IMG/VR virus record: IMGVR_UViG_3300033149_002333
Location: 2,976 to 66,975 of that record
Source: a virus
Direction: 5' to 3' (one strand)
Length of the DNA stretch: 64,000 bases
Under the pieces are notes generated by a model that was not told the origin of the DNA, made no database searches, and saw only the letters and a program-made list of their open reading frames with translations. Positions 1 to 64,000 of the stretch are shown here, one piece after another; the first letter of the stretch is position 1, and the number at the start of each line of letters is the position of its first letter. The position numbers and the translations under genes are program-made.

Positions 1-2
1 TG

Positions 3-227
3 CGCAGGGTTAAGCATCCTTCGGTGGAGCGGATGTACGGAAAGTCCAAGGAAGGAGTGATCCCGAGCCGCAAGAAGTCTAAATTATGGCGTTGGAAAGT
101 GGCAACCTCTAAGGGTTCACGCCTCCCCGACGAGTGGGGCGCAAGCCTCCGCGACATTTACAAAGACATCGACATCGAAAAGGAAATTCTCGAACCTCTA
201 ATGAAAGAATTCAGCGCCGCTAAATGA
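3..227 (+). CDS. Hypothetical protein, probably 5'-truncated by the window edge
   Basis: Frame is open from position 3; stop overlaps next start (ATGA at 224-227). Confidence 0.55.
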   Translation, partial: RRVKHPSVERMYGKSKEGVIPSRKKSKLWRWKVATSKGSRLPDEWGASLRDIYKDIDIEKEILEPLMKEFSAAK

Positions 228-619
228 CCTCAACCCGCGACATATTTCCGATTCAAGTATTCAACTCTCTGATTCTCGCGGCCAACGACTCCGCTATCGG
301 ACCCCTAAAAGCCGACGGAACCGAAGGTTATGTCGATTTGGGGGATTATACCAACGTCGGGGAGTTCGGATGCGGGGTTAGTTTATCAGGCTCGGGGCGG
401 ATAGATGTTGAATACTTGCTCAGCTACAAGCCACCCGAATTCGTCAGCCCAACCGGATCGTTGAAAATCTTCAGCGACTTCAGCTCAACCTCCGGCTCCT
501 CCAGCAACGGCCAGGACATAATCGAATTCACCCCCGAAGTAGCCCGCTTTTTGCAGCTTAAAGTTAGTGAAACTTCGGGCAACGACTGCATTGTTTCACT
601 CTGGTTAGGAATTCTATAA
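224..619 (+). CDS. Putative virion beta-sandwich protein, paralog of 13103..13486
   Basis: Shares MT..RDI, SNG[QK]DI...TP...R and VS.WL with 13103..13486. Confidence 0.7.
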   Translation: MTSTRDIFPIQVFNSLILAANDSAIGPLKADGTEGYVDLGDYTNVGEFGCGVSLSGSGRIDVEYLLSYKPPEFVSPTGSLKIFSDFSSTSGSSSNGQDIIEFTPEVARFLQLKVSETSGNDCIVSLWLGIL

Positions 620-620
620 G

Positions 621-1421
621 ATGGCTTTCAACGAAGGCATAATGCTTCGCGATCCGAACGGACTGCCGTACGGGATTAAGCAAATCCAAAACAAACCCCG
701 CATCAGCGCGACGCCTTACCTCTACGACATCGCCGAGGGCAACCTCTCGAACCACTTCGCAATTCGACGCTACGGCCACAACCCCAACCTAGACACCTCG
801 CTAGAAACCGTCTCCGACATCTCGACCCTCCGAGCTGAGCTAACCTATGCTCAGCAGCTTTGGATTAGAAGCTCTAGCGCCGCTGATGCCGCAGCTGGCA
901 CCGGAGCTACCGCAGTCACTCTCTCGGCCCTCGACGCCAACTACGCCTGCAACGAAGAGTTGATTACGCTTAATGGCACGACAGCCGTCGGAACGGCTTA
1001 CACAACCTACTGGGACGCCCTAACGGTCGAGGTAGCTACTGTCGGTTCCGACGGTACGAACCAGGGCGACATCGGAGTTATAGCAACCGACCCCGCCGAA
1101 ACAACCCTAATTCAAGCCTCCGCGCTGCTTGGCCTAAGTCACTCATCCTGCTTCTGGGTTCCGGCTGGATATACATTCTACATAACCGACCTAACCGTCT
1201 CCGAAGCCACAAACAAAGGAGTGGAATTTTACTTCTACTACAAGGAACCAACCGGTGGTTGGAAATCCCAACTAACCTACCTAACCTTAGGAAGCTCGGT
1301 GGTTCATACTCTGTCCATTCCCCTAGTTTATACCGAAAAAACCAAACTTCAATGGCGTGCCCGCGCTATCCAGGCCGGAGCAGATGTAGCAGCGGGCTAC
1401 GCGGGGTGGTACGAATCATGA
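621..1421 (+). CDS. Putative virion structural protein
   Basis: 266-aa Ala/Thr/Gly-rich ORF coupled to terL (ATGA at 1418-1421). Confidence 0.65.
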   Translation: MAFNEGIMLRDPNGLPYGIKQIQNKPRISATPYLYDIAEGNLSNHFAIRRYGHNPNLDTSLETVSDISTLRAELTYAQQLWIRSSSAADAAAGTGATAVTLSALDANYACNEELITLNGTTAVGTAYTTYWDALTVEVATVGSDGTNQGDIGVIATDPAETTLIQASALLGLSHSSCFWVPAGYTFYITDLTVSEATNKGVEFYFYYKEPTGGWKSQLTYLTLGSSVVHTLSIPLVYTEKTKLQWRARAIQAGADVAAGYAGWYES

Positions 1422-3196
1422 CAGGTCGGCCCCCGATCATAAACCTCGTCCGAGCGCAGGAGGACTTCCCCTACTATGCCTCCAAGTTGCTACGTATCAA
1501 GGACAAAGACTCGCAGCTTCGGCCCCTCGACCTCTGGGAACCCCAAATCCGCCTGCATCGAACGCTCGAAGACCTACGCTTGAAAGGTAAGTTGCAACGA
1601 GTTATCGTTCTGAAAGCTCGCCAAGAGGGCATTTCAACCTACAGCGAAGCGCGCATCTTCTGGAACGCCCACATGCGTGAAAACACCAAAAACGTCGTCA
1701 TAGCCCACGAAAAAGAATCAGGCCGGGCTATCTTCGGAATGTGTAAGCTATTCCTCGACTGCATCCCTCCGAAGCTCAAGCCTATGACTAAATACTCCTC
1801 CCGCCAAGAAATCGTCTTTGCCAACCCCGACGCCAAAACTAGCTTTCGCAACCCCGGCCTGAGATCCAGTTTAGAGGTGCTTACTGCTGGTAAGAAATCC
1901 GTCGCACGCGGAACCACCATACATCATCTTCATGCCAGCGAGCTCGCTTCGTGGACCTTCCCCGAAGACGTCATACCAGCTCTACTGCCGACCATCCCCA
2001 AAACCGACGATTCGCTCGTTGTCTACGAATCCACCGCCAAAGGGATGAATAACTTCTTCCACGAAGAATGGCGCGCGGCTGAAGAAGGGGAGTCGAACTT
2101 TCATCCATTTTTCTTAGCTTGGTTCGACCTGCCTCAATACCGACGACCCTTCAGGAGCGAAGAAGACGCCAAAGCCTTCGCCGAGACTCTCAACGACGAA
2201 GAAAAGGAACTTCAGGGTCGCTTCGGGGTCGACCTAGAGCAACTCCACTGGCGCAGATTAACCCTAGCCGATTTCAAGGGCGACCTACGGAGCTTCCGCC
2301 AGGAATACCCCGCGACCCCGACCGAAGCCTTTACCGTTTCGGGGGTTTGTATTTTCGACCACAACAAACTCGAAATGATGTCGCTGAAGTGCAGCGAGCC
2401 CGAATTTCGCGGGGATATTAAGATTCTCGGTGGTGACGTCGCGAGAGCCAAGCTAATTGGCGACTCCCGAGGCGATTTGCGAATTTGGCGGCGCCCGGAG
2501 CCCGATCAAATTTACGTTCTCGGAGTTGACGTAGCCGACGGCGGCCCCCAGGGAGATTACAGCTGCATAGAAGTCCTTCGAAAACTTTCCGCGCCCCTGA
2601 TGGCCGAGCAAGTCGCAGAATGGCACGGTCACATAGATCCTTATAATTTCGCACACGTAATCGAATACCTCGCCCGGCTTTATAACGAAGCTTTAGTCGC
2701 GGTCGAAATCAACGCCCACGGCTTAGCCACCCAGCAGGAGCTTCAGCGCACCTACTGGAATCTCTATCAACAAGAACATTACGACCGCTTCAAGAACCAA
2801 TTCGCTAACAAAATCGGCTGGGAGACCACTATCCGCACCAAAAAGCTCCTAGTCTCAGTCGGCAGCCACACCATCAGCGACATGACCGTGCTCCTCCACG
2901 GACGCGATTTAATAAGCGAATGTATGACTTTCGTCCGGGACGATACCGGCTCCGCTTCCGCCTCCGGAGGCGCGCACGACGACCGCGTAATGGCTTTCCT
3001 GATAGCTCTATTCACGATGCACCAGGCTATCAACAAAGAACCCCCGGAGTCGGACCTGTTCCAAACAATCAAATCCCGGGCCGACGATTCGCTCCAACGC
3101 ATGATTGACGACTTCTCCATCATAGACCCCGAATTTCCGCGCCTTTTGGCCGGGTCGGTTATCGACGAATACGATGAAAGTTGGCTAAACTACTAA
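1418..3196 (+). CDS. terL: Terminase large subunit
   Basis: Walker A KARQEGIST, Walker B HLHASE, ESTAKG motif, nuclease VLGVDVADG..GDYS and HDDRVMA. Start moved to coupled ATG 1418. Confidence 0.95.
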   Translation: MTGRPPIINLVRAQEDFPYYASKLLRIKDKDSQLRPLDLWEPQIRLHRTLEDLRLKGKLQRVIVLKARQEGISTYSEARIFWNAHMRENTKNVVIAHEKESGRAIFGMCKLFLDCIPPKLKPMTKYSSRQEIVFANPDAKTSFRNPGLRSSLEVLTAGKKSVARGTTIHHLHASELASWTFPEDVIPALLPTIPKTDDSLVVYESTAKGMNNFFHEEWRAAEEGESNFHPFFLAWFDLPQYRRPFRSEEDAKAFAETLNDEEKELQGRFGVDLEQLHWRRLTLADFKGDLRSFRQEYPATPTEAFTVSGVCIFDHNKLEMMSLKCSEPEFRGDIKILGGDVARAKLIGDSRGDLRIWRRPEPDQIYVLGVDVADGGPQGDYSCIEVLRKLSAPLMAEQVAEWHGHIDPYNFAHVIEYLARLYNEALVAVEINAHGLATQQELQRTYWNLYQQEHYDRFKNQFANKIGWETTIRTKKLLVSVGSHTISDMTVLLHGRDLISECMTFVRDDTGSASASGGAHDDRVMAFLIALFTMHQAINKEPPESDLFQTIKSRADDSLQRMIDDFSIIDPEFPRLLAGSVIDEYDESWLNY

Positions 3197-3210
3197 GGAG
3201 GTGCAAGCCG

Positions 3211-3372
3211 ATGGCACACCAAGACGAAAATCTACCGAGTTTTATCGAAGAGCAAGTACGCAAGCTAATCCACGACCTTCGACGCGGCATGCGAATCAAT
3301 TACATCAACGGCGAAGGTGCCGTAGTCCAAAGCATCCTTCAGCAGATCGAACTGGAGGATTTAGATGGTTAA
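3211..3372 (+). CDS. Small hypothetical protein
   Basis: AAGGAGGT RBS before ATG 3211; overlaps next start. Confidence 0.6.
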   Translation: MAHQDENLPSFIEEQVRKLIHDLRRGMRINYINGEGAVVQSILQQIELEDLDG

Positions 3373-3829
3373 GAACAAAACAAACGATGAACTCAATGCT
3401 GCGGCAGCTAAGCTGGTCGAACTGCTGCCCTCCGAGGCCCAAACGCTGATCGAAATCATCCAATCGGATCGCCACGTCGAACTTTGGCAAATCTGCGCCG
3501 GAGTTCTGCTGGAGGCTTACCAAAACTACAACCTAACGGCTTTCCAGTTCGACCCCGATTGGAGCGACGCCGTTTTAACCAAAACCTTCTCCAAATGTAT
3601 GCTCAAATCCTGCGGCAAGCGCTTCAAGCCTACGCACCTCGGGCAGCGCTTCTGCTCAAACAAATGCGGAGACATAGCTAATGGAGTTTATCACGAACCT
3701 GAGCCACCTCCTCCTACTTACGATTCTCGTAATGTTGCTCCTAACAAATACGCTTCTCGTAATACTTCTAGTGGGTGGGGCAGTGGTTCTATGGACGAAA
3801 CTAAGGCCAGTCAAGCAGCGGAGGGTTGA
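3365..3829 (+). CDS. Hypothetical protein with Zn-finger-like motif
   Basis: GGAGG RBS; CMLKSCGKRF...FCSNKC. Confidence 0.7.
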   Translation: MVKNKTNDELNAAAAKLVELLPSEAQTLIEIIQSDRHVELWQICAGVLLEAYQNYNLTAFQFDPDWSDAVLTKTFSKCMLKSCGKRFKPTHLGQRFCSNKCGDIANGVYHEPEPPPPTYDSRNVAPNKYASRNTSSGWGSGSMDETKASQAAEG

Positions 3830-4010
3830 GGAACTTGAGGAGTTTGAGCGGGTTTCGAAATCCGACCTCGGACAGCAAATCCCTGCGCCCGACCGAGGCA
3901 GTGCTTTTGGCTACTCCAAAGAAGAACTCCAATGGGCCTACGAACAGGGAGCCAAAACATACGAGGACGCAGTTCGCCTAATTAACCAATCCATCGAGGC
4001 TGAGGAATGA
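3681..4010 (+). CDS. Membrane-anchored hypothetical protein (start uncertain, possibly 3732)
   Basis: Hydrophobic LLVILLVGGAVVLW followed by KLRPVKQRR; ATGA coupling to 4007. Confidence 0.55.
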   Translation: MEFITNLSHLLLLTILVMLLLTNTLLVILLVGGAVVLWTKLRPVKQRRVEELEEFERVSKSDLGQQIPAPDRGSAFGYSKEELQWAYEQGAKTYEDAVRLINQSIEAEE

Positions 4011-5221
4011 CGGTATTTACGCTCGTCAAAGACCTAATAGGCAAGGAAGACATCAACTGGGGTGACTCAAGCCAAACCTTCGCGCGGCCTACCCACACCG
4101 GTGGATCGACTGACATAACCTACATCGACGCGGAGGTGATTCCCAGTACGACTCTGGGTGGTTACATAGGCGATCATCTGCATAGGCAGAATACCGACAC
4201 AGGCACCGACAGCGTAACGTTTAGGATTTACACCGGAGGCAACGGTGTTACGCTGGATGCTTCAGGATTGACTGCGCCGCGAAAGTTCACCTTCCCCGAT
4301 ACAGGCAATCAGGAGTTGGTCGGTGCTACGGATCTGGCTTCGACAGAAGAGGGTTATGGAGCTTCTAAGGTCGGCGTTGAGGATGCAGGGAATTATTATG
4401 ATAATTCGACCGTTGAAGCGGTCTTGCAAGAAGCCGGGGCTTCGATTGCAGCCAATACGCTCGCTGCCAACAAATCGGGCTTCCGACGAGGATTTAAGTT
4501 GGTTTGGAGCTCAGCTACACGCATTGCCATCATGTCCGGCATTTGGCATCATCAAGGGTCGACCAACCAACTAGTCTACACTGATTCTACAATAAACTTC
4601 GACGTTGGCCCCGCAGGCTCCAACCCCAGTTCCTCCACTGGGAGTTCCGAGCTCCAATATCTCTACATAGACGACTCCGCAGTCAACGCCGCCGGAACCC
4701 AGGAACTTACTGCGTCCGAATTCATCAATTCCTCTAACGTTCCCGGCTGGGACGCTACACGCAAAGGTTGGTATTACGGCCTCGACCGTTGCATCGGGGC
4801 CTTCTACCTCGATTCCACCACCGCGATAAAAAAGTTTGCTACCTACGAAGCCGACGATCATTATCAATACCTCGAAATTCACTCCGCCCTTTGCACCTCC
4901 GCGCCCGTCATCGGCGCAATGAACACCGGCGCCTCGGTCGACTTCAGCGCTACCGCCCCGGTCTTCGCAGACAAGGTCGAACTAGCCATCTACACCCCAG
5001 GAACCACCCAGCCCACCAGCTGGCATTTTAACTTCGATGGCACCAATACGGCCGACCAAATGTACATCCAAAACATCTCCTGCCCAGCTGGCTCAGAGAA
5101 TACGGGCGTAACCACCTCCGGAACTCTCGGGGTTGACTCCGACCGCCGCTCCTACTTCATGGGCACTTGGCAAGCCGAAACAACCTTTTGGCACACTGGC
5201 TACTTCTACGGGAGGCTATAA
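4007..5221 (+). CDS. Putative virion fibre/appendage protein
   Basis: 404 aa, Thr/Gly/Ser-rich, fibre-like RKFTFPD and VEAVLQE segments; lies between terL and portal. Confidence 0.6.
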   Translation: MTVFTLVKDLIGKEDINWGDSSQTFARPTHTGGSTDITYIDAEVIPSTTLGGYIGDHLHRQNTDTGTDSVTFRIYTGGNGVTLDASGLTAPRKFTFPDTGNQELVGATDLASTEEGYGASKVGVEDAGNYYDNSTVEAVLQEAGASIAANTLAANKSGFRRGFKLVWSSATRIAIMSGIWHHQGSTNQLVYTDSTINFDVGPAGSNPSSSTGSSELQYLYIDDSAVNAAGTQELTASEFINSSNVPGWDATRKGWYYGLDRCIGAFYLDSTTAIKKFATYEADDHYQYLEIHSALCTSAPVIGAMNTGASVDFSATAPVFADKVELAIYTPGTTQPTSWHFNFDGTNTADQMYIQNISCPAGSENTGVTTSGTLGVDSDRRSYFMGTWQAETTFWHTGYFYGRL

Positions 5222-6982
5222 TTGGCCGAAGAACAAGACAAACACCCGCCCATCGACGCGCAAAAGCTGATCGATGACAAAGTCCGCGAAATAGCCTACC
5301 TGCGGAAGTTGGAGGAAATCTACAACGAAGGCTTGGCTCATAGGCGAGTTATAGCTGCCGATTGGGACGGTTATATTCAATTCCTTCGCGGCAAGCAGTG
5401 GCCTAAACGCAGACCCTCGCATAAAGTCTCCGCGACGATCAACTTGCTAATCGAGAATATCGAGCGCAAGTCGGCTTTGCTAACCGACGCGAAGCCTATT
5501 CCTAAAGTCATTCCGCGCTCTGATCGCTTCCAAGATACCGCCGATGTGCTCAACATTTTGATAAATCGCATTTTCCAAACCAGCGACTTCGGCCAGGCGC
5601 AGGTCGAAATGCTCGAATACGCTCAGCTGTTCGGCACCGGGTTTATAGGGACTGTATTCGACGAATCCGCGGCGAATGGCCTTGGCGACATAACCACCCC
5701 AGCTTTCGACCCGCGCGCGGTTTTGATAGACCCCTTCGTACGCAAAAGCTATCTCCTGCATCAGGGCGAGTTCGTCATTCTCGAAGACATCTGGGCCTTA
5801 GACAAAGCCCGCGATTTATATCCCAAGCGGGCCGACAGATTCAAAGCCGACGAGGTTCTAAGCCGCTACTCAAACTCCAGAACCGACGCACAACACACCT
5901 GGTGGGCACGCATTTTCCACTCGCCCGACCAGGACGTCCGCGAAAGCTACATCCCCCGCGTTTCCGTGCGCGAATATTGGCTGCGCGACTACTCGGGTGA
6001 GTTTCGCAACAACATGCGCAAAACCGTTCTAGTTGGAGACGTCATAGCCGATGATGGCGAGAATCCCTACAACGACGGCGGCTTCCCCATCGAGATGCTG
6101 AGTTGGCATACCGACTTCAACACCGCCTGGGGCTGGGGTGATGTCGAACTGCTTAGATCGCCCCAGGAAGTTTACAATAAAATCCTCGCCTCGATAGTCG
6201 AAAACATCATCCTAATGCAAAACGCCATTTGGATTGGCGACGCCGACGCACTAACCAAAGAAGAATGGCGCAAGCTAACCAACGCCCCGGGCAGCTACGT
6301 TCGCAAACGCCCCGGCCGAGAGCTAAGGCGCGAACCCGGAGTTCCGCTGCCTTCAGACGTTTACAACACCCTGGGCATAGTCGAGGGCACGGGCATCGAA
6401 AAAACCACCGGCATGGTCGACGTAATGCGCGGGGTTAGAACCGGACAAGTAAGCAGCGGAGTCGGGATCGAATCTCTGCAACTCATGGCGCAGGCTTTAA
6501 TTCGACTTCGCGCCCGAGCCATAGAAGCTCTGCACGTGCGCTTGGGCAAAAAACTCGTTTCTAGGATTTTTCAGTTCTACGAGCCTGAAAAAATAGCCGA
6601 AGTTCTGCTAGCTAAGGGCGAAGAAAGCGAAACACTCCAAGCTCTAAACACGGATTTGCTAAAACCTATCAGCCGCCGAGATCGCAACGTATGGAAAGAC
6701 TTCGCCTTCGAGGTAGAACCTGGCAGCGGCCTCGCACTGGCCGAAACCCAAAAACGCATCGAATCTTTCCGCCTGCGGGAAATCGGAGTAATCGACGACC
6801 GCGCCTTGCTGGAAGATTTGAAATATCCGCATCGCGAGAAGGTCCTCAAACGCGTCGAAGCCATGCGCCAAAACGCGGCTAACGAGGAAATCCCACCCGG
6901 CCAGGACGGGGGTTCTCCGCAAGGCAGCCGAGCAACTCAATTCCCCAACCAAGCTGGGGCAAGTCCGAAGGGTAGATTCTGA
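5222..6982 (+). CDS. Portal protein (P22-like)
   Basis: 586 aa; FLRGKQW, TINLL, GTGFI and SSGVGIESLQ segments; position after terL; GGAGG plus TTG start. Confidence 0.88.
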   Translation: MAEEQDKHPPIDAQKLIDDKVREIAYLRKLEEIYNEGLAHRRVIAADWDGYIQFLRGKQWPKRRPSHKVSATINLLIENIERKSALLTDAKPIPKVIPRSDRFQDTADVLNILINRIFQTSDFGQAQVEMLEYAQLFGTGFIGTVFDESAANGLGDITTPAFDPRAVLIDPFVRKSYLLHQGEFVILEDIWALDKARDLYPKRADRFKADEVLSRYSNSRTDAQHTWWARIFHSPDQDVRESYIPRVSVREYWLRDYSGEFRNNMRKTVLVGDVIADDGENPYNDGGFPIEMLSWHTDFNTAWGWGDVELLRSPQEVYNKILASIVENIILMQNAIWIGDADALTKEEWRKLTNAPGSYVRKRPGRELRREPGVPLPSDVYNTLGIVEGTGIEKTTGMVDVMRGVRTGQVSSGVGIESLQLMAQALIRLRARAIEALHVRLGKKLVSRIFQFYEPEKIAEVLLAKGEESETLQALNTDLLKPISRRDRNVWKDFAFEVEPGSGLALAETQKRIESFRLREIGVIDDRALLEDLKYPHREKVLKRVEAMRQNAANEEIPPGQDGGSPQGSRATQFPNQAGASPKGRF

Positions 6983-7377
6983 TGCCGAGACCTCGACCGA
7001 CTATAAAATTCGAACATCCGGAGGCGGTGCTTAACTCGGATATTCTGGATCTTATTCTCTCGACGCCTTACCTCGAGGAACTTCCGCCTCGGGTTATCAT
7101 AGCCAACGTGCTGCTAGGCAACTACGAACTCGCCACCCTTAGGCGCGGTGTTCGCTTGGAAGGAATTTGCATCTTCGCTCTGCGCGGGGCCGTATGCGAC
7201 TTGATTCTGGTCACATGCCCTAACGCACTCAAAACATACCTAGGACTGTTTGAATCATCCTTAGCCTCGCGTGGAGCGAAGATGTTTAGATTTTTAACCC
7301 AACACAACCCCGAAGCCTTCGAGCGGTTGGCTGGGTACAAAACCCACTACCATTGCTTAACCAAGGAGATTTCCTAA
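6982..7377 (+). CDS. Hypothetical protein, possible GNAT-like fold
   Basis: C-terminal GAKMFRFLT...AFERLAGYK resembles small GNAT-like proteins of podovirus structural regions. Confidence 0.5.
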   Translation: MPRPRPTIKFEHPEAVLNSDILDLILSTPYLEELPPRVIIANVLLGNYELATLRRGVRLEGICIFALRGAVCDLILVTCPNALKTYLGLFESSLASRGAKMFRFLTQHNPEAFERLAGYKTHYHCLTKEIS

Positions 7378-7988
7378 TGAGTGGTGATCCTGGAGTAGGT
7401 CCTGGCGGTGAACCTCTAGGCGGCGGTTGGGACGCTGTAGCCGAAGGCGCTGCTGTAGCTGCCGGGGGTCCGGGGGCTGTAGGCGAAGTTCCTAGCGCGA
7501 TTCCGGGCGTTGTTACTGGAGCACTCAGTATGCTAACGGGACTTCCTATCGGCGCACTAGCAGCCTTTGGGGCCGTTTTGCCGGATACTATATCAGACGC
7601 CGAAGCAGAAGCAGCTTTCGGCGGCGGCGGACCAGCAGCCGTCGGCGGGCCGGACTTCGAGCCTTACCTCGCACCGCCTTACGAACCTCCGGAGGAAGAG
7701 GAGTTCGAGTATCCCCAAGTGCTAACCGAAGGCGTTCCGGGCCAACAGGAGCTAATTTCAGCTGCCGACCTACAACGCATCTACGGCCTCCAAGAGGAAA
7801 TCCGGCAGCGCTTCGCCCCCGAACTCCAACAAGACCGAGAAGCACGCCTGGCCTTGCTTAGCCAACGCGACATCTCCCGTGGCCTGGGCGGACCATACCG
7901 CATCTCAAGGCGTCAACCCCGAACCGCCATGCAGCGAAGGCGCGGAGTTCCACCGACCTTCGGGATTCCGTTCCATCGCACTGCATAG
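7377..7988 (+). CDS. Gly/Ala/Pro-rich protein, possible internal virion protein
   Basis: AAGGAG plus TAATG coupling; Gly-rich hydrophobic N-half. Confidence 0.6.
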   Translation: MSGDPGVGPGGEPLGGGWDAVAEGAAVAAGGPGAVGEVPSAIPGVVTGALSMLTGLPIGALAAFGAVLPDTISDAEAEAAFGGGGPAAVGGPDFEPYLAPPYEPPEEEEFEYPQVLTEGVPGQQELISAADLQRIYGLQEEIRQRFAPELQQDREARLALLSQRDISRGLGGPYRISRRQPRTAMQRRRGVPPTFGIPFHRTA

Positions 7989-7989
7989 C

Positions 7990-8002
7990 TTCATTAAATG
8001 AA
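7990..8002. promoter_or_regulatory. Palindrome TTCATTWAATGAA, copy 1 of 5
   Basis: Intergenic, abutting the RBS of 8017. Confidence 0.6.
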
Positions 8003-8016
8003 CCAAGGAGTGCACA

Positions 8017-8421
8017 ATGCCTGAAGACATCGGATACGGAGACATGCTCGAAGGATTGAGCGACCAACCAGCGCAGCCAGAGCTCGTTGGCGAAATGGGA
8101 CCTACTCAAAGCCCCGGAGGCCCCGGAATCGACACCCCCGAGGAACAACGCGCTGTCCAAATGCTCATGCAAGGCGCCAAACTCTTTCGCCAAGCTGCCA
8201 TGACCGACCGCAGCCTCGAACCCATCGTTAGCAAAATGCTCTCAGACGCCTTTTTGACAATAACCGACCACTACGGCATGGGCGAAGAAGGCAAGCTGGC
8301 TCTCAAAAAAGCCCAAATGCAAGCCAACATGGCCAAACAAGAACGCCTTCGCGGTGGGGCTGCACCACCCACAACCCCGGCTCCTCCGCTAGGCAAAGAG
8401 CACTACACCATAAACTACTAA
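8017..8421 (+). CDS. Hypothetical protein (head module)
   Basis: AAGGAG RBS; 134 aa. Confidence 0.7.
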   Translation: MPEDIGYGDMLEGLSDQPAQPELVGEMGPTQSPGGPGIDTPEEQRAVQMLMQGAKLFRQAAMTDRSLEPIVSKMLSDAFLTITDHYGMGEEGKLALKKAQMQANMAKQERLRGGAAPPTTPAPPLGKEHYTINY

Positions 8422-8433
8422 CCATGAACCCAA

Positions 8434-8625
8434 ATGCGCATCTACGTATCACGCACCCTTACCTCTGCCGGAGTCCCTGAAGTGTGGCTCGCACGCAACT
8501 TCCGCCCCGGAGACACCATTCAATACATCCGCGGCGATATATACATAAATGGCAATTCTTTACAAACCCTACTAACCAAGCACAGACTCCGCAAGGAGCA
8601 ACTGGAGGACAAACAAAATGACTGA
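8434..8625 (+). CDS. Small hypothetical protein
   Basis: Fills the gap and overlaps the scaffold start. Confidence 0.55.
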   Translation: MRIYVSRTLTSAGVPEVWLARNFRPGDTIQYIRGDIYINGNSLQTLLTKHRLRKEQLEDKQND

Positions 8626-9409
8626 CGAACCCAAAAACTCGACTCAACAACCAGACGAACCAGATTCTTTCACCAAATCCATTAACCCTGAAGAACTCCC
8701 TGACGAACTTCAGGAAATCTACAAATCTATGCAGGCCGACTACACGCGCAAAACTCAGCAGCTCGCCGAGATGCGCAAGGAGTTCACGGAGAAAGAATCG
8801 ACCTGGCAGGAGAAACTCAAACAGGCCGGAGCGGCTGAACACGAACTCAAGCAATGGCGCGATTGGTACGCCAGCTTGGAGGCCGAAGTTGAGAAGGAAC
8901 TATCCAACCCCGGGGTTCCTGCCAACCCAGCCCAACCATCCGACCAATCACAGCCAGGTCAACAAACCGTTGACCCCAACGCATTAAAATCCGTCCTCGA
9001 CCAAGAGCTCTCAACCTTAAGGCAAACCATCAAGGATCTTCAAGGCCAGCTAGCTTCCCAAGAGGACAAAACCAAGCGCATGTTTAGCTATCATGCTCAA
9101 CTAGCTAACCTCCGCGCAGAGCGGGGTTTGAACGACGAAGACCAGCGTAAGGTGCTCGACTACGCCCTCGAAAACGGCCTAACAGACCTCAACCGCGCTT
9201 ACAAGGACCTCTATGCCGACCAGCTCTTCGAGGAAGAAGTGCAGCGTCGCGTAGAAGAAGCCTTGAAGAAAGAGCGCACTCGAGGCCCATCCGCCGCCGG
9301 ATCGGGGCATCCTTACACCTACAAAACCCCCGCAAAACTCCCCAAAACGTTCGAAGAGGCGACCGAGCAGATTATCTCCGACCTTCGAGCTGAGGGAAAG
9401 TTGAGCTAA
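8618..9409 (+). CDS. Capsid scaffolding protein
   Basis: Acidic coiled coil with MQADYTRKTQQLAE; immediately upstream of MCP. Confidence 0.85.
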   Translation: MTDEPKNSTQQPDEPDSFTKSINPEELPDELQEIYKSMQADYTRKTQQLAEMRKEFTEKESTWQEKLKQAGAAEHELKQWRDWYASLEAEVEKELSNPGVPANPAQPSDQSQPGQQTVDPNALKSVLDQELSTLRQTIKDLQGQLASQEDKTKRMFSYHAQLANLRAERGLNDEDQRKVLDYALENGLTDLNRAYKDLYADQLFEEEVQRRVEEALKKERTRGPSAAGSGHPYTYKTPAKLPKTFEEATEQIISDLRAEGKLS

Positions 9410-9434
9410 ATCACCCTTAGGAGGTTTACTCGAC

Positions 9435-10355
9435 ATGGCACTGACCTACGACGAGATTGATGCTCATGTTCGATCCAAATACATCCCCGTTCTCGTCGAT
9501 CAGTATTTCAAATCCAACCCCCTCTGGACTCAGCTCCAGGCGAAGAGCAAAGTAATCTACGACTCCGGCTCCACCATCAAACAGCCGGTGCTCTTCGGGG
9601 AGCTGAACTCTGGATGGTATTCTGGACTTGATACGTTCGACATTACAACCAAACAAACCGACACCTTGGCTGAGTTCAACTGGGCTCAGTTCTACGTCAA
9701 CATCACCCTCGACGGCGAGACCGAACTCAAAGTCGAAGGTGATGAGAAAATCCTCTCAATCATGGCAACCAAAATGGACAATGCGTCCAAAACCTTCAAC
9801 AAGCAGATGAACCAGGCCTTATATGCCGACCAAGGCGCCAAAGCCATCCGCCCGCTGACCGAGGCCGTCGCGACCTCAGGAACCTACGGTGGCATCAGCA
9901 AGAGCAGCTATAGCTGGTGGCAAGGCAACGTCAACTCCACTGGCGGCGCCCTAACGCTCTCGATGCTACAGAGCATGTATGGTGACTGCTCCGACGGGGC
10001 GATTCAGCCGGATTTGATCGTAACAACGCAAGACATCTACGACAAAATCTGGCAGCGCGTCCAGCCCCAAGATCGAGGCAATAACGAAAACACCCCCGCG
10101 CTTGGGAACGTCGGCTTCTCGGGAATTCGCTTCAACAAAGCTACCATTGTGGTAGATAACTATTGCAACGACGGCTATATCTATTTCCTCAACACCGACT
10201 TCTGGAAGTTGGTCATCCACAAAAAGCGCCCGCCTCTGTGGACTCCGCCGAAGGTTCCGCTGAACCAAGACGCCTTTGTCCGGCAGCTCCTCTGGGCCGG
10301 TTGCTTGCTTTGCCAAGCCCCGCGCTGGCAGGGTTACATCTCGAACGTAAGCTAA
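9435..10355 (+). CDS. Major capsid protein (HK97 fold)
   Basis: 306 aa after scaffold, AGGAGGT RBS, PDLIVTT..GFSGIRF..YIYFLNT pattern. Confidence 0.88.
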   Translation: MALTYDEIDAHVRSKYIPVLVDQYFKSNPLWTQLQAKSKVIYDSGSTIKQPVLFGELNSGWYSGLDTFDITTKQTDTLAEFNWAQFYVNITLDGETELKVEGDEKILSIMATKMDNASKTFNKQMNQALYADQGAKAIRPLTEAVATSGTYGGISKSSYSWWQGNVNSTGGALTLSMLQSMYGDCSDGAIQPDLIVTTQDIYDKIWQRVQPQDRGNNENTPALGNVGFSGIRFNKATIVVDNYCNDGYIYFLNTDFWKLVIHKKRPPLWTPPKVPLNQDAFVRQLLWAGCLLCQAPRWQGYISNVS

Positions 10356-10360
10356 CCCAA

Positions 10361-10393
10361 CCTCCGGGGAGCAAGCCAATGCTCCCCTTGAGG
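10361..10393 (+). terminator. Stem-loop after MCP (no U-tract; attenuator or stability hairpin)
   Basis: GGGGAGCA-AGCCAA-TGCTCCCC flanked by CCTC/GAGG. Confidence 0.45.
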
Positions 10394-10422
10394 TAGCCTA
10401 AACACCAAGGAGGATCTATCGA

Positions 10423-11178
10423 ATGGCTATCACCGACAACATCTATCAAGAAGCAATGGTAGGTGACCCTCTAATCAGGCCCGCGCAGGGTATCTACGAG
10501 GAGTCTTCAACTCAGAAAGCCCCTCTCGGAACTCGCCTGGCTTTCTCCGATGGACGCGTTTATCGTTACGCTCTCAACGGATCGACCGCGCTGGCGGCTG
10601 GCAAGCCAGTCAAATCCCTAGCTTCGGGGTCGGATCTGGTCAACTTGCTTGTCCAATCCGCCGCAGCTATCGGGACGAAGACCGTCACCGTCTCCACCGC
10701 CGCAGCCATGACCACCCTCGCCGAGGGTTATCTTTGCATCAACGACAACACCGGCCAGGGCTTGATGTACAAAATCAAGAAATCGGCTGCGAACGCTTCG
10801 ACTTCGACCCACACCGACATCACGCTTTATGATCCGATCTACACCGCGCTGGATACCACGAGCGAGTGTATCGTCGTACCGAGTCCCTACTACGGCGTAA
10901 CGGTTGCGACTGCCGACGGCGAAGAGAACATCATTGGAGTTCCCCCGATCGCAGTCACGGCCAGCTATTATTTCTGGCTACAAACTTGGGGAATCTGCAA
11001 CGTTCTTCGGGCCGACACCGCAGCCGTTGGCAACGATCTCACAACCCAAACCACCACAGCTAACGCTGTAGGCGAACGCACCGCTGGAACCTCCAACACC
11101 GGCTACATCGGCCACGGTTGGGGCTGTGCCGGAGTTGCGACCGAGTATCGTCCAGTTATGCTGCGGATCGCACCGTAA
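10423..11178 (+). CDS. Putative capsid decoration/cement protein
   Basis: Follows MCP; LGTR..DGRVYRY and YYFWLQTWG segments; GGAGG RBS. Confidence 0.7.
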   Translation: MAITDNIYQEAMVGDPLIRPAQGIYEESSTQKAPLGTRLAFSDGRVYRYALNGSTALAAGKPVKSLASGSDLVNLLVQSAAAIGTKTVTVSTAAAMTTLAEGYLCINDNTGQGLMYKIKKSAANASTSTHTDITLYDPIYTALDTTSECIVVPSPYYGVTVATADGEENIIGVPPIAVTASYYFWLQTWGICNVLRADTAAVGNDLTTQTTTANAVGERTAGTSNTGYIGHGWGCAGVATEYRPVMLRIAP

Positions 11179-11192
11179 GGAGGTGATCGCAG

Positions 11193-11441
11193 ATGGCTTT
11201 TACGGAGACTGAAGTTTTCATGGACGCAATTGGCAACCGGACTTTTGGTTGCTATTTGCTGGAGGCAGATGGATCTGATACCACCTTCAAAGCTCCGGTG
11301 GGTCAGATCGATGCTGCTTGGATGCAAACTCGAACCGCCGCTGCCACGGGAAGTTTAAGTTGGAGCGGAAACACGATCACATTCACCAGCGCCTACGATG
11401 ATGGTGACTATTTGTATATATTCTTCGTTGGCACGCCTTAA
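11193..11441 (+). CDS. Small putative virion protein
   Basis: AAGGAGGTGA RBS; 82 aa, beta-rich. Confidence 0.7.
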   Translation: MAFTETEVFMDAIGNRTFGCYLLEADGSDTTFKAPVGQIDAAWMQTRTAAATGSLSWSGNTITFTSAYDDGDYLYIFFVGTP

Positions 11442-11457
11442 GGATTAGCTATCTAAC

Positions 11458-11483
11458 CAAGGTGGGACTTCGGTCCCACCTTG
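11458..11483 (+). terminator. 11-bp stem with cUUCGg tetraloop, no U-tract
   Basis: CAAGGTGGGAC-TTCG-GTCCCACCTTG. Confidence 0.6.
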
Positions 11484-11502
11484 CAGCAAATCGAGGAACA
11501 AT

Positions 11503-13116
11503 ATGTTCGACATAATTCCTTGGATACTGACGGGATATATTTGGCTTTGGTATCCGCTGAATGTAAGCAAGCTGCCCTACGAAACCCCGCGCGAGATGTT
11601 CTTGGCCGGGGCAGGGCTGGTGATGGTTTGGGTTTATATACTCGCTAACGAACCGATGCCGATTTGGATTTTCTACGCTTTGGGCTTAACCGGACTGTGG
11701 ATCATCAACGGAGCAACATCTCAAGTTCCGCGCTTGGGCTTGCGCCTTGCGGTTACGTACAGCTTAATTATGCTATTTGCTTTGTTGCTTAGCCGCGCAG
11801 GAACCGATCTCGGATTGCAACTAATCGCCGTTGGAGGCGCAGTTAACGCCATCTATGCTTTCGCCCAAAATAAACTCAAATGGGACTTTTTGAGCGTTTC
11901 GACCAATCTCGAAACTCACTACCCGATCGGCTTCGTGGGTAACTCGAACATGCTCGGGTGTTTCTTGGTGCCATGCGCGTTCGCTCCGATGGCTCTGGGT
12001 GGGTGGTGGACGCTACTAGCTATTCCAACCTTACTAGGCATTTGGATAACCCAATGTCGCTCTGCCTTCGTCGGCCTCTGGGTGGGCGCGGCGTTTATGC
12101 TCTTGCTTACTCTAGGTGATCCGACTTACATCCCAACTCTCGCGGCAGCAACCTTTTTGGGTTTGGTTCTGCTGCAACGCTTCGCGCCTAACAGTTATAT
12201 ATTCTACTCCGGAACCTTAAAGGAACGATTAAACTACTGGCGAGCAGCTTGGACTCAGATTAAACGAGCCCCACTACTAGGCTGCGGGTTCAACGTTTTC
12301 GCTACGAAAGTTCCATTCGTAAATCGCCACCTAAACTTTCAATCTAAGGGCGAGTTTTTGCATCCGGACAACTATCAAAACCCCTGGCCTCAGCGCTGCC
12401 ATAGCGACTTTATTCAACACGTTCTCGATAACGGCCTCTTGGGAGCTTCGGGAATTTACTTGCTAGCCTTCTTAGCAGTTTGGAACCTCGCTCAAACCCA
12501 ACCCTGGGTAGCTGGGGCCTTGGTTTCGCTGCTCGGCTGCGGCATTTTCTTTCACACCTTCCATATAGCAGTCACGAATTTGCTTTTTTGGATTCTAGTC
12601 GGAATGGGTTTGCCTAACATAGGTTACGCCTACCCAGCCCCGCTTCTCGTAGCAATCTTCACTCTCCTAACCCTCCTAACCCTTAAACTCCTGCCCCGGT
12701 TCCAACTAACCGACTGGGCTTTCTCACGCTTTTTCAAACACCGCACCGAGGATTGCTTAGTTAGAGTTCACAACCTCTCCCCCTATAGCTCCGCCGTCAA
12801 TTGCCACGCTACAGCCTTCTACGCTCAAAAAGGCGACCCCTGGCGAACCTTCCGCCATGCCATGCGCGCAATCGAACACACCGACGGTGAGCAACGCATG
12901 TGGGAGCTCTGGAATAACCTCGGAGTAGCTTGCTTAATGAACCGTGCGATAATCCTGGCCGAACTATGTTTCAGGGAATCCCTAAGCTTTTGGCCTAGTT
13001 ATACAGCAGCTCAACAACAACTAGCTGGCTTAGCAGCTATGCACAAACAGCCACAAGCCCAGGCCCAAACAGCCTCGGCTTCACAGGGAGGCACAACCAA
13101 AAATGACTCACGCTAG
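11503..13116 (+). CDS. O-antigen ligase / O-oligosaccharyltransferase family (Wzy_C) membrane protein with TPR-like C-terminus
   Basis: Many TM segments; GNSNMLG, TQCRSAFVG, RLNYWRAAW..I...PLLGCG and HSDFIQ....NGLLG; WNNLG..A...F..SL. Confidence 0.85.
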   Translation: MFDIIPWILTGYIWLWYPLNVSKLPYETPREMFLAGAGLVMVWVYILANEPMPIWIFYALGLTGLWIINGATSQVPRLGLRLAVTYSLIMLFALLLSRAGTDLGLQLIAVGGAVNAIYAFAQNKLKWDFLSVSTNLETHYPIGFVGNSNMLGCFLVPCAFAPMALGGWWTLLAIPTLLGIWITQCRSAFVGLWVGAAFMLLLTLGDPTYIPTLAAATFLGLVLLQRFAPNSYIFYSGTLKERLNYWRAAWTQIKRAPLLGCGFNVFATKVPFVNRHLNFQSKGEFLHPDNYQNPWPQRCHSDFIQHVLDNGLLGASGIYLLAFLAVWNLAQTQPWVAGALVSLLGCGIFFHTFHIAVTNLLFWILVGMGLPNIGYAYPAPLLVAIFTLLTLLTLKLLPRFQLTDWAFSRFFKHRTEDCLVRVHNLSPYSSAVNCHATAFYAQKGDPWRTFRHAMRAIEHTDGEQRMWELWNNLGVACLMNRAIILAELCFRESLSFWPSYTAAQQQLAGLAAMHKQPQAQAQTASASQGGTTKNDSR

Positions 13117-13486
13117 GGATATAACTATTCACACCGTTTGGAGCTCGGAAGCAGTGACGGGTTCCGCTGGGGTAACCTCGCAGGCTTACGATTTGGGCAA
13201 TGCCGCCGACAACTTCACTCTTTCGCTTCAGGTTGAAGTAGCCAACACCGGGGCCTCGTATAGCTTCGATTACACTCTCTCCAACAATGGCACGGATTTT
13301 CTGCTGCCGACTGGAAGTAGCTACGGAGGTTCTATCGTGGCAGGTTTTACTGGAACCTCTGGGCCGAACTCCAATGGCAAGGACATTTTCGCAATTACGC
13401 CTGCACTGGGTCGTTACATCAAAGTTCATGCCAACGAGGTCGGGGCGTCCCCCGGCTACGTCTCGGCATGGTTGGCACTTCAGTAG
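13103..13486 (+). CDS. Putative virion beta-sandwich protein, paralog of 224..619
   Basis: Shared motifs with 224..619; GGAGG RBS. Confidence 0.7.
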   Translation: MTHARDITIHTVWSSEAVTGSAGVTSQAYDLGNAADNFTLSLQVEVANTGASYSFDYTLSNNGTDFLLPTGSSYGGSIVAGFTGTSGPNSNGKDIFAITPALGRYIKVHANEVGASPGYVSAWLALQ

Positions 13487-13497
13487 GAGATTTGGCG

Positions 13498-15462
13498 ATG
13501 CGGAAAGTTATTGCAGTAGTATTGGCTTGTGTGCTGCTATTTGCTGGGCAGGCGCTTGGCCGGACGGTTTATTTGAGTCTAAGCGACGAAGATAGCCCGG
13601 CTTTTGCGGGGTTGGATCTGACTGGACTCACGGATGACTACGTGCCTTACGTTGGGGCTGATGGGTTGGCTGATAGTCCTATATCCACGGACGGGTCGGA
13701 TGTAGCAATCAACTCGTTGACTGCTAGTCGATTAGTGGCGTCCGACGGCAGCAAGAACCTCACCAGCACTATCACAGAGGCTAACCTTGAAGCCTCTGTG
13801 TCCGATATGGCAAACATCATTCAGGCTGCTGAGATTGATACGTCTGCTAAGTTAGCGGGCATAGTTGGTGATGAAACTGGCAGTGGGGCGCTGGTTTTCG
13901 GAACGTCTCCAACGCTTTCTGATTTGGACTTGAGTGACATCACCGACGGCTACGTCCCCTACGTCACAGCCGGGGGAATGGCTGATAGTCCGATTTATAC
14001 GGATGGGACGAATGTGGGGATTGGGACGACAGGTTTAGGGGGAAAACTGACGATATCGAGTGATGCTTCGTCGCTGAATCAATTCATTAGATTGGAAAAT
14101 ACGGAATCTGGACACGAGAGAAACTGGATGCTAGGGATTTTGAATGCGAGTTCTGGGGCATTTCGCATTTATGATTTGACAGCAGATACCACTAGATTTT
14201 TGATAGACAGCTCTGGCAAAGTCGGCATCGGAACGACGAGTCCAGACGCAAATTTAGAGGTTGAGGAATCGGCAGCAAGTGAAGGACGTACACTGTTAGA
14301 GATAGATGGAGATATAAACAGCGGTGCGGCAGTTACAAATATTTATGGTGTCAAAGTCGTAACCAGTGTGTCTGACTATGCTGGGGGTACTGACGTCACC
14401 AACATGTATGGAGTGTATGTTGATGATTCATCGAGCGGTGCCGGTACTACTCTAGGCAATTATTGGGGCATATATGTCCCTGCGGCTGGTACAAGAGTAG
14501 GGAATGCTTACGGGGCATATTTTGCGGACAATGTCGGCATCAATACTAACACGCCCGCAACCAAGTTAGCAGTCAACGGCCTCACCAGCACCTCCAGCTA
14601 CAATCTCGTCCGCGTAGATACTGCCGACGGAGACTTCTACTACGACTCCTCCAGCGAACGCAACAAAGAAAATATCCTGGAGTATAGCCCGAGCTTAACC
14701 AAGGTGCTAGCCCTCACCCCAGTAGCCTACACTGATAGCACCTCCGGCCAGCAAGAAATCGGCTTAGTAGCTGAAGACCTGAATGAAATCGACCTAAACG
14801 ACCTTGTGATTTACAACTCGGAAGGTGAACCTGACGGCATTAAATACGAACGGTTGAATCTTTTCCTGCTTCAAGCCCTTCGGGAGATGTTGTGGGCTTC
14901 ACTAGATACTACGCGCAAACAAGCCATCAGAAACCAAGTTCGCAAACAATGGCTTCGCCAATGGCGACGAGACAACGCTACCGAAACCGAGATCACTGAA
15001 GCGCAGGCCTACGAGGAAACTGGCGAAACCGAGGAACAAGAAGCATGGGAAGTTCTTCCACGTGAACAATGGGCTGAGGCGATCGAAGACCGAATCGTGG
15101 AAGTCGAAGACCGCGAAAACATCACAGGCTACGAAGTTGAAACAACCATAGCTGAAGATGGGACGGTAACGGAAACACAGAAACCGATCTACGGAAAGAA
15201 ACAGGTCATTCGAGGCAAAAAGCTAAAAGGAGGCTATCGACGCATTAAGGGTCGCAAAGCCGCCGACGGCACTTGGATCGAACGTCCGCGCATTGAAAAG
15301 CGCGTTACCACCCAAGTACCCAAGAAGCGCATAAAACAACGCGTAATTGAGCGCGACGGAAAATTCTACCTCCGCACTCTTCCAACCCTAGAAGAAGCTC
15401 AAGCGGCCCTTCAAGCTGCCGGAGAGGCTTGGAAACCTCAGTGGCTTGCCAACTTGAACTAG
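13498..15462 (+). CDS. Tail-fibre-like protein with signal peptide and peptidase-S74-like chaperone domain
   Basis: MRKVIAVVLACVLLFAGQALG after AGGAG; three [NK]VGI[GN]T repeats; SSERNKENI...IGLVAEDL...IKYERL. Confidence 0.8.
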   Translation: MRKVIAVVLACVLLFAGQALGRTVYLSLSDEDSPAFAGLDLTGLTDDYVPYVGADGLADSPISTDGSDVAINSLTASRLVASDGSKNLTSTITEANLEASVSDMANIIQAAEIDTSAKLAGIVGDETGSGALVFGTSPTLSDLDLSDITDGYVPYVTAGGMADSPIYTDGTNVGIGTTGLGGKLTISSDASSLNQFIRLENTESGHERNWMLGILNASSGAFRIYDLTADTTRFLIDSSGKVGIGTTSPDANLEVEESAASEGRTLLEIDGDINSGAAVTNIYGVKVVTSVSDYAGGTDVTNMYGVYVDDSSSGAGTTLGNYWGIYVPAAGTRVGNAYGAYFADNVGINTNTPATKLAVNGLTSTSSYNLVRVDTADGDFYYDSSSERNKENILEYSPSLTKVLALTPVAYTDSTSGQQEIGLVAEDLNEIDLNDLVIYNSEGEPDGIKYERLNLFLLQALREMLWASLDTTRKQAIRNQVRKQWLRQWRRDNATETEITEAQAYEETGETEEQEAWEVLPREQWAEAIEDRIVEVEDRENITGYEVETTIAEDGTVTETQKPIYGKKQVIRGKKLKGGYRRIKGRKAADGTWIERPRIEKRVTTQVPKKRIKQRVIERDGKFYLRTLPTLEEAQAALQAAGEAWKPQWLANLN

Positions 15463-15477
15463 AAAGGAGAACCAAAG

Positions 15478-15774
15478 ATGTGGACGATAACTTGGCTAGT
15501 CATAACCTACATAGCGGTTCCGTACCCAATTACTCCCCCAGAACCCGATGAGTTCGGAAGACCTATTAGCACTTTCAACGCTGTCCCTGCGGTAGCTTGT
15601 TATAAACGTATTGAAAAGCCGATGGAGAAGACCTTTGAGACTGAGGAAGAAGCCAGTGCTTTTCTGCAACGCTTACAGAAGGCCATTGAAGAACAGTCAA
15701 CTCCCGTAGTAATCCCCGGTGCGAATTATCTTGAGAACCCGGAGAAGAGTTTTAAGTCCTCAGAACGGCATTAA
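15478..15774 (+). CDS. Hypothetical protein
   Basis: AAAGGAG RBS; 98 aa. Confidence 0.65.
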   Translation: MWTITWLVITYIAVPYPITPPEPDEFGRPISTFNAVPAVACYKRIEKPMEKTFETEEEASAFLQRLQKAIEEQSTPVVIPGANYLENPEKSFKSSERH

Positions 15775-15802
15775 ACCACTTACTTCAACCAAGGATACTA
15801 CA

Positions 15803-16102
15803 TTGATCAATACCGAACTAATCGCTGGAGGAGTTGCCATCATTGGAGGAGCGGGCGTAGTTTTACACCGCCTAGGTCTTATCACATTCGGCAAAAACAA
15901 CAAACCCCGCACCGGAATCTGCCCCGACTCTAGCTGCCAAGCTAACGTACAAACCGCAGTTCGTCACATGGGCGAGTTCTCATATATGATCTCCGACGTG
16001 CGCAAGCAACAGGAAAAACTCGAAGACAAAATGGACAAAGTCCTCGAAGACGTTGCTTATATGCGAGGAAAGTTTGATAAGTTATCTGAAAATTCTTCAT
16101 AA
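15803..16102 (+). CDS. Single-TM coiled-coil protein, holin-like candidate
   Basis: LIAGGVAIIGGAGVVL then coiled coil; TTG start after AAGGA inferred. Confidence 0.55.
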   Translation: MINTELIAGGVAIIGGAGVVLHRLGLITFGKNNKPRTGICPDSSCQANVQTAVRHMGEFSYMISDVRKQQEKLEDKMDKVLEDVAYMRGKFDKLSENSS

Positions 16103-16132
16103 GTGTTCACCCAAACCTCGGAGGTGCCTACA

Positions 16133-16543
16133 ATGCGCTGGCTTATTATACTCCTACTAGCAGGATGTGTAACCACAACCCAAGCTATCCGTCAAACCGA
16201 GGAAGAGTTCAAACCTGCAATCTATCAATGTGAAGGCAGATGGTATGATATAGTTGTTCCAACTTGCCTGCCGGATAACTTAGCCAACGGAACCCCGGTT
16301 ATGCCCCCGGATGAGGACCAACTATACCTCATACGCTACACTGTTCCTGGCGACGAACCAGCTCTTATAGTCTTCGATTGGACCCCAGGCGTTTGCGGAC
16401 CCGAATATATAATCGCAGCCACTTGCGGGGGCCAAGCCTGGACGCACGGAGACGGCACTTGGCGGCCAGTTGAACGCGAAGCTATCGGTCCTTATCTGCG
16501 CGACTATCGCGGCGACGAAGCCGAGGGAGACTTTCGATTATGA
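16133..16543 (+). CDS. Lipoprotein
   Basis: MRWLIILLLAGC lipobox after GGAGGT. Confidence 0.75.
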   Translation: MRWLIILLLAGCVTTTQAIRQTEEEFKPAIYQCEGRWYDIVVPTCLPDNLANGTPVMPPDEDQLYLIRYTVPGDEPALIVFDWTPGVCGPEYIIAATCGGQAWTHGDGTWRPVEREAIGPYLRDYRGDEAEGDFRL

Positions 16544-16983
16544 ATCGACTGCTTAGATGGTGGTTGATGTTCTGCCTCATACTCCTAGCTTCTGCTGGGT
16601 TGGCAGTGATGAGATTCGATCAGCAGTTGCTTCGAGCTGACGTAACTAGGTTGAGTTTCTTTATTTATGGCTTGTTCATGTTTGCCAACCTGCGCTTGTA
16701 TTACGGCTTGCGAACTAATCGCTTTGCGAGCGCGGTTTCTTCTGCTTGGCTGGTCGTCAGAATCTCCCCGATTTTTGGGATGATCGGCACGGTCATAGGC
16801 TTCATCATCATGCTCCTGGGAGCGTTCACTGATTTGGACGTATCCAACACCGCCAGCATGAAGCAGGCCCTAACCACTATGGCCATCGGCATGGGTTCGG
16901 CTTTATGGACAACTCTAACTGGCTTAATTTGCAGCGTTGCTCTGCGTATCGAACTTTTCCTACTCGGAGTTGATGATGCGTAA
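16540..16983 (+). CDS. MotA/TolQ/ExbB proton-channel family protein
   Basis: PIFGMIGTVIGFI and GMGSALWTTLTGL signature helices. Confidence 0.88.
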   Translation: MNRLLRWWLMFCLILLASAGLAVMRFDQQLLRADVTRLSFFIYGLFMFANLRLYYGLRTNRFASAVSSAWLVVRISPIFGMIGTVIGFIIMLLGAFTDLDVSNTASMKQALTTMAIGMGSALWTTLTGLICSVALRIELFLLGVDDA

Positions 16984-17599
16984 CAACACCGCGTTTTTGG
17001 ATTTGATGCTTAATTTGTGCTTGGGTATATTCACCCTATTTGCTATAGCGTTTTTCTCGATTCAAGTCGAGCAGAGCAAAGCTGATGTGAAACTCAAAGC
17101 CGAATTTGTCATCGTCGCTACCTGGCCCAAGGAACTGACTAGCGACGTCGATCTCTGGGTGGCTGATCCGGCTGGCAATACGATGTATTATGGCAACAAA
17201 GAATCAGGAATGATGCACCTCGACAGGGACGATCTGGGAAACGTAAACGATGTCATAACCCTCCCTTCCGGGCAGAAAATTGAATGTTCCACAAATCAGG
17301 AAGTAGCTACAATCCGCGGCATAATTCCTGGGGAGTGGATTGTAAACGTTCACCTGTTCCGCTGGGACGGACGAGACCCTATTCCGGTGACGGTGCGCAT
17401 AGACGACCTGAATCCGAAGGTGACTAGAGTGGCCGAAAAGACTGTCAACTTGCTCAACTACGGCCATGAGATAACCATAACTAGAATGTTGGTTAGTGCC
17501 TCCGGGGATGTTTTAAGCCTCGACCCAACCCCCAAAGAACTTTGTAGAATGCAATGGTTAAACCGCAACACTAGCTCAACTGGAGACCACGGAATATGA
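16976..17599 (+). CDS. MotB/ExbD-like single-TM partner with YfaP-like periplasmic domain
   Basis: AFLDLMLN TM segment with Asp; W...DVDLWVADPAG..LDRDD..NQE..PGEWIVNVH. Confidence 0.75.
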   Translation: MRNNTAFLDLMLNLCLGIFTLFAIAFFSIQVEQSKADVKLKAEFVIVATWPKELTSDVDLWVADPAGNTMYYGNKESGMMHLDRDDLGNVNDVITLPSGQKIECSTNQEVATIRGIIPGEWIVNVHLFRWDGRDPIPVTVRIDDLNPKVTRVAEKTVNLLNYGHEITITRMLVSASGDVLSLDPTPKELCRMQWLNRNTSSTGDHGI

Positions 17600-18153
17600 T
17601 CGGCGCCGGACATCTAACCTTAGCTGTCGCGTACACCATGCTAGCTGCAATAACCGGCTGGTTGCTGAGCGGTAGAGCAGTTCGAACCTTTCACCGCGCC
17701 CTGCTTATTCCTTTGCTGGTTTGGTTTGGCTTGGTACTGCTTTACGTACCTAACCACCTTCTAGGCTGGCCAACCAACGAGGAGCCTGTCGAAGAGCTAT
17801 ACATGGTAGGCTATTCCATAGGCAAACTTGCAAGCGCCATCTACATTTGGGGTATTCCACTCCAAGGAGACGAAACAGCTAGTTGGTGGGTTCTAGGTTA
17901 TTCCCCCGAAGACCCACAAGCTCCGCGAGCTTACAAAATCCCCTATTACAGAGCTTTGCACAAAGCCCTCGAACAGTGGCGACTCGGCAAAAGTCAAAAA
18001 GGAATCCCGATTTTGCGGAACGTAGGCAAAAAACAAAAAAGCAAACGCAAACTAGCCGACACCGGTTCTTCGAAATGGAAAAGCGAACAATACGAATTCT
18101 TAGTCCTAAACCCTAGAAACATTCTACCACCTAAACAAATACCTCAACCCTGA
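17596..18153 (+). CDS. Two-TM membrane protein coupled to the MotA/MotB-like pair
   Basis: Two TM helices, LGWP, IYIW and PRAYKIPY; ATGA coupling. Confidence 0.7.
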   Translation: MIGAGHLTLAVAYTMLAAITGWLLSGRAVRTFHRALLIPLLVWFGLVLLYVPNHLLGWPTNEEPVEELYMVGYSIGKLASAIYIWGIPLQGDETASWWVLGYSPEDPQAPRAYKIPYYRALHKALEQWRLGKSQKGIPILRNVGKKQKSKRKLADTGSSKWKSEQYEFLVLNPRNILPPKQIPQP

Positions 18154-18281
18154 CACGGCAGGTTTCTCATGAACCATAAACACTCAACCAAACCACGCGG
18201 CCGCGAATTTATAGTGACTGTCCGACTAGAGACACTCATTAGCGCACTGCGATGGATAATGAGCAAGTTCAGGAGGACTAA

Positions 18282-18482
18282 ATGAAAGCAACAATTATTG
18301 CTAAACTTATCGAACTCTTGCTTGGAATGCTCAGCCCCGAGCTGCTGAAGCGAGCTGTCGATATGATCCTCGACATCTTCGAGGATATGATAGCGGAGAC
18401 GGAGAATCAACTCGACGACAAAATCATCCTGCCAATTCTCGGAATGATCCGCGAAACCTTCAACATTCCGGACGAGGACTAG
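18282..18482 (+). CDS. Small hypothetical protein
   Basis: AGGAGG RBS; amphipathic; TENQLDDK motif. Confidence 0.65.
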   Translation: MKATIIAKLIELLLGMLSPELLKRAVDMILDIFEDMIAETENQLDDKIILPILGMIRETFNIPDED

Positions 18483-18504
18483 ACCCTAAGCGGAGAAACC
18501 TGCC

Positions 18505-19260
18505 GTGCCAAGGCATTTAACAACTTCGATAGACGATACGATAACTGCAACGCATACCTATGAAGGTGTGTTGATTGCGGTGAACCAGGCTCAGGTTAGC
18601 GGAGGGATTGTCGACGGGGTTGTGGTTGGAGGCACTACTCCGGCTGCTGGATACTTCACCAACTTGGCCGGCGTGACGGTCGGCACTAGCGACCAAACCG
18701 TTACGCTTCAATACGGCAACGCAACCCTAGATGGTTTTCTCCACGTAGGCACAACCATCAACGTTCCGGTTTCGACTGGAACGACGATTTCTACCGGCGG
18801 AGTTACGGCTTCGTATAACGACCTGACTGTCCTGGGTTGGGCTGACGTTTCGGGTAGTTTGTATGCTTCCACCAGCCCGACTTCCGCCTCCGGAGTAGGC
18901 AACCGCGATTTCAACGACGGGCGTTATTATCAAAAGTGGGAATTCGTTCATGAAACTGCTGGTGGAGTATCAGCTTATCAACCAGTTAAGCTCAATAGTC
19001 AGGGGGAGTTAGATTCGAGCTTTGTCGATTCGGCGATTGAGGCGAATGCCCACGTCGATGCGGCCTATCAGCATACTACCTCCACCGGCGCGGATCATTC
19101 GTATATTGACCAAGATTTAACCGCCGGTTCAACCGTCAGTTTCGGGGCGGTTTACTTAGACAACACCAATCCGGCTGCTGCTAACTACGCAACCTCTAGG
19201 GCTTACGTGGATTCCTTCAACGCACATGCTTATTTTATAGCTAACGGATTGCCAGTATAG
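18505..19260 (+). CDS. Fibre protein sharing its N-terminus with 23486..25138
   Basis: MPRHLTTSIDDTITATHTY; ATSRAYVD fibre motif. Confidence 0.72.
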   Translation: MPRHLTTSIDDTITATHTYEGVLIAVNQAQVSGGIVDGVVVGGTTPAAGYFTNLAGVTVGTSDQTVTLQYGNATLDGFLHVGTTINVPVSTGTTISTGGVTASYNDLTVLGWADVSGSLYASTSPTSASGVGNRDFNDGRYYQKWEFVHETAGGVSAYQPVKLNSQGELDSSFVDSAIEANAHVDAAYQHTTSTGADHSYIDQDLTAGSTVSFGAVYLDNTNPAAANYATSRAYVDSFNAHAYFIANGLPV

Positions 19261-19269
19261 GACACTTCA

Positions 19270-19602
19270 ATGGGACACGAGTACGGACGTTTAGGCGCGG
19301 TTAGACCGGATGCGGGAGATACTGAATACGAACTCTACCAAGTCCCCGCGGGCACGTCTGCGGTGGTTAATCTTTCAATATGCAACGTGGCTGATTATAG
19401 CATCTCGATCAGGGTTGCCCGTACGACCGACAGCCATAGCGCCTACACTTGGGATTGGCTTTTGTATGATACTGAGGTTTCAGCTAACGATGGATATCAG
19501 CCATTTACTGGCCTGTCAATGGGACCATCTGAAACCCTCAGAGTAAGCTGCAACGTAGCCGACGTGTGCGTCTTTATAGCCGATGGGCTGGAGATTAGCT
19601 AG
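19270..19602 (+). CDS. Putative virion structural protein
   Basis: LYQVPAG..LSICN..LLYD pattern within the fibre block. Confidence 0.65.
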   Translation: MGHEYGRLGAVRPDAGDTEYELYQVPAGTSAVVNLSICNVADYSISIRVARTTDSHSAYTWDWLLYDTEVSANDGYQPFTGLSMGPSETLRVSCNVADVCVFIADGLEIS

Positions 19603-20045
19603 TGGGTACATACCGACTAGGAGGTTGGTTTGCTATGACTATTGATGGGAGGGCAATAAACTCCTCCACTGTTGGAGTTACAACCCCCGCCGAGGGCAGA
19701 TTTACCACCCTGCGCGGGGCTTATGTTAGTACGTCGGTGCACTCTGCCGATTACACAATTACTGCATACGACCTGGGCGGATTGATGGTTATGAACGCCC
19801 CCAGCATTGCGACGTTCACACTGCCAGCCGTTGGTGCTAGCGAAGACGGCGCGCATGTTATGATAGCGAACCAGTCTGATAACCAGTTGGGTATTCAAGC
19901 CCAAGCCGGGGATTATATAATGGACTCCTCTGCCGGGGGGTTTTGCTACAACGCCGGGACGAGTTCGTTCATCGAGCTTGTTTATCACGACGCTTCAAGC
20001 GTTTGGCTAATGCGCGGCGGTGCTGGGACTTGGACGACTGGATAA
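19602..20045 (+). CDS. Fibre-associated protein
   Basis: VGVTTPAEGRFT; TFTLP domain resembling the C-terminus of 20551..23466. Confidence 0.65.
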   Translation: MGTYRLGGWFAMTIDGRAINSSTVGVTTPAEGRFTTLRGAYVSTSVHSADYTITAYDLGGLMVMNAPSIATFTLPAVGASEDGAHVMIANQSDNQLGIQAQAGDYIMDSSAGGFCYNAGTSSFIELVYHDASSVWLMRGGAGTWTTG

Positions 20046-20582
20046 ATGGGACAGCGAAGGCTCAAAAACGAGGATCATGACAGGTTAGTAAATCGTGATT
20101 CCAAAGGCCAGCATTCGGCTAAAGCAATACAGTTCAACCCCACCGGGGGAGTGTTTAGTACGGATGTTCAGGCAGCAATTCAGGAGCTTGATAGAAAAAA
20201 GTTAGATACCAATTTCGGCAATTTAGCCAGCGTTGCTTGGGCACTGGCCGCGTTGGGGATTACGGTATGGGAGTCTGAGAGCGATACGATAAGTGGGGGA
20301 GCGACTACACTCAACAGCACCGCTTGGAATGTTACTTACACAATCGACACCGAAGGCGGGGCTGGTTCGGATGATCTGGCTACGATAAACGGCGGAGTGG
20401 AGGGGCAGAAAGTTTATATTCAAGCAGCTAACGACGCCAGAACGGTCGTAGTCAAAGCCGGAACTGGCAATATATATATGCGAACGGATTTTTCCTTGGA
20501 TAATACGAAGGATAAGCTAGTTTTGCTAAACATCGGAGGTTCCGAGTGGCATGAGGTTTCGAGGGTTAGTAACGGGAGTTAG
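20046..20582 (+). CDS. Putative virion structural protein
   Basis: STDVQAAIQEL motif; DDLATINGG beta domain. Confidence 0.65.
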   Translation: MGQRRLKNEDHDRLVNRDSKGQHSAKAIQFNPTGGVFSTDVQAAIQELDRKKLDTNFGNLASVAWALAALGITVWESESDTISGGATTLNSTAWNVTYTIDTEGGAGSDDLATINGGVEGQKVYIQAANDARTVVVKAGTGNIYMRTDFSLDNTKDKLVLLNIGGSEWHEVSRVSNGS

Positions 20583-23466
20583 TATAATAGGCTTGTTCGT
20601 GCTGCTGGTTTGGGTTGGCTGGACCATCGGCGCTGCGGGCGATCCAGCTATTGAAGGGGTTAGTGAAGTCGAAGATTTTGCCACTTCGGGGGCTGCTGGA
20701 ACAGCGCCACTTAGCGATGGGGCTAGTGGGTTGAGTATGACGGATGTGCTTACGGAGGATGAGCTAAACTCCGAGGCCGAACTCGAAGCCCAACTAGCCG
20801 ATGTGTCGGACGTCTATACGGACAACGACGTCGACTTCATAACTGCCGACGATATGGCAGATGCCGATCACGGAGATGTCAGTTGGTCTAGTGGTGTTGC
20901 ATCAGTGGAGGACCTAACCATTTCCGGAGAAACTCAGGGTGACGTTCTCTACTTTAATGGATCGAACTGGGTGCGCCTCGGTATAGGTGCCGCTGGACAG
21001 GTCCTTGAGGTCAACGCAGGTGGAACGGCCCCGGAGTGGGATACGGACGATTCGGCAGCAGGTGGCGGAAACGATGTCTACATAGAAGAGGGAGACGCTG
21101 CTAGGGTGGACTCGACCAGTGCGGATCTTTATTTGGACTTCGATGACAGCGACTTTGATGTTGGCGTTGCGGGTAATGAAGCTAATATTACGATAAACGT
21201 AGGTCCGAACCAAATGTCCGATGCCGACCACGGAGACGTGGCCTGGTCCGGCGGAGTGGCTTCCGTACAAGCAGTGCAAAACAATTCCGTTGATCTAGGC
21301 ACCGACACTGTTGGGAATTACGTAGCCACTGTTGCCGACGGCACGGGGATAGACGGTACAGCTTCCGGGGAAGGTTCAACCTACACGCCTTCTTTCGATT
21401 CGACAGAACTAGGCAACTTGGTCTGGGGAGACAACTCCCAAGCAACAATCAGCTGGCTTTTCTCGCTAACTGGAGGAAACGACCCAAGTATTTTATTCTC
21501 TGATAACAAAATAACGTACTATTCGACGTTCGAACTCAACAGTACTGCACCTAGCATAACTCTTTACGAAAACGACACGAACGATTACTGGTATCGCAGT
21601 ACAGTAAACAGCGGACTCCTTGTTATAGGTTACGACGAAGACCGCGATGGAGCGTTTACTCCAGTAACCAATGTTCTAACCTTCTATCCTGCTGATATTA
21701 CTACTACAGACGACCGCATAGTAATAGGCAGCGGGTCCTCGAAGTCTAATACAGACTTTTCTTTGGCTTTTGATACTGATACTGAAGATTATTTCTTCGG
21801 TTATGACGATTCCCAAGATAAGTTCATATTCGGTTCGGCTGGAGCTGCATACAACATTGGTGATTACGATAGGCGCTATCTTACTGCCCAAATTTCAACT
21901 AATGACGACGGTTACATTTTGGGAAATGCTAACGTCTTCGTTCCCCAAATGTTTGGCCCAATAGATCCAACGGACGACGCGGCAAACACGGACGATACTG
22001 CTATACAGGCCGCGATCGACGCAGCTGAGGCTTCGATCATTAACTACGATGGGTCTCCTGCAGTAGTGTTTTTACCTCCAGGTTATTATAATATAGATGC
22101 CGGGCTTACCATTTCTAAGGGTATACATCTCATTGGGTCTGGGAAATCCTCTAGTGTAATAAAGTCTGATATAACCGCCGATCATGTAATTACGGTGGAT
22201 AATGGTGCCGCCGGTTCGGTGGTGGGTTACGGCAAAGTTGCCAACTTGTCTATTGCGACAACGGTTGAGAACGACGGAAAGGCTTTGTTGTATATGGTTG
22301 AGCCCTTTCACTATACGATTGAGAACGTGTTCCTTGGAAACGGGTCTTACGGAATCTACTTAGACGATCCGGACTGGGTAACGGTAAATAAAGCATTTAT
22401 CTATTACGATGGTGCTGTACATGACAACGCAGACCCCGCGAACGCAGGGATTTACATAACTGCGAACGACAGTGCAGATCACCCGAATGTACGGATACAA
22501 GACTCCGAGATAAATGGAGGTAGTGGGGCGTCTCCTGAAAGAGTTGTTAACTACTGTATCAGAATAGGTGGTGCGGATGGCATATGGATAAGCAACACCC
22601 ACATGTATTTTGCCAAATTGGCCAACATATATGCAAGGGCTGATGGAGTTGATTATTGGCTAAATGGAATCCTCGTTGACAACTCGTGGATAGAAAAGGC
22701 TGGGCAGTATAACTTTCTTCTCAGTGACAGTACTGCTACTGTTCGTGCTACCTATTACAGCATTTCCAACAGTGTTATGGACGGTGGTGAGGTAACGCAG
22801 TTTGGAGTGTATGTGGATCATTCCAGCCTGGAGACGTTCGTCATTTCAGACAACGTAATAAAGTCCCATGATTACGATGGTATTCAGATAGCGGATACGT
22901 CGGCTAGCGCAGAGGTAGTCATTATCGGAAACGTCATAGCGGGACACTCCGAGGCTGGAGAAGACGGGATCGACATAGGTGAAGCGTCCATTGACGAAAT
23001 CGTAATCTCCGACAACGTGTTCAGTGACAACGATGAAAACATCGAATGGCCGTCTGTGGGGCAAGAGGCGGATATTGTAGTTGCTAACAACGTCAACGAG
23101 GATAGTCACGGACTAACTAGGAAAATCATTCCAATCACCTCTGGTTCTTCCAGAAACGTCGCAGCGTACGAAAGCGGGGCGTTGTTTTCTGTCAATTCGA
23201 GTTATGCGGGGTTGGTAACTCTAACCCTTCCGGCAGATCCGACTGGGTTGTATTATACCTTCTGCAACGCAAATTCTTCGTACTCACTTCGCATAGACGG
23301 CAACGGTGCTGATACAATAGCTGGTGTACTAGCTGGAAGCGCCAGCACTACCGCAGCCGACATAGACATAGACACTGCTGGAGCGTGCGTTACGCTGGTC
23401 GGAGTCAACTCGGCAGGATGGGGAATAGTAGCAGCAACAGGCGACTCTGGGGATTATACATTTTAG
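20551..23466 (+). CDS. Tailspike-like beta-helix (pectate-lyase-like) protein with N-terminal hydrophobic helix
   Basis: DDTAIQAAIDAA..VVFLPPGYY..LIGSG and ISDNV repeats; very acidic; N-terminal IIGLFVLLVWVGW. Confidence 0.82.
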   Translation: MRFRGLVTGVSIIGLFVLLVWVGWTIGAAGDPAIEGVSEVEDFATSGAAGTAPLSDGASGLSMTDVLTEDELNSEAELEAQLADVSDVYTDNDVDFITADDMADADHGDVSWSSGVASVEDLTISGETQGDVLYFNGSNWVRLGIGAAGQVLEVNAGGTAPEWDTDDSAAGGGNDVYIEEGDAARVDSTSADLYLDFDDSDFDVGVAGNEANITINVGPNQMSDADHGDVAWSGGVASVQAVQNNSVDLGTDTVGNYVATVADGTGIDGTASGEGSTYTPSFDSTELGNLVWGDNSQATISWLFSLTGGNDPSILFSDNKITYYSTFELNSTAPSITLYENDTNDYWYRSTVNSGLLVIGYDEDRDGAFTPVTNVLTFYPADITTTDDRIVIGSGSSKSNTDFSLAFDTDTEDYFFGYDDSQDKFIFGSAGAAYNIGDYDRRYLTAQISTNDDGYILGNANVFVPQMFGPIDPTDDAANTDDTAIQAAIDAAEASIINYDGSPAVVFLPPGYYNIDAGLTISKGIHLIGSGKSSSVIKSDITADHVITVDNGAAGSVVGYGKVANLSIATTVENDGKALLYMVEPFHYTIENVFLGNGSYGIYLDDPDWVTVNKAFIYYDGAVHDNADPANAGIYITANDSADHPNVRIQDSEINGGSGASPERVVNYCIRIGGADGIWISNTHMYFAKLANIYARADGVDYWLNGILVDNSWIEKAGQYNFLLSDSTATVRATYYSISNSVMDGGEVTQFGVYVDHSSLETFVISDNVIKSHDYDGIQIADTSASAEVVIIGNVIAGHSEAGEDGIDIGEASIDEIVISDNVFSDNDENIEWPSVGQEADIVVANNVNEDSHGLTRKIIPITSGSSRNVAAYESGALFSVNSSYAGLVTLTLPADPTGLYYTFCNANSSYSLRIDGNGADTIAGVLAGSASTTAADIDIDTAGACVTLVGVNSAGWGIVAATGDSGDYTF

Positions 23467-23485
23467 TTAAGTTCGGGAGCTTACA

Positions 23486-25138
23486 ATGCCAAGACATTTA
23501 ACGACTTCAGTTGATGACACTATTACGGCGACGCATACTTATACTGGTGCTATAGTAGCCACTAATCAGGCAGTGGTTAGTGGGGGGCAGATCGACAACG
23601 TTCCGGTTGGTGGGGTGAGCCCGTCGAGTGTTTATTGTACGTATGCTTATGTTACAAGCTCGAGCGGGGATGCTATAATGGGGTTGGATAGCGGTGCTGG
23701 AGCTAGTGCTACTATTGCCTTTTTGGAGGAAGGTACTACAAAGTGGAGGTGGCTTAACAACGGTGGGAACGACGACTTGGAGCTTTGGGACCACGCCAAC
23801 AATGCTTCCGTAGCTCGAATTCAGGCCAACAACGCCGGGGTTAGCTTCGATGCTCCGCTTGGGTTCAAAAAAGTCTACAACGCGGCCACCTACGGCAGCG
23901 GAATGACGGACGTCGAGATTCAAGCCGCCATAGACCATTGCGAAGCGGATGGTGGATATGGAGTTGTATACTTACATGGCGGAGTTTGGACCCTAAGCAC
24001 CGGAATAAGTATTACCAAAAACAGCATCACCCTAATGGGCGCGGGGAAGCTAAATACTTACCTCTCCCGAGCTGGGGGTTCGGGGCATACTGTTACACTT
24101 GAGAACGAGACGGAGGGAAATTACATAACAGCTGTTTCCTTGCAAGGAATGACTATTCGATCTACTGACACGATGACCAGCGGAGCTGCACATATTTACA
24201 TCGTGGACGGGGATCATGTTGTCTTGCGTGACATAATGTTGGACAGAGGCTACACAGGAATCGAAGCTACATCTATGGGGAATTCTACCCTGGATAATGT
24301 ATGGATCAAGAACGACTCGATAGACTACGGAGCGACTACCTCAACCTCATCTGGCATTTGGATAGGCAATACCGGAAAGCGCAACAACGGGAACATGATG
24401 CTTAAGAATGTAAGCATTGGTTCGAGTACGAACGGCTACATTCAGTATGGCTTGGTAATCGAAGCTGCTGATGGATGGTGGATTACTAACCTATACACTG
24501 GATACATGAACGGCACGGATGTTTACCTAAGTCCAAGCGGATCAACATCTCTTACCGGGTTGAAATTCAACAACTGTTGGTTTGACCCGGCGGGAGATTA
24601 TGGGTTGTTGGCTGATGGTGGAACGACTGGCAACTACGGTGGACTGCAATTAGCTAATTGTCGCTTCTGGGGTTGGTACGGTGGAGCAATGACTAGCGTG
24701 ACTGGTTCGGCCACGACTAGAAGTTGCCAGTATGGAATTTATCTCTCGCCAACCAGTAGTTCTATGGAGCATGTGAACATAAATAATTGCTTCATTAGCG
24801 ACTGGGGTCGGGACGGAATTTATCTGGCTGATAGCAATTTGGTACATAGTGTGATAAACGGAAACAACATCTGCGGCAATAGTCAGATGTCTAACGGTAC
24901 GTACGACGCGATCAAGGTGGCCCCGGAGGTGTCGTTCTTTAACATAATGAATAATAATTGCGGTTATGATATGTATAACTCCACCGTTGCTTCAATGCAA
25001 CGATATGGGATCGCAGTACAAACTGGAGACTCAACTGGGTTCGTCATCATCGGAAACAACTGCTTGGGCAACCAAACAGGTGGCGTAGCCAACAACGCAA
25101 CCGGAACTAGCATGGTAGTGCACAATTTGCCTGAGTAA
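23486..25138 (+). CDS. Tailspike-like beta-helix depolymerase
   Basis: EIQAAID..GVVYLHGG..ITLMGAG; repeated INNC/IGNN. Confidence 0.82.
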   Translation: MPRHLTTSVDDTITATHTYTGAIVATNQAVVSGGQIDNVPVGGVSPSSVYCTYAYVTSSSGDAIMGLDSGAGASATIAFLEEGTTKWRWLNNGGNDDLELWDHANNASVARIQANNAGVSFDAPLGFKKVYNAATYGSGMTDVEIQAAIDHCEADGGYGVVYLHGGVWTLSTGISITKNSITLMGAGKLNTYLSRAGGSGHTVTLENETEGNYITAVSLQGMTIRSTDTMTSGAAHIYIVDGDHVVLRDIMLDRGYTGIEATSMGNSTLDNVWIKNDSIDYGATTSTSSGIWIGNTGKRNNGNMMLKNVSIGSSTNGYIQYGLVIEAADGWWITNLYTGYMNGTDVYLSPSGSTSLTGLKFNNCWFDPAGDYGLLADGGTTGNYGGLQLANCRFWGWYGGAMTSVTGSATTRSCQYGIYLSPTSSSMEHVNINNCFISDWGRDGIYLADSNLVHSVINGNNICGNSQMSNGTYDAIKVAPEVSFFNIMNNNCGYDMYNSTVASMQRYGIAVQTGDSTGFVIIGNNCLGNQTGGVANNATGTSMVVHNLPE

Positions 25139-25144
25139 GCTCAA

Positions 25145-25157
25145 TTCATTTAATGAA
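25145..25157. promoter_or_regulatory. Palindrome TTCATTWAATGAA, copy 2 of 5
   Basis: Intergenic, upstream of the RBS of 25178. Confidence 0.6.
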
Positions 25158-25177
25158 GCGCTAAGTAGGGAGCTAGA

Positions 25178-26083
25178 ATGAACTTTCGCAAGATGTACCT
25201 AAACATTAAAGAATTCTGCCCGAAGCTGTCGATTCCGGTTATCAAGGAGCGTATAAACATACGCTATCAACAAATCCTGGCAGCTGAGGATTGGGAGTTT
25301 TTGTACGACACCACAACGGTTCGGTTGGTAGCTATTCACGAATCGCTTGATGGCGAAACCGTGCAAGTAGCTCAGGGCGATACAGCTGTGACCGGAACTG
25401 GGACGACTTTTACCTCCGCGCACGAAGGGTATTATATACGCTTCGGCAGCGATTCACAGCCTTATGTGGTGAGTAGCGTGACCGATACGACGCACCTCGT
25501 GCTTGAGACAGCTTATGGAGATGATAGCGATTCGTCGATGAGTTATAGCTTGTATCCGAGGTCTTACAGTCCGAGCGTCGGCGATGTTGGGGAAATTTTG
25601 TCGATTGCTTATAACTCGAAGCTGGGCGAAGTTTCAGAAGGGTTTTTGTATAGATTAGATCCTGAGCGCGACTCGACTGGGGAGCCTACCTACTACCGAA
25701 TCTTCAGCAAATCAAAAGCCGACCAAGGTACGGTTAGCTTCGAGGTTTGGCCTATTCCGGACGAGGATTATGTGGTTACAGTCAGCTACAAACGAACCGT
25801 CTCTGCGCTTAGCGAGGATACCGACGAGCCAGTTTTCAGGCCGGAGTTGCTAGAAGCCGGGGCTTTGTGGGATTGCTATAGGATGTGCTTTAATCTAACC
25901 CAAAATCCGGCTTTCATGGGTATGGCACGCGATTCGAGAAACGAATACGACCGCCTAATGCGCGACATGCTGCTGGAAGACCTGCGCACGGCTTCCATAC
26001 CCCAGCGGATTAGATCCTTCGAATCCGACTCTCCGATATGGAACAACGAATACTACATCGACCACGACACGGAGCCTTGGTGA
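25178..26083 (+). CDS. Head-tail adaptor/ring-like protein 1 with inserted beta domain
   Basis: DWEFL, TGEPTYY, VWPIPDEDY and LSEDTDEP; VTGTGTTFT insert. Confidence 0.72.
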   Translation: MNFRKMYLNIKEFCPKLSIPVIKERINIRYQQILAAEDWEFLYDTTTVRLVAIHESLDGETVQVAQGDTAVTGTGTTFTSAHEGYYIRFGSDSQPYVVSSVTDTTHLVLETAYGDDSDSSMSYSLYPRSYSPSVGDVGEILSIAYNSKLGEVSEGFLYRLDPERDSTGEPTYYRIFSKSKADQGTVSFEVWPIPDEDYVVTVSYKRTVSALSEDTDEPVFRPELLEAGALWDCYRMCFNLTQNPAFMGMARDSRNEYDRLMRDMLLEDLRTASIPQRIRSFESDSPIWNNEYYIDHDTEPW

Positions 26084-26163
26084 TGAGTTTCACCGACGGC
26101 TGGATGATAGCCTTCGGGTTGGCTGTTTATTTATTCTTGGAGATTCTAACAAGGGATTATTAA
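26083..26163 (+). CDS. 26-aa hydrophobic peptide (below the ORF-track cutoff)
   Basis: MSFTDGWMIAFGLAVYLFLEILTRDY; TGATG and TAAATG coupling at both ends. Confidence 0.5.
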   Translation: MSFTDGWMIAFGLAVYLFLEILTRDY

Positions 26164-26877
26164 ATGAAAGTCTCCGAACTGATGGACCAAATACAAGCAA
26201 GCCTCGAAGACGAGGGGGTGTATCGAACGGATGATTTCATCCTCGATGCTATTAACGACGGCTATAAAATGATGGCTGTGTTGACCTTGTTCGACGAGCG
26301 GCGGGTTGATGTGGAAGTCGATGGAACGCGGAATTACGTCTGCTTGCCTAAAGATGGCGATGCGGAATGTATTGCGCCTTTGTATGTAGCTAACAAAGCA
26401 ACCGGTAAGCGCGTGCATCCAGTTAATATCCGAGATATGGAATATTACAGCAGCGCTTGGGAAGGTAAGGTCGGCTCGGGCGGAGACGCACAATATTACT
26501 GGGTCCAAAGCCCGTATCATTATCCCAATTCGCGGTTGCTTATAGTTCCGATGCAAAACATAGGTGGAACAAGCCTAAGCGTAATTGGAGCATTCGTGCC
26601 GACGGATTTAACCCCTTCAGACGAACCCCGGATTCCCCGAGGATTTCAAGATGCGCTATACTACTACGCTCGATTCCTAGGTTTCACATCCGAACCAACC
26701 CGAGGCAACGAAGCTGCGGAATCCTTCGGACATTTTATCGACAAAGTCAACGCCCTAGCAGCCCTGCAAAAAAGCCGCTTTCCATCGCACATAGGCTTCG
26801 AGCCACAAAGCGTGGAGTTCCTATACGAAAACGTTTCTACCAAAGACTTCAAGGCAGCTGATAATGAGAGTAACTGA
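26164..26877 (+). CDS. Head-tail adaptor/ring-like protein 2
   Basis: AINDG, DLTPSDEPRIP..FQDALYYYA. Confidence 0.7.
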   Translation: MKVSELMDQIQASLEDEGVYRTDDFILDAINDGYKMMAVLTLFDERRVDVEVDGTRNYVCLPKDGDAECIAPLYVANKATGKRVHPVNIRDMEYYSSAWEGKVGSGGDAQYYWVQSPYHYPNSRLLIVPMQNIGGTSLSVIGAFVPTDLTPSDEPRIPRGFQDALYYYARFLGFTSEPTRGNEAAESFGHFIDKVNALAALQKSRFPSHIGFEPQSVEFLYENVSTKDFKAADNESN

Positions 26878-27979
26878 TCTAGTAGACAAGATCGGCGACA
26901 TCCTGGGGGAGGACTACACCTACGCTCCTATATGGACCAAGTCCGAAATCGTCAAGATCGTTATGTCCATACTTGGAGAATTCTCTCAGCTAACCAACAT
27001 TGCTGATTTTATAACTATACGTTATGTTGATAGTTCTACTGGCGAAGCAGATATGCCAGTGGAGTTCAATGCTGCGTATTACATGACATTCAGCGAGGCT
27101 TTTCTGGATGTGGCCAACTGGAGCGACCTCGACCACGGAGATGATGATTGGTTGGGTGGGAGTTCGACAGGAACCCCGCGCGTGGCTACGATTATCGGCA
27201 GCGGGGATTATGCTTCGATTAGAATGGTGCCGACGCCGAGTTCGGTTTATACATACACCGAAAATACTTCGAGTTCGATTTACATCGGCTCGGCAGGTGG
27301 TAGTGTGTTCGAGCTAGCTTTCGGCAATGGCGCGGCTATTACCACGTACTCTCCAACAGCTACTTCGCAGGAATTTCGAATTCCGACTTCCGGAACTGGC
27401 AGCACGGTTTGGGAAGTAGCTTGCGAAGAAGACGGCAGATTGACCACGACTGCATCCGGCAGCCCGGTGACGGATACTATATATTTCGATGATGTAATAA
27501 GCTCGACCATTTGGAGAGCATACGCCACCGATGAAGGAGCTTTGACAACTTATCCTGCCAGCTACGAATATGGCCTTACATCCGGGGCAATACTAGACGG
27601 AACATATCAAGACTTCATTCAAGGAACAAGCACTAGCTCAGTTCACTATGGAGCCGTTGTTGACGCATACCCCACCGCGACAGCTACATCTCCAACCGCG
27701 TCCATATGGATCGACCGTCCGTATGGCGTGGTGCTGTATGAGCGAACCTCAACCTCAGCTGCGATGATATGGTATAAGGGCAGCATTTATCCAGTTGCCG
27801 GGCTTGATTCAGAGCTGCAAATATCCGACGCCTTCGTACCAATTCTCATCCACGGCATCCTGGCCGAGGCATTTTCGCACGACGGTGACGGACGCGACGA
27901 CACCAAAGCCAAATTGCTGCGAACCGTTTTCGAGGCTGAATGTAGAACTTTGAAACACCTATTTCAAAGATGGAGTTAG
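26864..27979 (+). CDS. Adaptor/ring-like protein 3 with internal repeats
   Basis: TGTPR, IRMVPTP, ISDAFVPILIHG; W......G.LTT repeats. Confidence 0.65.
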   Translation: MRVTDLVDKIGDILGEDYTYAPIWTKSEIVKIVMSILGEFSQLTNIADFITIRYVDSSTGEADMPVEFNAAYYMTFSEAFLDVANWSDLDHGDDDWLGGSSTGTPRVATIIGSGDYASIRMVPTPSSVYTYTENTSSSIYIGSAGGSVFELAFGNGAAITTYSPTATSQEFRIPTSGTGSTVWEVACEEDGRLTTTASGSPVTDTIYFDDVISSTIWRAYATDEGALTTYPASYEYGLTSGAILDGTYQDFIQGTSTSSVHYGAVVDAYPTATATSPTASIWIDRPYGVVLYERTSTSAAMIWYKGSIYPVAGLDSELQISDAFVPILIHGILAEAFSHDGDGRDDTKAKLLRTVFEAECRTLKHLFQRWS

Positions 27980-27981
27980 CC

Positions 27982-28281
27982 ATGATTCGGGTCAAGCCCG
28001 GGGTGAGGTTTCACCCAGATACTTGGGTTTGCGGTATGACGCGGATTCTGCGAGCGGTAGAAGACTTAGCGCCTGCAAGGTATACGATTACAATAACTAG
28101 TGGTTGCGACGGAAAGCACAGAGAGGGCTCGAAGCACTACAAAGGCCGGGCCTTGGATTTTCGAACACGCGACTTTCCCTACAGCCCTGGAACTTGGGCG
28201 CGGCGAATTCAGAATCGACTTGGAGACGAATACTTCGTGCTGGTCGAACCTACGCACATGCACATCCAATGGAACGGTTAG
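27982..28281 (+). CDS. M15-family Zn peptidase, endolysin candidate
   Basis: ITSG.D.KH..GSKHYKGRALD...HMHIQW. Confidence 0.82.
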   Translation: MIRVKPGVRFHPDTWVCGMTRILRAVEDLAPARYTITITSGCDGKHREGSKHYKGRALDFRTRDFPYSPGTWARRIQNRLGDEYFVLVEPTHMHIQWNG

Positions 28282-28290
28282 AGGCTTAAT

Positions 28291-30135
28291 ATGGCTGTTA
28301 AGATAGGCGGATTCACACGCGGCTGGCAAAACCGGGCTCGCCAAGAGCTTATGCGCGACGACGCGCTGTTTTGGATTGAGGATTGCGAGATAAATCAACT
28401 AGGAAGCATCGCTCCGAGGAGGTTTCTGAAACGTAGTGGACCTTTTGATGAGTTCTCTATGGGGAGCCTGTCGGGGTTGTTGCGGATTTTCAACGTCGAG
28501 GGCAGGTCGAAGAAGCTGATTTATTGGTGTCAGTCGGATGGGTTGTATAGGTATAATTCGACCACGGCTCAACGAACGAATATAAGTTCTAGCATAGTGT
28601 GTGTTTATGATTCCGTGAGTGCTATAAAACGTCGCCCCAGTATGGCCGCAATCAGACCGCTGCTGAGCGATTACACGCGCATATACATAACCGACGGGGT
28701 TACGTTTTTAAGTGATAACGGAACGTCGACCAAAACCTGGGGTATTGATCCACCTGGGCAAATACCAACGGCTTCGGTAGTAACTGGAGAATCCGGGGGT
28801 TTAAGTGAGGGCGAGTATGGATATGTAGTTACGTTTTATGATGCGGACACTGGGGCAGAATCCGACCCGTCGCCGGAAGTTTCTATAGAAGTTTCCGCCG
28901 GAGCTTTGGTAAGATTGGTGGGGATTCCGGTTAGCAACAATTCTAGGGTTACCTCACGTAGAATATACCGAACTGTAGCAAATGGTGGGACGTGGTACTT
29001 AGCTGCGGAGATTCCGGATAATGTAGTAACTGAACATCTGGATTATGTTTATGATGCTGATTTGACTACGGAATGTAACACAGACCAAGGTATTCCGCCA
29101 GAAGGGGATGTTGTGGTTAGTTTCCAGGATCGCCTGTGGATGGCCGGGGATGAGAGTTATCCCAATACGTTATATTTTTCTAGGGCTTCCCGACCTGATA
29201 ATTGGCCTTCGACGTATTATTTGGAAACTGACACGCCGGGCGAAAAGATTCGGAATTTGGTCGAATATGACGGAAAGTTATATGTGTTGACTTACGACGG
29301 AATTTACGGCGTGAGTGGGTCTGATCCGGATACGTACGTGATGGCTAATACCAGGTCTCATGTTGGCGTATATGGACGCTGGACCGTAGCTGCGGGGCCT
29401 GATGGGGTTTACTTTTTGGGCCGGGATGGAGTTTATCGGTATGATGGGTTCAAGACCGAATCTATTAGCGAGCAGATAGCTAAGTTGTTTGACGACACTC
29501 CGGCCAGGTGGAACCCGGTGCTGGACTACGGAACGGCCGAACTACGCTCGCGCGGGGTTTTTCGCGGGTCGGATTATTTTCTACTGCTGCCTTTGAAAGC
29601 TCTGGATGGAAGTCAGTATCATAGGGTTTTGGTTTATTCCACCGATACTCAAACTTGGACTGTACATAATCTCAACGGCAGCGAGTCCGGGGATGGGAAG
29701 AGTCATGCAGGAGACTTAGAAACGGATGCTGAGGAACTGAAGAGTTATATAACGAATTATTTCGACGAGCCGACTGCCTGCGAGATATTCGAGGCCGATT
29801 CGGAGCGGCTGGGGTTTGATGTATCGAATCCGGTTTTTGTAACGAAGGCATATCCGGTGGTTGAACGTAAGGCTGAGACTGGGAAAACTCCCGCTGTAGG
29901 TTGGATCAGGCGGTATCGAATTGACGCAGATGGAAGTTGGGCGTTGACGTTTTATCTGGATGATCGGAATGTGCACAGTGAAACCCTCAGCAGCCAAAGC
30001 GCATCGACGAGATACGACTGGCACGACTTCCCACCGAAACTCAAAGGAAGATACATCTACATAAAAGCCGAAGCGGCGGGGAGTACGCTTACTGCTCCGA
30101 CTACATACGAATTCAACGAAGTGGAGATTCGCTAA
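28291..30135 (+). CDS. Tail nozzle/stabilisation protein (P22 gp10-like)
   Basis: DRLWMAG..LYFS....PDNW, GVYFLGRDGVYRYDG; FN3-like insert (YGYVVTF..ES.PS..RRIYRT). Confidence 0.75.
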   Translation: MAVKIGGFTRGWQNRARQELMRDDALFWIEDCEINQLGSIAPRRFLKRSGPFDEFSMGSLSGLLRIFNVEGRSKKLIYWCQSDGLYRYNSTTAQRTNISSSIVCVYDSVSAIKRRPSMAAIRPLLSDYTRIYITDGVTFLSDNGTSTKTWGIDPPGQIPTASVVTGESGGLSEGEYGYVVTFYDADTGAESDPSPEVSIEVSAGALVRLVGIPVSNNSRVTSRRIYRTVANGGTWYLAAEIPDNVVTEHLDYVYDADLTTECNTDQGIPPEGDVVVSFQDRLWMAGDESYPNTLYFSRASRPDNWPSTYYLETDTPGEKIRNLVEYDGKLYVLTYDGIYGVSGSDPDTYVMANTRSHVGVYGRWTVAAGPDGVYFLGRDGVYRYDGFKTESISEQIAKLFDDTPARWNPVLDYGTAELRSRGVFRGSDYFLLLPLKALDGSQYHRVLVYSTDTQTWTVHNLNGSESGDGKSHAGDLETDAEELKSYITNYFDEPTACEIFEADSERLGFDVSNPVFVTKAYPVVERKAETGKTPAVGWIRRYRIDADGSWALTFYLDDRNVHSETLSSQSASTRYDWHDFPPKLKGRYIYIKAEAAGSTLTAPTTYEFNEVEIR

Positions 30136-30422
30136 TGGGCGTGTTATATAAAATTCGCGGTAAAGGTTTGAAGGCTGAGGATTTGGTTATCGAACTGAAC
30201 GGTCTGTTGCAAGAATTGAGCGAAGTTCTAGACCAAGTCCGTGGCCTACGCGGAGACATCAGCTGGCACAACAGAGCAATTACCAACCACGACATTGTAA
30301 TAGGCAATAATTCCAAAGGTTTGGTCCTGCGCGACACCGCCAACCCGGCGAATTACTGGCGTGTTACTGTCGATTCAACTGGATCACTACAAGTTACCAA
30401 TCTAGGGAGGAACTATAAATGA
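30135..30422 (+). CDS. Small tail protein
   Basis: Coiled coil plus GLVLRD...YWRVTVDSTGSL motif. Confidence 0.65.
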   Translation: MGVLYKIRGKGLKAEDLVIELNGLLQELSEVLDQVRGLRGDISWHNRAITNHDIVIGNNSKGLVLRDTANPANYWRVTVDSTGSLQVTNLGRNYK

Positions 30423-31117
30423 GTGGCGACGGTGGAAGCACTTTAGGAAGTGCAGCCCAGCTGGCTCTGGGTGGTTTTGGGATGATTCAATCCTACAGAG
30501 CTGCTAGCAGACAGGAGGACGTCCTGCGCGGAGCACAAAGGGCCGCACAGCAGCAGCGGGGTCGAGTTGAGCCTATTTTTGAGTATTTCTTGGGCGGTGG
30601 TCGGGCGCAGGATTTGAACATCCCCGGGTTTGCTGAGCAGTTTGCCGAGGTCGACGCTGCGCTCCAAGAAGAACAGCGTAGAATAGATGCTCAGTTTCAG
30701 AACGCCCAGCAGCAAATTATGGACGCTATACCTCAGCAGCGCGGGGCTAGAGTTCGAGCTTTGGCCGAGCTGGCACGCAAAAAACAAGACCTGAAAGCCG
30801 CTGCGGCACGCCGGGCGATTCAACGCAAGCATGAGCTCGATGTAACGCTGACGAACGATTATCTTAAAGCAGCTTTGGGGTATGCTCCCGGGGGTTCTCA
30901 AGAGGCTTTGTTGGCTCAGGCGCAACGGTCGTACGATACGAATCTCGCCAACTTGGCAGCTTTAGGGCAGTATGTAGGTTCGGCTTTGGGACCTAGAGTG
31001 CAACAACAGCCAATGGTGAACGTATACTCCGGCTACCCCTCAAGGCCACCGGTTGCGCCATACAGCACTCTAGCACGACAACCGAGTGAGTTCTCACTTC
31101 GCGGGGTAGGAGGCTAA
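30419..31117 (+). CDS. Putative ejection/internal virion protein
   Basis: Ala/Gln/Gly-rich helical protein following the nozzle. Confidence 0.6.
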   Translation: MSGDGGSTLGSAAQLALGGFGMIQSYRAASRQEDVLRGAQRAAQQQRGRVEPIFEYFLGGGRAQDLNIPGFAEQFAEVDAALQEEQRRIDAQFQNAQQQIMDAIPQQRGARVRALAELARKKQDLKAAAARRAIQRKHELDVTLTNDYLKAALGYAPGGSQEALLAQAQRSYDTNLANLAALGQYVGSALGPRVQQQPMVNVYSGYPSRPPVAPYSTLARQPSEFSLRGVGG

Positions 31118-31118
31118 A

Positions 31119-32000
31119 ATGACAGACGGAGCTTTAGGCACTGCTATCGCCGGGGCACTGGGAGGTTATCAACAGTCTGTTGAACGCGCAGCTCAGGCAC
31201 GCCGCAGTAGGGAATCCCAGGCGTTGGAGATGTATACTACGCTGCTCAAAGAAGGCTGGAGGCCCGTAGATATTAAACGCGGCAGTAGGGAGGGCGAGGT
31301 TCTACAGATAGCCCCGCTCGGGGTGTTTTTAGAGCCGCCCAAGATAGATAAGTCGAAAGAATACGCCCTGAGGTTAAAACGCCTAGAAACGGAAGAACGG
31401 ATAGCTAACATGCGGTTGGCTATCGCTAAGGCACAACAAGAGGGGTTGATTTCTAAGAGTGAGGCTGCGGAGAAACTTAGAGGGTTGGACTTGAAGATCA
31501 AGCAATTGCAACTAGCTCAGGAAGAAGCCCGAACCGAGCGCGCTAGGACTGGTGGAGCAGGCAGGGTTTTCTTCAATCGAATCCCCTTGGGTGGTGCTAA
31601 AGAACGCGTCGTCGGCCAAGATACCTACGGAAACGTGGTTTATGATGAGGTCGTAGACACGACCAAACCTCCCAGTCCAACCGAGCGCCGAATGGCTGTT
31701 AGGCAATTGGCTGAGGACGAAATACAAATCGAGTTAAACAAAAACCTCGAAGCCGTCAAGCCGCTGATTCAGAGTGTTAACAACCGCCTACCCCCGGATG
31801 CTCGATACGGATGGGCTTGGCTTGATGCTGGCTGGTTGCCAGATATTCTACCCTTCGGCGAGCACAGCGGAGCCGTTAAGGTCGAACTTCCTCCCGAGGT
31901 CGGAACTATGGCTACGGTCAGACAAATGGCCAAGGAAAACGGAATCAGCGTCGAAGAACAATTGGAGCTTATTTACGTAAGAACCCAAGAGGAAAAGTAA
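31119..32000 (+). CDS. Putative ejection/internal virion protein
   Basis: ALGTAIAGALGGY N-terminus; coiled coil. Confidence 0.6.
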   Translation: MTDGALGTAIAGALGGYQQSVERAAQARRSRESQALEMYTTLLKEGWRPVDIKRGSREGEVLQIAPLGVFLEPPKIDKSKEYALRLKRLETEERIANMRLAIAKAQQEGLISKSEAAEKLRGLDLKIKQLQLAQEEARTERARTGGAGRVFFNRIPLGGAKERVVGQDTYGNVVYDEVVDTTKPPSPTERRMAVRQLAEDEIQIELNKNLEAVKPLIQSVNNRLPPDARYGWAWLDAGWLPDILPFGEHSGAVKVELPPEVGTMATVRQMAKENGISVEEQLELIYVRTQEEK

Positions 32001-34799
32001 ATGACTCCTAGTGAGTTAGCTAGAAAGTACGCTCCAGCTGAGAAATCCGAGCTGGCCCAAAAGTACTCCCCCGAAGACAGAGACTTCCCGCGCAAAGCTC
32101 CAGTTTATCGCGGAGGGATGTTAGCGCCGACGCTCAAGACTGCCGGTGCAGTCGTTGGTGGCGCAGCAGCATTTCCGCTGGCTGGCCTGGGTGCTTACGG
32201 AGTGTTCGTAGCCAAAGGTCCTGAAGCTGCGGAGCGGGTTTATAACAAGTTGTTAGAAGCTCCTGCTAAGCTGTTGAATTTGGGCGAGAAGGAACAGGAG
32301 ATTTTATCAGCTATTGGATTGCCGTTCGAAAAGCTTCACGAAGCCGGGAACTGGATTCAAGAACAGTTCGAAGACAGTCCAACGCTGGGAGCTACGTTGG
32401 CGACGGCGTTCGAATTCGGGGCGATGATGCTGGGGCCTGCGTGGGCTAAGAAGGTGGTTGGGCGGCTGCAAAAAGGAGATAAAATCGGGGCGGCTGCCGA
32501 GCTTCGAAGGGTGCATGAAGAGCGCTTGGAGGGGCTTCGAGCCAAGCCTCCCAGGTTGAAGGAGCTAGCTAAGCGAGAGGCGGCCCTGAGAGGCCCTGAG
32601 AGCTTCGAGGATCTTGCCAAATTAGAAAGCTATATCAGGACAAGGGTGGCCGAGGGGAAGCTCCCTGTGGGGCAAATTCGGGGCTTTCTGAAGAAGCTCC
32701 AAAAAGCTGCCCCTGAGCCTCCGCCAGCCGAACCCCACCCTTTATATGGCCGAGTGATCAAACAACGCACCCTGAAGAAAAGCGACGGTACGGAGCTTAA
32801 GTTTCCTAAGGTTTATCTAGGCGAACTTAGCATACTCCAAAAGATGCCCGATTTGCCGCCGACGTTTGTAGGACTTGGCGGGGAGCTAAAATGGACGCCT
32901 GCTACGTTCAGCAGCGCGGGGTCGGGCCTGTGGAAAACGCGGCCTTTGGGTGGGTTGATTGAGCCGATGATTAGTGTGTTTGATCGCCTCGGGCCTAAGG
33001 CGAAGGAGTTGATTTATAGGCCGGTTAAGCAAGCAGAATTCAACATCGCGGTCGATAATAAGCGATTGCAGAGTTTTATAAAAGATGTTCGTAAGAAATA
33101 CTCAGCCAAAGAACGCGAACGTATAGGCTTGTGGGCTGTTGCTCAGCAAAAACGCGGAAAGCAAATTTTGAAAATAATGGGCCGGAAGGTTGAGCAACTA
33201 ACCCCGCGCGAAAAGCAGCTTTATAAAGAGTTGCGTGGAAGGTTTGATCTTTATTGGGAGCGCTTGAACTCAGCAAGAAAAGCCTCAGGTAAAGCCCCGC
33301 TTCCGAAGGTGCGAAATTACTTCACCTTCATGCGAACGCTGGATTATATGGACAAGCTGGGCATAAATCCAGTCGAAGCCTCGGCTAAGAGTTTTGCTAA
33401 GCATTTGGATGCTGTTAAGTCGATGTATGGCATTCCGACTACGGCTAAGTTTCCTTTCGAAATTCCGCGCTTGAAGGCGGCGGGGTTGTCGGTTGAGTTG
33501 GATGTAGCTAGGGTGTTTGAGCGCTATGGCGAAGCAGCGAATAGGTATATACACCTCAGTCCAGTGTTGACTAAAATCCACGAACTAACCGGAACATCGA
33601 TTGTCGATCCGAAAACTGGCAAACGCTGGCGTTTGAGCGAAACGCATCCGAATGCTTACGAGGCGATAACCAAATGGCGAACGTTTCTAGCTAATGCGTC
33701 GGATATGAGTTTTCTAGGCAAGGCGCCGCCGTTGGTCGAGCGGGCAGCCCGAACGCTGAATAGAAATCTAACCTATGCGGTGTTGAGTGCTAATGTTCGC
33801 TCGGCACTGATTCAGCCTACGGCGTTTGTTAATACCTTCACGCAGATTGGTTCTAGATACGGCTTCGAAGGAGCTTATAGTTTATTCTCGCCTCAGAAGC
33901 GCAAGTTTGTGCTTCAGAATTCTAAGGTTCTGCTACCGAGGCAATATGATGTTGCTGTGCGTGAAGCCATGCAAGCTGTTAAATCGGGGCGGGTAGGTGA
34001 AGCTAAGAAACTAACTGCACGCGTAGCTTTGAAGCCTCTGCAAATGCTAGATATGGAAACTGCAACGGCTACGTGGTATGGCGGATATAAGTATGCTAAG
34101 GAGGCTCTAGGTTTAAGCCATAAGCGCGCGGCTAACTGGGCGGATGATTTAGTTACTCGAACGCAGGCCAGCGGTGCGATGTCGGATATTGCCCCAATTC
34201 AGCGTAGTGCTCTGGGGCGGTCGGCTAGTTTGTTTCAAACATTTATTATTCAGAATTGGAATTTGTTAACGCGGGATATTTTAGGATTAAACAATCCCCG
34301 CATTAGCCGAGCTACCGCAATGCGTCGAGTAGCCAGATTGATTATGGGAACGACGTTAGTTAATATGCTTTATGAGGATGTTCTGGGGCTGAATTCGCCC
34401 TTTCCGACGCCGCTCAGGGTTTATCAAGAAATGGTCGATGAAGGTGCGCCGCCGCAGGAACGCTTGGTCAGGATCATTAAGGAGTTGTCGGAATATGTTC
34501 CAATAATCGGAGGCGGATTAAGGTATGGCTCACATCCTTTGGGAGCTCCGTTTCAGTTTGCTGGCGAAGTTTCGGAGGCTTTAAGCGGAGAACCGTTAGC
34601 TCCCGGAATACCCGAACTAGCTGCCAAGGGCGCAGGTATTCCAGGAACGCAGGCTTTGATTAAGTATAAGAAAATTCGCCAACGCGGCGGTACCATTCCT
34701 GAGGCGATAATAGGTAAGTTTCCCAAGAAGTCTTTGCGAGAAGCCTTGAAAGCATTGCCCCCACCTACAGCCGGGAAAGCATTAAGAAGATTAAAGTAG
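32001..34799 (+). CDS. Large putative ejection protein
   Basis: 932 aa, helical, last gene of the structural arm; ADDLVTRTQ..SLFQTF pattern. Confidence 0.7.
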   Translation: MTPSELARKYAPAEKSELAQKYSPEDRDFPRKAPVYRGGMLAPTLKTAGAVVGGAAAFPLAGLGAYGVFVAKGPEAAERVYNKLLEAPAKLLNLGEKEQEILSAIGLPFEKLHEAGNWIQEQFEDSPTLGATLATAFEFGAMMLGPAWAKKVVGRLQKGDKIGAAAELRRVHEERLEGLRAKPPRLKELAKREAALRGPESFEDLAKLESYIRTRVAEGKLPVGQIRGFLKKLQKAAPEPPPAEPHPLYGRVIKQRTLKKSDGTELKFPKVYLGELSILQKMPDLPPTFVGLGGELKWTPATFSSAGSGLWKTRPLGGLIEPMISVFDRLGPKAKELIYRPVKQAEFNIAVDNKRLQSFIKDVRKKYSAKERERIGLWAVAQQKRGKQILKIMGRKVEQLTPREKQLYKELRGRFDLYWERLNSARKASGKAPLPKVRNYFTFMRTLDYMDKLGINPVEASAKSFAKHLDAVKSMYGIPTTAKFPFEIPRLKAAGLSVELDVARVFERYGEAANRYIHLSPVLTKIHELTGTSIVDPKTGKRWRLSETHPNAYEAITKWRTFLANASDMSFLGKAPPLVERAARTLNRNLTYAVLSANVRSALIQPTAFVNTFTQIGSRYGFEGAYSLFSPQKRKFVLQNSKVLLPRQYDVAVREAMQAVKSGRVGEAKKLTARVALKPLQMLDMETATATWYGGYKYAKEALGLSHKRAANWADDLVTRTQASGAMSDIAPIQRSALGRSASLFQTFIIQNWNLLTRDILGLNNPRISRATAMRRVARLIMGTTLVNMLYEDVLGLNSPFPTPLRVYQEMVDEGAPPQERLVRIIKELSEYVPIIGGGLRYGSHPLGAPFQFAGEVSEALSGEPLAPGIPELAAKGAGIPGTQALIKYKKIRQRGGTIPEAIIGKFPKKSLREALKALPPPTAGKALRRLK

Positions 34800-34862
34800 C
34801 ATAAATTAGCAGCTCGCATAATTCTTTAATCCAAGTCCAAACCCGGTGTTTCATCCAACGGT

Positions 34863-36077
34863 TCATACAGGCTCCGTTAGTCGATAGATTGTCTGACTTT
34901 TGCGCTTGCCTGGGTTGATGATGGTTTCGACCAACCCCGCGTCGTTTAGGTTTTGCATTATTCTGTCGAGGGTTAGGTGGTCGAAGCGGCTGAAGTTCAG
35001 CCGCAGAATTTGCGAGCGGGAAAGCTCGTTCGCAGGAGCGCGGGAGAGCTGGGTTACGACTATGTCTCGGTATTTAAGCGCGGGGTCGTCTACAACTCCA
35101 CTTAGGGCTTTCGACATGGTTTGTTCTGTTGAATGGAGGATTTTCAAAGCGCGGGCCATGATGATGTCGTCGACGATAAGAGTGTCGTCGCGGGATACGG
35201 ACAGCAAGATGCACAACTTGAAAATCAAATCGCGCTTACGCATATAATAACCACGCAGGCGTTCGTCTTTGACCTCAGAAGCCCCGCGTTTGAGTAGACG
35301 ATACCAGGCTTCGTAGTCTTGACGGGCTTCTTGAGTTATGATGATTTCGCCTTTTATGTTGGCGGCTATATAATCCAAGTCCTCTGCCAAATCATCCCAA
35401 GTATCTTTGCGTTCGGCAGTCCAAGCCTCCTCTGGGAAAGGAATTAGTTTTTCGGTTCCATCTGAATAAACATAAACAAACCTGCCCGTAAAACCGCCAG
35501 CAACCTCATCAGATGTTGTTCCAACAGTTAGCCATTCCGGAGTCGAGCAAGCAAGGAGATTTATGCAGACGTTGCGGTATTTGCGTATCTGCATATCTCC
35601 CCCGCCTTTGCCTTTGGTTGAGTACTCGGCGTAATCGGGGCAGGTATAGAATGAAGTCAGTAAAGTAACAAGTTCCGTTTTGTTCAAATCCCCCAAGAAA
35701 GTTTTCATCTCCGGGGCGTAGATAGACATCACGCATTCGTTGTAAGCTCCGACTAGTTTGTGCATGCGTTCGAGAATAAACCACGAAGTTAGCTTCTCTC
35801 GGCGGAGTTCTATTTTGTGTTTTAGTGCAACTTTTTGGAGGATGTTTACTCCTAGATCCGCAGCGGTTGTCTTGCCGTCGCCGGTTGGCCCGATGATACC
35901 TACGTAGAGGTTTGGGAAGATTTTCCAGCGAACTCGGTCGTAATAAACCTTACGGCCGAGGGCAGTAGCCAGAACGTATAAACCTATCCATAGATTGAAG
36001 TTATCTGGCGCTTCGACCGTGTCGCGAGTTGTCTCTACGTAGGTCGAGATCCAGTCTTTTAGGTTGCGTTTGGGCAT
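34863..36077 (-). CDS. P-loop NTPase, DUF3987-like (replication helicase-related) with wHTH-like C-terminus
   Basis: PNLYVGIIGPTGDGKTT; GGFTGRF; close to the DNA polymerase. Confidence 0.75.
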   Translation of the reverse strand: MPKRNLKDWISTYVETTRDTVEAPDNFNLWIGLYVLATALGRKVYYDRVRWKIFPNLYVGIIGPTGDGKTTAADLGVNILQKVALKHKIELRREKLTSWFILERMHKLVGAYNECVMSIYAPEMKTFLGDLNKTELVTLLTSFYTCPDYAEYSTKGKGGGDMQIRKYRNVCINLLACSTPEWLTVGTTSDEVAGGFTGRFVYVYSDGTEKLIPFPEEAWTAERKDTWDDLAEDLDYIAANIKGEIIITQEARQDYEAWYRLLKRGASEVKDERLRGYYMRKRDLIFKLCILLSVSRDDTLIVDDIIMARALKILHSTEQTMSKALSGVVDDPALKYRDIVVTQLSRAPANELSRSQILRLNFSRFDHLTLDRIMQNLNDAGLVETIINPGKRKSQTIYRLTEPV

Positions 36078-36080
36078 AAA

Positions 36081-36410
36081 TCACTCGGCTGGCGGGGAGT
36101 CGGTTACCCACTCTCCACAAGTCAATAGGCCAAACTGAAGGATGCGGCTTAGTATGTCGGATTCGAAATCGGCGGCGTTTGGAAACCGCTTTTTGAATTC
36201 TGGGTCTCGTTCAGTGTTGAGGTCGTAAAGTCGTTCGAGTATTTTGTAAGCTGCATGGGGAATGCGCAGACTTACTAGAACTCGGTGGCAGTCTTCGTCA
36301 TTCCAGGCTTCTGGTTGAGGTAAGGCAAACAACATAGCTTGGCTGATAGTACCCAAAGAGTGCAAATAATTTCCAGGTTTGGCAGCTTTGCCTAGTATGT
36401 GGATTGACAT
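36081..36410 (-). CDS. Hypothetical protein
   Basis: Tightly packed in operon; GGAGG RBS. Confidence 0.6.
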   Translation of the reverse strand: MSIHILGKAAKPGNYLHSLGTISQAMLFALPQPEAWNDEDCHRVLVSLRIPHAAYKILERLYDLNTERDPEFKKRFPNAADFESDILSRILQFGLLTCGEWVTDSPPAE

Positions 36411-36722
36411 CTAACCCTCCTTTGAGGCCAAAAGTTTAGGCAGCAGTTCGCGCAGAAGTTGATGATGTGATTTGGCTAGTTCGAGCAATTTGTCAGCTTC
36501 GGGTTTGGATTCCTTGGCGACGGAGGGTCTGAAGGTGTCGAACAGTTCTGGGTGTTCTTCTAGCTCGACTTCGCGATGACGTTTCCATAGCAAGAATTCG
36601 ATGTCATTCAAGAAACTTTGACGCTTTGATATATTGATACGTTCTTCGATGGTTTGTTCTTTGGTCATCTGGGAGATTTCTGCTGTTGTGGGTAGCTGAA
36701 AACTGTAAGTGTAACTCATCAC
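36411..36722 (-). CDS. Hypothetical protein
   Basis: Tightly packed; GGAGG RBS. Confidence 0.6.
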   Translation of the reverse strand: MMSYTYSFQLPTTAEISQMTKEQTIEERINISKRQSFLNDIEFLLWKRHREVELEEHPELFDTFRPSVAKESKPEADKLLELAKSHHQLLRELLPKLLASKEG

Positions 36723-36919
36723 AAACCCCTCCTTTGTCTTAGTTTGAGTTCAAGTTCTCGCATTCTACGTTTGTAGGCGTCTTTCTGTGCTTGATGCCGC
36801 CTTTTCATAGCTTCGATGCAGGAAGTTCGCGCGTGGCAACATATCTGATTTGGCTGACCGAGAAAATCCTCGCCGCAGAATATGCACGTGCGAATCCATA
36901 GAAAATCGGTTTTGCTCAT
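36719..36919 (-). CDS. Small Cys-rich protein
   Basis: CIFC...CC....C. Confidence 0.6.
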   Translation of the reverse strand: MSKTDFLWIRTCIFCGEDFLGQPNQICCHARTSCIEAMKRRHQAQKDAYKRRMRELELKLRQRRGL

Positions 36920-39246
36920 TTTAACCAGGTCTCCTTTGGTCCATCGATGTCTACGGGAATAGTTAGGACGTCGCCTTTGATTTCGATTTCGCGTAGGGTT
37001 TCGAGGTGGAGTTTGATGAGTTGGTTGATGGTTTCGACCAGCTCGGGCGGGGTTGATATTAGAACCGAGTCGTGGGTTTGGGTTGCGATGTAGACTTCAT
37101 CTGGTTTGGTTAGCCAAAATCCCAGCAGGCCGATGTTGATTGTGTCAACGACGGTTGATTGCGGAATTTGAGCATAGCCTGAGCGGAAGGTTTCGTCGTC
37201 GATTCTGCCAGTGAAAACACGAGTTCGTCCATAAGGGGTGGTCAGACGGCGTTCGGTCGAAATCAAACTGCGGATTTCTTGGTGGTAGCGTTGGAGTTCT
37301 GGAACGACTGCGAAGTACTTAGCCCGAATGGCTTTGGCTTCGGCCACGGGGCGTCCGATTAGAGTGGCGAATTTGCGCTCGCCCATGTGGTAGTTAGATC
37401 CATGAACAGTTTGCTTGGCTATTTTGTATTGAGCCGGGGTTACATCCTCACCGAAGATCCAGCGGGCGACCTCGGAGTGGATTTTCTTGCCCGAGGCGAA
37501 GACTTGTTTCAGCTTGTCAGACTCCATCAAATAAGCCATTACCATGGCTTCGGCTTGTCGCAGGTCTGGTTCAACGAAAACATGGCCAGGCTCGGGCAGG
37601 AATAGCTTGCGGAATTTTTTAGGCTGGTTTTGCAAGTTGGTGCCTTCGTTGCGAAAGTTGCTCTTCGAGTTCAAGCGACCAGTTACGGTCGTTCCATAGC
37701 TGCAACGCATCCGGCCATCGGGGCTGAGTTTAGCTTTGAGGTAAGTTCCTAGATCCTTAGCCTTGAGGGTACGCGCACATAAAATAAGATCAAAAAGCTG
37801 TCGATATTGCGGATAGCGTGCGGAGAGTTCGTGTAGCTTTTTTTCGTCGAGGTTCCAATTTCCGGCTGCGGTTTTAGGCACGGGGATTTTGAGCTTGTAG
37901 TAGAGTAGGTCGCCTATTTGTTTGGATGAGTTTGGATTTAGTTCCTGTCCTGTCAATTCGGCGATGTGCCATAAAACGTCCGGTAGTTCATCAGACTCGA
38001 TTCGTTCGATCCAGCTATTCCTAAGAGCTGTGTCAACCCTCAGCCCTCGGTGTTCCATTTCGAACAAAACGCGTCTAAAGGGCATAATGTAGCCAACGAA
38101 GAAATCGTACAAACCAAGCTCAAGGAGGTCCTGTCGCAGCTTAAGCTGAACTCGATGGGTGGCAATGACGTCTTTGATGTTGTATTCCCAGAGGGTTTGG
38201 TCGTGGGGTAGGCTTTTTTCTTGCCAGTCTTTGAATTCATCCTTGTGGTAGGGCATTGAGGTGTAGACCGAGGTCAAAAATCCTAGGTCGTGCTTAGCAT
38301 CTGGGTGGATAAGCCAATGGGCGTACATGGTGTCGAACAAAGGCTCACGCGGGAAGCCTAAGAGCGGCAGCAAAAAGTGAAGATCATAGTGCATATTCTG
38401 GGCTATTTTGGTTATGCGAGGATTCTGGAAAATCGAGCGCATTTCGTTGAGTAGCATGATTTGTTCAGCTTCAGACCAACGGAGCTTGAGACCAGAATGT
38501 CTAAAAGGAATGCAAATTGCGGAGTTTGGATTTAAGGTCCAGCCTATGCAGGTGATGCGTTGATGGCCCACGGTTTCGATGTCGAAGCAAGTGGAGGTTG
38601 AGGTTGCGTTGATGGTTTTGAGAAACTCGAAGGCTTGGGTGAAAGTTGGGTTGATGATTTGTTCGTAGCTGATGTCTTTGGGTTTGATGCCGAAAGCCAA
38701 CTTAGCCCAAGTTTTGATATCGTGGCGAACGTATGGGTAGAGGTGCAGTTGGCCGCGCAGCAAGTAGGCAGGATGAAGCGTCGGAATCAAGGGATATGGC
38801 TCGGGGGTTAGTTTGCACTCCATTAGCGAGCCGCGCCATTTGGTTATGCCGCTCTCGTGGGTTAGGACTTGCAACGCGAGATTGCCCACAGCTAAAATGG
38901 CTTTAGGTTGGACTATGGAAAGTTCCTCTTTAAGCATTGGGAGGAAGTCTGCGGTGGAAAGTCCGAGTTCGTAAAGTCGGTCCATCTTGTTGGCTGGCGG
39001 GCGGACTTTGCAGACGTTGGTTATGTAGATTGAAGAGCGGGGAATGTTGAGGTCGGCGAGGAGTTTGTTAAGCAGACCTCCGGCTTTGCCGACGAAGTAG
39101 TCGCCTTCTAGTTCTTCGTCTGCCCCGAGGGATTCGCCTATGATGCAAAGGCGCGTGGGTTTGAGCGGGGAAGTTGGCAGAACGAGCTTAGCTTTCACGC
39201 ATTTTGCAACGAGCGCGGGGTAGGATTGAAGTTCAGTAGGATGCAT
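36916..39246 (-). CDS. polA: Family A DNA polymerase with N-terminal uracil-DNA-glycosylase-like and 3'-5' exonuclease domains
   Basis: UDG: GE..G..E...G..FVGKAG, TNVCK.RPP, HPAYLLR. Exonuclease: FDIET. Polymerase: DLRQAE, AKQTVHGSNY, THDS. Confidence 0.93.
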   Translation of the reverse strand: MHPTELQSYPALVAKCVKAKLVLPTSPLKPTRLCIIGESLGADEELEGDYFVGKAGGLLNKLLADLNIPRSSIYITNVCKVRPPANKMDRLYELGLSTADFLPMLKEELSIVQPKAILAVGNLALQVLTHESGITKWRGSLMECKLTPEPYPLIPTLHPAYLLRGQLHLYPYVRHDIKTWAKLAFGIKPKDISYEQIINPTFTQAFEFLKTINATSTSTCFDIETVGHQRITCIGWTLNPNSAICIPFRHSGLKLRWSEAEQIMLLNEMRSIFQNPRITKIAQNMHYDLHFLLPLLGFPREPLFDTMYAHWLIHPDAKHDLGFLTSVYTSMPYHKDEFKDWQEKSLPHDQTLWEYNIKDVIATHRVQLKLRQDLLELGLYDFFVGYIMPFRRVLFEMEHRGLRVDTALRNSWIERIESDELPDVLWHIAELTGQELNPNSSKQIGDLLYYKLKIPVPKTAAGNWNLDEKKLHELSARYPQYRQLFDLILCARTLKAKDLGTYLKAKLSPDGRMRCSYGTTVTGRLNSKSNFRNEGTNLQNQPKKFRKLFLPEPGHVFVEPDLRQAEAMVMAYLMESDKLKQVFASGKKIHSEVARWIFGEDVTPAQYKIAKQTVHGSNYHMGERKFATLIGRPVAEAKAIRAKYFAVVPELQRYHQEIRSLISTERRLTTPYGRTRVFTGRIDDETFRSGYAQIPQSTVVDTINIGLLGFWLTKPDEVYIATQTHDSVLISTPPELVETINQLIKLHLETLREIEIKGDVLTIPVDIDGPKETWLK

Positions 39247-39311
39247 ATACTGCTCCGTTTATTTGAAGATGGAGTCCATAACGGTGAAGAAGCCTCCTAG
39301 ACCGACTGCTA

Positions 39312-40166
39312 TTAGGAACAAGATCCGGGCAGTGGTCCAAAGGAAGTCCAAACATTTGTCGAGGGCGTTCCCGAGCTTGGAGAGGGGACGGCAGAAGTAG
39401 TCCATTTGCGTGCTCCCAGCCAGATGGTAGTGATCAACCGTTGGATTAAATTTCGTGCATCTTCTTTGGAAGTTGGGTTGTAACTAGGAAAATGCTTGCG
39501 CCAAGTTGTGTTCCAGATTTCGAGGTAATTAGCGCCCACTGCGGGTCTGTTCGTGAATGTTTGCCAGTAGGGCAAAAGGTCGGCATAAGCCTGGCGTAGA
39601 AAAAACTTATCCGGCGGTGCGAAATAAGGGGTCATTGCGTGTCGGTCTAGGTTTAGGAATGGTTGGTAAAGCTCCACGTTGAGAAAGTTGCATGGAATTT
39701 GGAAGGCTGGTTGGACGTACATAAGTTGCCCCGCCCAACCTCGGAGGTAGCTTCCGTGGTCGTAGCCCCCGAAGTGTTCATCCGCTCCCTCGCCAGTGAA
39801 GATAGCGTTGGCTTTGCATTTGGTTGCTGCGTATTTGATGGCAAACCAAGGCCAGACATTCCACTGAGGCTTGGGGAAGTGACATAGGATTTGGGGGAGT
39901 TCGCCAACGAACTCTTCATGGATATCGATGAAGTGGTAGCGTACTCCGTAATGCCGAGCTACTCGTTCAGCTTCTTCGCGTGGGTCCTTGGAGGTTCCGA
40001 AGCCTACGGTTATAGCGTCGATGCATGCTGGCGGGTAGAGTTCGCATAGGTGGTGTAGGATTATAGTCGAGTCCAGGCCTCCGCTCAGTAAGATTGCGGG
40101 CCTGAGCCCCGGATTTTGGGGAAAGTTTGCTTTTATATGATTTCTAATCACACTCGGCATAAGCAT
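39312..40166 (-). CDS. Asparagine-synthetase-like ATP pyrophosphatase domain, no glutaminase domain
   Basis: LLSGGLDST, TGEGADEHFGGY. Confidence 0.85.
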   Translation of the reverse strand: MLMPSVIRNHIKANFPQNPGLRPAILLSGGLDSTIILHHLCELYPPACIDAITVGFGTSKDPREEAERVARHYGVRYHFIDIHEEFVGELPQILCHFPKPQWNVWPWFAIKYAATKCKANAIFTGEGADEHFGGYDHGSYLRGWAGQLMYVQPAFQIPCNFLNVELYQPFLNLDRHAMTPYFAPPDKFFLRQAYADLLPYWQTFTNRPAVGANYLEIWNTTWRKHFPSYNPTSKEDARNLIQRLITTIWLGARKWTTSAVPSPSSGTPSTNVWTSFGPLPGSCS

Positions 40167-41073
40167 CTCCTGTGGGAAGAAGTCGTACGTTGAGTTCCAG
40201 TGAGTAAGCCACGGGGGCGTTGAAGGATAGGGAGGTGTAGCCTAGTTGGTCGACTAACAGCGGGATTGTTGCTGCGCCTGTCGAAGGCTCCGGGGTGTCG
40301 AGTCTTATGGCTATAGATTGATAGTTCCATTTGCCGGTTTTTGCTTGGAAGTGAACCCCTGGGATGTTCCCGAAGAGGGTTAAATACCCCTCATAAACCT
40401 TCGCGCGGCGTTCGATTTCTTGTTCGAGATAATACAATTGGCCTAGTCCAATAGCCGCGTTTATCTCGGACATTCGATAGTTGCCCAGGCCGAAGTCGCG
40501 CATGGCTCTGATTCTTTGGATCATTTCGATGGAGTCTGATACCACCACTCCGCCTTCGCCAGTAGTGACTAGCTTGCGGGGGTGGAAGCTATAGACGGCT
40601 GCGATGGCGTTCGAGCGGGCGGACCCAAGACTGCAAGCAGCGTCTTCTATTGTTCGGGAAGGCGGGAAACCTTTTGGGATAGGCATTCCGTAGGCCGAAA
40701 CGGGAATGAAAAATATCGAAGGGTTGCTAAGATAATCATCGAGCTTGTTGGGGTCGAGCATGAAGGTGTTTGGGTCTACGTCTGCTATGACGACTTCGTA
40801 CTTAGCGCGTTCTACTGCTAAGCGGGTGGCTTTGTGGGTGTAGGCCGGAATTAAGCATTTAGCTGGCGTGGGACTTATAGCGCGTAGGGCTAGTTCTAGG
40901 CCGATGGTTGCGTTGCAAACTGCGACTGCGTAGGGGTAACTAGCTATCCGGGCCACGCGATATTCGAATTCCTGTACCATCGGGCCGTTGTTGGCGTAGG
41001 TTCTCGATTTGATGGCTTCTTCGAGAAGGTCGAGAGAACGTTGAGGGAGTTTGATGGTGTTGATTCGGGTCAT
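40144..41073 (-). CDS. DegT/DnrJ/EryC1/StrS PLP sugar aminotransferase (candidate for the WbpE step)
   Basis: IEDAACSLG, YSFHPRKLVTTGEGG, GNYRMSEINAAIG. Confidence 0.9.
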   Translation of the reverse strand: MTRINTIKLPQRSLDLLEEAIKSRTYANNGPMVQEFEYRVARIASYPYAVAVCNATIGLELALRAISPTPAKCLIPAYTHKATRLAVERAKYEVVIADVDPNTFMLDPNKLDDYLSNPSIFFIPVSAYGMPIPKGFPPSRTIEDAACSLGSARSNAIAAVYSFHPRKLVTTGEGGVVVSDSIEMIQRIRAMRDFGLGNYRMSEINAAIGLGQLYYLEQEIERRAKVYEGYLTLFGNIPGVHFQAKTGKWNYQSIAIRLDTPEPSTGAATIPLLVDQLGYTSLSFNAPVAYSLELNVRLLPTGDAYAECD

Positions 41074-41297
41074 GGTTGGGGCTCCTTTCCGATGGTGCTC
41101 TTAGGTAACAACAACCACCAGCCCAGCCAAGCGGCTGTTAGCAAGATTAACGTAAGGCAGTATTCGAGGAGGGTGGCAGCGGCACCATCTGTGCTGCGCA
41201 AATGCTGTGTACCCCAATACACGCCCGCCACGATGCTATTGATGACTGCTATTGTAAACGAAAGCCATGCAAGGCATATTTTTATCAATCGTGTCAT
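41070..41297 (-). CDS. Small two-TM protein
   Basis: Two hydrophobic helices; AGGAGGT RBS. Confidence 0.65.
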   Translation of the reverse strand: MTRLIKICLAWLSFTIAVINSIVAGVYWGTQHLRSTDGAAATLLEYCLTLILLTAAWLGWWLLLPKSTIGKEPQP

Positions 41298-41321
41298 TTC
41301 CTGACCTCCTTGTTCGTATGG

Positions 41322-41510
41322 TCAAGGTTTTCGTCTTTGCTGATCATCGTTAGTGGATAGGTCCATCCATATCCAGATTGTGGCAGCTGTACTAACGGCT
41401 AAGCTACAGATGAATAGAGTTAATCGCGGCCCGAAAATATATAACATAGCTATTATAAGAGCAGCCATGATTATGCTCGCTATCGAATAGACTATAATTA
41501 CTTTACGCAT
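41322..41510 (-). CDS. Small two-TM protein
   Basis: MRKVIIVYSIASIIMAALII...; internal ATG chosen as start. Confidence 0.55.
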   Translation of the reverse strand: MRKVIIVYSIASIIMAALIIAMLYIFGPRLTLFICSLAVSTAATIWIWMDLSTNDDQQRRKP

Positions 41511-41520
41511 GTCCACCTTA

Positions 41521-41838
41521 CTAAGGCTGCTCCCCTGGGTCGTACCAAACGTTATTTTCGCCCCAGGTGCATCTGAGATAGGGCACCCATGTGCTACGAA
41601 ACTCAGGGTCAGGGACGAAGATAATACAGTCAAAATAGCCGTCTGCCTCTAGGTACGTTTTCCAAGCCTCCAGTTCCTCTCTGTTGTAGCTTTGTATAAG
41701 CAACGATCCCATAAGGTGTGCGTGCTCCCCTCCGTCCTTATCTAAGGCTACGACTAGTTCTTTACATCCCTCACCCGTCTCAGCGGCAACAGGGACCGCA
41801 AGCAACAAGAGTACTGCAAAGATTACAACTAGCTTCAT
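41521..41838 (-). CDS. Small secreted protein
   Basis: Signal peptide MKLVVIFAVLLLLAVPVAA; AGGAGGT RBS. Confidence 0.7.
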   Translation of the reverse strand: MKLVVIFAVLLLLAVPVAAETGEGCKELVVALDKDGGEHAHLMGSLLIQSYNREELEAWKTYLEADGYFDCIIFVPDPEFRSTWVPYLRCTWGENNVWYDPGEQP

Positions 41839-42020
41839 TGTTTACCTCCTTTCCTCGTCCAAAAAGTTATGTCATAACCTCCGCGCTTAACGTGCAGGGG
41901 TGTTTTTGGACTCCCCCGGAATTTCCAAGGATCTCCGATCTTCAGGATTTGTTTATCTTCCTTCGTGGCGCGGATGTCTAAGAATAGTACCCTGCGAAAC
42001 ATGTTGAGTAGGCGCTTCAT
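41835..42020 (-). CDS. Small basic hypothetical protein
   Basis: AGGAGGAG RBS; coupled to next gene. Confidence 0.55.
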   Translation of the reverse strand: MKRLLNMFRRVLFLDIRATKEDKQILKIGDPWKFRGSPKTPLHVKRGGYDITFWTRKGGKQ

Positions 42021-42058
42021 TTGTTATTCTCCTCCTTTCTATGTTCATCGTTCCACCC

Positions 42059-42226
42059 TCACGTATAAAAAAGCAAAAAGATACCAAGTGGTATTGTAAC
42101 AATCAGGACAGCTCCCCAGAGCCCAAACATCATGGTGAGAATTATGATGTGTGAAGCAGAGTAAACGAGGAGCAGAAGCCCAATGATTTTGCAGGCGGTT
42201 CTTAACTGCTTGCATTTGTCAATCAT
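42059..42226 (-). CDS. Small two-TM protein
   Basis: MIDKCKQLRTACKIIGLLLLV...LGIFLLFYT. Confidence 0.55.
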   Translation of the reverse strand: MIDKCKQLRTACKIIGLLLLVYSASHIIILTMMFGLWGAVLIVTIPLGIFLLFYT

Positions 42227-42242
42227 CTCGATGTTCCGCCTT

Positions 42243-43007
42243 CTACTCCAAACGCTCTCCCCTACTAAACCCCGTCCACTGGTCGCACTTAGCACAAGTG
42301 CTATCCGGATACTCGCTGCAAATCTTCGAGCTTCGCAGCCGACGCTCGACTTCGTCTAGGGATGAAGTTCGAACATTCAAATTCGGCTCGGGTTGCCAAA
42401 CATGACAACAACGAGAAACCTGCCCGTCCCAGGAGATAACAAGGTCGTGTTTGAGTTTGCTGCAAAACTTACGCGGGGATTCGGGACGGTGAGCTGGGAG
42501 AGTTTGGCCATAGATTCCATTTATGGTATGCGGGGCGTAGGTTCGAATGATGTCTGGTTGTAATTGCTTGATGCGTTCGACCGGAACGTCGTAGCCCATA
42601 ACGGTGCTAGCTTGGATGCGTGGTTTAGAAAAACCGCCGCGCTTGGCCAGCAGCATGTCGAGCGTCGCGAGGCTTTGCTCGCTGTGAATACTTACGCTGA
42701 TTTCGGTTAGCTTGAAGAATACTTCATCCGGCCAAACGTCTTGGCGAATCCCATTAGTTGCTATGATAACGCGTGGAATGAGTTCGACCGCAACGCGCAT
42801 CCAGTCGGCAAATTCTGGATGCAGGGTTGGTTCGCCACGCCAAAATGGGATTAAGGTTAGAGTCTCGTCCCTAGCACTAACCTGATGCAGAAGATCGAAA
42901 AATATCCAATCTTCCATATAGCCTAGTTTCATGTTGGTAGTATGCCTCGGGCACATGCTGCAAGATAGGTTGCAATGGTTGGTTAGTTCGATTATCAAAT
43001 TGCGCAT
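42243..43007 (-). CDS. Radical SAM protein with SPASM/twitch domain
   Basis: CNLSCSMC, GEPTLHP, C..L...LVISWDGQVSRCC..CAKC. Confidence 0.92.
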   Translation of the reverse strand: MRNLIIELTNHCNLSCSMCPRHTTNMKLGYMEDWIFFDLLHQVSARDETLTLIPFWRGEPTLHPEFADWMRVAVELIPRVIIATNGIRQDVWPDEVFFKLTEISVSIHSEQSLATLDMLLAKRGGFSKPRIQASTVMGYDVPVERIKQLQPDIIRTYAPHTINGIYGQTLPAHRPESPRKFCSKLKHDLVISWDGQVSRCCHVWQPEPNLNVRTSSLDEVERRLRSSKICSEYPDSTCAKCDQWTGFSRGERLE

Positions 43008-43010
43008 TGA

Positions 43011-43220
43011 TTACTCCTTGAATTCCTGAGCACCGGGGCGAAGTTCATAGGTAAGCGTTACCGTAGCGCGAGTTTGGTGGCAATCGACCAAGGCTAGAAT
43101 GTCCAACAGCGGATCGAAATCCTGCTCAACTAGCCAAGAAGTGGTAGCTTGAATCAAGGAATCGATAAGTTGCTTCGGCGTCCAAAAGCGAGGTTTGGTT
43201 AACGTGAAGGTTCTTCGCAT
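43011..43220 (-). CDS. Small hypothetical protein
   Basis: AGGAGG before ATG 43220. Confidence 0.55.
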   Translation of the reverse strand: MRRTFTLTKPRFWTPKQLIDSLIQATTSWLVEQDFDPLLDILALVDCHQTRATVTLTYELRPGAQEFKE

Positions 43221-44236
43221 GCTTGGGCCTCCTTTCCGTGGTAGAGTTTTTTCATAAGCATCGACCAGAGATCGTAGGGGTCGATGGCCTCGACTTGGTG
43301 GGGTTGGAGGTTTAGTTTTGATTCTAGCAGAGGTTTGAGTGGACTTGCGTACCATGAGGTTAGGGGAACGCCGAAGCCTTGCTTTGGACGGTCCCAGAGG
43401 GGTTTGGGGAGGTAATGAGATAAAATCGAACGCAGAATAAGTTTGCCCTTGAAGGGGGATAAGTGATAATGGCGTGGCAAGCTAGTGGCCAAAAAGGGAT
43501 TGGAGTTGAGGAAGTCAACAAATGGCATACTTAGTCTCAATCCATGGTGAAGAGCTGCGAACACCGTTTTGTGAAGAGTGCTGATAGGATCTCTCCAGTT
43601 GACAGCTAGTGTCGTATCCCACCAACGTGATTGAATTTCGTCTACTACGGTGGGTTGTTGGAGAAGTTGTTCCAACTTCTTCCACTTTTGGTCCATGTTG
43701 GGGCGTTTGAGTGGAAGCTGCTCGGCAACCCGTGGCAAGCGATTAGCTATTGCTTTACGCAGCCGGTAGGGGATGTGCTTTAACCACAAAGCCGCGCGAT
43801 AGCGGTCGTAGCCGTAAAATAGTTCATCCCCCAACTCGCCAGTAATCACGCGCGAGTAAGGCCTAGCAAGCTCGCAGGCTTTGAGCGTGGGGACGGCTGA
43901 GGGATTGTCGAGCAGGTTGGGATAGACCTTGGGGATGAGCAAGGTATTAGCTAGAACATCTTCATCAGTTAAATCATGAACTACGTGTCTAACTCCTAGA
44001 CGTTGAGCTATACGAGTTGCGTGGATAGATTCGTCGCAGTCCGACCCCCAGAAGGCTATAGTTATAGCTACGACAGAGCGCGGATGTTCTCGTGCAAGCA
44101 TAGCCAGCAAAAGAGTCGAATCTATTCCCCCGCTGAATAGCACGGCAACCGGATCTTCGGGGGTAGGCTTGGGGTGGAGAGTTACTTCAAGCAACTCCTC
44201 CCAAATACGATCCCTAGCTTTTTTCCAGTATGACAC
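43199..44236 (-). CDS. Second asparagine-synthetase-like domain, no glutaminase domain
   Basis: FSGGIDST, TGELGDELFYGY, RPKQGFGVP. Confidence 0.88.
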   Translation of the reverse strand: MSYWKKARDRIWEELLEVTLHPKPTPEDPVAVLFSGGIDSTLLLAMLAREHPRSVVAITIAFWGSDCDESIHATRIAQRLGVRHVVHDLTDEDVLANTLLIPKVYPNLLDNPSAVPTLKACELARPYSRVITGELGDELFYGYDRYRAALWLKHIPYRLRKAIANRLPRVAEQLPLKRPNMDQKWKKLEQLLQQPTVVDEIQSRWWDTTLAVNWRDPISTLHKTVFAALHHGLRLSMPFVDFLNSNPFLATSLPRHYHLSPFKGKLILRSILSHYLPKPLWDRPKQGFGVPLTSWYASPLKPLLESKLNLQPHQVEAIDPYDLWSMLMKKLYHGKEAQACEEPSR

Positions 44237-45305
44237 GATAAACCTCCTTTTCCTGGTTGGTTATGGCGGTGGGGTTGAACATTTTTAGGGCTTTGCGCCG
44301 GGCGTTGACTCCGAGCAACTCGGGGTCGGATTCTAGGGTTTGAATTATGGCTTCGGCTAGGGCTGTGGAGTTGCCCTCTGGGGCTAGGCAGCCTACGTCT
44401 GAGCTGACGAATTCCGACAACCATTCTATATCATAGCCTACAATAGGTGCCCCGCATAAGGCTGCTTCGACGATGGTTGAACCCCCGTAAGGAGAAAGAA
44501 AAACCTGATGCGAGCGATATAGCTGATGGAGTTTTATCTGCGTAACCCAACCAGTAAAGCGTACCAATCCGGGGGCTTTTTGGCTGGCGTAGGTTGCGAT
44601 GCGTTCATAAGCCGGGCCGGAGCCAGCGATTGTGAGCGTGACGTGCGCTTGAGCCACGGCGTCGATGCAATCGAGGACGTAGGATTCGTATTCGGTTGAT
44701 AGGCGGCTGACGTAAAGGCATGTGCCTAGTGGCTCGGAGCGCTGAGGTTCGACATAATGAATCGGATGAATGCCTATGTTGCGTATGGTTGGGACGGGGT
44801 AGCTAACGTATCTGGAAGCCCAAGCGGAGTTGTTGGCATTCCCACCGAAAACCAAAGCCGCGTCTCGCATGACACGTTCGGCTAGATGGAGAAAGAGTTT
44901 CCATTTGAGGGGTGAGTTGCAATACCACCCCCGATCGTGCATGAAGCCGAAGTTGGCGCCAACGTAAACTACATAAGGCAAGTTGAAGCGCTTGGACAGT
45001 TGGCGAGCTATTAGGCCACAAGTAGAGGGATTGCCCGCTTTGATGATAGTTAAGCCGGGGTGGTCGGCGATAATCTCCTCAACGGTGCGCTGCAACTTCA
45101 TATATCCGCGCAAACCCCGATTGAAATCACGCACATAAGCACGTTGCCTCGGGGCGTCGAGGCGTAGTTCTTGATCGCACTGGGGGTGGAGGGTGTAAAC
45201 CTGGTCGAAAAATCCTCCGAGGGTGCGTTGGTAGATAACTTCCCACATCTCGTTGCGAGTCAAAACCGGGATGGAGGATGGAATGATGGTTATTAGAGTT
45301 GGCAT
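44214..45305 (-). CDS. GT-B glycosyltransferase, GT4-like
   Basis: LYVSRL, IAGSGP, FTGWV, SPYGGSTIVEAALCGAPIV; AAGGAG before ATG 45305. Confidence 0.85.
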   Translation of the reverse strand: MPTLITIIPSSIPVLTRNEMWEVIYQRTLGGFFDQVYTLHPQCDQELRLDAPRQRAYVRDFNRGLRGYMKLQRTVEEIIADHPGLTIIKAGNPSTCGLIARQLSKRFNLPYVVYVGANFGFMHDRGWYCNSPLKWKLFLHLAERVMRDAALVFGGNANNSAWASRYVSYPVPTIRNIGIHPIHYVEPQRSEPLGTCLYVSRLSTEYESYVLDCIDAVAQAHVTLTIAGSGPAYERIATYASQKAPGLVRFTGWVTQIKLHQLYRSHQVFLSPYGGSTIVEAALCGAPIVGYDIEWLSEFVSSDVGCLAPEGNSTALAEAIIQTLESDPELLGVNARRKALKMFNPTAITNQEKEVYRVILEKS

Positions 45306-45319
45306 TTTGGGTTGGCTCC

Positions 45320-45481
45320 TTAACCAGAAAGTAGAAAAATACCAGTTATAAGTGCGGCGGAGAGGATAAGGGATGCTCCAAGAATACATAAACCCACTCT
45401 GGTCCCGACACTATAGAAGAGTCCGGCAAAGATAGCTCCAAACACGGCTGAAATGAGTAGAATACCTATAATTTCGCGCAT
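45320..45481 (-). CDS. 53-aa two-TM protein (below the ORF-track cutoff)
   Basis: MREIIGILLISAVFGAIFAGLF...LITGIFLLSG; GGAGGAGG RBS. Confidence 0.6.
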   Translation of the reverse strand: MREIIGILLISAVFGAIFAGLFYSVGTRVGLCILGASLILSAALITGIFLLSG

Positions 45482-45828
45482 GGTCTGTCCTCCTCCAGTT
45501 TGTTTATTCCCTCCCTCAGCGCTTCAATAAACGCCTCGATCTGTTCTTTGCTGTCAAACAAAAACTCAGAGTCAACCCGGACCGAGACGCCTGATAGGAT
45601 TTTCAGAGCAGCCCTTAGGCGTGTCCGCAGCTTGGCCCAAAAGCCCGTTGGCCAGCAAGGATAATACATCCGACGATATAGGCTCAACTCGACGTATCCC
45701 GGAGTGTCTTGGTGACGTTCTAGCGTTAAGTCCAGGTGGCATTCATCCCCACCACAAGCGCATCCCGCTCTGTACCATACTTCCAAACCATCTGTTTCAT
45801 CCAGCTTCATTACTCTGTTTGAAATCAT
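45466..45828 (-). CDS. Hypothetical protein
   Basis: 120 aa; CACGGDECH motif. Confidence 0.65.
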   Translation of the reverse strand: MISNRVMKLDETDGLEVWYRAGCACGGDECHLDLTLERHQDTPGYVELSLYRRMYYPCWPTGFWAKLRTRLRAALKILSGVSVRVDSEFLFDSKEQIEAFIEALREGINKLEEDRPCAKL

Positions 45829-46075
45829 TGCGCTTTCTCCCCACCAGTAATATATCGCCCGGTCCTAGACTGCATATCGCATGTGGTGCGTCTTTATCGA
45901 GCAACCACAGCCGCTCCACTTCGTTGATTCTGTTCGAGATAATAAACCACTCGCGTTGCTCCTTGCATAACAGTGCGTGTGCTTTTACAAGTCCATCGCG
46001 TCGTTCTATTTCTCGGTTGAGATCCTCGATATGTCGCTGAGCCCATTTAGGTAATTTTGCTATCCTCGAAATCAT
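45797..46075 (-). CDS. Hypothetical protein
   Basis: KLPKWAQ..I..L..E motif; GGAGGAGGT RBS. Confidence 0.65.
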   Translation of the reverse strand: MISRIAKLPKWAQRHIEDLNREIERRDGLVKAHALLCKEQREWFIISNRINEVERLWLLDKDAPHAICSLGPGDILLVGRKRNDFKQSNEAG

Positions 46076-46332
46076 TCCACCTCCTCCGCTAACTTCGCCA
46101 GCACGTCTCCATGACAAGCCAGTGGCTTACACCAACACCCTAAGGTTTTACCTTTTAGTTCATACAGTGCTTCCATCAAATCTTTTCTGCCTCTTATGTA
46201 CGCTTCGTATTTGGCTATAACATCGTTTCTTGTTCCGTCCTTTCCGATCTTGAAAGGATTGCCCCACTTAGACGGCCTGCCAATGTATACGTCATAGGCG
46301 GCTTTCTTGCAGTGGACTACTTTGGTTTTCAT
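46072..46332 (-). CDS. DUF4326 family protein
   Basis: VYIGRPSKWGNPF..LKGKTLGCWCKPLACHGDVL. Confidence 0.88.
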   Translation of the reverse strand: MKTKVVHCKKAAYDVYIGRPSKWGNPFKIGKDGTRNDVIAKYEAYIRGRKDLMEALYELKGKTLGCWCKPLACHGDVLAKLAEEVE

Positions 46333-46342
46333 TTTGCTCCCC

Positions 46343-47482
46343 CTATATCGTGCCCTTCCGACAAAACTTCCTATAAAAAGACTCATGCACCAACCCGCAT
46401 TTTAACATCAACCAAAACAACGGTTGATAACGCTTGAATTTGGCGCGGTAGTTGTTGTATTCTTTGTAGGAGTGTTTGGGCAGGTTGAGCCACAAGGTTA
46501 GTTGCTTAGCATCAACGCCGAGTTTGGACATCAACTCTTCTAGGTCTTCCTTGGGAAAACGCGGAGGTTCTTTGAGTTGATCCGAGGCCCAAGCTCTGGT
46601 TATGTACCCGGAGCGAATCTGAGCAGAAAGAAAGACATACCGATGGTCGATTCCATATCGAGCTGGCATGTAGTGTTGGTGCCAAAATGCAGTTAGAAGA
46701 TTCTCTCCATGTTTGGAGGAGTAGGCGGTCCAGTTGTAGCATTTGATCAGCTCTTCTTGCATGTCGCGTTTTGATTTAGAGAGATGATAAAGCGGACGGA
46801 TTAGTTTTACGCGTTTGCGGAGTCGGTAATGCAATTGCTTGCTGAACGAGAAGTCTGGAAAGTTCATTTCCTCAAGGGAAATATTGGAACGTTTAGCTAC
46901 GTCACTTATGTAAGCATAGTCCATATACAACCAATCCATCGGAGCTATGCCTTCGGTGCGAAAGTTGTGGCCTTCGAATATATAAGGAGTTTGGTGAAGC
47001 TCGGCCTGTTCGTACAGAGCTGCTGCTAAACCAATATCTGCGGGTGCTTCGAAGTCTGGCAAACCCCGATTAAGAAAGGCTCGAACGAGGTGGTTGTAAA
47101 GCTCGAAGTCTACCTTGCGAACGACAAGCGGAACGTTTAAGGCCTTGGTTATGGATTGCATGTTGGTCATAGCGAAAGGTTTAGACCAACCGTTGTCGAA
47201 GTTTACTGCTATAGGATTTAGATCCAGAAATTTAGCCAAACGCAGCATATAACTCGAATCAGTTCCACCCGAAACTCCGACTATAACCTTGCCATCGCCG
47301 GTTTTGCGTTTGATATCTTTAGCCAATTTCTCCAAAGCCTGAAGGCCGCGGTTGCCGGTTGGGTATTTGCGGCTTAGGTCGACGTGCATTTGGCAATAGT
47401 TGCATAGACCGTTGGGTCCGATCCGAACCGTCCTGGACATTGCCGGAGTCATTAAGCAGATGTTGCATTTGACGTATGGCAT
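46343..47482 (-). CDS. N-acetyl sugar amidotransferase (WbuX/PseA/WbpG-like)
   Basis: CNIC..GLCNYC, GVSGGTDSS, FDNGW, KHGEN, SAQIRSG.ITR. Confidence 0.88.
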   Translation of the reverse strand: MPYVKCNICLMTPAMSRTVRIGPNGLCNYCQMHVDLSRKYPTGNRGLQALEKLAKDIKRKTGDGKVIVGVSGGTDSSYMLRLAKFLDLNPIAVNFDNGWSKPFAMTNMQSITKALNVPLVVRKVDFELYNHLVRAFLNRGLPDFEAPADIGLAAALYEQAELHQTPYIFEGHNFRTEGIAPMDWLYMDYAYISDVAKRSNISLEEMNFPDFSFSKQLHYRLRKRVKLIRPLYHLSKSKRDMQEELIKCYNWTAYSSKHGENLLTAFWHQHYMPARYGIDHRYVFLSAQIRSGYITRAWASDQLKEPPRFPKEDLEELMSKLGVDAKQLTLWLNLPKHSYKEYNNYRAKFKRYQPLFWLMLKCGLVHESFYRKFCRKGTI

Positions 47483-47487
47483 GATAC

Positions 47488-48048
47488 TTATTCTCCGCTG
47501 GATATCGGGTGGTAGAATATTTTGCTGCCGCTAATCACGAGGCGTTTGCGTGGTTTGCAAGGTTGGCCTACGCAGAGGGTGTAGCTGGGCAGGTCACGAT
47601 CCACGAACGATCCTGCGCCGATGATGACGTGGTCGCCGATTTTAACGCCCATTGCTATAACGGTTTGAGGGCCTACAAAAACACAATCCCCGATTTTAAC
47701 TGGCTTATATGTGTAGGGAGCTTCGCCGTTGGTGAGTGCCCAATTGACTGCTGAGTGGGTATAAATCTGCACCCCGGCTGAGATGGAGCAGTTGGAGCCG
47801 ATAGTCAGACCACCCGATCCGTCAAGCACAGTAAAAGGCCCAATCCAGGTACGATCGCCAACTCCGACTTCCCCAAAAACATACGAACTTTGATAAATCG
47901 ATGTATCTTCGCCAAAGTTTTCCCATTTAGCACGCTCCCAACGATCAAAGGGAAGTTCAAACCAAGGCAGAGAACGATTATAGGCGAGTTGCATCTGCAC
48001 GCGTTGAATCTCGTATAGATTTTGCAAGTCGCGTTCGAGGTCAGACAT
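47488..48048 (-). CDS. Hexapeptide-repeat acyltransferase
   Basis: WIGPFTVLDGSGGLTIG..ISAGVQIYTH; IGAGSFV. Confidence 0.88.
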   Translation of the reverse strand: MSDLERDLQNLYEIQRVQMQLAYNRSLPWFELPFDRWERAKWENFGEDTSIYQSSYVFGEVGVGDRTWIGPFTVLDGSGGLTIGSNCSISAGVQIYTHSAVNWALTNGEAPYTYKPVKIGDCVFVGPQTVIAMGVKIGDHVIIGAGSFVDRDLPSYTLCVGQPCKPRKRLVISGSKIFYHPISSGE

Positions 48049-49315
48049 TTAGGGCCTCCTTAGAGAAGGTTATGTAGGTCGAGTCTATAGAGGTGGATAC
48101 TATGCAGTACTTTAGTGCTCCGAATGTAGTGAGAGGGTTAGTTACCCGATCCGCCATGACTGGAGTGGCATAAGCCTCGACGAAGTTTTTGTCTAGAATA
48201 AGAAAGTCGATGGAATGTTCAACCAAACGACGTTTGAGTTCGTCCAAAGTTAGGTAGGGATAAAAACCTTTCAAGTTGTCGAAGCCATATCCGTGGCCAC
48301 CCCAGAGGACTTGGCAGCGGCATTTGTAGGCAAGCATATCGCACAAAGAGAGTGGCAAGCAGGCTACTCGATGGTGGGGTTTGATTTGAGCCATGATGCG
48401 TGTGAGGGTTGGATTCTCGCTAGCTAGAAAAGGACTAGCTAGGGAGTCAGCTAGGATAGCAACCAAAAAAGTCAACCCCGCGAGGGTGTAGAGCGTGGTG
48501 GGCAGCGGTCCCAGGTTGCAAATCCCTACAGCAGCCGGAAGCGCAGCGTATTTGTAGTATTTCCAACCTTCACCAAAGATTCGCAGGGGAACGGTGGTGG
48601 CTATGGCGAGGGTGATGACGATTAGTATCCAGGCGACGAACGGATGCTCAGGAGTATGCCAGAAACCCGCCAAGCCTAGGAAAATTGGGGCACCGTGGAA
48701 AAGGTGCCGCTTGATTTGCCCACTCCATGCTTCATTAAATGAAGGGTTTAGTAGAATGTGGGGTTCGTCTGGTTTGGGCTGACGAAAGGCCCAAGTCCAG
48801 AAGCGTAGAATGTCTAGGTGAGCGCGTAGGATTTTCCAGTAGCCTAGTGGGAGTGCCAGCACGGCAGCTGGCAGAAGCACATACCAAGCTGGCCAAACCA
48901 AAAACTGTACCGCCATCTTGTGCGAAAGGAGCGTCGCGAAAGCCGGGATGAAGTTCCAGGGTGGCTGAATGGTTAGAGTAAGCACAACCAACAAGCAACT
49001 CCAAGCCCGAGCATTGAGATTGCGGAATTCGCTTAGGCAAGTGGGTGTTAGGAAGTAAACTATACCTACTATTGGGCTAGCATACACCCCGCAGATAATT
49101 GCAGTAATTAGATGGACGCTCAGCGAAATCCACGAGGCGGAGCGTTCGAGGAACTTGAGGGGGAAGAGTGCTAGTATCCATTTGAACATGTTCGGATACC
49201 AGTACTCCTGGTCGAGCAGATGCAGGCGCACCTTAGGCCAGAGGGTGCGTTGCTCCTTGACTTCGCGTATTTGGACTAAGTGCGACCATCCATCAGCCAT
49301 GCGTGGGGTTGGCAT
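48041..49315 (-). CDS. Polytopic membrane protein, GT-C-like candidate
   Basis: Early D..SH and YP motif, many TM segments, GEGWKY, soluble C-terminus; AAAGGAG before ATG 49315. Confidence 0.6.
   Translation of the reverse strand: MPTPRMADGWSHLVQIREVKEQRTLWPKVRLHLLDQEYWYPNMFKWILALFPLKFLERSASWISLSVHLITAIICGVYASPIVGIVYFLTPTCLSEFRNLNARAWSCLLVVLTLTIQPPWNFIPAFATLLSHKMAVQFLVWPAWYVLLPAAVLALPLGYWKILRAHLDILRFWTWAFRQPKPDEPHILLNPSFNEAWSGQIKRHLFHGAPIFLGLAGFWHTPEHPFVAWILIVITLAIATTVPLRIFGEGWKYYKYAALPAAVGICNLGPLPTTLYTLAGLTFLVAILADSLASPFLASENPTLTRIMAQIKPHHRVACLPLSLCDMLAYKCRCQVLWGGHGYGFDNLKGFYPYLTLDELKRRLVEHSIDFLILDKNFVEAYATPVMADRVTNPLTTFGALKYCIVSTSIDSTYITFSKEALNV
48731..48743. promoter_or_regulatory. Palindrome TTCATTWAATGAA, copy 3 of 5 (intragenic)
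   Basis: Exact match. Confidence 0.5.
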
Positions 49316-49316
49316 T

Positions 49317-49757
49317 TTAGGCTCCTTTGTGAATTCTGCCCGGGACGCCGACAATCACAGCACTCGCCGGGACGTCGCGCGTGACCACGCTCCCAGCTCC
49401 TACCATTGCACCATGACCTATAGTAATACCAGGCAATATAATCGCCCCGGCTCCTATAGATGCGTGGGATTTGATTTTAACGCGTTCGAATTTTCCCCGA
49501 ACTCCGGCTCGGGGGTATTTGACGTTGCAAACAATAACCCCCGGTCCGACGAAGACATAATCTTCTAGCTCCGTGCCTTCGTAAAGCATAACCGAATCTT
49601 GCAATCGACACTTGTTCCCAATCACAACCCCCTGACCGATAATGCAGTTGCGACCTATACTACAATCCCGGCCTATGCGAGCGTCGCGGGCAACGTAGGT
49701 ATTAGGCCAAACAACAGTATCTTTGCCGATGTGAGCGGACGGACTAATATACGACAT
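49317..49757 (-). CDS. wbpD: UDP-sugar N-acetyltransferase, WbpD/WlbB-like
   Basis: IGNKCRLQDSV.LYEG.ELEDYVFVGPGVIVCNVKYPRA; VTRDVP..GVPGR. Confidence 0.8.
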   Translation of the reverse strand: MSYISPSAHIGKDTVVWPNTYVARDARIGRDCSIGRNCIIGQGVVIGNKCRLQDSVMLYEGTELEDYVFVGPGVIVCNVKYPRAGVRGKFERVKIKSHASIGAGAIILPGITIGHGAMVGAGSVVTRDVPASAVIVGVPGRIHKGA

Positions 49758-50637
49758 TGCTGATTTTCTCCGCTAGTTGAATAGCCGGGGCACAGCTTTC
49801 GACGGTCGGACCTCGGCCTTTGAGGATGGCTTGGTAGTTGGGTATGTGCAGATTGTTGAAGCCTTCTGAGAAGTTGAAAGTCTTCGAATCGCCAGAATCG
49901 TGGATTGTTATCTCGCGTTGCAGGGGAGCTCGGGGGTGGATTGATATATGGATGTTGATCGGACGTTCGAAATAATGCAAAGCGCATTCGATGGTGTGTC
50001 TGGGGTCGAAGGCCAGCGGGCGGCCTTCGACCTCGACTCTTCCCGGGTCGATGTCAAACGCCCAGCACAATAAATCGAGAATATGAATTCCGATATTGAA
50101 TACCAACCCGCCACTCATCTCACGCCGTGCTTTCCAAGTGCTCGAATACCAAGCCCCGCGCGGGGAGTTGTAGGTTATGTCGATTATCGGACTGTTGGTC
50201 AAAGCTGCCATACGGAGTAGCTTGCTGGCGTTGGGGTGATAACGCAACTGACTAATCCCCCAGATTTTGCGGGGGCGTAGGAGTTCGAGGCGTTCCAACT
50301 GCTTAGCTCCGAGGGCTATCGGCTTCTCGATGATGATTTCGGACGACATAAAAGGTAAGTGCTGGTGGATGTATTCCGCCTGCGAAACGTGTAGATAATT
50401 CGGGGTTGCTATTACGACGTAATCAGCGCTCCATAAGTCCGACTCCGAGATTTGGTTCTCGGAGTCGTAAGCTACATAGCGCGCAGCTGGAAAGTATTGC
50501 TCCAGATAGCCTACGTTCTCGTGTGGGTCGGCGGCTACGAGTAGGCGTCCGCCAACTTCTTTAATGGCTTTGACGTGCGAGCGGGCTATATAACCTGCTG
50601 CGCCTAGTAGAACAAAGGTTGGCGTGTCGCTAGGCAT
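49744..50637 (-). CDS. wbpB: Gfo/Idh/MocA UDP-GlcNAcA 3-dehydrogenase, WbpB/WlbA-like
   Basis: GAAGYIA..H.KAIK, TPNYLH, EKP, RG.WY...WK, NIGIH, FSEGF..LH...Y..IL.GRG. Confidence 0.88.
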   Translation of the reverse strand: MPSDTPTFVLLGAAGYIARSHVKAIKEVGGRLLVAADPHENVGYLEQYFPAARYVAYDSENQISESDLWSADYVVIATPNYLHVSQAEYIHQHLPFMSSEIIIEKPIALGAKQLERLELLRPRKIWGISQLRYHPNASKLLRMAALTNSPIIDITYNSPRGAWYSSTWKARREMSGGLVFNIGIHILDLLCWAFDIDPGRVEVEGRPLAFDPRHTIECALHYFERPINIHISIHPRAPLQREITIHDSGDSKTFNFSEGFNNLHIPNYQAILKGRGPTVESCAPAIQLAEKISNVVY

Positions 50638-50894
50638 TATCGAGCCTCCCGGGGTTGGGGAACGACCTCGAACTGTCTGGGAAGTAGCCGAACAAAACCT
50701 TCGTCGTCGACCACCACAACATAGAAGATTTTGGTTATAGGTTTGGGTTGCCTGCTTTGGGGTGGTGCAATAGGAGCCTGCTGAGACTGTACGGCTTGGG
50801 GTTGCTGAGGTGGTTGAACTGGGGCCGAAGTCTGTGCCAGAGCGTTCGAAGCGAACAGCAGAACCGCTAGCACAATCAAGCTAACTTTCCGCAT
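50637..50894 (-). CDS. Small secreted Gln/Pro-rich protein
   Basis: Signal peptide MRKVSLIVLAVLLFASNALA; AGGAGG RBS. Confidence 0.72.
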   Translation of the reverse strand: MRKVSLIVLAVLLFASNALAQTSAPVQPPQQPQAVQSQQAPIAPPQSRQPKPITKIFYVVVVDDEGFVRLLPRQFEVVPQPREAR

Positions 50895-50896
50895 TT

Positions 50897-51247
50897 CTAA
50901 TCCTCCTTGTTTAGACACTCTTCCAACTGCTTTCGCAACTCAATAAGCCGGTGCAACATCAGGATTCGTTGCATCTCGCAGTTGCCTAGTTTGTCCCGAC
51001 ACGTTTGCGGGGGAGTGGGGGTCGGCGGGGGTTGTTCAAAAACACACTCCCCGTCAACCCACTTCCCGCCCATCAGCTCGCAGGTTAGGTTGTTAGCGTA
51101 AACACCAACATGCCAGCCCAATCCGAGGATGAGAAGCAAACAAACAACTGAAATCCTCGCTCTCGCAGGACGCTTAGATCCAAGCCTTCGAGTTTTCTGA
51201 CCCGAATCGTATACGGCCCAAACGGACCGAATGTTACCCTTCCGCAT
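50897..51247 (-). CDS. Single-TM Cys-containing protein
   Basis: GGAGG RBS; TM segment; C...GG.W..GEC. Confidence 0.6.
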   Translation of the reverse strand: MRKGNIRSVWAVYDSGQKTRRLGSKRPARARISVVCLLLILGLGWHVGVYANNLTCELMGGKWVDGECVFEQPPPTPTPPQTCRDKLGNCEMQRILMLHRLIELRKQLEECLNKED

Positions 51248-51555
51248 GGTGTTGCCTCCGTGGTGACTGCGCCGGTGCCGGTTACGTAACGCACGGTTCC
51301 ATCCGGAGCTATGGTTCCGGCGTAGATGTTGTACGTTCCGGCTTGGGGGAGGACGCAGGTTGGTGAGAATTTGTTCGAAGCGAGGGGCCGTTCCACTTCA
51401 GTTATGCCTTCGGCGACTTCGTAGCGCTGAGTTGGAGTTGCCAAATAGCCCTTGATTGCGTCGAGGATACTAGCATAAATTGCCTGCCACGAAACCTCGG
51501 CTTTGGGTTGGACGTTTGAGATAATTACTTCGGTCAAATGGGTGATGTCGTTCAT
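51085..51555 (-). CDS. Hypothetical protein
   Basis: AAGGAG RBS; 3' part overlaps the next gene. Confidence 0.55.
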   Translation of the reverse strand: MNDITHLTEVIISNVQPKAEVSWQAIYASILDAIKGYLATPTQRYEVAEGITEVERPLASNKFSPTCVLPQAGTYNIYAGTIAPDGTVRYVTGTGAVTTEATPCGRVTFGPFGPYTIRVRKLEGLDLSVLRERGFQLFVCFSSSDWAGMLVFTLTT

Positions 51556-52157
51556 TTTACTTCTCCTTCCTTGTTTAGGATTCGTGCTGGATTGCCTACC
51601 ACTGTAACTCCACTTGGAACATCCTTAACTACAACTGCTCCCATTCCAACAAAGGCTTCATCACCAACCGTAACATCCCCGCGAATCAGTGCGCCGGGCG
51701 AGACCCAAACCCAATTACCTAATTTAGCCCCGCCGCAAATCACGGCACCGGTTCCGATGATGCAGTGCTCGCCGATTTCAACATTATGCCCGATTTTGGC
51801 GAGGGCGTTGATTTTAGTTCCGGCTCCGATACGGGTTGGTTCGCGCGTTCCACTCGAAATGTCGACGAATGGATAAATCTCGACGTCGTCTCCAAGCACA
51901 ACCCCGGCGCAGCTTGGTATGTGGAGCCAACCTTCGGGAGTGCGAGCATAACCAAATCCCGGCGAGCCGATTTGGGCCGTTGGATGAATGCGCTGCCGTC
52001 CGTAGGTCGGCTCGGGTTCGATGTGTTTACCTTTCAGATCGGGCGTTGCTGCGTCGAGCTGTCGGGCGAACTCGGCCCGGGGGTTGGAGCTAGGAATGTA
52101 GCGTTCGCCGATCCAAACACCGTGGTCGTCGTACCGAATGTCGTTTAGGTCAAGCAT
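51552..52157 (-). CDS. Hexapeptide-repeat acyltransferase, LpxD-like
   Basis: IGSPGFGY..GVVLGDDVEI..TKI....IGHNVEIG..GNPAR. Confidence 0.88.
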   Translation of the reverse strand: MLDLNDIRYDDHGVWIGERYIPSSNPRAEFARQLDAATPDLKGKHIEPEPTYGRQRIHPTAQIGSPGFGYARTPEGWLHIPSCAGVVLGDDVEIYPFVDISSGTREPTRIGAGTKINALAKIGHNVEIGEHCIIGTGAVICGGAKLGNWVWVSPGALIRGDVTVGDEAFVGMGAVVVKDVPSGVTVVGNPARILNKEGEVK

Positions 52158-52169
52158 ATCGAACCTCTC

Positions 52170-52805
52170 TCACCAACGCTTAACTCCTTTCCACATGGCT
52201 TTGAGTTGCGTGTCTTGAACCTTTGCAGCTAAGTCCCTAATGCGTTCCCAGCCGGTCCACCATTCTGGGTGGAGGTTGATTTCGTACAATACTTGATCAT
52301 CCGGGCGAGGGCTGAAATTCAAGGGTCGGTTGTTGGAGTCGGCTAGATAGACATACTCTGGGGAGTTTGGGTCGTTGGTTACAGCACTTGGACATGCCAC
52401 ACCGCCGCCTCCGTGGAGGGTAGGCGTATCGAAGTATGCTTCCAGACCTACGATCGCACTCACCATTGCGTCGGCTAGGTAGTCGATATGCGAATCCTTG
52501 GGATAATAAACATGCAGCCCAACATCGAAGCCGAGCGAAGTAATCTCGTCGACAATCGCGATGTTCTCAGGCAGCATCAAATTATAAAACGGCGAATCCA
52601 GGCAAAAGAAATAAGTCGACGGAACATCGAGATAAGACTCCGTCTTAGCCATCTCCAAGGCCGCCGGGGGCCAGCAGTCAACATCATGCCTCAACCATAT
52701 AGCCGGGGCATAGACGTCGACATCTTCCAAACTACTCACAAAAACATGCTTAGCTTCTTTGCATTTTTGGATAAACTCCGCATAATCCTTTAATCCTTTA
52801 CCCAT
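52170..52805 (-). CDS. Polysaccharide-deacetylase-like protein (WbmS-like)
   Basis: LRHDVD, STYFF, GFDVGLH, YLADS, HPEWW. Confidence 0.78.
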   Translation of the reverse strand: MGKGLKDYAEFIQKCKEAKHVFVSSLEDVDVYAPAIWLRHDVDCWPPAALEMAKTESYLDVPSTYFFCLDSPFYNLMLPENIAIVDEITSLGFDVGLHVYYPKDSHIDYLADAMVSAIVGLEAYFDTPTLHGGGGVACPSAVTNDPNSPEYVYLADSNNRPLNFSPRPDDQVLYEINLHPEWWTGWERIRDLAAKVQDTQLKAMWKGVKRW

Positions 52806-54040
52806 TGTTGCACCTCCGAGTTGGCAAGATGATAGTAAGTCTCCAACTTTTCGATGCCGAGGGCTCGTCGACCCAATCGGAGGGCTGCTACCAAACTTGC
52901 CCCACTGCCTGCGAATGGGTCGCAGACTAGCTCGCCCTCAACCGTCGAGGCTTCGATTAGGTATTCGATGACTTCGGGTGGTTTTTGGGCTGGGTGAAGT
53001 TTTTGAGCTGGGGGTTTGGCTTCGATGACGGCGTAGAGAGGATTGATAAACGGTTTAGGAGCTCCGCGTGAGAAGCAGATTATAGGTTCGTAGTCTTGTT
53101 TAATGGTTAGATAAGGCTGGCTCGCGTGAGCGACGCGGGGTTTGTACCAAATCGAGAATTGGTCTTTGACGGCGTAGTCTAAGTCGCGCAAAATTCTATA
53201 CATAGCCCCGCTTAGCAGGTGCTTCGAAGCGCAAAACAGCCAGCACAAACTCCCAGGAACGAGCTTGGGCTTGAGGAGTTCGAGGACGGTTTTGGTGTCG
53301 TTCAAGGTCCAGCTTTCGGAGTTGAATTGCGAGTCGTACTCAACGTCCCAAGGCGGGTCGGTTATTAAGCAGTCAATCGAGTTGTCAGGCAGTATCGGGA
53401 TGATTTCGCGACAATCGCCGCGCTTGAGCAGGAGTTTCTGGCTCGCATCAAGCGCAGGCGCGGCTTCGGGTTTAGACTCCGGCTTTTGCTCAGCCGACTC
53501 TTGCTTCAACGCGCTCAACATAACCCGCGCATTAAGGTGTTGCTGACGTTTGTAGGCATTCCAAGCCTGAATTTTGGTTTTGCATTGCTTAAAACCTTCA
53601 GGATTAGACTTAACTGCTTTAGCAAGTTGCAAATCTTGACTCAACTTGCCAGTCGAAATGCCTAAATGCTCCGCAGTATCTTGTTGAAACCACTCTCTAT
53701 CCGCATTACGAGCTAGCAGTTTATGAACTCGTTCCTTAGCATCCAGTTTCTCTTGCCAAGTCAAGCCCTGCCTGCGGATGTTTTCTTCGAGTTCGATCAG
53801 TTCCTTTTTCCATTGGGGCAAATCACTGAAACACTCGGCTCGAATGTGGGTCCAGCCGAGTTGCCGCGCGGCCCTAACGCGACATTCGCCAGCGATTATA
53901 TAATCGTCCTCGTCGATCACAATAGAATGAATCTGCCCGGTCAAGCGGAGCGACTCGGCCAGCTTATCGATATAATCCGGATCGACATGCTGCCGCTGCC
54001 TATCGGGTTTGATTTTGAGTTTCGCAAGTTCGACTTTCAT
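52790..54040 (-). CDS. ParB/Srx domain fused to an N6-A/N4-C DNA methyltransferase
   Basis: IIAGECRVRAA..ELEENIRR; ITDPPW, HPAQKP, DPFAGSG. Confidence 0.92.
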   Translation of the reverse strand: MKVELAKLKIKPDRQRQHVDPDYIDKLAESLRLTGQIHSIVIDEDDYIIAGECRVRAARQLGWTHIRAECFSDLPQWKKELIELEENIRRQGLTWQEKLDAKERVHKLLARNADREWFQQDTAEHLGISTGKLSQDLQLAKAVKSNPEGFKQCKTKIQAWNAYKRQQHLNARVMLSALKQESAEQKPESKPEAAPALDASQKLLLKRGDCREIIPILPDNSIDCLITDPPWDVEYDSQFNSESWTLNDTKTVLELLKPKLVPGSLCWLFCASKHLLSGAMYRILRDLDYAVKDQFSIWYKPRVAHASQPYLTIKQDYEPIICFSRGAPKPFINPLYAVIEAKPPAQKLHPAQKPPEVIEYLIEASTVEGELVCDPFAGSGASLVAALRLGRRALGIEKLETYYHLANSEVQQWVKD

Positions 54041-54249
54041 GGATATTCACGCTCCGGTTGAATAGCTATAGGCTCGCCGCAGAAAGGACAGTGGGTTATG
54101 TAAGTTGTCGACTCGCGAGCTTGCGAGAACTTGATCCGCGGTCGGCCATCAAAGACGCCATAAGTGAAACTTGGTGCAGCGCGGAACGAGGTCAGAGCGT
54201 CGCGCATCTCCTCGCAGCAAAAGTGGATTGACATTCGGCCTAAGCGCAT
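54037..54249 (-). CDS. Small Zn-ribbon protein
   Basis: FCCEEM..HCPFCG. Confidence 0.65.
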   Translation of the reverse strand: MRLGRMSIHFCCEEMRDALTSFRAAPSFTYGVFDGRPRIKFSQARESTTYITHCPFCGEPIAIQPEREYP

Positions 54250-54348
54250 TTTTCCAATCTCCCAGTTCGGTTTGAATGCCCTCAGTTTGCTAAGCGGGGA
54301 GAGGGCAGGCCCGTTGGAGGTTGAAAGTTACGGCCTGGCGGGAGAGAC

Positions 54349-54618
54349 CTACGCTTCGGCCAACATAGCCATGAGCTTCTCGACCTGCTCTGGCGATGCA
54401 GTCTTGAGCATGTTGATCAGCTCCCGGGGGATTCCGCCGCCGGTGACTTCGCGGCGCTTGGCATCGGTCCAACGGATCTTCCGCTGCTGGAGATAGAGTT
54501 TGAAGATTTTCTCTTCGCCGTCGACCTCAAGCGCCTCGTCGAGGCTTTCTGGGTAGGCATAATCGCCACTCCAAACAACGGACCCTTTGGATTTGATTTC
54601 CACTTGTTCGGTCTGCAT
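54349..54618 (-). CDS. Hypothetical protein
   Basis: AAGGAG RBS; 89 aa. Confidence 0.7.
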   Translation of the reverse strand: MQTEQVEIKSKGSVVWSGDYAYPESLDEALEVDGEEKIFKLYLQQRKIRWTDAKRREVTGGGIPRELINMLKTASPEQVEKLMAMLAEA

Positions 54619-54688
54619 AAATAGCTCCTTGATTTGAAGGTTAACGGTTAAATTGCCTTAGCCTCTTGGAACTTCACCTCCTTTCTCG

Positions 54689-55147
54689 TTAGTATTCGAA
54701 GCCAGCTACATCGCTCGTCGGGGGCGCGTCTTGGTCGTCAACCCACTGGCCGGCTTCGTTCTGCTTACGGGCAGGCACTTGCTTAATGCGAACAACCCCG
54801 GATAGATTAACATACTCATCCGGATCGATCGCCGAGCCGGTCCAGGGCTTGCCGACAGCTTTGCAAAGGCCCACCAAATTGCCCACGCCGGTGATGATTA
54901 CTTCACCCGTAACCGGATCAGGCCAGGGCAACATGGTCATGAAACGCTGCCTGCGCGTTTTGCCGGATTCGACTTCGACCGCCAGCTGCCACACTAAATA
55001 AGGCCGCCCGGGGTTTTTGGAGGTTTCGCCACTTTCGAGTTTCTCCCATGACAAAATAGTGAACGGATACGTCCCTGGCGGGATCGGTTTGGGTCGGTCT
55101 TCGTCTTTTACATCGTCGAAATTCACGTTCAGGTCAATCGTTGGCAT
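54689..55147 (-). CDS. DUF669-like single-stranded DNA-binding protein
   Basis: PIPPGTY.F.I; adjacent to the Sak4-like ATPase. Confidence 0.75.
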   Translation of the reverse strand: MPTIDLNVNFDDVKDEDRPKPIPPGTYPFTILSWEKLESGETSKNPGRPYLVWQLAVEVESGKTRRQRFMTMLPWPDPVTGEVIITGVGNLVGLCKAVGKPWTGSAIDPDEYVNLSGVVRIKQVPARKQNEAGQWVDDQDAPPTSDVAGFEY

Positions 55148-55204
55148 CTTGCGACTCCTTGTTTAAGGTTTGGGTTGATTGGACGATTAGCTGCTAGGGT
55201 TAGC

Positions 55205-56026
55205 CTAATCACCTCCTTTCGGTTGGGATAGACGCTCGATCGAACCGGCGATGGAGCGATAGTGGGTAGGCAGCGGGCTGGCTAGGTCGAAGCGACTGCC
55301 AGCCACCACCGGACCTGCGCCTTGGGTGTGCATTAGGTATTCCGCCTTGCCGCCTTTGGGGCGGGTGAAGGTATGATAAACCTCATCGAAATACCCAGCT
55401 ACTTCGCTGGCTAGTTTGCCGACGAAATTAGGCCGCACCTCAATCACGGCTCCGGATTCTTTGTCTTCGCGGATTTCTTGATGGGCGATGCAGACGAAGT
55501 TAATTCCAGGTAGGGCGCGGCCGTCGGTTAGCAAGCCGAGCATCAGGTTGCGCAGCTTGCCCCATTCGGGCTGGGTGATTTTGTGCGTTTGCTTCAAAAA
55601 CGCGGCATGGCGTCCGGTTAGGCATAAAACTTGATCCAGGGCCATTTTGCTGAGAGAGGTTACTTCATCGAGAACGACTGTTTTGGGTTTGACTCCAGCA
55701 TATTCGCTGCGTTCTTTTAGATGGTCGAAGGCCGTGCGAACGGTTAGCCAGCCGATATGTTGGCTGGCTGGGCCGACTTTAATGATGCGGTCTTCGATGG
55801 GTACGCGGTAGATTTTGTCCAAATGCTTGATTCGCCCGGCTGTGGCTGCAGTTTTGAGCGTTAGTAAGCCGCGCCCAGAGTCGAGAAATAGCACTTCGCC
55901 CAGCTCAGCCCACGTGCCAGCGAACTCGGTCTTGCCGGTCTTGGGCATCCCGTAGATTAGGATGTCGTATTTGGTTGGAACGAACTTAGCTAAAGATTCG
56001 GGGTCGGGGAGGGTTATTTGGGTCAT
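55205..56026 (-). CDS. AAA_24 / Sak4-like ATPase (single-strand annealing)
   Basis: LIYGMPKTGKT, TVVLDEVT, CIAHQ, GYFDEV. Confidence 0.88.
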   Translation of the reverse strand: MTQITLPDPESLAKFVPTKYDILIYGMPKTGKTEFAGTWAELGEVLFLDSGRGLLTLKTAATAGRIKHLDKIYRVPIEDRIIKVGPASQHIGWLTVRTAFDHLKERSEYAGVKPKTVVLDEVTSLSKMALDQVLCLTGRHAAFLKQTHKITQPEWGKLRNLMLGLLTDGRALPGINFVCIAHQEIREDKESGAVIEVRPNFVGKLASEVAGYFDEVYHTFTRPKGGKAEYLMHTQGAGPVVAGSRFDLASPLPTHYRSIAGSIERLSQPKGGD

Positions 56027-56406
56027 TAGCTAGGCTCCTTTGTGGCTAGGGCGTTTTCGTAGACTGCTGAGACGAGGTCCGACGCATCGATTAATTGACG
56101 CGGCATATTCGGCTCGCAAGAATGATGATACATTGCAACACACGCAGCGAATCTCAAAGCGCTGCGTATTCCCTGTAAAAGCTCCGGATTTTCCGAGGCC
56201 CGAGCCATTCGCAGTATGCTTGCAGCTTCCCACAGTAAAGCAGTGGTGTCGTTCAATTCGGGGTTGCAGGTACATTCTTGGGGACACTGTCGATAGTTAG
56301 ATTTGATGCCGTCTTGACAATTCGGAGCGTGGACTAACTTGCGCAAGGACAGTTCTAGTTTTTTAGCTTTGTTCTGTAGTCCTTCTGTCCAAACTTCTTT
56401 GGTCAT
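56026..56406 (-). CDS. HAPxC..CPxxCxCxP family paralog 4
   Basis: Shared N-terminal motif with the other three copies. Confidence 0.8.
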   Translation of the reverse strand: MTKEVWTEGLQNKAKKLELSLRKLVHAPNCQDGIKSNYRQCPQECTCNPELNDTTALLWEAASILRMARASENPELLQGIRSALRFAACVAMYHHSCEPNMPRQLIDASDLVSAVYENALATKEPS

Positions 56407-56789
56407 CGTTTGACCTCCCCCGAAATGGACCTAATGAAGGCTATTCTAATCGTTTGCACTGTCTCCCACAACAACATTGCTGGAGGTTCTTTGTAGGGGT
56501 CGTGATGACGATTAACAGCGTCGTACAAAACTTGTGCTCCACACAAGAGCGCGTGGAGCATATGTGTTCTGTCTTCGTCCCGGGCGTGCCTCAATACATC
56601 AGCGGCCTTCCACAGCATAGCGGTGAAATCGTTGAGTTCTGGATCGCAGCCGCATTGCTGAGGGCAAATTCGGTACTCAAGCGCGGGGTCGCTCGTGCAG
56701 CCCGGGGCGTGGACGCATTTGCGTAGTTTCATTTCCAACTCTTCGCATTTGTTTCTCGATTCTTCTGTCCAAGCCTTTTCAGTCACCAC
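56403..56789 (-). CDS. HAPxC..CPxxCxCxP family paralog 3
   Basis: Shared N-terminal motif. Confidence 0.8.
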   Translation of the reverse strand: MVTEKAWTEESRNKCEELEMKLRKCVHAPGCTSDPALEYRICPQQCGCDPELNDFTAMLWKAADVLRHARDEDRTHMLHALLCGAQVLYDAVNRHHDPYKEPPAMLLWETVQTIRIAFIRSISGEVKR

Positions 56790-57157
56790 TCAACCTCCTT
56801 TTCGTCCACAAACTTACGGTGCATCTTCCACAGCACGACCTCTGCCCGATCCAACGCTTGTACTCGTGGGTCCTTAGGATCGTTGTGGTGGTAAATAGCC
56901 GTATTAAACAAGGTGCTCACACCTACTGCGAACAGGTTTGTATGAACTGGGAAAAACTCCCGCGCACGCTTTAGGTATTTCGCGGCTTGCCACAGAATGG
57001 CCGTGAAGTCGTCGAGCTTTGGATTGCAAGAGCAACCCCTGGGGCAGTCGTTAGGGTCAGCCTCGCAATCCGGAGCGTGGGCAAACCTCCGTAGGTCTGT
57101 CTCCACTTTTTTAGACTCTTCAACTAAGCTCTTTAGGTCAGTTTGCACGTTGGTCAT
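56783..57157 (-). CDS. HAPxC..CPxxCxCxP family paralog 2
   Basis: Shared N-terminal motif. Confidence 0.8.
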   Translation of the reverse strand: MTNVQTDLKSLVEESKKVETDLRRFAHAPDCEADPNDCPRGCSCNPKLDDFTAILWQAAKYLKRAREFFPVHTNLFAVGVSTLFNTAIYHHNDPKDPRVQALDRAEVVLWKMHRKFVDEKEVEW

Positions 57158-57184
57158 TGTTCGACCTCCTTTCCAAAGGCCACA

Positions 57185-57382
57185 CTACGATTCATCCTCT
57201 GTAGAAACGGTTATTCCAGAACCACCTTTTGGTACAGTGATTGTATTGTTTGAAACCGTAACTTCAACCTGAACAGAAATGAGAGCCTTTGAGAGGTTCT
57301 CGATTGCCCGCGACACTGCGGCGATTGCTTCCATCTTCTCAGTGGACGTGTTCGGTATTGCTACGTTGATTGGTTTACTCAT
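57185..57382 (-). CDS. Small hypothetical protein
   Basis: GAGGAG before ATG 57382. Confidence 0.6.
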   Translation of the reverse strand: MSKPINVAIPNTSTEKMEAIAAVSRAIENLSKALISVQVEVTVSNNTITVPKGGSGITVSTEDES

Positions 57383-57398
57383 CTTTAATAGTCTCCTC

Positions 57399-57992
57399 TC
57401 ACAACCTAATCGCTTCATTAAATGAAGCCTTAGGTGCGTCAATAAGCACCTGAACCGCGGCGCTCAACTTCAGAGGCTCGCTGACGTGCATATACCTACC
57501 ACCTGTTGCTTCGGCGATGGATTTGAGCAACCGTTCGGCCTCTGCTCGGTCGTAGCCATCCTGGAAGAAACCAACGGTGTCGACCTTGCAGTAGGGATGC
57601 TTTCTGACTTCTTCGAGGATGGTGTTTGGCGTAGCGTCAGTCGGCATACCGTCGCTCAGCAAGACAGCATGCGATGGTGCACCCGGCTGCCAAGCGTATT
57701 CTAAGGCTGCTAGCATGGCGGTGTTGCCAGCTGTCGTCAGTCTGTCTATATCCTGCTCCGTGATCTCATACAAATCCGAGCCGAACCCTACGCACTCAAA
57801 CCCCGGCTTCCAAATGTCACGCAAAGCGCGCTTCAAGCCTTCCAACTTCTCTCCGGCCATCGAACCGGAGATGTCTGCTAGCAGAAGAACCTTATTCGAT
57901 TGGACCACGGCCTTCGTTTGACTGAGCTTAACTCCGCGAACTCCAGCCTTAACCACTGCCGAGCTTCTAGCATCGGTCTTTGCGACATCCAT
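57399..57992 (-). CDS. von Willebrand factor A domain protein
   Basis: MIDAS DISGSM, GNT, LSDGMP, IAEATGGRY. Confidence 0.9.
   Translation of the reverse strand: MDVAKTDARSSAVVKAGVRGVKLSQTKAVVQSNKVLLLADISGSMAGEKLEGLKRALRDIWKPGFECVGFGSDLYEITEQDIDRLTTAGNTAMLAALEYAWQPGAPSHAVLLSDGMPTDATPNTILEEVRKHPYCKVDTVGFFQDGYDRAEAERLLKSIAEATGGRYMHVSEPLKLSAAVQVLIDAPKASFNEAIRL
57412..57428. promoter_or_regulatory. Palindrome copy 4 of 5, extended GCTTCATTAAATGAAGC
   Basis: 17-bp inverted repeat at the 3' end of the vWA gene. Confidence 0.55.
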
Positions 57993-57994
57993 CC

Positions 57995-58474
57995 CTAACT
58001 CCTTTCTTCTCCGTTTGCAAGTTCGCCCAAAATTTCCTTGTACGCCGCGTTTATCTTCTGCATTGCTTCGACGTCGCCACCTTTGTCGGGATGATATTTC
58101 TGCGCGAGGGTTTTGTAGGCAGCGCGCACGATCTCAAGCGGGGCGTTGGGAATGAGATACAACCTCGACCAGGCATCCGCAGCGACTTCATGTGCAGGAA
58201 AATCAATAAGCTGAACTTCATCAAAATACTCCTCCATAATCAAGCACAAACGGTCGAATTGCGACTTGACGACATACCAACATTTGTCGTTTTTGTCCCA
58301 AAGTCGGTGTTTGGCTGCGATACTTTTCTTAAGGGTTTCAGTGAAGGCTTTGTTATAACCCGCGTCTACTTGCAACATTACACCATTAGGTAAGTGTCGG
58401 ATTGAAGCGATGCTGCGACCAAGTGGACGGCGGGTGCGTTGGCCTGCGGAACTAATTGGTCGGAGGCGTCTCAT
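57995..58474 (-). CDS. J-domain (DnaJ-like) protein with HARP-like N-terminal domain
   Basis: AAYKTLAQKYHPDKGG..INAAY; YNKAF...LK..RLWD...KCWYV. Confidence 0.85.
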   Translation of the reverse strand: MRRLRPISSAGQRTRRPLGRSIASIRHLPNGVMLQVDAGYNKAFTETLKKSIAAKHRLWDKNDKCWYVVKSQFDRLCLIMEEYFDEVQLIDFPAHEVAADAWSRLYLIPNAPLEIVRAAYKTLAQKYHPDKGGDVEAMQKINAAYKEILGELANGEERS

Positions 58475-58848
58475 CGTTGCGACTCCTTGTGGGGGGTGCA
58501 AGCTCTCTTGTAGACCTGTTTGATTAGATCCACTGCTTCCTGAAGAGTTCCTGCTGCTGAGTTGCTGAACAGCTCGTGGTGAAAGCACACAGTGTTTCGA
58601 AGGACAGACAGGACTGCTAAACGCTCATGGAGTGCCGTGGCGTCGGTGGTCCAGCGAGCGTATTCCAACCACCCTGCTGCCGTCCACAGAATGGCAGTGA
58701 AATCACTGAGATGGGGGTCGCAGCCACACCCCCTCGGACATGCGTCGGGGTCACCTTCGCAATCTGGAGCGTGTACGTGCTTGCGTAACCGTCGTTCTAT
58801 CGTCTTGCATTCTTTGAGCAGTTCCTCAGTCCAAACCTCTTCATTCAT
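58471..58848 (-). CDS. HAPxC..CPxxCxCxP family paralog 1
   Basis: Shared N-terminal motif. Confidence 0.8.
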   Translation of the reverse strand: MNEEVWTEELLKECKTIERRLRKHVHAPDCEGDPDACPRGCGCDPHLSDFTAILWTAAGWLEYARWTTDATALHERLAVLSVLRNTVCFHHELFSNSAAGTLQEAVDLIKQVYKRACTPHKESQR

Positions 58849-59045
58849 TGTCCTACCCTCCTTTTTAGAGTCTTAACCGGGCGCAGCTTTTTGCTCAACT
58901 TATGCACCCTGATCACTTTCTCCCAGCCTTCAGGACGCAACCAATAAGATCGAGCGTTTTCTTTAACGACCTCAACTCGATGCCGCGTTCCATCGCTAGT
59001 TACAAACCTATCAGGCTGTGGTCGCTTGATCCAAAACTTAGCCAT
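58845..59045 (-). CDS. Small basic hypothetical protein
   Basis: Coupled to both neighbours. Confidence 0.6.
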   Translation of the reverse strand: MAKFWIKRPQPDRFVTSDGTRHRVEVVKENARSYWLRPEGWEKVIRVHKLSKKLRPVKTLKRRVGQ

Positions 59046-59973
59046 CTATCACTCCAAATGGGTCCCAAAAATCAACCTCATACAATGATTGCATAATAGG
59101 CTCGTGCGCGGCCAGACTGGCCAAGCTGCAAAGCGCCAGATACGGACATTCGCGATTAAAGTTCATGCAATTCCAAGCCTGTGGCCACGCGCGGAATTGT
59201 TCGTCCTCGGCCAGCGCGGCTTCGGCTTCAACCCCGCGCTTGATAGCTTCGATATGACGAATCAACGACGTTTGCCACTCGGCCATCTGCCAGTCGGTAT
59301 ACTCAATCGGCACGCGAGTAAGCATCTCATCGGGCGGGGCGGATTTCGAAACTCCCAGAATATCCAACTCCCCCTTCGGACGACGGTTGCTCAGGCGCTC
59401 GACCAGCCAAGAATACGTCTGAAACTGCGGATTAGGCACGTGGATGAATTTATTGACGTATTTCGTGGTTTTGTAATCAGCGAAAACCAGCTCCCTATCC
59501 GAACGCTCCATGATTTTGTCAATCCGCCCGCAGATATAAATCCCGTCAGCGACTTCTTCGGCAAGCGGAACTTCGACTTCCAGCACCTTACGCTCATCTT
59601 TGCGGTATTTGTCGAAGTACGCATCTAGCAGCACACTACCATAAAGCATCGTGTAGGTGGCTTTCAAGGGTTTGCCAGTCTTGGGGGAGGTGGCTTCAGG
59701 TTCTTCGAGTCCTTCGAACGCCTCTCGGAACGCTCGAAGCGCGGCATCGTCATCTCGACTAGTCAACTCCCACGTTTCCAGCGCTTGATGAATTGCGGCG
59801 CCGAAATTCAACCCGTAGCTTTGCCTCACGTTAATGTCTTTACGCACCAACCCTAGTCGATGTCGATAGAAATATTTCCTTGGACAACTCAAAAAGGTCG
59901 AGATCATCGAGTTGTCGAATATCTCAACCCCTTGAGCGCGGAGTTGCTGAATAGTCGATTCGGAGGCTTTCAA
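59038..59973 (-). CDS. PD-(D/E)XK nuclease, RecB/Cas4-like
   Basis: CPRKY, FGAAIH, GRIDKI..ADYKTT, Q...Y, C.....CPY..LC. Confidence 0.9.
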   Translation of the reverse strand: MKASESTIQQLRAQGVEIFDNSMISTFLSCPRKYFYRHRLGLVRKDINVRQSYGLNFGAAIHQALETWELTSRDDDAALRAFREAFEGLEEPEATSPKTGKPLKATYTMLYGSVLLDAYFDKYRKDERKVLEVEVPLAEEVADGIYICGRIDKIMERSDRELVFADYKTTKYVNKFIHVPNPQFQTYSWLVERLSNRRPKGELDILGVSKSAPPDEMLTRVPIEYTDWQMAEWQTSLIRHIEAIKRGVEAEAALAEDEQFRAWPQAWNCMNFNRECPYLALCSLASLAAHEPIMQSLYEVDFWDPFGVIDG

Positions 59974-60371
59974 GAGTTCTCCTTTATATTATGGAGCATT
60001 TTAACCAAAAGCTCGCGTTGCTGCTTGTTCAAACCTTTGAGTTGGTCTTCCAGCGTTTTGGGCTTAGCGGTTCGGCGACTCCGACGAGCTTTCCTAAAAC
60101 TGCTGAACTCAGGAAGCGCACGCTCTAGGCCTAGAGCTTTTTGGAACTCGCTTGGCTGGAGGTCGAACCTCGCGCAGATCCACTCCGGGGTTCGGCCTGT
60201 TGGGAGTAAGTTTTTGAGTTCGAACAGCCTTGAGGTCGGCTCGTCGGAGTCTAACAGCTCAACTACGGCTTGTTGCTGCGGTGCAAGGGCCGTGATGCGC
60301 ACCGCAAAGCCATGTAGGCGAGCGCGGGGTTGGTTTATGATAGCTAGTTGACCGGGTGCGAAATTGGGCAT
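59970..60371 (-). CDS. Hypothetical protein
   Basis: 133 aa; coupled to the nuclease gene. Confidence 0.6.
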   Translation of the reverse strand: MPNFAPGQLAIINQPRARLHGFAVRITALAPQQQAVVELLDSDEPTSRLFELKNLLPTGRTPEWICARFDLQPSEFQKALGLERALPEFSSFRKARRSRRTAKPKTLEDQLKGLNKQQRELLVKMLHNIKENS

Positions 60372-60373
60372 GG

Positions 60374-60493
60374 TTAGTCTTTTTCATCCATCAACTTAGC
60401 CAAGTCGTTAAACAAAACAGCCAGCAGCATCAAAACCACCGACGCTATTGCACAGCCTATTCCGAAAACTAACACACTCTCCCAGAAAGTCAT
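60374..60493 (-). CDS. 39-aa single-TM peptide (below the ORF-track cutoff)
   Basis: MTFWESVLVFGIGCAIASVVLMLLAVLF; AAAGGAG RBS. Confidence 0.55.
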   Translation of the reverse strand: MTFWESVLVFGIGCAIASVVLMLLAVLFNDLAKLMDEKD

Positions 60494-60515
60494 TTTCGAC
60501 TCCTTTACTCAGCTC

Positions 60516-60686
60516 TTAGTTCTCGATCACCTGAACATAGTCGTGAACCTGGCCACAAGTCGCGCAAACCGGAGCTACATCCCACTCCGAGTCAGCAAAC
60601 ACTGGATAGCAATTATCCCTTGGTGCACACTCAACACAAAATACGTCGCAGTCGCAAACAACCGCTCTATAATCGTAACTCTTCAT
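60516..60686 (-). CDS. 56-aa Zn-ribbon protein (below the ORF-track cutoff)
   Basis: FCVEC..VCATCG.VH; GGAGG RBS, ATGA coupling. Confidence 0.6.
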   Translation of the reverse strand: MKSYDYRAVVCDCDVFCVECAPRDNCYPVFADSEWDVAPVCATCGQVHDYVQVIEN

Positions 60687-60910
60687 GCGTCCTCCAAATT
60701 AACTAAGTCCAAGTCGGACTCGGTTAGATAATCATAAGTCCACAAACCGTGCTTGATCGGAACTCGCACCTTCTCAGGACTACGCTTCCAAACCTTGGGC
60801 CGACCGTTCACCCGCCAGCGCTGTGGAGTGCCGTCGGCGTTGCGATTACGGACATGATGCAGTACCTGTCCGGGCCGGAGTTGTTTGGCTTGCTCTAAAC
60901 TGATTGGCAT
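60683..60910 (-). CDS. Phage hypothetical protein
   Basis: RNADGTP.RWRVNG.PK.WKR.P..VRVP.KHGL. Confidence 0.7.
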   Translation of the reverse strand: MPISLEQAKQLRPGQVLHHVRNRNADGTPQRWRVNGRPKVWKRSPEKVRVPIKHGLWTYDYLTESDLDLVNLEDA

Positions 60911-61194
60911 CGAGAAACCCCCTCTCGTTGTTGGTACCATAGGAGTTCTTTCTTAACTACTCTGGCGACGTAGTCCCAGTCGAGGATGTCGCAAGGACAT
61001 TCTGGGCCCCTATTTGGGCTCTTGGGATTCAGCTCCGGTAGAGGAAACCATTGGTAACACTTCCAACAAATGGCATTAAGGGAAAGAGTCTTCTCCCACG
61101 GGCAGTTGTTGCTCCTGCCAACCTTTGAGTAACCAAGCCATGATTTGACTCTCCGCCAATCATCTTCTGTCATCCAACTGAGGTCTCTGTCCAT
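60895..61194 (-). CDS. Cys-rich hypothetical protein
   Basis: AGGAGGT RBS; CPW..C.KC..CPC. Confidence 0.6.
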   Translation of the reverse strand: MDRDLSWMTEDDWRRVKSWLGYSKVGRSNNCPWEKTLSLNAICWKCYQWFPLPELNPKSPNRGPECPCDILDWDYVARVVKKELLWYQQREGVSRCQSV

Positions 61195-61214
61195 AAATTC
61201 TGAACCTCCTTTGT

Positions 61215-61433
61215 TTATTTCACTGAACGTGCCTCCACTGGGGGTGCACAATTGGAGGTTTCCTGCTCGGGCAGTTGGGCAGCTTTCAGCGTTCGGATGT
61301 CTTTGGTAAACTGCCACAAGTCACTAATAAACACGTAAGCCTCGATGTCAGAATGGAAGTCCTTGTACCACCACGGCCCGCCCGGACGATCAGGCGGGGC
61401 TCCTTTCATCCAATAGTAGACTCTCGTGGGCAT
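61215..61433 (-). CDS. Hypothetical protein
   Basis: AGGAGG RBS. Confidence 0.6.
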   Translation of the reverse strand: MPTRVYYWMKGAPPDRPGGPWWYKDFHSDIEAYVFISDLWQFTKDIRTLKAAQLPEQETSNCAPPVEARSVK

Positions 61434-61612
61434 TCCGAAGCCTCCTTTTCATACCGCGCGATTTCCTCCCTAGAATAAACCCTAACCCGTCCACTCCGCC
61501 TGCGTTCTCTGGTCCAAGTTTTAGGCCAACCACGCACTCCTGCGTTCATTAAATGAAGCGGGCGGTAGCTTTGAGCGTAGTCCTGAGAAATCGAGGTGCT
61601 TTCTGGTCTCAT
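61406..61612 (-). CDS. Hypothetical protein
   Basis: AAAGGAG RBS; VRVYSREEI. Confidence 0.55.
   Translation of the reverse strand: MRPESTSISQDYAQSYRPLHLMNAGVRGWPKTWTRERRRSGRVRVYSREEIARYEKEASECPRESTIG
61545..61557. promoter_or_regulatory. Palindrome TTCATTWAATGAA, copy 5 of 5
   Basis: Exact match. Confidence 0.5.
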
Positions 61613-61631
61613 TTTAGGCTCCTTTTCTGAG

Positions 61632-62012
61632 TCATACCAACGGCCTGAAGGCTTTGACGAGCAATGTTTGATAAGTCCTATCGTAACCGACTATATAATC
61701 ATCTTGACGTGCTGTGGCCCCTCTGTATTCTACTTGTACGATCTTCAATTGGGATAATGGAAAATCTTCAAACGCTTTGTTCCAGTTTTCGCATAGTTTC
61801 TCAGCTTCTCTTTTTGTAGGTAGAAGGCAGAAGCCGTCGCCAAGCTTGGACTCGTCCCAAACAATCCAGCCATCCGGATTGATGGTGTAACGTTCATGTG
61901 ACGTAGCTATGGCGGTATACCAGCACTCCTCATCAGTCGAGCTAAAGAGTTTCCAAGCTTTCCCCGACTTGTGCTTCGGGACGGTGTGCCTTTTGTGAAT
62001 ACTGTTACACAT
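61632..62012 (-). CDS. Hypothetical protein
   Basis: AAAGGAG RBS; 126 aa. Confidence 0.7.
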   Translation of the reverse strand: MCNSIHKRHTVPKHKSGKAWKLFSSTDEECWYTAIATSHERYTINPDGWIVWDESKLGDGFCLLPTKREAEKLCENWNKAFEDFPLSQLKIVQVEYRGATARQDDYIVGYDRTYQTLLVKAFRPLV

Positions 62013-62034
62013 CTTTCAACTCCTTTCTTCAACT

Positions 62035-62132
62035 AAAAAACCCCCGACCCGAACATCAAAACCTCGTCATCGTCCCAGCTTGAACTCGGAGGAAAAGGAG
62101 ACCCTCGGGCATAAGGGCGTTCGGATCGGGGG
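62035..62132 (-). ncRNA. Structured RNA or atypical terminator candidate
   Basis: 14-bp closing stem enclosing 64 nt, followed directly by U6 on the - strand. Confidence 0.5.
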
Positions 62133-62158
62133 TGAGCTGACTCGAGTTTGCGCGCATC

Positions 62159-62446
62159 CTACCACTCGCCTAGCAAGTCCCTCAGTTTCTCTTCAGCCCC
62201 AGGAATACGATTGAGTCGTTTCAACAACTCAGCTACCCTGGGGTCGACCTTCGGGGTGCCCGACTTCTTGGCTTGTGGTTTGGCCACAACCGTAGGCTCG
62301 ACTTCAATAATCAGCTTGTCGAACTCTGCTTGCAAAGCGTCTCGCTCAGCTTGCAACCTGGAAGCTTCTGCCCAAACCTCGCGAATCTTACCATCTAGCC
62401 TTGACTTGCGGCGTTGGATTTCATCTAAACGTTCGCGAGCTGTCAT
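62159..62446 (-). CDS. Coiled-coil hypothetical protein
   Basis: AAAGGAG RBS; heptad pattern. Confidence 0.65.
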   Translation of the reverse strand: MTARERLDEIQRRKSRLDGKIREVWAEASRLQAERDALQAEFDKLIIEVEPTVVAKPQAKKSGTPKVDPRVAELLKRLNRIPGAEEKLRDLLGEW

Positions 62447-62652
62447 TTCGCAGACTCCTTTTCGAACTGAGACGAAGCTGACTCTTCCAGCGGCAGGGAA
62501 GCTAAGTACTCAAGTTCTTCTGCGCGTTGCAAAGCCAACTCAAGTCCCGATAGTTTCAAATACGGCACTACGCCGCGCATGGTTTGAATTCGATAAACAG
62601 CCGAGGCGAGAGTTTGATCGACAGCTTTCTGGATTGTTAGGTTCTTGGGCAT
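62443..62652 (-). CDS. Hypothetical protein
   Basis: AAAGGAGCCTACC-ATG. Confidence 0.6.
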   Translation of the reverse strand: MPKNLTIQKAVDQTLASAVYRIQTMRGVVPYLKLSGLELALQRAEELEYLASLPLEESASSQFEKESAK

Positions 62653-62685
62653 GGTAGGCTCCTTTTGTCGTTTCGAGGGTTTAGT

Positions 62686-63006
62686 TTATGCGATCCGTTT
62701 GTACAACTGCGGAGGCTCCCCGGCGTAGGTGTCAACTCCCATGTATTTACCGTCGGGCGTCAGTATTTGATTTATGCCCAACCCCTCTAGTGTCTCACCT
62801 CGGAACAGAGCTAGAGTTCCGTAACCAATGTCTCGAACTAGGGTTATGGTCTCACCCTCGTCGATGACTACCACCTTCCTACACCACAGGTACGGTTTTT
62901 CGGCAGCGATCCAGTCTTTCATGCTTGGGTCGATACCAAACCACGCTTCTCGGTCGCTCAGGTCTGCCTGAGCTCGCAACTGGTCTTTCATACTTTCTGT
63001 TAACAT
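62686..63006 (-). CDS. Hypothetical protein
   Basis: AAAGGAGCCTACC-ATG at 63006. Confidence 0.65.
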   Translation of the reverse strand: MLTESMKDQLRAQADLSDREAWFGIDPSMKDWIAAEKPYLWCRKVVVIDEGETITLVRDIGYGTLALFRGETLEGLGINQILTPDGKYMGVDTYAGEPPQLYKRIA

Positions 63007-63146
63007 GGTAGGCTCCTTTTTATTATGGGATTGATCAAGCTGGCTAGATATGGCCAAGCGCTGGCTATATATAGCCAAAATTGCCTTGAAAATCCGGCTT
63101 TTCTCGAGCTTTATCCTTATTCATGCAAGCTCCATGCCAAAAGAGC

Positions 63147-63761
63147 CTATATTCCCAATTTGCGCTTACTCTTCAACTCCCTAACCCTCTCTAACACCAA
63201 CCGTGCATTTTGCATAACCACCTCATCCCTCCAGTCCAACGGTTTCACGCCTTTCCTGCCCGCGATGCGAGCTTTAAGAACCGCAGCCCTCTGAACCAAC
63301 CAGCCTTCTTCAAGCGTTGGGTAAAAATAAAAGTTTCTGCCCCGGGGCCAAACCTTCGAGCACTCTTCACACACCAGCACACAATTAGGCTCCTCGAACT
63401 GCCCGCCGTCCTTTGGCCGGATACGTTGCTTAACCGTCCAATCATTCTTTGTCCCCATGCCTCCAACTGGCTTCAAACATACCCTGCACTTCCCCATGTC
63501 TCGGCCTATCACCGCGGCAACCACGGCCCAACGAGGCTTCGGGGTTCGACTCATCACTACATTCAAACCGCCTACCGAGTCAGCCAACCACTGAATTAAC
63601 TCCCCACCAAACCTTCTAACCCGTTGTTGGTTTTGCTGGGCCTTACACACCTGATGATACGCTGGCTTAGTTCTCTCATCCTCTTGGACTCCCAGTTTTT
63701 GGTGCTGCTGGTTAGCATACTCATGATCTAGGTCTTCTAGGAGTTTGTCGAATGATGTCAT
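63147..63761 (-). CDS. HNH-like Zn-finger protein with degenerate active site
   Basis: RD..KCRVC..P.DGG....NC..VCEEC; canonical His residues absent. Confidence 0.7.
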   Translation of the reverse strand: MTSFDKLLEDLDHEYANQQHQKLGVQEDERTKPAYHQVCKAQQNQQRVRRFGGELIQWLADSVGGLNVVMSRTPKPRWAVVAAVIGRDMGKCRVCLKPVGGMGTKNDWTVKQRIRPKDGGQFEEPNCVLVCEECSKVWPRGRNFYFYPTLEEGWLVQRAAVLKARIAGRKGVKPLDWRDEVVMQNARLVLERVRELKSKRKLGI

Positions 63762-63777
63762 GACCTGGGTCCTCCCC

Positions 63778-63980
63778 TAAGTGATTGAAATTGCTATGAT
63801 TTATTATAATTATTAAATAAGGAAATGTCAAGGGCGGTAAGATATTGAAATGATTAGGTAATTAAGGCAAGGATGCCGGAAGATAATTTAACCTTGCATG
63901 GTCGGTAAGCTATTGAAATCTTTGGAAAAATAATAAATTCAAAAATTCACGCTTTTAGGTGTCCGCTAAGCCTTCGAAAT
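63778..63980 (+). repeat. Four spaced TAAGNNWTYGAAAT repeats, IHF-box-like
   Basis: Copies at 63778, 63838, 63906 and 63967 in AT-rich non-coding DNA. Confidence 0.65.
63803..63831 (-). promoter_or_regulatory. Consensus sigma70 promoter for the - arm
   Basis: TTGACA (63831-63826), 17-nt spacer, TATAAT (63808-63803), ~40 nt upstream of ATG 63761. Confidence 0.9.
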
Positions 63981-64000
63981 CATTAGCAAAATATTAAATA

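Follow-up and report, generated by a model that had tools for sequence, protein, structure and literature searches.

A Wzy_C-family gene with a tetratricopeptide tail among the head genes of a phage: a candidate transferase of lipid-linked glycans

Why would a phage carry a gene of the O-antigen ligase/O-oligosaccharyltransferase family immediately behind its capsid genes? To our knowledge, phage-encoded enzymes of surface glycans are known almost solely as lysogenic-conversion genes of temperate phages. We addressed this question for one such gene (P0001, referred to below as the Wzy_C-TPR gene) in a 64,000-nucleotide stretch of viral DNA, the window, by following its signals and neighbours, its predicted structure and its relatives.

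The locus and its transcription

The gene, its neighbours and the signals between them are as follows.

9435..10355, + strand: major capsid protein gene of SU10 type (Pfam SU10_MCP, E=8.7e-10; PHROG 9953 major head protein, E=1.8e-49)
10423..11178, + strand: gene for a 251-aa protein, syntenic with the capsid gene (44-53% identity across all close relatives)
11193..11441, + strand: gene for an 82-aa protein, always immediately 5' of the Wzy_C-TPR gene in the head-slot phage clade
11458..11483, + strand: hairpin with an 11-bp perfect stem and a UUCG loop
11493..11497, + strand: Shine-Dalgarno-like site GAGGA, 5 nt ahead of the ATG, read from the sequence
11503..13116, + strand: Wzy_C-TPR gene, 537 aa (open reading frame, Pfam match, structure model)
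13103..13486, + strand: gene for a 127-aa jelly-roll protein (model pLDDT 85.3)

With the capsid gene begins the segment of abundant head proteins that precedes the Wzy_C-TPR gene. A preliminary description of this DNA had placed the gene behind major capsid and decoration protein genes. The first of these labels stands, with a capsid protein of SU10 type, but the second found no support, as neither the 251-aa nor the 82-aa protein has a match in Pfam or PHROG; a decoration role is possible for the 251-aa protein. The 251-aa gene is duplicated and the 82-aa gene present in three copies in the relative L002, and tblastn places homologues of the 82-aa protein right in front of the Wzy_C-TPR gene in L004, L005, L006, L012 and L016-L020. 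On the 3' side, the overlap with the next gene noted earlier amounts to 14 nt, and the overlapping 127-aa reading frame, a putative virion gene in the earlier description, is a paralogue of one at 224-619. A signal peptide was sought in the 127-aa protein and the other neighbours and found in none, and no gene for an exported acceptor, a pilin or other, was recognised beside the Wzy_C-TPR gene in the window. A 134-aa secreted protein downstream of the homologue in L011 was considered as kin of the 127-aa protein and rejected (hhalign probability 0.2). Elsewhere in the window are a membrane-protein cluster at 15719-18153, about 2.6 kb downstream of the Wzy_C-TPR gene, a tailspike-like protein (20551-23466) that contains a pectate-lyase domain, a large sugar-synthesis cassette, and spanin-like genes for a lipoprotein (lipobox LLLAGC) and for a protein with one membrane helix and a coiled coil.

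Position 11458, once given as the start, belongs to the hairpin, as its first base, and the gene itself begins at 11503. The hairpin reads CAAGGTGGGAC-TTCG-GTCCCACCTTG, with 11 perfect pairs, and is followed by CAGCAAAT, so that the cUUCGg structure without a U-tract is present as described. The 75-nt hairpin region folds at -27.8 kcal/mol (z=-4.17), a stability reached by 0 of 200 shuffles, and among perfect hairpins of at least 9 bp in the 64-kb window it is the sole intergenic one, the other three being within open reading frames. When a counterpart was sought in eight relatives, it was conserved in none of them. From its sequence and position the hairpin is probably a 3' stabiliser or an attenuator between the head-protein segment and the genes downstream. 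It could also be a terminator, if host terminators go without U-tracts, in which case the Wzy_C-TPR gene would need a promoter invisible to a sigma-70-like scan. Such a scan of 10834-15960 returned no site, and the earlier observation that no separate promoter is evident holds.

In eight relatives the gap to the upstream 82-aa gene is 4-15 nt in five, an overlap in one, 44 nt in one and 757 nt in one. The proposed late co-expression with structural genes agrees with this arrangement, in which the genes share a strand, no promoter-like site was found and the gap is at most 15 nt or an overlap in six of the eight. Because the gene keeps one slot in phages with SU10-like capsids, usually 4-15 nt behind the 82-aa gene, its co-transcription with the late head genes is supported by gene order, from which its late timing would follow.

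Membrane core and tetratricopeptide arm

The 537-aa product can be divided into four parts.

11503..12621, + strand: WaaL-like 12-helix transmembrane core, residues 1-373 (VIA-align, Foldseek)
12016..12453, + strand: Wzy_C region, residues 172-317, holding the long loop between helices 9 and 10
12637..12696, + strand: 13th transmembrane helix, residues 379-398, with a stalk on to 413 (hydropathy, model)
12748..13086, + strand: three tetratricopeptide repeats (TPRs) in six helices, residues 416-528 (profile, model, Pfam)

P0001 matches Pfam Wzy_C (PF04932) over residues 172-317 with E=2.7e-10 and 40.7 bits, above the curated cut-off of 31.7, and the match recurs in 44/44 family members; a search of NCBIfam assigned no family. 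In the AlphaFold model (pLDDT 92.6, pTM 0.90) nine helices come before the loop at residues 227-301. Residues 1-373 align by VIA-align with WaaL chain 7tpj_B at Z 20.7 and rmsd 4.4 over 330 residues with 13% identity, the next-best folds being RodA (Z 9.6) and FtsW (Z 9.2), and Foldseek brings the model to WaaL 7tpg_B at E=1.3e-5. Judged by the model, P0001 is a member of the Wzy_C/WaaL-like fold superfamily, with both its domain and its 12-helix core, and the family assignment made earlier is borne out. R242, G260, G262 and H300 in the Wzy_C region, together with G311, are invariant in 44 homologues that are each 19-37% identical to P0001. We take the loop Arg and His to be the catalytic residues in WaaL, PglL and PglS, and P0001 is apparently, from fold and conserved residues, a WaaL/PglL-type glycan transferase with its catalytic machinery intact. 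Enzymes of this type work on sugar chains borne by undecaprenyl pyrophosphate, at the outer side of the cytoplasmic membrane.

These properties raise the alternative of a true WaaL-type O-antigen/core ligase, which would join lipid-linked polysaccharide to lipid A-core and so alter the lipopolysaccharide. WaaL is far ahead as the solved fold match, the Arg and His are invariant among the 44 sequences, the spanin-like genes fit a host with an outer membrane, and the altered lipopolysaccharide may be the receptor of the phage's own pectate-lyase-like tailspike (20551-23466). We nevertheless regard such a ligase as unlikely, as WaaL proper stops at 12 helices without a C-terminal periplasmic domain and the conserved TPR arm of P0001 has no evident use for a lipid acceptor. 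In addition, a profile of the 44 sequences scores better against a solved chain known by its entry name as an 'Oligosaccharyltransferase' (9rmk_A, E=5.3e-10) than is seen with WaaL 7tpg_B (1.3e-5). No relevant paper was found in the literature under the entry code 9rmk, Pfam PglL_A or Wzy_C_2 was found in 0/44 family members at E<=0.01, and a profile built from only the membrane part of 11 sequences retrieved no relative among solved structures.

Beyond the core, hydropathy peaks at 2.19 over residues 379-397, where the model has an unbroken helix, 379-413. The tail that follows, first described as TPR-like, is a true TPR domain by profile, Pfam and fold alignment. Over positions 418-520 the family profile finds consensus TPR proteins (E down to 1e-34) and the TPR domain of OGT (E=1e-24), Pfam TPR_1 is found in 12/44 and TPR_2 in 11/44 family members, and model residues 396-518 align to many TPR domains at Z 8-9; a search of the PDB with the single P0001 sequence gave weak TPR matches only. 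Conservation in the 44-sequence alignment reaches 90% or more at D461, G462, W467, L494 and P498.

Helix parity with WaaL would place the TPR arm on the periplasmic side, but Lys and Arg abound in the stretch immediately beyond helix 13, for which the positive-inside rule would suggest the cytoplasm. A layout with a C-terminal periplasmic domain is reported for PglL, WsfB, TfpW and PglS in the available parts of three sources (PMC2943079; bioRxiv 10.1101/2020.04.19.049825; PMC12800693). Since P0001 has a true TPR tail that is predicted to be periplasmic and would then match this layout, the suggestion that the tail may select protein acceptors is a reasonable one by analogy. For a like reason, namely that the architecture resembles PglL, PglS and TfpW, a protein is probably to be favoured over lipid A-core as the acceptor. 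What counts against a protein transferase is that the best solved fold match of the model is a lipid A-core ligase, that PglL_A and Wzy_C_2, the signatures typical of PglL-type enzymes, are missing from all 44 members, and that no acceptor gene was recognised nearby.

Distribution, divergence and alternative roles

An exhaustive HMMER search found 173 representatives of the Wzy_C-TPR family among 1.84 billion proteins; 44 sequences make up the family alignment, and related loci were searched for with an alignment of eight. With the single P0001 sequence, a word-indexed search of 5.8 billion proteins returned the query itself only, viral contigs yielded no related locus and PHROGs no match, while the 44-sequence profile drew only distant bacterial Wzy_C or TPR proteins from the same 5.8 billion. 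The literature searched yielded no account of a TPR-tailed Wzy_C protein from a phage. All loci with recovered context are phage-like, ten in the head slot and two in temperate phages. A scan of species genomes added one locus, L015, from a bin that bears the label Candidatus Paceibacterota; its contig, of 66,668 bases, agrees in both length and match with the phage contig of L012/L021, and we read it as a phage contig in the bin and not as a host assignment. A cyanobacterial host was also rejected, the HIP1 motif occurring 0 times in the window.

Among six close relatives picked by capsid protein, the gene is present in four (L004, L005, L006 and L007, the last counted via L020, which has an identical capsid protein) and missing from the slot in L002 and L003. 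The preliminary description had taken sporadic presence among relatives as a sign against its proposal; presence is sporadic in part, with two of six lacking the gene and the other four holding it in the same slot. Where present, the Wzy_C-TPR protein is 30-35% identical (about 30%) to P0001, versus 64-71% for the capsid proteins of the same phages, and it evolves several times faster than the capsid protein. The gene, whose G+C content (51.2%) is close to that of the window (51.1%), lies at the edge of 13468-25138, a region almost without counterpart in three full-length relatives. On these comparisons we class it with accessory genes that evolve fast, probably for interaction with the host, and not with assembly factors. 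The morphogenesis role first proposed accordingly found no support: L002 and L003 do without the gene, its product is a 13-helix membrane enzyme by prediction, and it diverges much faster than head proteins.

The morphogenesis idea also implied glycosylation of the phage particle itself, which we consider highly improbable. Although the gene stands immediately behind the capsid genes and ahead of a tail-fibre-like gene, in a phage with a large sugar-synthesis cassette, tailed-phage particles form in the cytoplasm, whereas the active face of WaaL/PglL-type enzymes is periplasmic. Moreover, the neighbouring proteins have no signal peptides and the gene is dispensable in two of six relatives. The cassette marker DegT is present in 0/5 related records, four of which carry the Wzy_C-TPR gene, and the phage's own cassette was also rejected as the source of the donor.

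The two temperate loci, L011 and L014, belong to an unrelated clade in which virion genes flank the homologue on one side and lysis, integrase and repressor genes on the other, with one to three small genes separating it from the endolysin downstream. This is where conversion genes typically lie, and it would suit a Wzy-type polymerase that changes O-antigen or capsule linkage (serotype conversion) as in D3, phi297 and VarioGold; phage Wzy_C proteins with such a role are described in the available parts of PMC9658991 and PMC4815439. For P0001 we find a polymerase quite unlikely. A tblastn search of 50,697 GenBank phage records, which should include such phages, gave no match at E<=1e-3, and neither an inhibitor nor a co-polymerase partner was found. 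The invariant His stands at the start of helix 10, and a His in that position is a trait of ligases and oligosaccharyltransferases and is not known as one of Wzy. A tyrosine integrase was found in 0/4 genomes (the window phage and three full-length relatives) and no resolvase-type recombinase in the window phage, so that lysogenic conversion lacks a setting there.

The same proximity to the endolysin in this second, temperate clade lends circumstantial support to the lysis-stage role suggested earlier. A lysis-linked or non-enzymatic protein might perturb the lipid-carrier cycle or the envelope and thereby help to time or complete lysis, or act as a TPR membrane scaffold. The window offers two hints of this kind, the membrane-protein cluster about 2.6 kb downstream and the overlapping 127-aa protein, the best fold match of which is XepA (6i56_D, Z 11.4), a protein of the PBSX lysis cassette. 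XepA is not clear of other jelly-roll matches at Z 9-10, however (YomS Z 9.9; phage cement proteins Z about 8), and a ligase reaction sets the lipid carrier free and does not trap it. As two of six relatives lack the gene and the strict conservation of active-site-like residues points to catalysis rather than to a non-enzymatic role, we hold this explanation to be very unlikely.

Proposed role and comparison with known systems

Our preferred, though tentative, reading is that P0001 is a late-made, periplasm-facing transferase of lipid-linked glycans, an accessory enzyme and not a morphogenesis factor, that remodels the host envelope, probably by transfer onto protein. Its twelve helices would form a WaaL-like core in which the loop between helices 9 and 10 presents Arg242 and His300; helix 13 would bring the chain back to the periplasmic side, and the three TPRs would stand as an arm beside the active face, most likely docking an acceptor or partner protein. 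The gene would be transcribed along with the late head genes, the hairpin setting it apart from the abundant capsid messages and probably lowering its expression relative to them. Late in infection, host lipid-linked glycans would be moved to an envelope acceptor, and the altered cell surface might mask receptors, exclude other phages or spare progeny from sticking to debris. Against such envelope remodelling stands the little time between late expression and lysis for the surface to change.

A more specific version, which is possible but which we doubt, is that the proteins form a phage-specific family of protein O-oligosaccharyltransferases, produced from the late head operon with a periplasmic TPR arm, that attach glycans to proteins of the host surface (pilins, S-layer, outer-membrane receptors) or to phage proteins that are exported. 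If this version were true, a virulent phage would be masking receptors or excluding superinfection in a new way. More generally, a distinct TPR-armed subfamily appears to be kept in the late structural operon of phages showing no integrase. If active, it would mean that lytic phages, too, rewrite host surface glycoconjugates during infection, with effects on receptor availability, phage-phage competition and the loss of progeny on debris. Such small and diverse relatives of PglL and WaaL, whose donor specificity may be relaxed, could also be of interest for glyco-engineering.

Among known systems, WaaL of Cupriavidus metallidurans (PDB 7TPG/7TPJ) shares with P0001 the 12-helix core, the Wzy_C domain and a long loop after helix 9 with a conserved Arg and His, in P0001 the putative catalytic pair. 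P0001 differs in its extra 13th helix and three-repeat TPR, in being encoded by a phage in a late structural operon, and in sequence (13% identity). Protein O-oligosaccharyltransferases glycosylate Ser/Thr of an acceptor protein, the gene of which is often adjacent. In PglL (Neisseria), PglS (Acinetobacter), TfpO/PilO (Pseudomonas) and WsfB (Paenibacillus), as in P0001, the Wzy_C core is joined by one more helix and a C-terminal domain, periplasmic in those enzymes and predicted to be so in P0001; the P0001 family departs from them in the lack of a PglL_A or Wzy_C_2 signature (0/44) and of a nearby acceptor gene in the window. In the portions available, a C-terminal TPR is reported for PglL and WsfB (PMC2943079), and the model of PglS has 13 helices, with His324 as catalytic residue (PMC12800693).

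TfpW, the pilin arabinosyltransferase of Pseudomonas aeruginosa, is likewise a polytopic membrane glycosyltransferase with a C-terminal TPR, a domain predicted to be periplasmic in P0001 and located there in TfpW with support from reporter fusions, according to the available part of bioRxiv 10.1101/2020.04.19.049825. It belongs to an ArnT/Emb-like family with a DDX motif and not to Wzy_C, and the likeness is one of design only. Phage-encoded Wzy_C membrane proteins are found in D3 (Wzy-beta), phi297 and VarioGold (VG_p25). In contrast to P0001, these proteins lack a TPR and have about 10 helices in about 410 aa; their genes belong to temperate phages and have the orientation of morons. VG_p25 adjoins lysis and integrase genes in the part of PMC9658991 available, a setting that resembles that of the homologues in L011 and L014. 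Finally, there are bacterial proteins annotated as 'O-antigen ligase family protein' with C-terminal TPRs, from Bacteroidota, Myxococcota, Elusimicrobiota and Verrucomicrobiota, for which no tested function was found in the literature searched. They are cellular, often longer, with more TPRs and only distantly related to P0001 in sequence, but they resemble it in predicted structure along the whole length (TM about 0.8 across residues 1-525) and in the order of domains.

The gene and its surroundings

The 537-aa product of the Wzy_C-TPR gene is, as modelled, a phage-borne putative transferase of the WaaL/PglL type with a TPR arm, encoded in a late operon. The window spans bases 2976-66975 of a source record of 66,975 bases that is complete by CheckV. 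Its packaging, head and tail genes lie on the plus strand; replication genes and a large cassette for sugar metabolism are encoded on the minus strand. The features of the plus strand discussed here are the following.

1-34.8 kb, plus strand, packaging, head and tail genes
1259-3196, plus strand, terminase
5222-6982, plus strand, P22/SU10-type portal
9435-10355, plus strand, SU10-type major capsid protein
11458-11483, perfect 11-bp hairpin with a UUCG loop and without a U-tract, 17 bases past the stop codon of the 82-aa gene
11503-13116, plus strand, Wzy_C-TPR gene (537 aa)
15719-18153, plus strand, envelope-protein cluster in the late operon
20551-23466, plus strand, pectate-lyase-like tailspike
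25178-27979, plus strand, SU10-type adaptors

No tyrosine integrase was found in this record or in three full-length relatives (0 of 4), and the record also lacks a resolvase-type recombinase. The family A DNA polymerase (36916-39246, minus strand, 776-aa ORF) has an N-terminal uracil-DNA-glycosylase-superfamily domain (UDG E=5.7e-21). In the envelope-protein cluster the first product, of 127 aa, combines one membrane helix with a coiled coil. It is followed by a lipoprotein of 146 aa (lipobox LLLAGC; weak match to Rz-like spanins) and a 147-aa MotA/ExbB/TolQ-like protein (Pfam E=1.7e-8), and the last two products, of 220 and 185 aa, have one and two membrane helices, respectively. No endolysin was recognised in the 64-kb window.

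What the preliminary description had read from the sequence held up on inspection: the ORF matches Pfam Wzy_C over residues 172-317 with a score that exceeds the curated cut-off (E=2.7e-10), follows the UUCG hairpin without a U-tract, overlaps the next ORF (13103-13486) by 14 nt, and lies in a stretch, 10834 to 15960, with no sigma-70-like site. A GAGGA site is located upstream of its ATG. In eight relatives the spacing to the upstream gene is 4, 10, 11, 11 and 15 nt, an 11-nt overlap, 44 nt and 757 nt. This tight spacing places the gene in the predicted late transcription unit, and together with the missing sigma-70-like site it supports the late co-expression proposed earlier. The hairpin is far more stable in folding than its shuffled counterparts (z=-4.17; 0 of 200 shuffles equal), is the sole intergenic perfect hairpin of at least 9 bp in the 64 kb, and is found in none of the eight relatives. 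In the window phage it would most likely mark where the highly expressed capsid segment ends, with the function of a 3' stabiliser or partial stop, and lower output past it would suit a polytopic membrane protein required in small quantity.

Five related loci (L004, L012, L016, L017 and L019) share the word AACCTT ending just before the start codon of the homologue and have no Shine-Dalgarno-like site (0 of 5), in contrast to the GAGGA of the window; the difference may reflect hosts with unlike translation-initiation signals. Two paralogous jelly-roll proteins of ~130 aa are encoded on the plus strand, at 224-619 before the terminase genes and at 13103-13486 overlapping the end of the Wzy_C-TPR gene, and more copies are present in relatives. 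The best fold matches of the jelly-roll protein are XepA (Z 11.4) and YomS (Z 9.9), both lysis-cassette proteins of Bacillus prophages; phage cement proteins score Z about 8.

Distribution, divergence and role

A capsid-protein search retrieved nine viral loci, six close (64-71% identity, L002-L007) and three distant (25-36%, L008-L010). L004, L005 and L006 have a homologue (30-31% identity) in the head slot, between the 82-aa and 127-aa genes, and in L002 and L003 the homologue is absent and the 127-aa gene directly follows the 82-aa gene or genes. The contigs of L007 and L008 end too early to show whether a homologue is present. In L009 and L010 the 5-6 kb that follow the capsid gene contain no homologue. 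Searching with an 8-sequence alignment added L012 from viral contigs, in the same slot with a 10-nt gap, and L016-L020 from metagenomes, all with the 82-aa gene directly upstream. Because the L020 capsid protein is identical to that of L007, the L007 phage also has the gene. In this unbiased, capsid-chosen sample of close relatives the gene is thus present in 4 of 6 and absent from 2, which departs from uniform presence at the locus; branching of the capsid tree does not separate one from two loss events in L002/L003. L002, which lacks the gene, has the 251-aa gene twice and the 82-aa gene three times (10988-13272). The major capsid genes of L005 (2939-5234) and L006 (8520-10435) are interrupted by two and one insertions of about 0.7-1 kb, respectively, each with a LAGLIDADG-type homing endonuclease ORF (L006 E=1.8e-28; weak matches in L005), and these are probably group I introns or inteins.

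Compared with the three full-length relatives, the conserved head module stops at the Wzy_C-TPR gene, and the next 12 kb (13468-25138), which encode a fibre-like protein, membrane proteins and the tailspike, have almost no counterpart. The G+C content of the gene (51.2%) is that of the window (51.1%). A FastTree phylogeny of 82 family members (the locus proteins and those of rows P0002-P0081 that reach 450 aa, leaving out shorter rows and exact duplicates) placed the nine head-slot proteins in one 28-row clade with support 97. Its end branches are long, with a median of 0.91 changes per site against 0.27 in the capsid tree, a rough comparison as the latter was built by another method. The preliminary description had proposed a morphogenesis or lysis-stage role. 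Patchy presence, the border with a hypervariable host-recognition region and a divergence several times that of the capsid speak against the former and fit a host-interaction accessory gene.

L011 and L014 are complete viral records of another phage type with no matches to the structural proteins of the window, and their homologues form a separate 18-row clade (support 95). In both, the homologue follows a giant polyvalent virion protein and precedes an endolysin (Hydrolase_2 or Amidase_2), from which it is separated by one to three small proteins, membrane or secreted; an integrase and repressor are encoded close by. The proximity to an endolysin is circumstantial evidence only for the lysis-stage role. 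The position of these homologues resembles that of the conversion genes of phages D3 and VarioGold, as given in PMC9658991. The giant proteins of this temperate clade (L011 37-7311, 2,425 aa; L014 27-7478, 2,484 aa), directly upstream of the homologue, contain helicase C-terminal, phosphoribosyltransferase and ART-PolyVal domains.

All recovered contexts of the family are phage-like. Among 185,579 species genomes there was one match, L015, the contig behind L012 and L021, in a metagenomic bin. This contig is a complete 66,668-base phage with terminal repeats, and the bin label, Candidatus Paceibacterota, is either a binning artefact or a host hint. No members were found in GenBank phages or PHROGs, and the ten clusters examined have 1-4 members each, all metagenomic, one of them named 'O-antigen ligase'.

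Fold and conserved residues

Among 1.84 billion representative proteins, exhaustive searching with HMMER detected 173 relatives at E<=1e-3, of which 43 reach E<=1e-30; most are 500-570 aa long and aligned over their full length, tail included. Across the 44-sequence alignment, whose members share 19-37% identity with the query, R242, G260, G262, H300 and G311 are invariant, and conservation is 90% or more at N147, L165, Q305, G314, W363, D461, G462, W467, L494 and P498. Wzy_C is detected in 44/44 members, TPR_1 in 12/44 and TPR_2 in 11/44, with no PglL_A or Wzy_C_2 Pfam signature in any of the 44.

The AlphaFold2 model from this alignment (mean pLDDT 92.6, pTM 0.90) starts with nine helices, after which a long loop (227-301) containing two short ones leads to three further helices. 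Next come a long helix (379-413), strongly hydrophobic over its first 20 residues, and six helices (416-528) forming three TPRs. In a full-library structural comparison the O-antigen ligase WaaL (7tpj_B) was by far the top match (Z 20.7, rmsd 4.4, 330 residues, model 1-373), followed by the peptidoglycan polymerases RodA (Z 9.6) and FtsW (Z 9.2); Foldseek was concordant (WaaL 7tpg_B, E=1.3e-5). Residues 396-518 match many TPR domains (Z 8-9), and positions 418-520 of the family profile match consensus TPR proteins (E=1e-34) and the O-GlcNAc transferase TPR domain (E=1e-24). These matches and the conserved TPR residues support the earlier suggestion of a protein-binding tail. Taken with the fold and the invariant Arg and His, the TPR conservation suggests a working enzyme whose partner-binding arm is conserved.

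Topology, acceptor and known transferases

WaaL reportedly has 12 helices with both ends cytoplasmic, according to its 2022 structure paper, and model residues 1-373 align with the entire WaaL chain. The loop carrying R242 and H300 is predicted to lie on the periplasmic side, where lipid-linked glycans are used, and the four helices after it would bring the TPR tail back to that side. Against this, the stretch past helix 13 is Lys/Arg-rich, which the positive-inside rule would read as cytoplasmic. Since the active face would be periplasmic, glycosylation of the phage particle is unlikely.

In profile comparison with PDB sequences, the membrane part matched 9rmk_A, annotated 'Oligosaccharyltransferase' (E=5.3e-10, positions 35-408), ahead of WaaL 7tpg_B (E=1.3e-5); a literature search on entry 9rmk found no paper. 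This better match and the architecture favour a protein acceptor for the putative transferase; a lipid A-core ligase or a polymerase is a less likely alternative.

The phage sugar cassette was rejected as a general source of glycan donor, as the DegT marker is absent from all five related records searched, four of which carry the Wzy_C-TPR gene; in the window phage itself the cassette could contribute. This unusual-sugar cassette (39312-52157, minus strand, about 13 kb), in a phage without an integrase, is largely missing from the three full-length relatives. It encodes two Asn-synthase-like amidotransferases, a DegT aminotransferase, a radical SAM/SPASM enzyme, a GT4 glycosyltransferase, a WbuX-like N-acetyl-sugar amidotransferase, three hexapeptide acetyltransferases, a GFO/IDH/MocA oxidoreductase, a 437-aa membrane protein and two small signal-peptide proteins, and its candidate targets are an envelope glycan or DNA.

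In Bacteroidota, Myxococcota, Elusimicrobiota and Verrucomicrobiota, proteins that share this domain order and have a similar whole-length predicted structure (TM about 0.8) are common; in sequence they are no more than remote relatives. The design inferred for the phage protein is also that of published protein O-oligosaccharyltransferases: PglS is modelled with 13 helices, a C-terminal periplasmic domain and a catalytic His324 (PMC12800693), and a C-terminal TPR motif is reported for PglL and WsfB (PMC2943079).
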